This document shows, piece by piece, positions 1 through 64,000 of a stretch of 64,000 nucleotides of DNA; positions within the stretch are counted from its first letter, which is position 1; each line of letters begins with the position of its first letter. The DNA comes from Phallusia mammillata (Eukaryota). The position numbers and the translations under genes are program-made. Below the pieces are notes generated by a model. It had not been told where the DNA came from. It saw only the letters and a list, made by a program, of their open reading frames with translations, and did not search any database. The DNA is taken from positions 11,346,001 to 11,410,000 of the forward strand of contig OZ281498.1 of the NCBI GenBank assembly GCA_965637545.1. The letters are read 5' to 3'.

Positions 1-164
1 TGCATTTTATCTATTTTCATTAAACATCCACTATTGCAAACCACATCTCCACCATTTTTGTTTTCTGCATTTGTATATTTTCCATTTGGTATGTATCACA
101 CTTACTAAAAAAATTATAAGCTAGACTCTGCTCTCAGTTCTCACCCAAGCTTTCATTACCACCC

Positions 165-1025
165 GAGGGCTGCCACTTTTGTTTGACTGAAATAATCTAA
201 TTTGACCTAAAAAAATATCTAGAATCATCTAGATCAGAGCTCTTCAATCGGGGTTCCGTACAACCCTTTCAGGGGTTCCATGAACTTTAAGGGTTGCACG
301 GGGAGTAGCAATTCGAACACGAATGATTCATAGACATTGTTTCGAACAGCAATGCTCGCCTGTGCAATATTGTTAACCTTTGTCACACCATTGATCAATT
401 GTGATGTAATAAATACCAGCTTGTTACACTCTAGCTAAGTTGCGAGATTAATGTAGAAACGACCGATCCAAATAACACGGCAATGCGTTTCAGTTAACCG
501 TTTAATTCAAGTCAACCTTTGTGATGTGCTTTGATGTGTATGCATCTTTTTTCTTTGATGTAGCCTACTTGTATTAGGCTACATTCATTAAAATTATTTT
601 ATGGGGGTTCCGCAAAGTTTGACAAAATACCTTAAGGGTTCCGCGTCACTAAAAAGGTTGAAGAGCACTGATTTAGATTGAAAAGCAAAACATCCAAAAA
701 TATATCTAAACATAAATTAATCCAATTTAATGCAATATACTAGCTAAACAACAACACATATAAAGGTTTGTTAATATAAATTGCCTATATTAGATGTTAA
801 AGAAGCTTACTTCTTTCTTATCATCATTCTACTTTTTCTGTTACAGTTATAACATTATAACGTTGAGGGTTTTGTGTTTATCTGGGTGATACGTTTGTGG
901 ACTTGTACTGTTCCCATGGTCTTTACAAACGTAAAAAAACTATCTAGATTTTATAGCCACCAATCCCATCATCTAGATCCAAAATTTCGCATCTAGTCTT
1001 AACCAAAAAAACTATCTAGAATCTA
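165..1025. mobile_element. Degenerate copy of the CAAGGCTGCCA-TIR MITE family, interrupted by the 235-670 MITE
   Basis: 165-234 plus 671-~1025 aligns in inverted orientation to 6833-7256 (shared GAAGCTTACTTCTT, CATCTAATAT, GTTTAGATATATTTTT, GGCTGCCAC); boundaries approximate. Confidence 0.65.
235..670. mobile_element. hAT-type MITE nested in an older MITE
   Basis: TIRs CAGAGCTCTTCAA / TTGAAGAGCACTG; 8-bp TSD ATCTAGAT (227-234) / ATTTAGAT (671-678); subterminal GGGTTCC motifs. Confidence 0.85.
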
Positions 1026-1080
1026 GCTTTAAAATCCGTCATGCACTTCGTCATGCAAGCATTGCAAGTCTGCATTTTAT

Positions 1081-1108
1081 CATAGATAACTTAATTAAGT
1101 TATCTATG
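1081..1108. mobile_element. 28-bp perfect palindrome with 7-bp TSD (P-element-like footprint or mini-element)
   Basis: CATAGATAACTTAATTAAGTTATCTATG flanked by ATTTTAT at 1074-1080 and 1109-1115. Confidence 0.7.
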
Positions 1109-1854
1109 ATTTTATGTTTACTTTGGTCATGCATGAATGCGCGATGATAATATAGTAATCCAGCTCCTCTTTCCCTCTCGTTTCTTTTATTATCCTTTGC
1201 TTTTTATCACCCTTTTATGTTCGAAAATATTTAAACTGAAGTATTGCATTTTAACAACTAATGGATTGGACAAATATAATGCTTCCATGTGTAAACAGAC
1301 AATTGATCTATCTCTATGGTCAAATGACCTTCCATGTGTTATTCGTGTGTAATGGACATGTGCACTGTACTGTGTCAATCTGGTTAAAATCAGACATTTG
1401 AGCTACTGACGTTTGATATGGTTCGGGGAAGGGCTGCCTCTGAAAGAGATGTACAAGTCTTGTACTACAAGAACGAAAATACGTTAGATTTGCTTGTGTT
1501 CGCGGCCCCACTGGTGGTTGTGCTAGTAGACAAATTCGAGCTAGTTACTGTTCGGGCTTTTCATTGTCCACGAGATACGGGCTTGCTGGGATGCCAAATG
1601 CAGTCAGTATACTGTAACTGAACGTCTGTATTCAGACGATATCCCTACTTTGTTTCGGTTCTTAGCCAGCTGTTTGTGTGAGAAGTGAGGACAGATTTGA
1701 TCTGTTTGCTCCAGATTGCATTTTTTCCTGTTTTATCACACAGTGTGTCTTTTTTGGTAAATACCGTTTCATTATTGAGCTGGTTTGTTGTGATGCAGAT
1801 ATGAGATACGTTTTAGTTATTTTAGGTTTTTAACGAGGTTCTGTTTTCACTACA

Positions 1855-2496
1855 ATGGAACCTGTGAGGGCCCACTATTGTGCCTTAAGGTATTTTCGCA
1901 ATGCAAAACTTGCTTGTAGTCATGAATGTTTTATTGAACAATGTCGGAAATTTTCTTCCAAAAGCTACACCGCCTTAACAAGAAGACAACTGAAGCAATA
2001 CTGTGATGTTTTGGGAGTATCTGTCACGGCTTCAGAACCCAAAATTAAACAAGCCTTTTACAGAAAGAGCTTACAGCTGCATCCAGACAGAAACAAAAGT
2101 GTTAATTCCCAACATGCATTTACGGAGATTTCAGAAGCTTATCAAGCTGTTATAACATACAAGCGAAGTGGTAATGAAGACTCTAAAAGCCAGCAGACAT
2201 GGAAGCGAACTACTGAAATGAATGGGTTCCGTCCTTGGGCTAAGGTTCCTGAAAAAAAGGGACCCCCACCACCTCCATTTGGAGCAGGTGGTGTAGAACT
2301 TGATAAACATGTAATAAGGCACCACACAGCTGATGAAGCTTCATTAAAAGTGGAAAGCAATGCTGGGGATTTTTGTAATGAATTTTATATTGAACAGATG
2401 GAAAGGGACTTTGAAAGATATCACATGGAAAAGTTAAAAAAGCAGAAGGAACTTAATGAGGAATCCACCAGTACTGGTGCATGTGTTATAATGTAA
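1855..2496 (+). CDS. Small J-domain (DnaJ/Hsp40 class C-like) protein with C-terminal CaaX box
   Basis: 213-aa single-exon ORF; J domain YCDVLGV...IKQAFYRKSLQLHPDRN...FTEISEAYQ with HPD motif; ends CVIM. Confidence 0.85.
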   Translation: MEPVRAHYCALRYFRNAKLACSHECFIEQCRKFSSKSYTALTRRQLKQYCDVLGVSVTASEPKIKQAFYRKSLQLHPDRNKSVNSQHAFTEISEAYQAVITYKRSGNEDSKSQQTWKRTTEMNGFRPWAKVPEKKGPPPPPFGAGGVELDKHVIRHHTADEASLKVESNAGDFCNEFYIEQMERDFERYHMEKLKKQKELNEESTSTGACVIM

Positions 2497-2564
2497 TGTT
2501 TTAAAATGTTTATTTATTTTATTGCTGTATTCGTAAAACATTTTATTTATTGAACATTTTAAAG

Positions 2565-2939
2565 CAGGGGTGTGCAACAGGCGGCCTTCTTCAGAGAGTT
2601 CAGCAAAATTTTCCACTAGATTTTAGTAAATCTCTTTAAGTTGCTATACCATACGAAACAAGTATAAGCTAAATCCAGCGTTTTCCAACTGGTGGGCCAT
2701 ACAGCAGTTTGCAAGTACTTCACCAAATGTTACATAATAATTCCCTTTGTCTAGTAAGCAATTATTTTGTTGTGAAACCCAGTGTTGCGGCGAAACTCTA
2801 TACATTTTGGAATATAAAATGTATTGATGCTTTGGAAGAATTTCAAATTTATTATGTGCATGAAATAAATTTTATGGCCCTCGCTTGATGTGCAAAATTG
2901 GTTATATGACCCACCGAGGAAAAATGTTGCACACCCCTG
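2565..2939. mobile_element. hAT-type MITE just downstream of the J-protein stop
   Basis: TIRs CAGGGGTGTGCAACA / TGTTGCACACCCCTG; 8-bp TSD TTTTAAAG / TTTTGAAG. Confidence 0.85.
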
Positions 2940-3805
2940 TTTTGAAGTCTAAGGCAATTTTAAATAGTATTTACTTGTTCTAGGAAAATGTGTTTTCTTT
3001 TGTTTTAAAAAAGTGAGTTTTAATTTATTTAGGTATTAGTGGCTTGCATTTGTTGTAAAACATTATTTGTTATCAAGTCACCTGATCTTTGTTTTTCGAG
3101 TGTCTCTCCTTTTAAAACAATTATTTGCAAATATATTTTTGTGTTTTTTTCAAAGCCAAACTTTACAAATAGGCAAGGAATCCAATATAAAACTAAAATG
3201 GTAGCTGTCCTATAGATTTGTTATTTTTGTCGTATTTAGACCAGATGTACATCTGTTCCCTAAATCTTATCCACAGAATTGTTTCTGCAAGCAGGGATTG
3301 ATGGCACATATACTAACATATTGCAGAGAATGGGCTCCACAGCAATATAGAATAGCCAGTCTGTTGTTTTTCTGTGCTTTATTGAAGGTGATTATGCAAT
3401 GAAGCAGATATGCTAAACAACACAAAAATATACAATGGGCATGACATAGTTCACACAACTATCCCGTGAATTAAAAGACATTACTGATGCACAAAAACTT
3501 TAGAGAAATATTTTTAAGCAGTCACATATTGCATTGAACATAATTTAAAAATCTAAGCATCTGCCTCACTGATTGTTCAAAACCTTGTACAATTTAAAGT
3601 CATTGCTGTTTGATATTTTTAAATGGGTAAATCTACTAATAAGAGAAATTAGTACACCAAACATATATAGTATAACACCAACTGACCAAGTTCCACAATT
3701 TGTAACTCTTGATACTTTACTTGATTTTATGACAGCTTCAGGGCAATCCGGAAAATCCTGCCATTATTTTTTTAAATATCCATCATTACCTTTGTGACAA
3801 ATCTT

Positions 3806-4747
3806 TCAAGACCATTTATAAGGGAGTTGTTGATTTCCAGATGAATAAGCATTTGGTGGAAATCGATTCTGTGTTGGGCCTGGAGAAAAGTGGCTAGGAT
3901 AGGGGTACATGTTTTGTTGAGAGTTAGGGATTCTGCCTGGAACAGGTGGTGGAGAGACAGTTGATGACACAGGAGGATTTCTTTGAACATCCAACACCAA
4001 CTCTCGCATTTTATCGGTTTTTATGCGGCGCATGTGTGCAAGTGTCCGTTTGGCCTTAAAAGTTGACATAAATTCTGCCAATTGAAGTTCACCCTCACAG
4101 AAGTCTTCTGCCAACTTCTAAAAGTAAAATCATTGTCAACAATATATTTGATTGTTAAATTCCATATGGTACCTCTGACTGTTCCTCGGTTTCAGCACAT
4201 GTGGTTTGTAAAACTGCCAGCATTGTTTCTAAATTAACATCTTTGTGCAAAGAATCTGGACAAACATTTTTGCTATTAATGTACTGAACTCTTTTGGGCC
4301 AAGCTTACAACAAGAGAAACAGTTTTGATCAAATAACTTGAAAACAACCTCTGCTTACCTAATTTAGCCTGGTTTGTGTTGAAATTATCATTCAGCTCCT
4401 TTAATTGTTCATATTTTAGTGCCAATTCCTCACGCAGTTCTTTTAATTTGGGTTCACGAGTAATGTTGTGGTCTGCTATGCTTCTATTTTCAGCTTGAAT
4501 CAATTCTCTGTCCAACTTAAGCTTTTTAATCTATTTAATAGAATACAAAAAGAAATCTGGAAAAATTCAACAGTCGAATTCAAAGCACCTTCTCATTGTC
4601 CATGACAATTTCATTTATTTTATCCTCATTGTCCATTAATTCCTGAAGTTCTTCCATAGATGCATCTTCTAAAAGTGTCGTAAAATCAATTTCATCTTTA
4701 GGTACATTTTGTCCAGGATTGGGGTATTGGTAACTCCACTGAGACAT
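3806..4747 (-). CDS. VPS37: ESCRT-I subunit VPS37 (Mod(r) domain, proline-rich tail)
   Basis: 4 exons (4747-4589, 4530-4359, 4255-4173, 4117-3806), all GT-AG and in frame; LEDASMEELQELMDNE, NRSIADHNITREPKL, EEQSEKLAEDFCEGE, FKAKRTLAHMRRIKTDKM; PPPVP-rich C-terminus. Confidence 0.9.
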
Positions 4748-5543
4748 GACTATTTGTTACTTTTAAATCAATGGCCAAGAAAGAAGCCACCCATGTATGT
4801 AACATGTAACAGTTTACCCCGTTAATACCTAAAGCTGTAAAATAATACAAAATATATGATTTAGGTGTTTATTGTTGACAGTCTATTTGTTACACAACAA
4901 GCAAATTTACAATCATAGAAAACAGACAGCTGTAGACGATGAGCGATGTGTTGTGGTAATTATTAGTGGAAGTGCATAACTGAAGCACATAACGCTGCAG
5001 ATGTGAAAGTGACTGTTGAAAACACAATTGCTTATTTACTTAATAGTATGCAGTACGGTACTCATACTCACTGACAAAGCCTGTTTGACTCAACTATTCT
5101 TGGTCACGTGAGGGTGAGTCGTCCTGTCCTGTGTCGTCACAAAGTACCAACCTATGATAGTCATGCCGATTTATAAAGTATCTTTTTAACTACGAACAGA
5201 ACAGGCAGCCCATTCCGTTTATGAAAAGTTTATTTGACAAAAAGAGAGGCGGGTCAAAGGCAAATTTTGTCAGTTTATCATCTTACCTTTTGAGAAAAAC
5301 TAAACACCCTTTACCTTTCGAGAAAAACTAAAAAATCAATTTGAACAAAAGTATTTTTTTTTTTATGTATTTATGTTTTATTAGGCGGATATCAATATAA
5401 TAGTATACAAACTGTAATTACGGTTTGCATTTGTCATTTCGTTTTGCAATTTGACATAGTGCCTGCTATTTTGTGGTCTAGTTTTTGTGTTTGGGGGAAA
5501 TTATTCTGCTATAATGGTTGATGGCAATCGACAACTTACCACC

Positions 5544-6711
5544 GTCATTTCGCCGAATTGAGAATCGAACTTTTTTGTGGGAAATTTTGCAATTAAACTG
5601 ATTACCACATACCAGTTTCAAATTTTATTTTTAGCTTAATACATAAATTATTATTTTTTGGGGGGTTACGTCATAACTCGGATACGTCACACACATAATG
5701 ACGTCACTATGGCATCATCATAGAATTCTGAAGGCCTTCAAAAAAACCTCATTTTGCGAAAAATTCATCGTAGCGAGCCCAAACTTTATTCATGACGTCA
5801 TCATGCCTTCTCATGACGTCCCAAAAAAATGACGACAATCGCTTTTCATTATCACATCATTTTTAAATCTCAAACAACGTTTAAGCCTGTGACGCGACCA
5901 ACCAGAACACAATCGTTGCGTCCCTGCCGTAAAACATACGGTAGGCTACCATTGAACACTCGTTTTGGATTTTTTTCCAATTATTTTCCTCGTTGTTGTT
6001 TTTTTAATTGTTTTTTTTTCCATAATTTCGTTGTTCGTCAAACTTTCGAAAAATGTCAACTGAGCTGGGGCCCTTTGAACAAATGGACCACTTTTAACCA
6101 CTGGGGGTAGGCTAGACTAGTGTTTTATAAAGTCGTTCGTCCGCTTTTTATTGCAGAAATGGATAGTACTCTGGTATATGTTTTTAAAACACTTGTTAAA
6201 CTTTTTCCTTCGGGGCCGGAACATAATTTCGTTGTTCGTCAAACTTTCGATAAACGTCAACTTTGATAGGCCCCCTTAAGCAAATTGGTCATGTTTAAAC
6301 GCTAGGGGTGGTACGTTGTAGACATATTCGTCCGATTTTTATTGCTGAATTAGATAGTAGGCTACCCCACTATATGTTCTCAAAACACTCGTCAAATGTT
6401 TTTCCCTCGGGGCCGGAACATAATTTCGTTGTTCGTCAAACTTGTCTAATTACGCTTGAGACATATTTGACCTTGATTTCACTTTTTCACTCATTTTTTG
6501 AAATTTTGGTCATAAATCAATAGTTTTCAGATGAATTATGCTTGAAACAGTGTTCGCTACTGACAATCACCAAAATTTGTAATGTGTATTGTCAGAATCG
6601 TTATTTTGCTTCAGTCACATGAGAATGGCAGAATCAATCCGTTATGTGGTAAACTGCGAAATAAAAAAAATTCGTCGATATCGTTTTTGAGTGTCATTTC
6701 GGCGAAATGAC
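5544..6711. mobile_element. Non-autonomous TIR element with internal ~200-bp tandem repeats
   Basis: Imperfect TIRs starting GTCATTTCGCCGAA at both ends; CATAATTTCGTTGTTCGTCAAACTT recurs at 6021, 6222 and 6419; no clear TSD. Confidence 0.55.
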
Positions 6712-6832
6712 ATTTGTGACAACTTCCTGCAATCAGAAAACCGAAGCATTTGCAACAATATTTGAGGTATAATGACAAGTTACAAGTTGATGTGGCATCT
6801 TCACAAGCAAGAAGCACACCTACACCAGCTAC

Positions 6833-7256
6833 CAAGGCTGCCATACGAGATATATGGAGCTATATCAAGATAGTTTTGGTTAAGCCTAGATGTAAAACTT
6901 GGGATCTAGATAATGGCTATATAATCTAGATGTTTTTTTAAGACCATAGGATTAGGAACAGTACAAGCTTACAAAGGTCCCACCCAGATAACCACAACAA
7001 TCAACATCAATTGCAAGTTGCAACAGAAAAAATAGAGTGATGATATAGGAAGAAGTAAGCTTCTTCGACATCTAATATGAGGCAATTTGTGTTAAAAACC
7101 TTCATATGTGTTATTGTTTGGGTAATATATCATATTAAATTGCTTTATGTTTAGATATATTTTTAGGTTTCATTTTTCAATTTAGATAATTCTAGATATT
7201 TTATGAGGTCAAACCAGATTACCAGATTTCATTCAAAGACATAGGTGGCAGCCTTG
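6833..7256. mobile_element. MITE (CAAGGCTGCCA TIR)
   Basis: TIRs CAAGGCTGCCA / TGGCAGCCTTG; second diverged copy at ~165-1025. Confidence 0.7.
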
Positions 7257-7837
7257 ATCTATACAAACAATTGTTTCTACTATTGTACTGAAGAGCCAAG
7301 TTTACTTCAAACTGTAATAATTTGCTGCTTTAACCTGCACAATTTTGTAAAGTTTTGGTATTTTATGTAATAACACTAACTCTATGCAAACTGGAGTTTG
7401 TTGTTTTGTAAACAATAAGTATTTGTTGGGTTTGGTTATGACTTCCTAAATTTTGTTTCTTAATAAATTATACAAAACAAACAAGTTTACAGGATTTGAC
7501 CCATTTTACAGAGTATTAATAGCTCTTAAGTTGCAAAAATAGACTTTAATTTACCAGCTAGCTTTGTTTTGCATGAATAGGTAGTACTATGCAAAAGCAG
7601 CACAGACAACAGTTAAAACGCAAACCTTTCAGTTCCTCAGGAAAAGAATTGTGAAAACTACTGTGGGTTAGGCTACAAGACGCGAAAATTCCGTTTACAG
7701 GAAATAACTGTAAATATAGCTATAGCTAATCCTGTTTGTATTAATATTGAGTGATTAAAAAAAAACTTAACTGGGATATACTTGCTTTTGTTACACTGGC
7801 TAATTTGCATTCTGTTTTAGATCTACTCGTTTTTATA

Positions 7838-8842
7838 ATGAAGATAAATGATAAACATCTTGCTAATTATGCATCAAGCAAAGAACTACCGGACAAAGAA
7901 GGTTGGCTATGGAAAAAAGGGGAAGTTAACACAAGTTATCAAAAGCGATGGTGTGTTTTAAGGGGAAATTTGTTTTTCTACTTTGAGAAAAGGTATGATG
8001 AACTTTCAGGTTTTGGTGTAACATTTTGCTAATTTATTCGTGTCAATTTATGTTTTTGCCAAGACAAGATAAGGAACCTATAGGTGTAATTGTCTTGGAG
8101 AACTGTTCAGTGCAATTAGCTGAGGGAGGAGATTCTCCATTCACATTTTCAATTCAGTTTGCTGGTGAAGGAACTCGGACATACAAATTAACTGCTGATG
8201 ATGATGACCAATGCATGTCCTGGGTTAAAGTGTTATCTTCATGCAGCTATAGGTGTGGAAAGCTATTTATTGTTTCTAAGCAAAATAAGTTGTGGTTATC
8301 TTGCTTGCAGATATTTGGAAATTTTAGTAGATGCATTACAAAGGGAGTTTGACACCTTAAACAGCAATCGTCACAATAACCTTGAAATTCAAGAGCCTTG
8401 GAATGCAAATTCTGCACTTCCTTTATCATTAACAGAAAACCATTTCTCTCAGCACAAGTCCAGTTCTGTCAATAATATAGCTAATATGGTTGATGATGAC
8501 AATGACAATTTTATGAGATTTGATGCCAGTAGCGAAGATTTATCCACAGTTTCCCCCAAACTTAATCGCTCACAATCTACAAATGAGTTGTCAACATCTT
8601 CTCTCAATGTGGGGCAGATGGACCAGTTAAAACCTGTCAACAAAGCAAAGAAACTGAAAAAACTAAGTCCCCACTTGGGTAGGAAAAAAGGAAACAAATA
8701 CAAAGAACGTTCTTCTCCATCACCAACACAGTCGAATCAGAATGGTGTGCTTGATGAAAATGAATATGTATTTATTGAAATGCACCAACAGCTATATAAA
8801 CAAATACAAGCGTTTGTTGCCAATGTTGAGTCAGCTGTATAG
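7838..8842 (+). CDS. PHETA: Sesquipedalian / PHETA (FAM109) PH-domain endocytic adaptor
   Basis: 3 exons (7838-7992, 8064-8252, 8311-8842); MKINDKHL start, PH domain DKEGWLWKKGEVNTSYQKRWCVLRGNLFFYFEKR-QDKEPIGVIVLENCSV; C-terminal F&H motif FIEMHQQLYKQI (OCRL-binding motif of this family). Confidence 0.9.
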
Positions 8843-9655
8843 TAAACGTACGATACTCTGTGCCTTAACCATCAACCTTCTGACTGCTGCTTAGTAAAGA
8901 AAATTCTGTTTGTTGTGTCTAAATGCACATTTATTTTGGCTCATGAAATGGGTATAAGTGAAAGTTCTAAACATAATAATATGCTTTACTATCACCGTCG
9001 ATCATAAAAAAGTATTACAATTGCAATTGAATATACCAGTTGGTGCCCTTTACTTATGTATAGCATTCCATGCAGATAAGCAAACAAATAGAAATGCTGT
9101 TTTTTCTTATACTTATATATCACTATGTTCTTCATTTTATGATTTTTTAAAATCAGTATGGCATTTCACCACACCATTATGGCATTATTTTTTCATTGAA
9201 TCAGTTTTGGTTTTATGGCAGTCCAAATTTTCTGAGATATTAGTTTTTTCTGCAAACTGTGGTGATTATGTTCAAAAAACCTCAAAAAACAACACTTCAA
9301 AAAAGTAAGCACTGTATTAAACTTTTACTTTGGTAAAACCTTCCATCAAAATATAAATCATTGGTGAATTAGCATATCATTGGTCTGTTTTTTTAACAAA
9401 ATTGTGTATGGCATTGTGTTTAACTGAGATGATAAAGTTGACAAACAGTTATGTCAGTTTTGCGGCGTGACAAAATCAACATGACTAAAGTTCACTTGCC
9501 TGTTGTATTAACTTGCTGACATTGCTAAATTACTAGATTTTTTTAATGTGTCATACATTATTTTTAGTTCTACTGTATTTCATTCATATGCATAACATCT
9601 TGTATTTTTTCAATAAAAAATCATATCTCTTACAGTTCTAAGGTTTGTTGGCAAT

Positions 9656-10934
9656 ATGACTGCTAAATGCAATTATTTCTGGAAAAGCCAGTCAGGAAAT
9701 GCTATTCAGTACATGAAATGTTTTAATGGCAAGTCATTAAAACTTGATGGTGGAAAAAAGCTCACTCAACTTTATGTGATAATTCCAGGCAATCCTGGGT
9801 GCATCCAGTTTTATGAAAAGTTTGCTGAGGAACTTTGTAACTTGACCAATAATCCTGTTTGGGGCATTTCTCATTCTGGTCATGCCAGATGTGGAAGTGG
9901 AATGAAGCATCCAGAAAAAACTGACTGCGGCTTGCAAAAGCAAATTGAACACAAAGTTCAGTTTCTTGAGGAGGATGTGTTTCCTGTTGCAGAAAAAGTC
10001 TTTCTAATTGGTCATTCTATTGGGACTTACATCATTTTGCAAATAATGGAAAGATTGTTTGGTAAATATAAAAATGAAGTGAGGGGTATTTTGCTTTTGC
10101 CAACCATTGAAAAGCTGCTTTTGTCACCGAATGGACAAAAGATTGTTTCACTTGTGCACAATGAAAGATGGTTGACACCTATTGTATCTGCCACTTTAAA
10201 TGTTTTGCATTTACTACCAAATGCTGTGTTGGACTGCATCTTGCCATTTTTTGTTGAGGTAAAGGAGTTTTATGTTTCCCACATAAAACAACTCTTTAAA
10301 TAGCTTTTATTTCATTTTGTTTTGAGAACTTTTATCTTGAAATGAGTGTTTTGTGTGATTGTGAAATTATATAGCTTCCTATTTTTGAACTTGTACGTTT
10401 GTTTTTGTTTGGCAGACTAAAGAGGAGTTTATTTTAAGCACCATCAAAGACAACATTTCCCCAGATGTTGTTATGTCAGCCATGTACATGGGATTAACAG
10501 AGATGCTTGAGGTGAATTGCTGCTTGACATTATCTTTTTTGTACAAAAGAGTTTCAGCTTGTAATGTAAGAATGTCTTGATTGAAAAATAAGTCCATATG
10601 TGATGATTCTAAATTGCAAAATTAAGTTTTTCCAAACACAGTTAGGGACTCAGTATAGGACTTCATAAAACTAGTTGTAAATTGCTTTGCCAAAACTAAC
10701 TTGTTACAGGTTACTGAAAGAGAAGACCACATTCTTGACAAGCATATTGACAACCTAGTGTTTTACTATGGAGCAACAGACAAATGGTGTCCAGTTTCAT
10801 TCTATGAATCTATGGTGAAAACACATGGGCAACGTAATAATATCATGTTGTGTCAACAGAACATCCCTCATGCTTTTGTACTGACTAAAAGCCTCGAGAT
10901 GGCTAAAATTGTGGCATCTTTTGAAATGAATTAA
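9656..10934 (+). CDS. LDAH: Lipid droplet-associated hydrolase (alpha/beta hydrolase)
   Basis: 3 exons (9656-10258, 10416-10511, 10710-10934); IPGNPG, SHSGH, nucleophile GHSIG, LLLPTIE, FYYGATDKWCP, PHAFVL. Confidence 0.9.
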
Positions 10935-12263
10935 ATCTTTTACATTAATTTACTGCATTTATTTTAGTGTTTCAATTTAAAGCCCAGATTATTTGATCCA
11001 TTCCAATGTCTAAATTTGTGTGTTGCAATATTTATTTTTATCTGTGCACTTGACAAACTGTAGGTAAAACTTGATTTTTAAGAGATACATTTTAGAAATA
11101 TGTGTGAAAATGTGCCATACAAAAGTGTCAAAAAATGTTGTTCAATTTATTATTAGTGGTTGGAACTATTATGTCATAGAACCTATTTTTAATGTGATTT
11201 AAAAAAAGTATGAATCAGATGCACTTATGATGACATGATGCAAATTGAAAAGTGACATTTTTGTTTGCCGAGCCAAATTTTCGAATGTGTTATATGTTCT
11301 ATAAGTAACTTTGTTGATATATTTATGCCAGAGTATTTATTAAAATAGATTCAATTTATTTCAATTATGACTGAATTTTTATAGGGTGTCCTTTTCCAGA
11401 TTTTTTTTACAGAACCATGTTAACAATAACATGCAACAGTACTTGTAAAATCCAAAATTTTAGGTATCAAATAAATGTGGCATCAGACACACTACAATGG
11501 TTAAGTTGATAATTATGGGTTCCCGTTACTCATATACATGATGCAGGAGTTTTGTACTACCATTTGATGCATTTTAAAGTTTTTTTTTAAATGGTTTTGT
11601 AACTCTTAGTTTAATTTACCCATTTTTCATCTTCAATATTCTTTTTTAGGTTTACCAGTCCTTCAGGTCAGAAATACAACTCTTAATGTGCTGAAATATT
11701 AAACAGTGTTTTATAATAGGCCTACCACATGTCCTCCTTTTAACAAAAAAGGACAGAAAATTTGAAAAAATGCCCGAATGTCCTCCTTTTTTGAATTTTC
11801 TAAATTTATTAAATATAGATATGACACTTATACCTTAAAAAACAGCAAAAAATATGTCTTCCAGTTTAACTTGTAAAGAAATATCGGCGGATTTTACATA
11901 GCAACTCTGTGACAAAATGAGTTGCAGAACGTAAAACTTCATCCAAACTATTCTAAATAAAACTGAGAAAGCGGTTTTGACTAAGTGGTCCAATTCGATT
12001 TTCTCTTCACCTGTCGTTGGTTGATTTTCGATTCCGAGGCGTTAAATTAACAACCAAAATTGGTTTTCTACACTTCTGTTTTTTGTTCCGCCCAATTTAG
12101 TGTCGTGGTGATTCTCGATTGATGCCTTTGTATGAAACGCATGTGTGAAATATAACGTCACCTGTTGCACTCAAGACTGGATAGTATTCAATACTCGTTG
12201 ATAGTTTTATAACTTGGTACGCATTTTTGCATTATCAGAACCTTTGCAACATTTAGGGTTTGT

Positions 12264-12413
12264 AGAGCTCTTCTGGCAAATGTTATTTTATTCAGACGTC
12301 ATGTACAGGTATTTTACCCCGATGAAGACAACCTGTATGGGACGTCGAAACAAAATTACATTTGCCAGAAGGGCTCTACAAACTTGATATTATGCCTGGC
12401 AGCAATTGCTTCT
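12264..12413 (+). mobile_element. Short inverted-repeat plus tail insertion (Penelope-like architecture, degenerate ribozyme core)
   Basis: Imperfect arms ~12258-12310 / 12331-12383; 30-nt unique tail 12384-12413; 13-bp TSD ATTTAGGGTTTGT at 12251-12263 and 12414-12426. Confidence 0.6.
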
Positions 12414-12833
12414 ATTTAGGGTTTGTGATACTATTTTTTATGTTTCCTATTTAATTACTTCGTCTCAGGCTTAAAGTCACGATTTTTTTGCAACCAAGAA
12501 AGGTCCATCAATTTTCTATTTATTTTCTGTCACAAGGCATGCACTATGCATGCAATTGATGTTTTTAAAAAACAAAACAGGTTCGTTCTATCAACACTCT
12601 GATTTAAATCATAATACAGACTAAAATCATCCACAGCAAAACGTTTAAGGGAAAAAGTTCACATGTCACCATGACAAGAAATTAAGTGCACATGAACAAG
12701 CTACAAAACACTAATTTGCATAAATGTTCAACTACAACAGGAAATTCCTGATCTCATCAAAACCTTTCCCATAAAAAGAATAACTTGGGCTATACACTGC
12801 ATCAACAAAAACAATTTTTGGGCTTCACATATG

Positions 12834-15800
12834 TTAAGGATGTTTGGGTTTGCCATTGGAAACGTTTTTCTCGTTTAAACTTGATTCCAAAAGAATTTTA
12901 ATGTCATCAACAGCTTGTTGAAGTCCAGCAGCAAATTTTTGGGATCCAGTGTCTGGGCAACTTTTGAAACTTGTAATGAGGCATGACACTGCAACATAGT
13001 ATTAAATTTATTCAGACAGTGATTATTCAAATTGCCACCATCTACATATTTAGTACAATAAATAAACAGGCCAGTATTTAAGCTTGTCCCCAGTACTTGG
13101 AACTAAGCACCTCATTACATGCTTTCATAGGTTAAAAAAAATGTCAGTTCATTAGGTAAATATATGTCTCAAATAGACATGTTTAAAGATTGCTTGGTGG
13201 TCAGGGTGGAGTAACAGTCTTATTAGTGGAGTTCAAGCCAAGTCTCATCCGATTTGATTGGCAATACAAGTCAAGTCGGAATTAGTTTAAGACTCGCTGT
13301 TAACTTTTATTTTCTGAATTAGGAAAATCACAGTACGCCAGGCCCATTGAAGGCGCTATACCGAATCAGCCGGTCACCAAGCATTCACCACCATATGGCA
13401 AGGCGTAGGCCAGAAAAATCTAGCCTGCGGTGGGATTCGAACCCACGACAGGAGTCTTTCCGGGACTCGCGCTCTACCAACTGAGCTACACAGGCTCAGT
13501 GGAGAATCCGCCGAAAGTCGAATCACAAGCACCGTTGCCTGCCTCGTATGCTGCACATGTCAGCTTCGTAGTAGGGGATCGCCAGATTGACCAGTATCAG
13601 TTAAGATGAACATAAATTCATAACTGGGATCAGCTCTGAAGCGTCTATGCAGACCAGCGATCACGGCACACTCATATATAAATCACAGTATGCCAGGCCC
13701 ATTGAAGCTATACCGAATTAGGAAAAAGTTTTTATGAAACTCCAACATTGTTAACAGTGGTGCATTGCAAAATATAAAATTCTTAGCGATATGATGCATG
13801 AGGTGATTATTAAGACACAAGTTTTCTTCTATTGTTAGTGCTTGTGTACAGTACTTAAAAAAAGCCCAAGCAAATAATTCAGTACAAAAAATAAACTTAT
13901 GCTGTTTCTAAAAATGTATGACACAGGTAAAGAACTTTTGAGCATTACCACTGACATCATCCATGAAATAAGCCACCCCATATCCGTCCTGACGTTGTGG
14001 TCCAAAACCACCACCAACTGGGTCATATGGAGTGATTTTTCCAATGACAGAATCATAGCGAAGAGGAGATTGTGATGTTGATAATTCATCAGCCTCATAA
14101 AATGGCTAAATATACAAGAAAAACATTTAGGGTTATATAGTCATAGAAAGTAAGCTCTGAGTGAATCTTTTGTCCTCCCATTTTAAGTAAATCTGTGATT
14201 GAAAGAGAGTTTCCAATAGCATTTAATAAGATTAAATTAATTTTCAAAAAAAGCCTCGGAGCATTAAAAATCTATTGTACCATTGGCAAGCTGTTTTAAC
14301 ACAACACACTTCTACAATATTTAAAATCTTACCCTCATGGTAAATAGTTTTGGAACAGATCCAGATAGTTTACCAGCAATGTACAGCCCAAGCAAATGTC
14401 TGTCAACTGCCCTGCCATTCATAGCATCAAACTTGTATTGAGTTTGATGAATGATTGCTTTTTTAAGATGGTCCACCTTTTTAGCAACTGATACATTTGG
14501 ATCATCAAATGCCTGGAGAAGATTTAGGTGGGTTACAATTAAGTCTTATGTAACAAATTGTTTGCTGTACCTTTGTAAACGCCACAGAATGTTCAGATAC
14601 AGGTCGAATAGTTTCTGTTCGAGCATTCTTGAATAGCCTGCAAAGTTAAAAGTAATTCTAAACTTCCAAACATAAGTTAAATTGCTTAACCACAAAAACA
14701 CATCCACACAGCCAAACTTTAACTCCTCCTGTATGTTTTAGTTTAAGAAAAAAACCATTTTTCTGAGAATATAACCTTTAGCTTTAGTCAGACTATTTGT
14801 GCCAGAAGCCTATTTAAAACTCCTATATATATTTATTTTTAATTGCCCCCTAGTTTGTAAAACCCTTGGTTGTTTCTTCAGGCGCCAACTCATGGAAAAA
14901 ACAATTTAAAGCAAGTACATAACAAACACAAGTGCCAGTTATAATGACTGTATCTACCAGCCATAAAAGTTTTAACCAAATCCATTTTTCAAACCCAAAA
15001 ACATGGTGAAATTAAGATGTGTCCTGATTAGTGAAGTGGACCCATATTCATGCTTAACTGTTTTTTACAAAAAGTCAAAGTTTGCTTGGGTCATCTTTGG
15101 ACAACTACTTTGGAAGCAAGAAGCAACATTTCTTGATCGAACATGTGGACCAAACCGTGATTGACAGAAAATTAAACACGAGGAAACCCAATGTTTTTTA
15201 GTCGAATTGTAAGTAAAATTCATCCAAACCTTGTAGCAGCTGTTTCATAGGTTTTGGGAGTTTTTTTGTGTAATCTGTAAAATGTGAGTTGTAAAGCCAT
15301 TTGCATGTAGCCATCAGGACTGACTCGTAATTTTTTTATGAAACCCTTTCCCTTGTCCACAAAGTATACAATTGCATCCACATCATCAGCCTAAAATCAG
15401 TATAAAAGAATGGTTGACCAATGTGAGGAATTGGTTGTATTTTGATTTGGACACCAACACTAATAAAGTATCTTCCAATAAATTTGTTTATATTCTCGTA
15501 GCCAGTGTTTGCAGCCCCTTTGGTCATAAAAGTGTGAAGTCATAAAGGGGCAGAAATTAGAAAAAAAGGAACTTATGCCTTAATAAAGGCGAATATGCCT
15601 TAATAAAAGATCAAAAATTCGAAGAGAGACAGTAGATAAATTGTTTAAACCTTACTCATAATTAAAAAAACTGAGTAAAGCAAACTTAAGGGTAACCGCA
15701 CCAGTTTATCCCAATCAGATTTCATATCAGCAATATCATCTTCAAAATCATTAAGTTCCCATTGCAGTCGCTGGGGAACAGGTATTACAGTGTGTTGGGG

Positions 15801-18800
15801 TATGTTCCGGTGGGTTGCATTGCCAGAAGAATCATACTGTGCATGATAGAGTCCATACTCCCACATTCTACCAGACAGCTACAAAATTAAGATTGGATGA
15901 TTCTCTCAAAATAAAACCACATCAAAATTGAGCCAACAGTTACTTACAGTGGCTTCTGCAGATGTGTGTTCAACATTGTAGCCCATAGCACCATTTTCTT
16001 CAGTAACAAATGTCATTGATTTGTCAAACCAGCGATCAAATCCGTTTCCAGTTAGGTATGTTTTAAATTCCTCACTTTGGCTCTGTTAGGGAATAAAAGA
16101 CAGTATGTTTTTCAAAAAACAGAATTTTGAGAAGTTTTAATAAACCCACAGTAATGCATCAGTGCTTGTGCTTGCACACATTTTACGTGATTTGCTGTTC
16201 AATCCAAAACTAGGCTTCACTCTAACAACAAAAAATTACACAAACTAGTGTCTAACCAAGTATAAGAGCAATTCAATGCTTCTTTTCGTCCAGGGCAAGT
16301 TTTTAGCCTGTGATTTGCAAAAACGTGCATTTTGTAATAACAGATGCTGGACACCATTAAAACAGGATGGTTACTTCCTGTAAATAGCATGTAACTAAAA
16401 GTAAACATACTATACATTTTACAAACAGCCATGTTTTATGTAGACCAGACATTCTTTAATAAATGGACAGCTTTTACGTGACTAGTTGGTGAAAAACAAC
16501 ATTTTAAAGTCTAAAGGGCTCATAAAACTATGGAATAGAATAACTCATGCAAGAGTTGGTAACCTTTTAAACATTATGAGCAAATTTACATTTTTAATAT
16601 GGTGATGACTTTGTGTGTCAACATTTGTGTGTAATAGTGGTTTGTGCCAGTTGTGACCATTAATCAGAAAATAGGCACATTAATAATTTTAAGTTGCATT
16701 TTTGGTCCTGCTCAATCAAAACTAACCGAAATCTATGTAAAAGGTTTATTTCTATTTAACTTAACTGATTCTATTTATTTTGTTATGAATGGTGGTTAAC
16801 TAAAAACCCAAAATTATTCATATTGAGACATACATACCTGAGGCCGCCCATCACCTAATGCAAGACATACAACAGCACTTTCAACAACTTCAAGACTCTC
16901 TGCATTAATTTTGTTTTTTAGCAGCTCTTTGCGAATCTAAAGTGTAAGTTTTACTTGCATAAGTTAATTGTATTCAAAAGATCTTTCATATACAAAGATT
17001 GATACTTTGAAACAGTGGACATAATTGAAACAAAACTGTAAACATATATACACAAATATAAACAAACATATATATATACAATATACATATATTAAATTTT
17101 AGTGCTTCTTCTACTACATGTTATGTAATAATTAACAAAATACACTGTTTACAAAGAAATACATTTATTGGATATATATATATATGTTTATTGACTAATT
17201 TTTATTGGGTCCCCATATTCATTTACAACATGTTTGTTTAGGCAACTTGATTAAGAAAGACATATTAATGAAAATGAATTTACCAAAATTTACCCAAACA
17301 TTGTTTGCATTGCCCAGAAACAAAATCTTTATATTTTTATGTATGTCGCCCTGTTATAGGGTATTATGAACGTATTTGTTTACCTGAGCCCACCTTGGTC
17401 TGGTGGTGGATGTAAAAATACTGGGGTTCAATATGTCTTTGTCAGACTTAGTTTCAACATCTTTTGCATCCTTCATCAGTAACTCAAGTTGAGTTTGAAT
17501 TTCTCGTGGTGTCAATATTGTTTCTTTACCATTTACATCAGTTGCAAAGAGATCAAGTCTGTACATCGATTTTTTTCTGCAGAAAAAACAGCCATTTTAC
17601 ATTCTGTAGCATGAATAATATGTTTTTTAGGTTAATTTGTTGCTTAACAATGTTGCCAGTATAAAAGTAATGAATTTAATCCTGATTAAGCTGTATCACA
17701 TTCAAAATAATACATGTACCTGAATACCACAATGTGCCGGGAATCTGGGTAAGTCTTAAGCTCATCAATTGCTTCACCAGGTATTCGAGTTGTTGAACAA
17801 ATATACTTGTATCGATCACAGGAAATAGGAACCATGTTTTGTATCATCATGTTAGACAACTATAAAGGGTAATTATTGCAATTTTTCACGACAGAAATGC
17901 AAAAAGTGATATAATTGTTGACTTACATTTCCATCCTTAATCTTTTGACTGTATTCCATGAAGCCAAACATGATGTTAGCTGCAGAGGGGACTTGCTTGT
18001 TTGTCGGATCATTATGATTGAAATTCTTTTCACCATTGCAACTAAAGTTGGAATGCACTAAATCAAGGATGGACACAATGTTAAATCACAAATGTGCAAA
18101 GTGCTAAACATTTCTAAACATAAAATTGCATTGTTTTAAATTCTACATGAATTTTACCTGGTAGTGGACCGCGTCCTGCTAGATAAACATATTTGTCCCA
18201 CAGCTCACTCATCCAGTTCTCCTCTGTTTCATATCTAAAATCAGTTTAAGACAACCCTTTAAATAGCCATGCAACAATAAAAAAGCAATAGTACCTCTGT
18301 TCAAGTATTTTTTGAAGCTTTGGTCCTTCATTCTTCTGAAAATCCCTTAGTACTTTTACAACTGACAAATATTCTTCATCCGTCAGAAGAGGTTTAATCA
18401 TTTTTAAGGTTCTACACACAAAACACTTAATATTTTACAAACATATTATACAAAAAGAAACAAAGGAAACATGAAAGTACATTTGCAAACTAATAAGCTA
18501 TATATATGCGAAACAACATAAAAAAAAACAGAAACAGTTTGCCTATATAATCATTAATATATTAAACTTTTGCATGGGAAATTTACCCTTTGCTTAAAAC
18601 GAAATAGGAGTTGCACAAAGTAGATTTAATACCGTACCTTTCACATGTGTCCTCAAGCTTGGGCAAGGGGTATTTTGGAAGGTAGTCTTGGAATGAATAC
18701 AACATATTTTTCTTGGGAACAAGAGAAGAAAGCAAGAAACCCCAAGCCTACAATAATCCAACAAAATTACACATATATATTAGTTGTTACTTTTTTTTGT

Positions 18801-19259
18801 TTAGTGCTTGTCAAATATATAAAATTGCAAAGGAATGCAAAACAAAAACACTTGACAACAAAACCCACTCATAAGCTATAACACACCTTTGTCTTCCAGC
18901 TTCGGTGATTGTACAACCAATCTCTGTAAAAATTAAAAACTAAGTTGTTTGATTACTATCACTAAAAAACTTTCATGTGAAACTATTGGGCAAGCTTGAA
19001 ACTGGGGCAAAGGCAAAACATTGTACCTGTAAGTTAACAGTTTGCGAATAATTTCCCATCTTAGCCATTCTGCAATTCCAAATCCAGCAGTTCCGACTAT
19101 AAACGCCACAATAATAAGACAATAATTTTCGTCTATTGGCAGAACTTCTACGACGTTTTTGGGAACACAACAAAGCAGCGAACTTGAGAATATACCAACC
19201 ACGGCAGCAACGGTTGCCCCAGTTATTCCAGCAAACAAATATTTACTCATTCCAGCCAT
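12834..19259 (-). CDS. CPT1: CPT1-like carnitine acyltransferase with two N-terminal TM helices
   Basis: About 16 GT-AG exons; two hydrophobic segments, then MLYSFQDYLPKYPLPKLEDTC, NWMSELWDKYVYLAGRGPL, STTRIPGE, DRWFDKS, catalytic EHTSAE, GKGFIKK..SPDG, TYETAATRLF..RTETIR, LSTSQ, GGGFGP..DGYGVAY; stop at 12834-12836. Confidence 0.9.
13328..13714. mobile_element. tRNA-containing retroposon-like element with terminal direct repeats, in last CPT1 intron
   Basis: 12-bp TSD GAATTAGGAAAA (13316-13327, 13715-13726); ~40-bp direct repeats at 13325-13366 and 13680-13718; internal tRNA-like unit. Confidence 0.8.
13422..13495 (-). tRNA. tRNA-like cloverleaf (anticodon position GGA, atypical; probably element-borne, not a translational tRNA)
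   Basis: GCCTGTG-TA-GCTC AGTTGGTA GAGC-GC-GAGTC CCGGAAA GACTC-CTGTC-GTGGG TTCGAAT CCCAC-CGCAGGC-T; all four stems pair; A and B boxes intact; T5 terminator at 13418-13414. Confidence 0.65.
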
Positions 19260-20154
19260 TTGTAGCAAAATCAGACACCTCAGTTAAAATCAACAACAAA
19301 CACAACTAGAGTCAAAATTCAAAACTTTATGTGTAAGTTAGTTTAACGCTAACATACTTAATCATACCAATACCAACAAAACGCCCTTTAGGTGCAAGTC
19401 GATTTTTAAATTTCACCGAGGCGTCACCCAACCAACCCAAACTAATTCGCCGGCCGCCGGACTGTTTCCTACATCGGGTCCAAAGGTCACTCGCTAGATC
19501 AACGGAAAAAAATGAGATTCGAAATGAGGTTGTGCAGATTGACCCTGAAATCGGATACGGATCCTAGCCTACCTACTGTATAGCCTACGATAGTAACAAA
19601 ATTTTGCAGATCTGAACACACAGCCCAAATTCCCGTTGGCTTTGGACACAGGTCTTTGCGTTTTATTGTAGGTTTCACAGCCATAAAGCAAGGGCAGTAC
19701 ACGAAAAGCACGACGCAATAAGCCACTTACAAACGATGTATGCATTTTACGTAAATGTTGTATCGTATCCAAGCAGGTTTAAAAAAGCCAGAAGTACCAA
19801 CCACTCCAAGTCCAAAGTTCGAGGACCTGCAAACATAGGGTGTGAATAGGGGATGGGCGTTACCGCAAACTTTGCCAGTCTGTTGACACACAAAGCCACT
19901 TTGGTTCGAAGGACAAATTCTTTCGTAGTAGACTATGTTTAGATAACCTGATCATAGGCTACGTAGGCTTATGGTGCTTTCATGACCCAAACACCAGTAT
20001 TGAGTGTTTATTCATCGTGCATAGTTTCCAATACTCCAGCCACATAGCACGGTAATTTTGCTGAGTAGCCTAAGCATACCCCAAACGTGGTAAGCATCCC
20101 AGTGATGTTGATTCAAGTTCTTTGCGACTCCGACATAAGGTCAAAAAACGACCT

Positions 20155-23100
20155 TCATCTGTAATGTCTGTGTTTGCTTTTACCACTAAGTAAACCGGGT
20201 GTGGAAGTGAAGGCAGCTCCAATTGGTCGCATTTTCAACGGATCTGCTGTTCTATGCGACATATGGAGGTTGATGCGCCGGGAAAGATCATGCGGTGACA
20301 CGTTTGCGTTGTGTTTAACATCAAGGGGGAAAAATTCATCCATCTTAAACGAATCAGTTCTTTCTTGGTAAACAAGTTTAGTTTGAGTTCTATGCGAATT
20401 CGTCGCTAAACCGGAGTTTCCGTTTATATCCATGTGCTGGGCTTTGCGGTTGCTCGTTTTATTTGATTCCTTGCCTATTTTTTCCGTGCGAGAACCCTTT
20501 CTATCAGGACCCTGCACACAGATAAACAGGAAAAACTTAATTATTTCGATTCTAAACCCCTACAATTATTACTGTGACTTAACATTGTCATATGCAATGC
20601 AAGAAATACGCCCCAGGCATTGCAAAAGTTGCAAAAGAATTTCGAGTGTTCTGTGGGCGGAAATATCGCCTGCTACGCCGGCGGCCAAAAACCGTCATGT
20701 ATTTTGGACAGTCAGCAAATAACTAGTTTAGAGTTATTTACTATCCGAGAGAGAAATATATTACTACCGACATAAAAGTTTGCACGAAAAAATAAATAAA
20801 ACATGCGTCACCTTGACTATGTTCACGGTTTATTAATATGTAACTACAGTTTTGTCTACCTGTTTGGGTGTACTTGGCGGCACACCTAGTGTATTGTTTC
20901 TCAGGGACTTGAGGAGCAATCTCCAGACGATACCTGCTCCACCAAACATTACACCTGATACTGCCCAAAACGCAAGGGGATTCTGCCAAACATGACAATT
21001 ATCATTAATTTTTTAGTTTTATAGTTGAAAACTTCTAAGGTGACTTTTATTCGTACGCTTTTGTCAGTATAAATATTCAATTCTACGATTTATCATATAG
21101 TCTACATTATGTGACATACTGCTTTGGAACACTATATACGGATCTGTTCATAAGTTTAATGGTGAAAATAACGGCCCAAATAGACGTAAAAAACGACATG
21201 CTTTATTATTCAAACGTTTCGGCAAATGTTCATGCCATCATCAGTGATATGAAGGCCACATCAGTTACACTCGTTTATATACACTTGAGTCGCAAGAAGG
21301 AATGATAAAAAGGTGCGAAACAAGCGTCGCATCAAAAACGATGAGTATTTGCCGAAACGTTTGAATAATAAAGCATGTCGTTTTTTACGTCTATTGGGGC
21401 CTTTATTTTCACCATTAAACATACTGCTTGTTTTTGAATTTGTTAATATACAACTCTGTTAATATACAAAAGCACTCAATGCTGAATAGAGCAGCAAAGT
21501 AGAAGGAACAACTACAAATGTAGCGTTGCACGCGTGGTCGTTGGAACAATCCAGGGTTGGACGGAAGAAAAAGAAAACAAATATGCACGAGTATAACCTA
21601 ATATGTTTACAATGCAATCAAACATCAGGTTTATTTAAAAACGGAGTAAATACAACTAAAGCAAAAGGGAAAAATGTTAAATCCTAAATATAGCTCAAAA
21701 CGGTAAAATATAGTTCTACCCGTTAACAACATAGTTAGAAAGGTGTCTTAAGAGAACTGCAAAAAAGTTATTCACCTCTTCCCACGATGAGTCAAGATTC
21801 ATTCCAAACGCCATTCCAAGCATTCCAAATATGGTACAAGAAAACATACCCATCGTTAACTGAAGGTCGAGACGCAGAAGCAAGTTGCGGTGACTACAAA
21901 ACAACCGGAATCAAAAATGAAAACGCATCATTAAACACTGGTACCTGTCGAGGTTGATTAAAATGGCAGTATTTGAATTTTCGATTGCTTCTTTCAACTC
22001 AACAACCTTGTTGGAAATTTCTTCCGCCTGTTGAAGTAAATGTATTTCATAGCACATCTGGTAACATAAACATCATGAAAAGAAACCACAACAACAACGT
22101 CATGTAACCCGGGTTTACAAAGTTTGCAACAGATTAACAAAAATTTAGAAAAAATTTCAACAATCTTGTGAAGATTAACATGCAATTTTGTTGACACTTT
22201 TTATTTAAAATCCACGTACGTCACGGAGAAACGAATCAATTAACGTTTCCATTTCGTCTTGTAAGTTGATCTTGTATTTTGGATCAATACGTCGAGGTAA
22301 CGACATCCCGGATTGATTGTTGTTGTTAATTCCATCTGAATTGGAATTGTCCGAAGTGGGCCCACTTTCGTAAGGGTTAAAAATAAACGCGTCGTACATA
22401 GATCTAAAAATATATTTTTGTACGTGCAACGAAAAGAGATGTACCGGTAGTGTCTTTTGTTTGGCAAAACAAAAACCTATGCTTTGCATTAGGAAATGAT
22501 TTTCAACAAATTTGCAAAAATGGTTAAAGCGTGGAAAGTTACTGTTTTTTACCATCTAAGTCGGTGGTTATGGTTCCAACGCTTTTTGTGGTAACAACCT
22601 CTTTTAATAGATTTTTAATTTTATAAGAATAATTGACGAAGCAACAGCGCTTCCTAACCAGAATCAGTCAACAAATGTTATTTAACGATATATATTTCAC
22701 CCGTAAGGGCATCATCAGTCGTCTTATTCAAATTGATTCTATTTGAATAAGACGACTGATGATGCCCTTACGGGTGAAATATATATCGTTAAATAACATT
22801 TGTTGACTGATTCTGGTTAGGAAGCGCTGTTGCTTCGTCAATTATTCTTACAGATAATTCACTATTTAATCAGTGATCGTCGACAGAAGATGCCTACTAT
22901 TTACGGGAAAGATCCTGTAATAAACACTAAATGCCATTTTTAATTTTATATGAGGATTTTTCCAGCTAATCTTCTGTGATTGTAAATATTGCAACAATAC
23001 AAAAATAGCGGTGGTACTAAACACCGCATGCTACCGCATGATAGCGCGTTCTACCGCATGTGACCGCATGGTATACCGCATGTTATCACACAACAGGAAG

Positions 23101-25178
23101 TTGTAAAGAACTTTGAATATGCTTTTACGAAAATATAATTTGGCGGACTTTTGAAAGCGCTAACGGTTAGAGCTATTCGAGCTGGGTAAGGGTTTATAAA
23201 TAAAATAACACTATAATCTGGTTTATTTTACCCTTGTTGGGCTAGTTTTTTGTCATGTGAGATACATTATGTGATTAGGAACCAATGGACCAACTGTTAA
23301 AAGATTGCTTATAAGGACCACAACACAAATGCAATTCAATGTTAAAAAACGTATAAGTTTAAGCAAGGAAATGCTTCATGCTCACCTTCCACCTTCTCCC
23401 ACATCAATGCTGATGCAAAGGTTTCTTATGTCATCATCATATTCGAGAATTTCTTCCAATAGGTCACAAAACTCACGAACAGATGTAGAAAATGTGTTTA
23501 ACCTTCAATTTATACAATTAATTAATTTTCACATGTTGTACAATTATTCTGAAGTTAAATATAGTCTTGTGTTACCCTAAGCAAGAGTAGTACTAAACAC
23601 TACATAGTAAGCAGTTTTAATGGACAGATAACACTTGTAAATTAAAGTTGCATGAGCAAAAAATATAATTCCAGGACTAAAAGTGTTGATGGTTAGAGGT
23701 ATTCAGTTGGGGATTAAGGATTGTAATTGAAATAACACTATTGTCTCATTGTATTTACCATTTTGAGGTGATCATGTTGTATAAAATGTGGTACCAATTG
23801 GTAAACATGTGGCATTTAGTACCACTCAGCAAGACAATTGTGTGACAAGGATCCCACACAAGATAAAGGTAGGTAGATAAATCATTTTTATCAAAATGCA
23901 ATTGTACATTACTCTTGTACATATAAAACAATACCTCGCACTTTTCTGAAGCAGCACATGTACAAGGGACCTGTCTACAACTAAAGTTTTGGGATCAGTC
24001 AAAACATTTAGTAAGCCAGTTATGTCTGGTTCAGTTTCTTGCAAACTTAGCTTAAAGTTGGAAATCTGTATACAAAAATATGCTTTAAAAAGAAAAACAA
24101 ATTGACCAAGCATTTAGACATACTATGTGCATGAAAATGACTTCAACGGCTCTATATTCTAGAGGCAGATTGCTTGTATACAGGGAAGATCCTGTCAACT
24201 GGCTAGGCAATTTGTTCCAAAATTCTGCAATACCCTCGCTATTACTAATATTTGTCTTTGTTGATAGATAGGGTGGATCTATTAAAAGTACAGCATCGGA
24301 ACATACAATTGCCTTCAGTTTCTGAAACAAAAAGCATCAAACTATAAACAACGGAATCAATCAAACGAGTCTCATGTTAAATCATATTAAGTAACAAGTA
24401 TAAAGACTGTAAAAAAGAACTAATTAACTTGCAGATTGCAATAAAAGGTTACTTTTTATTGCTGTTTCGAGCATGTAAAAGTATTAAAAAAGAAAATACA
24501 TACCTTAAATCTCAAAATTATTTTTCTGTTCCGAACAGTTAGCATGTTTGTGTGCTGGAAACGCATGTCTCTTACAGTTAGACCAAGTTCTTGGTACAAT
24601 ACTGACTTGGATACATCTGATAAGATAGTGCAAAAATAAATGTGTAAATGACCGTACTTTTTCATAGATTACTAAAACTTATCTTTTAGTGATTATGAAC
24701 CACAGATTAGTAACCACTAAATCATACCATAAGCACTTCTTACTCCATCCGATGAAACACAGAACTGAAAACAAGGATGTGTTTTAAATTAGTGATTCTA
24801 GCAGAACATGTTACATCGTTTTTTAGTTCAGAGCAAATGCCTACCACTTGAAACTTCGGAGCATTTTTCGTAAGTCCCACTTTAGGTGGATTTGTGCTTT
24901 CTTGTCTATGCAGCACTAAAGGTAAGGGAAGTAAGGTCATTAGTTACTAAACAAAGTTTGTAAATTTATTTACAACTAACAGAAAAAAGCATCTTCCATA
25001 AAAAACTGCTACGATTTGCTGTGATGCTCATTGCTCAGTAAAAAGTTAGTTTTGTGTTGAGATAAAAATCTTTTAGTGTATAATGTTATTTACCTTGAAA
25101 AATCGTTGTTGTGGTTCTTTTAACACAGTTTGCACACAGCAGAGCCGTTAATCTATTCAAATATTGTGGCAATGACAT
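20155..25178 (-). CDS. MRS2: Mitochondrial magnesium transporter MRS2 (CorA family)
   Basis: About 12 exons from ATG 25178; ELGLTVRDMRFQH, LKAIV, LPLEYRAVE, DEMETLIDSF, IFINLDSHRNLLLRLDLQLTMG, signature AFGMNL, TM2 FWAVSGVMFGGAGIVWRLL; last exon 20511-20155 joins in phase. Confidence 0.9.
21125..21418 (-). mobile_element. Penelope-like pseudo-LTR insertion (inverted partial copy plus tail) in an MRS2 intron
   Basis: Inverted arms ~21154-21233 / ~21341-21420; 29-nt tail 21125-21153; 11-bp TSD ACATACTGCTT at 21114-21124 and 21419-21429; contains hammerhead motif. Confidence 0.75.
21206..21250 (-). ncRNA. Minimal type I hammerhead ribozyme motif
   Basis: Minus strand: TCA-CTGATGA-T-GGCA(tgaacatt)TGCC-GAAA-CG-TT-TGA; core, stem II, palindromic ACGT stem III, short stem I. 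Confidence 0.65.
22684..22723 (-). ncRNA. Minimal hammerhead ribozyme motif (mirror copy, sense to MRS2 pre-mRNA)
   Basis: Exact reverse complement of 22751-22790 in the left palindrome arm. Confidence 0.7.
22751..22790 (+). ncRNA. Minimal type I hammerhead ribozyme motif
   Basis: GACGA-CTGATGA-T-GCCC(TTAC)GGGT-GAAA-TATA-TA-TCGTT: stem I GACGA/TCGTT, intact core, stem II, palindromic ATATAT stem III; predicted cleavage after 22785. Confidence 0.75.
23021..23085. repeat. 10-bp minisatellite (ACCGCATG core)
   Basis: ACCGCATG occurs 5 times at ~10-bp spacing. Confidence 0.7.
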
Positions 25179-25263
25179 GATTCCTAAAAATCTCTCGGCC
25201 GCATTGGCGCTTGCGATTCGAAATTAAAACCAAAGAGGGAAACCACCCGATTGTACTTGTACA

Positions 25264-26257
25264 CAGGGGTTCCCAACCTTTTTACGATCCCGTACCATCT
25301 GGACGCTCTGCACTGCCACACGTACCACCATAGAGCACTAATGTGCTCTACAGCAGTGGTTCCCAACCCAAAGTTGGGTCGCCTGAACATTCTGTTGGGT
25401 CGCTTTTATAGTGACCATTACAGCATCTACTTTTTGACGCCTCGTAGCGTTACTTTTATATTACCTAGTCCTAGGGCTTTAAATTAAATTATTGCCCAAT
25501 AATAAACTTCATCACAATTTGTCGTGATAATGCTTAAAACTGTTTGTGACGTCATAAAGTGGTGTGTTAGCTCACAGTAGAGCGTTGTCTGGCTAATAAT
25601 GCTTCGATTCAGCTCCGAGTTCGGGCTAAATGGAAATGTTTGGTCGAAAAAAACAACAGCGTTTATTCGTTATAAGGTTATTGATTTGCTAGACTGGCGT
25701 AGTAATTTTTAAAAAGCTTTCCGAATTTACAGACACAAAATTCCACCAAAAAACATGTCCATGGGTCGCGAGAAACCACAAAACTAAATTTTTGTAAGTA
25801 TTTGGGTCGCGTTAAAAAAAGGTTGGGAACCACTGCTCTACAGTGCTCTATGGTACCACTTCTTGCAGAACAACTAATTTGTTTGAATCATATTTCATTC
25901 AACGCTATCTTAAGCACCAAAACAGCAGATATATCTATCAAGAGCAATCATTTGACATAATTAACGCCCACTGTGCCGCAGCGTTGTTCGGCTTTTCATA
26001 GCAAGTAGCAACTATGCTTTTTGTTGAGAATTGACATGACCTGTATTTTGAAGATCGTAATGATACGAAACAACAGGAATAGTTACGTAACAATGACAAT
26101 AGGCCTGGGGACTGTTTTTTTGTGAACAAAACCAGACAAACAAAATATTAAGTTGCAAATTGAGGTTTTTGTGAACAAAACAGAAGCTACTCGCGTACCA
26201 CCTGAAAACCCTTCGCGTACCACTAGTGGCACGCGTACCACCGGTTGGGAACCCCTG
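25264..26257. mobile_element. hAT-type MITE (outer element of a triple nest)
   Basis: TIRs CAGGGGTTCCCAACC / GGTTGGGAACCCCTG; subterminal CGCGTACCA repeats; TSD not preserved. Confidence 0.75.
25354..25835. mobile_element. hAT-type MITE (innermost element)
   Basis: TIRs CAGTGGTTCCCAACC / GGTTGGGAACCACTG; perfect 8-bp TSD CTCTACAG; GGGTCGC subterminal repeats. Confidence 0.9.
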
Positions 26258-26474
26258 TAACAGCGTTTCATAGAAATCCTGTTACTACAAGGTTTTATTT
26301 CAACTTTCCGCAAACATAGCTTTTCAAAAACATACGAAGTGTCCAGGAAGCCGAACTGCTTGTTATATAGCCTCAGGTTCGATTTGGATTTATTGCTTTT
26401 AGAAGTTTTCAGATGATTTCGGTTCAGGTTTTGGATTTTGTTCGGGTTCGGACAAATTATATATTCCTTTACGA

Positions 26475-26969
26475 CAGGGGTCTCAAACTCAAACTGCTTT
26501 AAGGGCCAAAAACAAACTTTTAAGTAAGTCGAGGGCCGCACTATCGAAACATTTGTTACAGTGTAACATGACAAACATATTGCGTGATTTAAATCTAAAA
26601 TGTTCATTTATACCATTAACCACATTAAAAACAACACAATAAGAAACAGATATATAGTGTAATTAAGCACAAGAACCAACTGTGCTTTATTGCTTTGTGT
26701 GAAAACAATGACCTTTAATGACGCAACAATGGAAAAATATGACGCAACAATCGAAATTGCTCATTCTAAAGAGGAGCTTATTAATTTTTTTCTATTAAAA
26801 CGCTGCATATATACCACTAACAGAAAGTGATTGTATCTTGTAAACTTACTGATCTGACAGGATATTACGCCTGAGTAAAACACATAACTTCAAAAAGTGA
26901 CTTCGCGGGCCGCACAAAAACACTTGGAGGGCCGCATGCGGCCCGCGGGCCGCGTGTTTGAGACCCCTG
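26475..26969. mobile_element. hAT (Charlie-like) MITE
   Basis: TIRs CAGGGGTCTCAAAC / GTTTGAGACCCCTG; perfect TSD CTTTACGA; GCGGCCCGCGGGCCG subterminal motif; sits within a TTCGGGTTCGG-rich older repeat (~26370-27180). Confidence 0.9.
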
Positions 26970-28586
26970 CTTTACGATATATATACGATATATAGTCAGT
27001 TTTACACGCTATATGTTTTTTTTGTGGTGGCGATCACAAAAAATAGGCTGCATATTTACTGGTTTTGTTCCGGCTTGGGTTTCTAAGAAAATGTAATTTA
27101 CGGTTCGGGCTCGGTTCGGATTTAATAAATTAAAGCGGTTTTCGCACAAACAAAACGGTTTTCGGGTTCGGGTTCAGTTGGTTGATCATTTAATGTAGCT
27201 GTGCTTATGTTAGCAAATCGTCAACAGTTAGTGATAACTGATAAGTGATAAAACCATAACATCGGTTCCAAAGGTAAATCAAAATTGCATAAAAAGAGTA
27301 TCATTAGTCCGTGCATAGTGTTCCTAAGAGTATCATTTCTTTTATAAACCATCGGTAAACACTTGGATTTTTGCAAACCTGATGGTAACAAACTCCAGCA
27401 TCACCTTTTGAGACTAACAAAAAGTTTTTCTGGTGACCTTCTCGCGAGTCGTTTTGCTTTGGTCGGACGGCAAAAGCGATGAAGTCCTGTCTGAACAACC
27501 CCAATTAAAACAGGATTATCGACATAAAAATTATAAAAAACTGCAGCAACTATATGACAACGCAAATACTTTAAAGTTTACAAAAAATATAATGATTCCA
27601 TTATGACAGGCAGAGACCATGACTTAACACCCCAGTGAGCATGAAACCGAATTGATTCAATGTTGAAAAAATGTCAATATAGCCCCTCGATGCCAGTGCC
27701 AGAATTATTCTACTTTAGTTGGGTTGCATTTCGTAATATTTTTGTTGGTTGAGTGTTTGGACACAAGAAAGTGCACAACTTTTAATATTTCATAAAAAAT
27801 GGACTGATGAAAAGTAGCCTAGGTTATTGGTTATTTAACATTTTTGAAAATGTGAACCACTGTTAAGATAGACGTGTTAACAAGTCAGCTGATAACAGTA
27901 TAGTATAACTTACCGGGCGTTTAGTCAACTTCAAGCAAATTCTGGACTAGTCATTTTATGCGTCACATTTCGTTTTTACGCTGCAATGAAGTCAAATCAT
28001 TTGCAGTCTTAGGTAAACACCGCTACTACGCATATGTTCGATATTAACGGGTTTTAAAGAGATAGTACCACTTCTAAAGGTTGTAAACCTATTCACAAAG
28101 GGTTGCTGTTACTTTCTGTTTGGCGATATAAAAACGATGGTGAGCACACCTATTCACAAAGGGTGGTGGTTAGTTTCTGTTTGGCGATATATAAACCAAA
28201 CAGGAGGTCGTGTTTGATTTTTTTCTTTTGAATGTGCGCATTTCAGTCGCAAAATTGAGTGTTGCGCGATTGACCCAGACTGTCTGAGTTTATTGTTCGG
28301 CTCCTGAATTTGGAAAATCACCCGCTGCTTCACTGTATGAAAAAATTCGCGGTTGTTTGGTTGAACTAGTGTCAAGAAGGGCACGGGATGAGTACAGACG
28401 AACGGCCATCGACGGCACTAAGCCTTAGTAATTGAAAACTCGCTTTTTGTGCGAATTTTTACCAGACGTTTTAGACTTTAAAGTTTACGCAATCGAAATG
28501 TGGAAGGGCTATAGTTTGTGGTCACATTTATGTTGTGGCAGGTGTTTTATGATGTGATTTTAAATTTTAGGTTTTCTAAAATCAAA

Positions 28587-31129
28587 ATGAACTCGTGTTT
28601 GAAGTACTTTTTTGTGATCATCAACCTAATCCTACTGGTTAGTGTATTCTTTTATTATTGGTGATGAATTTTCTCGTGTTAACAGTAATTTATTGTTTTG
28701 CAAATTTATTGTACATAGTGACACACGGGTTTTTCTGCGTGGTATTACTGTACGCTGTCGTTCAAGAACCATAAGTTCATTGTAAAAGTTGGTGCGCAAA
28801 TATCCGCATTTAAATTTCCGGGGCAACTTTGTTATAACTTATGTACAGGTTGGAGGTATAGCACTCGTTGGGTTTTCTGTTTGGCTTCAGTATGGATCTG
28901 CTACACATGAAGCACTTAATGCACTAAGGGGAAGTACGATTGTTATTTACTGCTTGCTGGGAGTCGGCGGTGCAATGGCTGCAGTTGGTAAGATTGTCAT
29001 GTTTTCTTCATTTCACGTCAATAAACGTTGTGTAAAACAACTAAAAACAAGCAACAGAATAAATGTACAATCGTAATGCAATAGAAATACAAAATAAAAA
29101 TAAGTAAATATGAATGAATATAAGTTTGTTGACGCTCCAGCGAAACGAAATACTGAAAACTGGGTCAGACAGAAAACATATTTTGATAATGATATAAGTT
29201 TACTGTGCATAAAAACTGAGGTCAAGTTTAGGTCACGTACATATCCAGTCTGGAATATAGTCTTCATGTGCCAATATTTACACAACATGGAGTAAATTTC
29301 TGGCTGTGCATATAGGTTTTATGACTTTATTTCGTATAAGCCCAACACCAGACTTCAATATGTTTATGAATTCAAGGACAATGACTCTTTCTGCCTGAAT
29401 AATAAAATCTCCAAGAATATTTGTTGACAATGCTAAACCACTCAAATTTCGGGGATTTAATGGTGATATAAAATCCACAGCGCTTGAATAGCAATAGTGT
29501 TTGAAGTATGCAGTATGCTTATTACACTGACGTGTGACAAACGACTTTTTCGGTTTATTTAGTTAACATTTATTTTCCAGGTCTGATCGGTGCCCTGGGA
29601 GTCTGCTACGAGTCGCGATGTTTTCTTGGCATCGTAAGTAACGAATAAACTATCTCATCAGATGTTTTCATTACTCTTTGTGTATTCTGAAGTTGAAGTT
29701 CTCAACTTTCAAGAGCGCAAGAAATAATTTGTTAAAAACAACACCTTAGCTATTTGGCCTATGTGTATTTCACCAAAATAACTTCAAGAGTTTAAGTACT
29801 TGGCGACGCAAACAATGGATTTCTAGCAAACCGCCAAAAACAGTTCGGCTTCAATAACATGGTTATGTATCAGCATGACTAACGGTTGACCGTCAAATTA
29901 CCAGTACATGACACTTTGAAATGCATTTGTCGTTTTTAGCATGTGTGACGGCACATGTAATTGTGAACTGAATCATTTTTTTGTCCAGTACTTGGTTGCG
30001 GTCGTTCTCTTTTTGTTGATGGAAGCGACTCTCCTAATCTACAGTATTGCAAACAAGGAAAATTTAAAGGGCCAGATTGAAGTCTTGTGGGGTACCCTTG
30101 AAAATGAGACAAAGTATCTAATCCAAGACAGGGTACGTTTGTAGGCTTTTGTGCACTATTTTCGAACGGTTTTACCTGGATTTAGTTCAACGATAAAATA
30201 TTTATACAATGTGTCAAACCGTTGTATCAATTTCGGATACATTATCGCCTTATGCCTTTTCTTGAAATACCGCCAATCGGTTTATTGGCACAACAACAAC
30301 TCATCATCTTTACAACGTAACACAAACGACTGCTTGAACTCAAGTAATAAGAGTATAAGCTTGTGAGTAAAACTGAAACGTTTTTGTTGCAGTTTAACTG
30401 TTGCGGATACTTGAACGTTTCTGAGTGGAGCGGAAAACTACATGTTTCTTGCCTCAACGACACGGTCGAAAATGGAACTGAACCGTGGAGTGTAAGTTAA
30501 ACACAATTAGTTGGCTATTAGAATCCATTGCTTGTATCATAATACACCTGCTTTTTATTCTTCATTTTTAACATATACGTTATGTAGACATCCTGTTATT
30601 CCAACGTATCGGATTGGATAGACGAAAATATCATCGTACTTGGTGTCATAGCTGGGTTCATCATGTTTTTTGAGGTAAAATAATAATAATTTAAGTCCAA
30701 TGGTTTTAAAACTGTGTAAAATTTTAAACTTTACTGGATAATTTTTTTCAAAGCAAATCAGGATTTGACAGATCTGCATTTGATACCAATAGTAGTGGGG
30801 AAAGCAAATGGAGGTTCAAATTTAAACCCAACCATTACCTTTGGACTTGTCGAGAGTATACGTAAAAATTTGCTCGACGTTTGAAATTTGTTTCATAGCT
30901 CATTCAGATCACTGTCACCTGTTGCCTTATATGTTCGGTGGGAAACTTAAACAAAGTCGACGAGGTGCGACGCGATGAGCCAAGACCGTCGCCTCGGCAC
31001 GAACATCACAGAGAGGACTTAAGAAAGCGGAGTGACCTTGCTTATCGCAATGAAGCTTATGAATACGACCGACGTGATAGTTATTACTATGACATTCATG
31101 GACGAAGACACCGTACTGTAAACATGTGA
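28587..31129 (+). CDS. Tetraspanin (paralogue A)
   Basis: 7 exons (28587-28637, 28849-28987, 29581-29633, 29989-30132, 30393-30491, 30588-30674, 30899-31129); MNSCLKYFFVIINL, GLIGALGVCYESRCFL, FNCCG, HVSC, TSCY, four TM helices. Confidence 0.9.
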
Positions 31130-31593
31130 CAAAAAGAGTGATTTGCATTTCTATTAATTTTTACCAGTTTTAGTTAGTTTTATATTCACTGTTTATTGCC
31201 GCATTGAAGACTGTGCTTTTTATTTTTTATTTTTTTTTGTCTCTAAACGATAATAATGAACGAAACTCTTTAACTCACTCGTTTGAAGTTGTTATTAAAG
31301 TAACTATTTTTTGTATATAAGCTAAAAGCAAAACCTGACTCACACGTACAAAAAAACCTTAATTCAAATATTTTAATTGGATGCTGTACAAACGTCCTAT
31401 AGATTAATATCATTAACTAATATAATATCATTGTTAGACGATTTTTCACCTGATACTAAGTCACCCACTTGGTGACCAGCAACAGAATAACAAAGTGAAA
31501 TGGTAACAAATATAAGACGACTGTCACATGATATTTACACATGCATGTTTGCACAATATGCTACAGTGAGTCAGGAATAAATTGTAACATAGT

Positions 31594-33232
31594 TTAAAGA
31601 CTATGGACCATTATGAAGTCGGACTCGTCTCCGTATTTATCAAGTTGTCGTCGTTCTTCTTTTCTTCGACAAGCTTTTTGTTAGCTCGCTTTAGTCCCAC
31701 AAGCAAATAAACCGTGATGGAAAGTTGCATAATCTGCGTTTTGGCAAGTGCATAGTGCTATTAGAAAAATATTGATGTACCATTTTTGGGTTGTTAATAA
31801 TGCAAAAACTATGTGTATTTACAATGTAATAAACAACCAGCACTTTATTCCTATAACTAGAGGGTTTCCGTTCTGAAGAACAAAATATGAGATGATTAAC
31901 AACTATTGCATCAATATGTGTGACGCACATATGGTACATGAAAGTAAATCTACGTAAACCAATACTCTTATTGAGTCTGACAAAAGTAAAATTGTTTGGT
32001 TGATTGTCACCAATCACTGGAATCTTACCATGAGAAAAAAGAAAAAGCCCACAGCCAACCCAAATGCAATAGCGTTTTCATCAATCCATCTTAGCGTCGA
32101 TGCATAACAACCATTCTAAAACATTAAAATCAAATTTCAAAAATCCTGTGAAACACATGAAGTTGTAAAAATATATAATTTCAATTTAGAGAAATCATTT
32201 TACAAACCGGCCACGGGGTGGTGTTGTTGGGTACCGATGTGTTGAAGCAGGAACTATGCAGTGTGGTAACGTTCCAATCAGTGTGACTCAAGAATCCACA
32301 GCAGTTAAACTACACACATTTATTTAGAACTGATATCTCTCGCTTTTGCAGCCTATCTGACACATTAATCATACCCTAATTTGGATGATGTACTTTGTGT
32401 AGTCGTTCAGCGAGTTCCATACGTTGTTCGTCTGGCTTTTCAACACATCTTTGTTCGCAAGGCCATAAATAAAAATCACTAGCACCAACACAAGGAATGC
32501 TGTGTTCACTAACAAGTACTGAAATGTATTTAGAACTAGTGAACACTGGCCAACTGGTAATTACTACGAATTAACTTACAATACTTAACAGCCACGGCTT
32601 CTGAAATATTCCTCCCAAAACGCCACACAAACCTGAAGCAGAAATGGGTTTTGGTAAAAAAGTGTTGGACCATTATTTGGACATTTGAGGATTAGTAGCC
32701 CGAACCGAAATATATCGAAACGACTCTTAATAAACAACTACTTGACTATTTGTGATCCGTACTTTAAGCATACAAGATTATCTTAAACACTTTATTTCTT
32801 ACAACCATGGTAATGATTTTTCGTAATTACCGACAAACAATGCAAAACAGCCGATGATAAGAACTCCGTAAATCACAACACGACTAGTTTGTTCTACCAC
32901 CAAGATTTCATGTATAGGAGAGCTGTATTGCAGCCAGATCGACAAACCAAGTAACAACAATCCGAAAACCTATACAAAGTCGAACATAAAAAAGGGATTT
33001 GTAAAAGGCTGTTTACATTGGCAGTCTAAAAATGATAGCTTGTTATTCCTGTACATTTAGTAACAGAAATAGTCCAATATAGTCCATGTCAAAACCTTAG
33101 TTTTAAGTTTCAACTTTGTCCCAGAAAGTACACATCATATTCAAAGTGAGTTTTAATTGCAACAAAACGTAGGAAACTTACCAAAAAGAAAATGTTGATC
33201 ACAACAAAAAAGTATCTGGCGCACGAATCCAT
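31594..33232 (-). CDS. Tetraspanin (paralogue B), not visible in the ORF track
   Basis: 7 exons (33232-33182, 32969-32831, 32632-32580, 32518-32375, 32309-32208, 32115-32029, ~31733-31594); MDSCARYFFVVINIF, FNCCG, HSSC, NGCY..WIDEN; same intron positions and phases as paralogue A. Confidence 0.85.
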
Positions 33233-33629
33233 TCTGCGCTGCAGCAACTAAACCTGTAAAACTGTAGCCCGGCCCTAAAACGTTAGTTTTCTAGTAACGT
33301 GCAATTACACGAACGAATGTTATCAAACCTCAAGGCTCGCAAGGAGGTGTAGAATTTCTGGATTGTATTGTCTCGCCAGCACGTGATTTAATGCGTTAAC
33401 AAAGCCAGAGGAAACTTGATCGTCCAAGTGATTGAAACAAGATTCGATGCGTATAGGACATCGTTTTCGGAAAAATACTCAGAACAAAACATCAAGGCTA
33501 CATAACAACACCACTATGGGATCCTTCTGACAGTATGTGATTGCAGTTAGTGTCCCAGCAATTAACAAGCCTAAATCTTATGATTGCTTACATATTCTGT
33601 TCGCATGAAATTTGCGTGTTAATTAGAAC

Positions 33630-33919
33630 TAGAGATGTACCAAATATTCGGTTTGCCGAATTTATTTGGTCGGATCGTGCATTATACAAAGATTCGGTTT
33701 CGGGCTAATAAATTCAGCAAAAGAAAAAAATGGGGTCGATACAGAACTATTCCGCACTATTTGACCGAGAGATGAACTTTGTTTTCCTGTCAGACGCGTA
33801 CGTAAGACTTCGCGTGACATCATAAATGATTCGGTTCATTTGGCAGAATTTTTATCTGCAAAACTGTCGAATATTCGGTTTTAGCCGAACCGAAATTAAG
33901 TCAATTTGGTACATCACTA
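33630..33919. mobile_element. hAT (Ac-like) MITE
   Basis: TIRs TAGAGATGTACCAAAT / ATTTGGTACATCACTA; TSD ATTAGAAC / ATTACAAC; ATTCGG/CCGAA subterminal repeats. Confidence 0.8.
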
Positions 33920-36900
33920 ATTACAACACGAAACACATAGGCGAAATTGTGAGCAACATACATAACATATAGACCATTAACATGTGCTTATCAGCGTGTT
34001 TTTCGTTGTATATCACACTAAAGCATTGCGGCCAATATTAGACACAAAAGAAACAAAATCTTATTGATGGATAAATTGATTGACTGGTCGTTTGATGTTT
34101 ACCGTTACATAAAACACCCAGGAATACCAATCCTTTGATCTGGTTAAGACGTTTTGCTAAATGGATTTCTAAACCTCGCCGTTTGAAAAGCAGCGTGAAA
34201 AACTGTTGCAATGAAACTGTTTATTAATGTGCGATCTTACAAGAATTTAGGTTCTCCATCTGATGTACGATGAAGCATTCCAATTATCTACTAATATTTC
34301 CGCCGCTCTCTGCTATGAGGACGCGTTGGGGGCAATTCCATCTTACCGCAACCGGCGTTGGGTTTGCAAACATCATTCACTCCCGTTGCCTGGAAATGTT
34401 TCGCAATGTGGCAAAGGTTCTGAATAATTAAAGATTTGCCGCAATTTTCGCCTTTTTGCGTGATCGGGCAAAACGCACGAAAGGTACAGCATCAATAAAA
34501 CATGGTTACAATAGAAGTTTCAAACTTCGTGCCTGGCAAAAGACACTTCTTATTTTACGTGTTTCTATTTCTGTATTATTGTCAATTGAACAACTTCGTA
34601 ATGCGGATTCCTTTTACAATACAGTTTTTCGCAAAACTTAAAAAATAAGGCACGGTTGGGTCTGCAATTATACAAATAAGACAGAAATATTAGCAATATT
34701 TTTCCAATTTTCTCACAGTCATGTACTAATGAACATCGATTTTTGCAAAGAAAGAAGGCATGTGACCTTCATCAGCATCAGTCATCGGTTATCCGTCGCA
34801 AAATTTAAAAAATTTGATCAAACCCTAGTAGTTTGATTAGCGAAATGGATGCTTCGCTCACGCCTGGACCAGGACGCTTTTTTCATTGATCCTTATCCAT
34901 CAAGTCGATGGTTTATGGTTGAGGGTCGAAAGGCAAGACGACAAACAGTGTTGGGCAGAGCTATCTGAGGTAGTCTTGAATAATTAACGATTAGCCAAGT
35001 GACGACTGTTTGGCGTTTATTAACGATAAATTTGCCTTTCGGTAAAGAATTCTCAAAAAGCTTTTTTTGGTTTCCACTCGCAACAATACAAACAACCACT
35101 GCATCGAGTTGATATGAGAAACAGACTGGTGAGAAAGAAGCTCACGGAGCGGGTATGCTAATATGGTGGCTTGAACATGTCGCGCTATTATGCACGGCAT
35201 TAAATATTAATGCGTCCTGGAAGTCGCACGAGTGTCGTTGAAAAACAAAGAACGCTTATAGAATGCAATGGGTCTGCGTAAATCCGTGACAACCACGTTG
35301 GTTGTCGAAGAAACGACAATGAGAAACAGTATGAGAGAAAAGACATTTGCGGCATTGATGCGCACCTATCTTGGAAGTTACCTGCGTAAAAATGAAATTT
35401 GGTATAGCTTTAAGACTACAGTTATTAATTGCTATTCCGTTGTGCAGTTTATTGGTATTATTCGAGGCCAGGTTTCCTTATTTACAGTAACGACAAAGAA
35501 ATACTACGTTAAGAGTTTGTTTCTCCTTTGCAGTTAAACAAAGAAGCCGACAAAAATCGCGCTGGTTACCTAAATAAATATGTTCCAGTAAATATATCTA
35601 AATGAAAAAGTGACATGTGAATGTTATTGTTGATAGGCGAATAAGTCATTGATTACTTCAAAACTTTTTTTACTCATGGATCAGAGGCACTTGAAATTAA
35701 CATTATAAATGCCAGAGTTGGAAACATGTAAACCCTCAAAGGAACAAGTCAATGTTCTTTGAACGTTTGGGCTTAAGCAGTTGTTGTGCAACCATGCCAA
35801 TGTCGCTCATCACTCAGCACCGACCGAGTGGACCACTATTGATCTGGGCTGGTTAGTGTCATTACCGAGCATGTGCGCCATGTTGTTGAATTACTTGGGC
35901 ACAACGCACAAAATTATAATTAGTATCAATACTTAAAAGGGTATGCGATTACTCTTCAAAGTTACCGGGGTTAGTCCGGGCAATACTAGTTGGCTTGTAA
36001 AGTACAATGCAAGTTCTAATAATGATGAATTGCAACGTCTAAGTTTTCTAAACAAAACAGCTGAACTCTAAAAAATACTTGAGGTAGGCGCGGTAAAATA
36101 CCAAGTGTCCTTTCAGAAATTTCGAAAGGGTCAAGAAATGGGGATAATTTGCTTTCTTTGCATATTACCTAATCTAATGGCCAACGTCATAAAAATCGAT
36201 CCAACGGTATAATGGCAGCAAACTCGCCTTTCGATAAACGACAACTTGGCTTATCCGCCAAGATCACAGGGGGTGCGTCTGCCACCCGTCTGATTATTGA
36301 AACAGGTCGCTTTATTCCAGAGCGCGTGAAGCCGCCTAATGGAAAATACGCGTTTAATTAATTATGGCTGCCTTAGATGGGCAGCGGATGTGCATTAGGC
36401 AAATAGCAAGCGCCGCTTCACAACACCTTGGGTTGCCAAGGCTGTCTTTTAAACGCTAGTTAAACCTCGAAAGCATGGAATCGCTCGATTCATCTTGGCC
36501 AAGCAGAGCAAGGCATTAACGACGAAATGCCTATTGATTCACACAGGCGTGGCATATAGATCAAGTTGACTACACCCTTATCAGGGAAAGCCTAAGCCAT
36601 ATGAGTCACAAGGATAGAGTTCTGCGCTGGCAGTTTAAGACGAACAACCACAATTCTCAGGAGAAAAGCGCACTTACGCAACTGGGTTAAAGCGGGCGTA
36701 CAGATGAAGACATTTAAAGAAACAGTCTATTCCTTTTGCTAACGATAATAAACTGTTGTAAAATCTTAATTAGACAGCACTATATGACTGCAATTCAGAC
36801 GGTTGTAAAGTAACTGGATTGGAAAAGCAGTATTGACTAAAAAGGCCAGCTCGAATCCTATCGCTAACAGATTGGTTTCGGAGGTGTCAACAGTTGTTGT

Positions 36901-37406
36901 TGCGACTTGTTTGAGTTGCATCTTGACCTATACCTTTGTGTTATTTAGCGAATAGTACCAATGGGGTTTATCTTGTCGCCATGAATGAAACGTTTGTTAA
37001 AATGCAATACAAAATGCTGCATTGAGTCTTACAAGGAGTATTCGAGAAAAACACGGAAAGCCATCTACCATACGATCCTGATGACAAATCTCTACAACAA
37101 AGAAAATACAAAAACGACAAAACCAAATTGAAACTTAAAGGTACGTTTGTGTCTTTGTTATAAAAATGGGTAAATGCATCTGAAGGAAACTTTATATGTT
37201 TCTGCAGTCACTACATAAATCCGACCTCATACATTATGAATGCGAAAATGACTACATTCAAATGCGAGGTTTCGATTTTTTCGTTTTGTGATATTAATAT
37301 ATAACTTACTTCTGTCGTTAGGAAATCCGCGCTACTTGTTTAAGATATACGTTGGGTAATTTATCTGAATATTAACGAACAATGCTAATAAAACTGCGCT
37401 CTAAAC

Positions 37407-37726
37407 CAGGGATGGGCAACCTTTGTTACTGTAGGGCCAATTATAAATGTCAAAATTGGATCGCGGGCCGCACATGTGCATAACACAAAGTGATTTTGCT
37501 TTGTTTCTTACCTAATATGCTTAACTACAAGCATAATTCGTATTTAATTCTAGCCACATTTTGCCAGATCGCAGAAAACTAGAATCAGGCGCATTAATCA
37601 GCTCAAAAATATGTAGTAATTGGACTCGTTTGCCAGTAATTTTGAAATCCAAGCGTCTCTGCGGGCCGCACAACCTTTTAATGAAGGGCCGCATGCGGCC
37701 CGCGGGCCACAGGTTGCCCACCCCTG
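37407..37726. mobile_element. hAT (Charlie-like) MITE
   Basis: TIRs CAGGGATGGGCAACC / GGTTGCCCACCCCTG; TSD CTCTAAAC / CTCTAAAA. Confidence 0.85.
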
Positions 37727-38789
37727 CTCTAAAACCAATGACCAATTGTGTAGGGCATTTTCAATTGGAAAGTAATTTTTGCTCTCAAGAATACAATTTT
37801 CTTAAAATGTAAAGCTGGATATTTCTTCAAACTTATTACATACATATCCAGTGACGTTTGTCCAAACTTTATCATATTAGTTTGATATTGATCTACAACT
37901 GTTGCTTTAAATTATGATCATGTGTGAAAAGCTCTTAAGAATAACAAGGTCAAGAACAGCAAACTCTAATTTTAACTTCTTATTACCTGAAAGTAATCTT
38001 AAAGATAAAAACGTCAAACTAAAAACAACTAGATCATTATACAAGATATAATAAAATGGGTGTCAAATGTAAGCAGATAGTTTATCAAGTGTAATTTTTG
38101 TAGTATAGTTTATTTTTGTTACGTTTTTCATTGACCAAACCTCAACCTGCGTTTTGTTTTTAGATTGTATAAACAGTCGATTTAAAAACTACTTTTTATT
38201 TGCGGGGTTCGAACCCGGGACGCTCCCGGGTAAGGATCCCGATCGTTTGTTTGTGACTGAATGTGGTTAGGTGCTTCGGACCATTCGACAAAAATCCAAT
38301 TGTCTGTTTGCTGTCCAACAGCGACCGAAAAACATATTCGTATTCTAGTAAGATTACCGCTAAGGAGAGCTAAAGAGCCACGATAATATAATCTGACGGT
38401 TTTTGCAGCAAAGATATCGCACAGCGTCAAAGCGCTGTAAATACGACTGCAGGCTGTGGCTGCTGCGCGTTTGCAGTGGAGCTGGATGGAAGCATTAGAT
38501 TGTTTCAATTATTTATATCTGCAGTGTAAGTGTTGTAGGTTGGTTACCTGCTGGAAAATTGTTTCAACTCCAAGCGCCATTAGGGGAAAAAACAAAAACG
38601 AACCCGAATAGGGTACTGACTGTTCAGTGCAAAGACATGAGTGTTAAGAACCATTTAGGTATTGCTTTGTTTTTAAGAACAGAATAAAGTGTACGTGTCA
38701 AAGTTGAATGTTAATAAACTGATAAACAAGTTGACTAGCTAAGCCTCACATAACAATTGTCTATGTATGGCATAGGGGAGGAGTGTAAG

Positions 38790-39163
38790 CAGTGCCGGAT
38801 TAACCATTAGGCAAAGTAGGCACGTGCCTACAGGCCAGTCAAAAATCCAGGCCACTTTAAAATCATTAGAAATTTAGTCATGTTTTCAAAATAATTATTT
38901 TGTGTATTGAAAGCGATCTACTCCGTAAGATTGACCTCCGAAAACTAGTTAACGCGTTTTCAATCGCAAAAACGCGCAAAGTTGTAATTTAGTTAGGCAT
39001 ATGACCAAGTTTTTGCACGGTACCCTGAGTTATAGTTGCAACAACGATCTTTGTGACAATGATTGGGCAACACTGATAATTCTAATTTTTTAGTTGGCAA
39101 CCCTGATTTTCGGGCCACTTATAAAATGTGCCTACAGGCCAGCAGACCCTTAATCCGGCACTG
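38790..39163. mobile_element. hAT-type MITE
   Basis: TIRs CAGTGCCGGATTAA / TTAATCCGGCACTG; perfect 8-bp TSD AGTGTAAG. Confidence 0.9.
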
Positions 39164-41035
39164 AGTGTAAGTTGTGCTGGTCATCAACGTTACTTATCCC
39201 TAAGGAGATGACAATGCGTCATTCTGTTTGAATTGTGTCTAAAATACGTTTAAGTGGTGGTAAACAACCGTAACGGTACAAAATACCGCAAATATTATTG
39301 TGGCATAGATTTAAGCAGCTCCAAACCAGCATGTTAAATGTCATATAAACTGCTGAATTTACTGACAAGTCGTGCTTGATTGAAACAAGCACCAGCTCTT
39401 AGTCTATTTCTTACCCAAAGCACCGATATACTAGAGACTTTGAATAGTTGCTACAGCTACAATGAGTACGAGTTTAAGCAATTCGCAAAACTTGATTGAA
39501 ACAATCAACGCGAGACAATTTTACACTTCCTTAGGTACTTTTCCTGTCATCGATTTGAAACACCACGTTCGTCTCGATAGTCGTGATCAGCAAAGCGGAA
39601 CGACGCGTTTCGACGTATGATCGATTATTCGTGATTTCAACTTAAAACGAAGCTAGACGAAGTGTTCATTCGACACATGTGCTAATATTGCTGCTAGGTT
39701 ATCTTTGTGTTATATGTATTGTTAAAGGGCTTGTTCAGGTGCACGACATACAAGACCGTATACTGGGCAGTATGAACCTCACGCATGGCTCTTGCTCATT
39801 AGTCGTTTCTTTAAACCGGCGTACAATAAATGCGCTGCCATAACATGTCAAATCGATCTATCGAATATTCGATCTAAAAAACTGACGTCGTTTTCAAGGC
39901 GGGCGCACATATTTTTGGAAAACGAGCTCCCGCGAAAACAGAGAGCAAACATCAAGTCAACACAGAGGGCGTGTGTGACTAATTACCACAATGCTGTTGT
40001 ATTGTGTGAGTGTGTTCACACGTTGTATTTGGTTCAATTTCAAGAAGGTGCTGGCAGTTCAGAAGGTTAAACTTACATTGCATCAAATGTGTCAGGCCAA
40101 TGTTTGGGTAAAAACGCTTGTGTTTAAAACACGACCGGAGCTTCTGTCAGGTCAAGTAATCCGACTGAAGCGAATAGTGGTGGATACTGGATAGTACAGC
40201 AGTGTGCTTTCTTCGCAATGTCTTACCTGCGGGGCATCAGCGTAAAGCGCACGGCGACCAAGCGTACAGCACACAACACAGCAAGTTTTTTGTGGCTGTG
40301 TGGCAAAAACGTCACCCAACCAATTGTCAGTTGCCATAGCAGCCAAGTGCCATGATTTGCGGCTGGGTTAAACGTCGTGTATTGTCTGTGGCGTATATTT
40401 ACAGGGAGCCAGAAAAGCGTTTAAGCCACTGAGAGCTGTAGTCAGCACACGTTGGGTAATGTTAATGCCCTCAAAATGTGTTAGTTTCAGGAAGGAAAGT
40501 AAAATTATATTCGTTTCTGTGTTGTCAAAGCATTAAATAAAATGTGGGACAGTGTGTAAAGTTGATTGATTAGGGTGCTGACATCAAACTCCAAGGTTGT
40601 CACTGTTTATGGGTGTTGTTTTGGTCTTTTTAGTTTTGGAGCGCCAGGTGTCGGTTTAATTAATTTAAGTTATGTCGCTTAGTATTGTAATGATAGACGG
40701 AATTGTGCATTGTGCTAAGTTTTTTTTTGTCTGATAATTTGGTAAAGAGTTCTTATACCTCGCCCTTTTCGGCGTATTGCTTGACATCTTGACAACTAAA
40801 ACAGTAGATTAAACCTATTCTATTACATATGATATTTAGTTTTGCAAACAGGTTTTCTGGATCAATAATGACATAATATAGGACTGAAAATGGATAAAAA
40901 TTTAATACAGAGTAACAACTTTCCCCAAACAAGAGCTTATGGGGTAGTTAAGATGTTCCTGTTAATGGCCCTGTCCCGGAAGCGCTAGCCTGACACTTCC
41001 AGGTGCTGTTGACTTTGCTGGTTAAGCGGGGCAAA

Positions 41036-44000
41036 ATGAATGATTCAAGATTTGAGCGCCGTAGCAGCAGCGGAGGCCCAAACCCTATTCAGTGGCGACG
41101 AAGCTTCGGTGGCACGGCACCTTGTGTGCAAACTACGTCAGATTTTGACAGCTGTCGCCGAGCCTCAACCCCCAGCACTTTAATGTTGAACAATGGTTCT
41201 GCGTGCGCAGCTGATCGAAAAGCCATTTTGATGCGGCTCGAAAGAACGAATGATAGTGTGACATGCATGCGGCGAGAGTCTTTGAAGGATAGCTCTGAAA
41301 CTGAACTTCTAGCTGACGAATTGCCAGCTAGTCCAGGGCGGAACAGACTGGGCATGGCTCTGTCCTCTCAATCAAAACTTATCACTGATTCCGATCGCAG
41401 AAGATGCCAGTCGGCACAAAGTGATGCTCGAGGTGTAAAAGTCCACATTGGTCTTTTGCCCAAATCAAAGTCATGTGACGAACATGCAGAACTTGGTAGT
41501 AAGTCAGTGAAAATGAAGAAGACAAGAAAACATTCTAAAATATCCAACGTTTTTTCGCGGCTGCAACAGACTGTGTAAGTCTATCGACCGACACACATCA
41601 ACCTAAATGAGTGTCCAAAATTTATATTTCACTGTGTGAAATAAATATACATAACGCATGTTTACATGCATCCGTAAGTAAAAAATGTAACTCCGCAAGT
41701 TTTTTTTTCACAAAAAAGGGTTTAAGACATAAAACGGCAGGAGGACAGATTTTCCATTGTACACGTTCGAATCTATTGTCAGGTATAGCGTTCTTAAAAT
41801 ATCGAATTGAACTTTACACGCCCCGCTAACTTCAGTCAACATCGGTAAAAAGGTTACGACCACTTGTTTTTCGTGTTTGCTTGCTTGTTCTGTTTGATTC
41901 TGGAGTATTCACCGCAGACAACAACATGCGCTGATGACGTTCTGTTGTTTTGTCGCTGCAGGAGGCGGAAAATGCCAGGTCCCAAGAGGCACCGGTCGCA
42001 ACAGTTCGACACAGATAAAGAAGTACAGGAGGCATGCCGGAGACGGATTCGCATTAACGTCGGAGGAACTGTACATGAGGTGCTGTGCCCTGAAGTAAAC
42101 GTTTGTTAAAATAAACGTCAAAACATTTTATTTTAGCCATACTTGGCATCAAACTGGTTTGTGTTGATACGATGATACGACATTATTTCTTAAATGCTGA
42201 TATGTGTAAGATAACAATTTATTATAATTTTTCTATTTGCTAAAATAGAACAACTCACGAGAAGATACAATTGTGACGTTATTGTCTCAACAAAAATCAC
42301 CACTTGGTGCAAAAAAGGTATTTGGCACATCCCTGAAAATGTTTTTATCCTATAATTTCAGTCAAGATGGGGAACCTTAGACAAATTGCCGCGAACCCGA
42401 CTGGGTCGTCTACGTCACTGTGAATCGCGCACGCAAATTATGACTTTGGCCGATGATTACAATCCCGATGCGGAGGAGTTTTTCTTCGATCGACATCCGG
42501 GTGCTTTTGTTCCAGTCCTCAATTTTTACAGGTAATGCGTTAGCTATAAATATCGTTATGTTTCAGTTAGGATAAAATACATTTCATATTAGAAACATTT
42601 ATAAGTCAGTCTAATCTCAAGTTTCTCGGTCATACATAATTCACGCACGACCGTGGCCACTTCAGAAGCAAGCAAGTTCCTTCAGACGGACATGAAATTT
42701 CAATCTGTGCGCAGCCTTGCGACTCAGTCGCCTTTTAAAGTCAACCAACATGACAGGCTATGCTTTGCTCCTTTGAAAAGACGCACTTGTCATGGTGCTC
42801 ATGTCAAATCGCTAAACATCCTTTGATTGATTAAACGTGAAACGTATTTCCCCTAGCTACAGCAACATACTATATTACCACACGTTTATGTGATCAATCA
42901 AAACGTACTAAGGTTATATAGTGTCGTACTAGGTCACAAACAAAACCATTTGTTTTCGTCACTCCAGAGTTGCAAGCGGGCCCAAAATCTGAGCCCGAAC
43001 CCGGCCCGAACCCGGCCCGAACCCGAAAGTATAAGCCCGAAGCCCGGCCCGAACCCGAAACGTTTTTGAGAAGCCCGTTTAGGCCCGAAATTTTGATTAA
43101 CAGGCCTATCCACGAAAGCCTCGCAACAAAGGACGAGAAAGAAAAAAGAGAAAGACAACAAACACAATGAACAATAGTAGACAATGGCGTAAACAATATT
43201 TTTTAGAGTAGGGTGGGCATTAGGTCAAAGCCAGAGACTTGTTACTTAGCTCAGTGATTTTATTTAAAAAAATGGCGGACACGGAACGTAAAGTCAGGCC
43301 CGTTTTAAGCCCGTTTTCTCACAAATACCTAAGCCCGAACCCGGCCCGAACCCGGCCCGAAAAGCCCGGCCCGACTTGCAACTCTGCGTCACTCATCTGA
43401 AGAGTTTAATTGCTAATTCGGATGCGTTCAGTACGTTACGCAAAGACCACTGCGGCAACGTTTAATTTGCGTCGTGCCAAATCATAATAGGGCCATGCTG
43501 TCATGCTTAGAAAACAGTCATTTTAAACCATCTTAAAATGTCAAGTCAGATATGCTATAATGTACGGAGGGATATGTTCTGAAATGCGTGTTATTTCGAA
43601 ACCTTTTTTAAATTTTTTTTTATCAACTGCGTCAAACGTGCAGGTCCAGGGTGAAACTAAGAGAAATAAGCAACACTTCAATGATGTTACAAACTTTTGT
43701 TTTCAACCATAGGCACGAACGGGTTTTCAACGAAGCGTTTCTGGTGACTGGCGCAACAAACGTCGAGTACGTCAAAACTGAAATTCCGCAAAATTGCTAT
43801 CCACAAACGCGTGCGTCACTTTTTAGGCCGCTAGTCGATCTGATCCCTAATCTCTAGTGGCATCCCACCTACTATCGATCAGGAAACTTCCCAAAGCGAA
43901 TAACTGTACACTTTTTTACCCCAGAAGAATCAAGGTTGCTTTAGTCTCTGAAATAGCGCATTTGCATGTAAAACAATTGTGAGACATTCTTCGCTAAAGA

Positions 44001-47000
44001 TAGGTGCTGTGAAAAGGCAAACACACGCCTAATAGGTTTAAAGTGCAGGTGTATTCGATATTTTCGCTTAAACAGAACGGGACAGAGAAATGACCATTCT
44101 CCCCACCTTTTTCAGTTATCTGTTCCGCTTAGCGAACTCGGAATTTCGTGGATCATTGTTTTCAGTTTTTGGCATTTTAAGATCAAACTTTGACTCTATG
44201 ACATTTTTGCACATACAGTTTTGAAACTTTTCGTTATATGGACGCAGTGGTATTTTAAACATAAATATTTTTTGATTGATGTCGCGTTTCAAAACTGTTT
44301 GTCTTAGAACTGGAAAACTTCACATGCCTGAAGACATCTGTGCCCTCGCATTTAGCACAGAACTTGACTATTGGGGCATCGATGACATTTATATTGAATC
44401 CTGCTGTCAAGGTAAGGTTCTTGCAATTTTGTTACATAAAAATTCGGCGACATTCAATCCACAAGATAATGTGTCGTGTTTAAGCACCTTCGGGATCGTT
44501 TAAGTCAGTGGTTCCCAAACTTTTTCATTATTTTGTCAAAACGGTCCCTTTGCCATTATTTCGAGGGCTCGCGGTCCTTTAGCTGGAATGTGCATTTCAG
44601 GAAAACGAAAGTTGATTGCAGGATTTTCGCTAGTTATGCAAAATTGCGCATAATAATGATCTAAACTCTATAAAAGACAGCTTGTGACATTACAGACAAG
44701 ACAAAAAGCAGTACGATTGTGCGCGAACAATTGCATTTTTGATAGTTGCCTTTCAATAAAGGCTATTGTTTAGCAATGGAGACAGTCGATTTCTCAATTC
44801 TCTTGATTTAAACTTATTCAGTAGCACAAACTGACGCTAAATAAGATTATAGAATTACTTGACCCGCTTCGCGGTCCCCCTATAAAATTGCCTCACGGAC
44901 CCCTAAAGGACCGCGGACCCCAGTTTGGGAACCGCTGGTTTAAGTCGTTATACAACCAACTTCGCTTAAAGATTCGGATTATTTTGTGTAAATAATTAAA
45001 GAGATAAGTGCATTTGCGTTTTTATGTTTGCCAAACGCACAAAAGCTCTTTGGCATTTGTTGTGCTTTTCTTGATGTCAACGTTTTAGGCCGCCATGCAG
45101 CGCTTGGTTGTTTCGGCTTTCGATTTTACTTTAAACAATTTAAGTATAAAGGTTGTTTGCAAATTTAGTTTTTTCCATATTATCCCTTCAGAAAACCTCG
45201 TTTTTTGAAAGTGTCGAATTTTTTATGCACTTTTATAAATAATGCATTGCCCCCTCGAGGATAATGTGCCCACACCGATGAGCAACCGAACTAGGTAATT
45301 TTTAAGATGGGCCAATATGATCTTGCTGGAGACAGGTTTGACGTCAAGAGAATGACATGGCCCAAAGACTTTCACCTAATCAAGTGATATCAGATGGAGT
45401 TCAATACATCAACATGCATAATGACTTTAATCAACGAGTTCTCTTTGTTTTTTTAGCTCGTTATCATCAGAAGAAAGAGCAAATTTTGGAGGAGCTAAGG
45501 TCAGTATATACCCATCACTCTGAAAAACCAACCCTAATAGGCTGTACCTCTTTTTCACAAACTATAATTGGTGCCTTTTTGGGTGTGTGTGCAGTTGTAA
45601 ATATATTTGTCATAACGCTGTTTTACCATAAGTGGAAGCAAAATTATACACGGTTGTTCAATTTACTTTCTGTAATGGTTATGTGCACGAATGTACAAAA
45701 TAAACCAGAATTTAGTTTAGGTGTTGCTCAATAAATTTTCCGCCCTTGTGGTATCTGTGGTTTTAAGCATCACACAAAAAAACACGCAGCAATTTGAGGT
45801 TGTCAGGAATAATCATTGATTTTAGGGTGATTGTTTAAAACAACAGCAATGTGGCCAAACATTAGTTGAATTTGCCTTTTTGCATCCATATATAATCCAA
45901 TCGATTTTCGTTGGTACTAAGTAATCTCAATCCGGGTCACTGAGCCCACATGGCCTACGCACAATTGGCTTTTCCACTTCACCCAGCGCCCGAAACGAAT
46001 CGAGCTGTCGCGGGTACGATATTAACCTAATTAGCGCGACGTGCTGCGGTGACATGTTGAGAATTGAACTGTATTACATATAAACCCGGTGACCGATTCC
46101 GCAAAATACCAGCATATTGCGGCCTCGAAAGCCAACCTTGATTACAAAAGCGAACTTGATTCAACATCATCTTCAATAAAGCTTTGCGGTCATAAAGAAT
46201 AAAGTCAAACGTTATGTACAAACATTTTTAATTTTTAAAAGTATAAACATTCTGCTAATCATCCATCATTTTCACAATCATTTGTTGATTATATACTTGA
46301 GTTCTTTACCTTGGAATCTTTCTTGATCCATTGTCCAGTTATAGCCTTAAGGCAACCTTCTGATGGCAATACACATCAAATGTAGAAATGTTTGTGGCCA
46401 GACGAAACAGCAATTACAACTGTGATGTTAATTCACTGCGCTTTGATAATGACTGTTTTAAGGAAACGATGCGTTTATTTTAGAAGATATATCTTCTATG
46501 GTATACCATATCTTTTAAAATTCTTGTAGCAATACGCATAGTTTTGCACAAACTGTATCTGTGTTATCAGGTTTAGCAAGTAACTAATAACCTAAAAGCT
46601 TTTAACCTAAAATTGATGTTGTCTACTCATTGCAGGCGGGAAGCTGAAGCGATGCGAGAGCGCCAGGGCGACGATTTTCGTGGAATGTGTTGCGCGGAGA
46701 GAAGAAAGAAGATTTGGGATCTGATGGAGAAACCAAACTCTTCTCTTGCCGCTAAGGTAATGTTCCAACAAGAATGTACTACATTGTGGTTACTTTGCGC
46801 TTGTGCAAAGCAATGTACACGAGTAGTTATTGATATATACCAGTAATATCCGTAGACTACATTATTTTTGTTGATTACAGGTTATTGCAATCCTGTCGAT
46901 TCTATTCATCGTTCTATCAACAGTCGCTCTCACTCTTAACACATTGCCAGAACTACAAAGTATGTCAAAAAACACACAGTATTTACTATTGACCGCATGT

Positions 47001-62500: not shown

Positions 62501-63016
62501 TTAAAACATAAACAGACAAACAGTGATGAGTAAAGTGTTGGTGTAAAGCCTTCATCGATTAAGTGCTGGTAAAACTTGTATGTTACAGGTATTAGTGTGA
62601 TTTTTACATTTTAATGTCAACCTAGTTTTGAGAAACTAGAAAAATTTAATCACATTTTATTTTGCAAGGCGTTACATATATGCTAATAACCATAATATAC
62701 CAGTATGCTAATAATGAATAATAGTATACTTAGTTTTTATGTGTGTCCTATCGAAGCACTTCATTACCAATTTACATTACAAAAATGGAATACACTTACC
62801 ACTGGGTCCCATTACAGCCATAACTTTGCCAGGGTGAGCAGTCCCACTGACATCTTCAAGAATTTGTTTGTCCTTGATTTTGAAACTGAGATTTTCGAAT
62901 CTGAGTTCCAAGCCTGGTTGGACTTGCCTGTCTGCATGTCCAAAATCGGTTCTAGTTGCTTTTACATGAGATAAATCTCCATCATTTTTGCTCCCTAATA
63001 ACGCCTCTTCTGTCAT
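53538..63016 (-). CDS. ABCG-family half transporter (NBD then TMD)
   Basis: About 13 exons; Walker [23 protein letters not shown], signature LSGGEKKR, Walker [54 protein letters not shown]; stop at 53538-53540. Confidence 0.92.
57690..58182 (+). mobile_element. Helentron/HINE (DINE-1-like) non-autonomous element 3' part
   Basis: ~158-bp tandem core repeat (57781 and 57939), A-rich AAGAAAA microsatellite (~58050-58134), terminal stem-loop GTCCCCTTC-AGG-GAAGGGGAC; 5' boundary uncertain. Confidence 0.6.
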
Positions 63017-64000
63017 TGTGCGATTTTGAACTTTCCTGTATCAATAACAAAATTTGTGAAATTTTTAACGTAGTTCAATAAACAAAAACAGAACAGTGAG
63101 TGAGTGATGCGCAGATGGCATGCGAGATAACGGTAAAACGATAATCAGCTTTGTCTGTAATCGCAAAACCAGACCCAGTCAGCTGATCGATTACAAGTTA
63201 CAAACTTACAACACAGCAAAATCGCAGGAAACGAGACACAACACAGCAGGTGGAAATAATCCATTTGGCATACCGATTCCCGACCTACTTGTTTTGCGAA
63301 GAGCTCGCTTGCCAAACGATATATTGCACGAAATACTGAAAGTCTAAACACCTCTTTCTATCAAATACTGCATGACGGGAAATCCCGTGTTCCAGACTTC
63401 AAGTACCATTCGTTGTCGAAAAATGTTGCGCAAGAAGTCGCAATCGATAAAGCGTGACTAGCAGTAAAAACGTGCGAAACCGGAACAAAAAAGTGCCATG
63501 TTTTTTTTACGAAACCCTTTGCAACGACCTACATTGGAGGTTTGTGCGATTAATTCTTTTGAATTTGATCAATATCATGAAACGCCGCCTTAAAGTACCA
63601 CGTTAAAGTGATAATTAGCCTAATTTAAAATGTAGTTTTGGTTTGCTCTTCTTTTTCAAAGCTCGCCCACGGAACACAGCCTAGGCCTGCGTGGTATTTG
63701 GAAACAGGCAACAAAGGCATTTTATGGTAGGCCCTCCATGAGACGATGCAATTTTTTAAAATCAATATGTTTCATGTACTATTTATGCAACCGAAAGCAA
63801 ATATTTGAACCGAAACGAAAAAGTCGTTTTTTGGCAACACCAGGCCGAGCCTAAAGTAATCTCATTCAAGTCACTCCAAAAACAGTGCCTTTAACAGATT
63901 ACTTGCAACGGAACACAACCTGGGGTTCACGGTCCTTGGGTTATAACCATTGCAAACGCTTATGCTCCGTTGCGCCACTTATCGGAAATTATCAGGCCTG

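Follow-up and report, generated by a model that had tools for sequence, protein, structure and literature searches.

Background

Penelope-like elements (PLEs), including their non-autonomous forms, are characterized by 5' truncation, partial tandems that form pseudo-LTRs (pLTRs), inversions and short tails (PMC8557442, PMC8969392). When purified, the protein of one PLE nicks DNA at A/T-rich sites and initiates inside the RNA at a stem-loop, for which it does not require hammerhead cleavage, the initiation site being non-homologous to the target (PMC11167929). Non-autonomous PLEs such as MRC1 and other Chlamys elements, as well as the Naiads, resemble the element reported here in the pLTR partial tandem, in head-to-tail multimers, in 5'-variable and 3'-preferred ends and in polymorphic insertions, and the Naiads likewise lack hammerheads; a complete tRNA-like Pol III unit like that of our element is, however, not described for any PLE in the accessible text of that source (PMC8557442).

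Several other groups of short elements show partial likenesses. The SINE-like repeats Sm-alpha and Sj-alpha of schistosomes share a short tandem unit whose Pol III promoter lies elsewhere than at its 5' end, which makes tandem copies necessary for transcription, but Sm-alpha is cut by a hammerhead, whereas our element has none and carries a complete cloverleaf followed by a T5 (PMC6765202). The animal non-LTR retrozymes are alike in having a unit of ~350 nt that occurs both in tandem and dispersed, with target duplications of >4 bp and a proposed PLE partner (PMC7229834, PMC7761336, bioRxiv 10.64898/2026.07.22.740005). They differ in the type I hammerhead of each unit, which is their defining part and is absent here; the word 'tRNA' does not occur in the accessible text of the retrozyme preprint (bioRxiv 10.64898/2026.07.22.740005). 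Cassandra, Helenus and Ajax (TRIMp3) also use a small-RNA gene within a short non-autonomous retroelement as Pol III promoter. Cassandra RNA extends from a start within one copy to an end within the following one, which makes it terminally redundant, and the tRNAs of Helenus show a frequent conflict between isotype and anticodon, but the TRIMp3 have true LTRs that hold the small-RNA gene, a PBS and a PPT, and a target duplication of 4-6 bp (PMC10886601). The tRNA-derived SINEs, finally, are short, present in >100 copies, and combine a tRNA module with A and B boxes with a target duplication; our element differs from them in its internal tRNA, the lack of a simple-repeat tail, the partial-tandem insertion and a terminator close behind the tRNA (SINEBase, PMC3531059).

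The element lies in a window of 64,000 nt of the ascidian Phallusia mammillata (contig OZ281498.1); all positions below refer to this window. A protein encoded in the window shows 98% identity with a database entry of this species. The element works like Sm-alpha, Cassandra and the retrozymes, yet departs from each of them on a defining test. Among tRNA-derived SINEs of ascidians, Cics-1 of Ciona is said to belong to this group, reportedly since the work of Simmen and Bird in 2000. Helitrons and Helentrons are not known to leave a target duplication of more than 2 bp and have defined rolling-circle termini. Our search of the literature yielded no paper that describes an element of this kind in its title or the opening of its abstract; Repbase, Dfam, preprint supplements and most subscription journals lay outside that search and may contain the family.

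Structure of the insertion

The features of the locus are collected in Table 1. The insertion is oriented in the sense of the carnitine O-acyltransferase gene, in the intron before the last coding exon, and is present as a single copy within the window. It consists of 387 bp between two occurrences of a 12-mer, just as the initial annotation had stated, and its GC content is 0.52 against 0.35 and 0.34 in the flanks. The 12-bp duplication overlaps the element by 3 nt at the fixed end and by 4 nt of continuation at the other end, so that the part that belongs to the target only measures 5-12 bp. A poly(A) or simple-repeat tail was looked for in the insert and not found, in line with the earlier reading.

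Table 1. Features of the insertion and its host intron (window positions)
Feature	Position	Strand	Basis or remark
Host intron, carnitine O-acyltransferase gene	12989-13948	-	960 nt including the insertion
Left 12-bp target duplication	13316-13327	.	Last 3 nt are also the fixed end of the element
Complete 355-bp unit	13325-13679	-	In tRNA sense it starts at 13679 and reaches its preferred 3' end at 13325
8-bp inverted repeat enclosing the T run	13407-13426	-	Upstream arm takes in part of the acceptor 3' strand
T5, candidate Pol III terminator	13414-13418	-	Sole run of at least 4 T in the unit, either strand
tRNA-like gene, full cloverleaf	13422-13495	-	GGA at 13461-13459; ARAGORN, Rfam, folding
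Pol III B box	13434-13443	-	Motif match
Pol III A box	13477-13488	-	Motif match
Further hairpin, upstream half of unit	13593-13628	-	z -4.15
Stem-loop over the unit junction, preferred end in U/A-rich loop	13664-13695	-	z -3.4; candidate reverse-transcription start signal
5'-truncated second unit (pseudo-LTR), last ~40 nt of the upstream unit	13680-13718	-	3-nt deletion; also in run X6
Right target duplication	13715-13726	.	First 4 nt are the continuation of the element (microhomology at the variable end)

The insert had been described as bounded by terminal direct repeats of ~40 bp. A repeat is indeed present (13325-13369 versus 13680-13721; 45 columns, 88.9% identity, one 3-nt gap) and its spacing gives a period of 355 bp. 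Furthermore, contigs of the family (see below) run on past 13707 into the unit and go-back joints of 335-354 nt occur. Given this continuation, the joints and the period, the 'terminal repeats' are a truncated, partial second unit and not LTRs, and the partial-tandem structure that had been proposed for the element is borne out.

The tRNA-like gene

The cloverleaf was expected in the middle of the element and not at its 5' end. It was recovered there by ARAGORN, which calls the minus strand from 13495 to 13422 as Ser(GGA), by the Rfam tRNA model, which is covered completely at 55.3 bits (gathering score 29), and by folding, where it is the structure of minimum free energy (z -2.38; 4 of 200 shuffles were as good). 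In the window copy around 220 nt of the element precede it. The claim that all stems are paired holds for the cloverleaf as a whole, but one acceptor pair is a U.G wobble. The deviations from a regular tRNA that had been noticed can all be read in the sequence: the anticodon loop is CCGGAAA, with a C at position 33 and no U33, the D and anticodon arms are separated by two bases, which implies an extra base before the anticodon stem, and the GGA is accompanied by a variable loop of 5 nt. The canonical eukaryotic tRNA-Ser has U33, one base at position 26 and a long variable arm, none of which is seen here. Considering the absence of U33, the gene is probably not a decoding tRNA.

The A and B boxes were assigned by their match to the Pol III consensus. 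The T5, which had been placed directly behind the tRNA, starts 3 nt behind it. Boxes and T5 are compatible with the promoter function for which the tRNA fold was suggested to be retained. As to the origin of the gene, BLAST against phage and plasmid sequences gave generic tRNA matches of mixed isotype only (80.6% identity over 67 nt with annotated phage tRNAs) and no hint of an ancestor. An exact 23-nt tRNA pattern had 0 matches in metagenome and viral contigs, and a degenerate pattern of the arm layout had 6 in metagenomes, 0 in viral contigs and 7 in prokaryote genomes, and these 13 comprise neither tRNAs nor element copies.

Family size and polymorphism

To estimate the size of the family, contigs from four public runs (24 are listed) were aligned to positions 13100-13950; X1, X3 and X5 are DNA runs from three studies. 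The numbers of aligned contigs were 12,306, 9,861 and 12,776, and the summed contig depth of the unit relative to the flank was 9,182x, 10,507x and 17,400x, respectively. Short contigs overlap, and the largest possible correction for this, derived from the word length, is 31-fold; it brings the ratios to 296, 339 and 561. The copy number is therefore between hundreds and ~17,000 (bounds 296-17,400). The depth ratio in the fourth run, X6 (~115), and a dip at 13535-13592 were left out, as this run is RNA by guess and its contigs carry neither level nor strand.

In X1 and X5 a single contig depth (98.6 and 21.5, respectively) spans both flanks, the right pieces beginning at 13715, mid-record, and in X3 the match of one record stops at 13315, while its remaining 90 letters explain the depth up to ~13804. 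We read these patterns as an empty site with a single 12-mer in all three runs, the corresponding joint not being among the 15 listed of 681. The contigs of X6 contain both junctions of the filled allele. Empty site and filled allele together imply that the insertion is polymorphic and that the target duplication is real. The element is a recently mobile, polymorphic and abundant non-coding repeat family, and with the high contig depth and both alleles at hand the initial annotation of a non-coding element that is present in many copies, has moved recently and duplicates its target is supported. Two outcomes had been named that would count against it, namely a single-copy locus or copies that all begin at the tRNA 5' end; neither was found.

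Ends and joints of the copies

The largest row of loose contig ends lies at 13325 in each DNA run (205, 166 and 200 contigs in X1, X3 and X5, respectively), where the ends have a median length of 236-255 nt and an agreement of 0.43-0.45. In X3 and X5 the plurality sequence next to this position agrees with the unit for a further 9-11 nt, so that some of these contigs represent continuation of the unit or carry a short extension. Four of the 15 joints listed (of 681) return to 13325-13327, from upstream points that differ between 13661 and 13675. At the tRNA 5' end (13495), no row is found among the best six per run that were considered (the smallest of which hold 58, 48 and 64 contigs; the table has 2,048 further rows). 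Aligned contigs show dispersed flanks as well as head-to-tail joints, array lengths being unreadable from contigs. In short, the copies share a preferred end at 13325 (3' in the tRNA sense), are arranged head-to-tail and vary at the other end. The circularly permuted ends that had been anticipated do not agree with this, as one end is preferred among the copies, which fits a defined start of reverse transcription better than random permutation.

The part of the unit that comprises the tRNA and everything 3' of it has 1.4-1.5x the depth found upstream of it, and the two upstream bins nearest to the tRNA reach 0.76-0.93 of the tRNA-plus-3' depth. This near-even depth indicates that short, tRNA-headed copies are not the main class. 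One joint between opposite strands (13468/13664) is present in all three DNA runs, among the 15 joints listed of 681. A break at 13414, where the T5 ends, is shared by 87 contigs of X5, whose flanks are mixed (agreement 0.39); the position is not among the best six rows for X1 or X3. The break hints at Pol III-terminated templates, but homopolymers break alignments anyhow.

RNA folds, variation and ribozyme searches

A sliding scan of 89 windows gave three hairpins with z <= -3, a value that none of 150 windows of background reached; they are the stem-loop over the unit junction, the hairpin in the upstream half and the inverted repeat around the T5. For the hairpin in the upstream half of the unit (Table 1) a common variant exists, recognizable by loose ends at 13623, in which the inner arms are kept and the loop is altered. 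The inverted repeat pairs without a mismatch when position 13411 carries the majority letter of the family, and the circular unit as a whole folds better than shuffles (z -2.4 for minus, -2.9 for plus). Acceptor pairing is predicted at 0.99 in T5-terminated RNA versus at most 0.02 in read-through RNA, which could make the T5 region a switch. The stem was equally abolished by 85 of 200 shuffled 22-nt trailers and, in another test, by 117 of 200. In the whole unit none of 40 arm-shuffles rescued it, and in the fragment from the tRNA to the end shuffling of the downstream arm alone restored it in 73 of 100 cases; a perfect 8-nt complement equally close arose in 63 of 200,000 shuffles, a post hoc comparison. 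Since shuffled trailers often abolish the acceptor stem too, the prediction is weak, and a switch between T5-terminated and read-through forms is to be regarded as a lead, not a result.

The analysis of variation covers the 30 variable sites listed (22 further rows lie outside the list). Only one of these falls in the tRNA, which makes up 19% of the length (p 0.013), and it is the U.G to C-G change in the acceptor, at 20% of depth in X1. When five sites at 13670-13676 that look like an artefact of the junction edge are dropped, the count is 1 of 25 (p 0.033). CpG variants number 0 of 6 inside the tRNA versus 8 of 15 outside (p 0.046), and a count restricted to sites of at least 5% in X1 gives 1 of 17 (p 0.13), again among the sites listed. 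These figures are suggestive of a tRNA body that varies less than its flanks, the statistics being weak.

The initial annotation had proposed an Rfam scan, which returned the tRNA and, by gathering and E-value thresholds, no ribozyme in the element. A scan for hammerhead motifs across the unit junction, on both strands and with the letters of the window as well as the majority letters, gave none, and neither did a scan for HDV-like motifs with a self-made descriptor that had no positive control. A link with nearby ribozyme elements had been considered as well. Such elements are present, as PLE-type hammerhead fragments with inverted arms at 21151-21423 and 22624-22850 of the window, but they have no significant sequence similarity to the tRNA element; the resemblance between the 3' part of the unit and the hammerhead element at 22745-22852 is not above chance (34 of 500 shuffles as good in the best case).

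Relation to known classes

Compared with the PLEs, the element shows a full unit with a truncated tandem copy (pLTR) and a common 3' end with variable 5' ends at an A/T-rich target, where it should be kept in mind that 13325 is partly unit continuation and that the target was judged at one site. With regard to the inverted 5' segments and the tail of 30-40 bp, one opposite-strand joint among the 15 listed of 681 was seen and an extension of 9-11 nt is hinted at. The hammerhead in the pLTR, a property of most clades except Naiad, is lacking. By structure the element would qualify as a non-autonomous PLE, with a putative autonomous partner.

Membership in the retrozymes or Sm-alpha is excluded by the lack of a hammerhead and membership in the TRIMp3 by the lack of LTR, PBS and PPT; moreover, compared with TRIMs in general, the tRNA lies outside the repeat, which is a truncated second unit, TG...CA ends are missing and the duplication is 12 bp versus 4-6 bp, or 5 bp if both microhomologies are assigned to the element. 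The size (a unit of 355 bp, thus <1 kb), the number of copies (296-17,400, at least 100 being required of SINEs by SINEBase, with 166-205 contigs ending at 13325) and the tRNA similarity (55.3 bits; 80.6% over 67 nt, where SINEs have at least 60% over 60 nt) are those of a SINE, but the 5'-terminal tRNA head and the 3' simple-repeat tail are both absent, which excludes a canonical SINE. The target duplication, supported by the empty allele, does not correspond to Helitrons or Helentrons.

Proposed mechanism and alternatives

On balance, we think it somewhat more likely than not that the element is a non-autonomous retroposon whose RNA, multimeric or with redundant ends, is copied by target-primed reverse transcription. 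The enzyme would probably be Penelope-like, and the tRNA would act as a Pol III promoter within the unit. Source loci of at least two units would be transcribed in the tRNA sense, in the simplest case by Pol III that starts from the boxes of the tRNA, and occasional read-through of the T5 would produce terminally redundant or multimeric RNA. A Penelope-like RT/endonuclease would then nick an A/T-rich site, the A-run of the target could pair with the U-run that the junction hairpin carries in its loop, thereby priming cDNA inside the RNA, and the RT would copy a full unit plus part of the next. Joining of the far end via the 4-nt microhomology would leave a 1.1-mer between the duplicated target, and the tRNA would be retained as a promoter, not as a decoding adaptor. 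Nevertheless, a Pol III start at the tRNA should yield mostly short tRNA-headed copies, and since these are not dominant an extra step is needed: templates with the upstream half would require that the T5 is read through twice in arrays, that Pol II reads through the unit, that a circle serves as template, or that the RT jumps from one redundant tRNA end to the other of an RNA like that of Cassandra. It counts against a Penelope enzyme that the element has neither a hammerhead nor similarity to the two hammerhead fragments of the window, and that the window copy has a 3-nt target match at its start, where the start described is non-homologous (PMC11167929). The more general proposal of the initial annotation, a non-autonomous retroelement derived from circular or tandem RNA, is supported as far as mobility, non-coding nature, target duplication and partial tandem are concerned.

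A bolder version, which we put forward as doubtful, is that the element represents a ribozyme-free, tRNA-centred class of retro-parasites. Here the cloverleaf would replace the hammerhead as promoter and as processing site for host enzymes, the T5 hairpin would determine whether the RNA becomes a short tRNA-like product or a long mobile template, which may be circular, and Penelope enzymes would carry out the insertion. If this were true, the short product would mimic a GGA tRNA, in abundance but without a decoding role.

Slightly more doubtful still is a ribozyme-free retrozyme, in which a host enzyme (RNase P, RNase Z or a nuclease specific for the anticodon loop) would cut multimers at the tRNA, monomers would be ligated to a 355-nt circle and an RT would copy slightly more than one turn. 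Against this, the ends left by RNase P and RNase Z (5'-P, 3'-OH) are not known to suit RtcB, and in read-through RNA the acceptor 3' strand may be drawn into the 8-bp inverted repeat, a weak prediction given the 85 of 200 shuffles mentioned above. The fairly even depth across the unit, without a dominant tRNA-headed class, is in favor of a circle, as are the fold of the circular unit, which beats shuffles on both strands, and the stems besides the boxes, which seem conserved, the common tRNA variant turning U.G into C-G. Size and 1.1-unit structure also match the model for animal retrozymes (PMC7761336).

We consider it unlikely that the element is a permuted SINE, that is, that read-through RNAs of tRNA-headed SINE arrays are cut or primed at the U-rich junction and inserted by an RT of the L1/Tx1, RTE or CR1 type. 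LINEs, too, are marked by target duplications such as the 12-bp one here, by nicks in a T-rich context, by microhomology at either end and by sporadic inversion, and the 87 contigs of X5 that end at the T5 with mixed flanks resemble processed Pol III transcripts. Such an origin is difficult to reconcile with the lack of a poly(A) or simple-repeat tail and of a pile-up at the tRNA head, and partial tandems are a mark of PLEs, LINEs being without terminal repeats (PMC8557442).

Spread at the DNA level has, in our view, a smaller chance again. Units of a tandem satellite or of an array of tRNA-like genes would be excised as DNA circles, or rolled out by an enzyme of the Helitron/Helentron type, and integrate through microhomology-mediated repair. 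Head-to-tail joints are present, the microhomology at both ends cuts the target-only duplication to 5 bp, and a hairpin near the fixed end is a rolling-circle feature as well. Nonetheless, the empty allele is clean and the target is duplicated in the filled one, whereas Helitrons are not known to make a target duplication, and random breakage of circles would not predict a preferred end. That the family consists of host-useful non-canonical tRNA genes, for UCC decoding or as a small RNA, with the dispersed copies as orphons, is very improbable, for despite the complete cloverleaf, boxes and terminator and the low variation in the tRNA body, the gene has C33, an extra base before the anticodon stem and a GGA that lacks the long variable arm of tRNA-Ser, the usual anticodon for UCC in eukaryotes is IGA, the conservation is explained by active mobility and the arm layout has no homologue among the 13 metagenome and prokaryote matches, none of which is a tRNA.

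Implications

A practical consequence is that annotation tools will label hundreds to thousands of copies as tRNA-Ser(GGA). SINEs are defined as LINE parasites with a tRNA head, and the small PLE parasites described in the sources cited here are marked by hammerheads. If the preferred reading of Penelope-type insertion is true, an active family whose unit encloses an intact tRNA gene would join the two as a Pol III-driven PLE parasite without a ribozyme. As the family is abundant and polymorphic in an ascidian for which several studies have released public DNA runs, the features that a Penelope RT recognizes in trans and the need for a circular RNA in partial-tandem insertion are directly testable.

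Genes and repeats in the window

The remaining features of the window, including a voltage-gated potassium channel gene and several diverged or tandem repeats, are listed in the table below. The match to the Rfam family K_chan_RES at 49096-49212 scored under the gathering score of that family and represents coding similarity.

Genes, repeats and hammerhead elements of the window
Feature	Position	Characteristics
Diverged repeat pair	671-1028 and 6858-7253	opposite orientation; 76%
Partial-tandem repeat, further example	6021-6443	~2.1 diverged copies, ~200-bp unit, 76-98% identity
Second inverted element	21151-21423	arms of 83 nt, 94% identity
Intact minimal hammerhead core, one, within 21151-21423	21244-21217	minus strand
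Inverted hammerhead element	22624-22850	two inverted 113-nt arms, 99% identity
GC-rich 11-bp repeats, MITE-like	42989-43361	two clusters ~340 bp apart
Voltage-gated potassium channel gene, exons	47726-49254	Pfam Ion_trans
Tandem repeat	57745-58146	158-bp unit, 1.9 copies (93% matches), then a long A-rich tract

The tRNA element within the host pre-mRNA

The tRNA element (13316-13726), which carries an internal tRNA-like cloverleaf and resides in an intron of a carnitine O-acyltransferase gene, has the same sense as the host pre-mRNA. The intron RNA thus contains the cloverleaf, and this predicted substrate could be cleaved by RNase P or Z.

Hammerhead elements and the spliced leader

A direct comparison of the tRNA element with the inverted element at 21151-21423 recovered no sequence relation between the two. 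Within the other hammerhead element (22624-22850), both arms combine a palindromic stem III with a minimal core of the type I hammerhead. The start of its right arm (22736-22751) is identical, in 16 of 16 nucleotides, to the commonest Ciona spliced leader as given in Table 1 of PMC1488885. Throughout the window this 16-mer has one exact match and one with two mismatches (expected: 0.14). The match is suggestive of an origin from a trans-spliced RNA, in which Penelope-type or retrozyme RNA would have undergone trans-splicing before reverse transcription.
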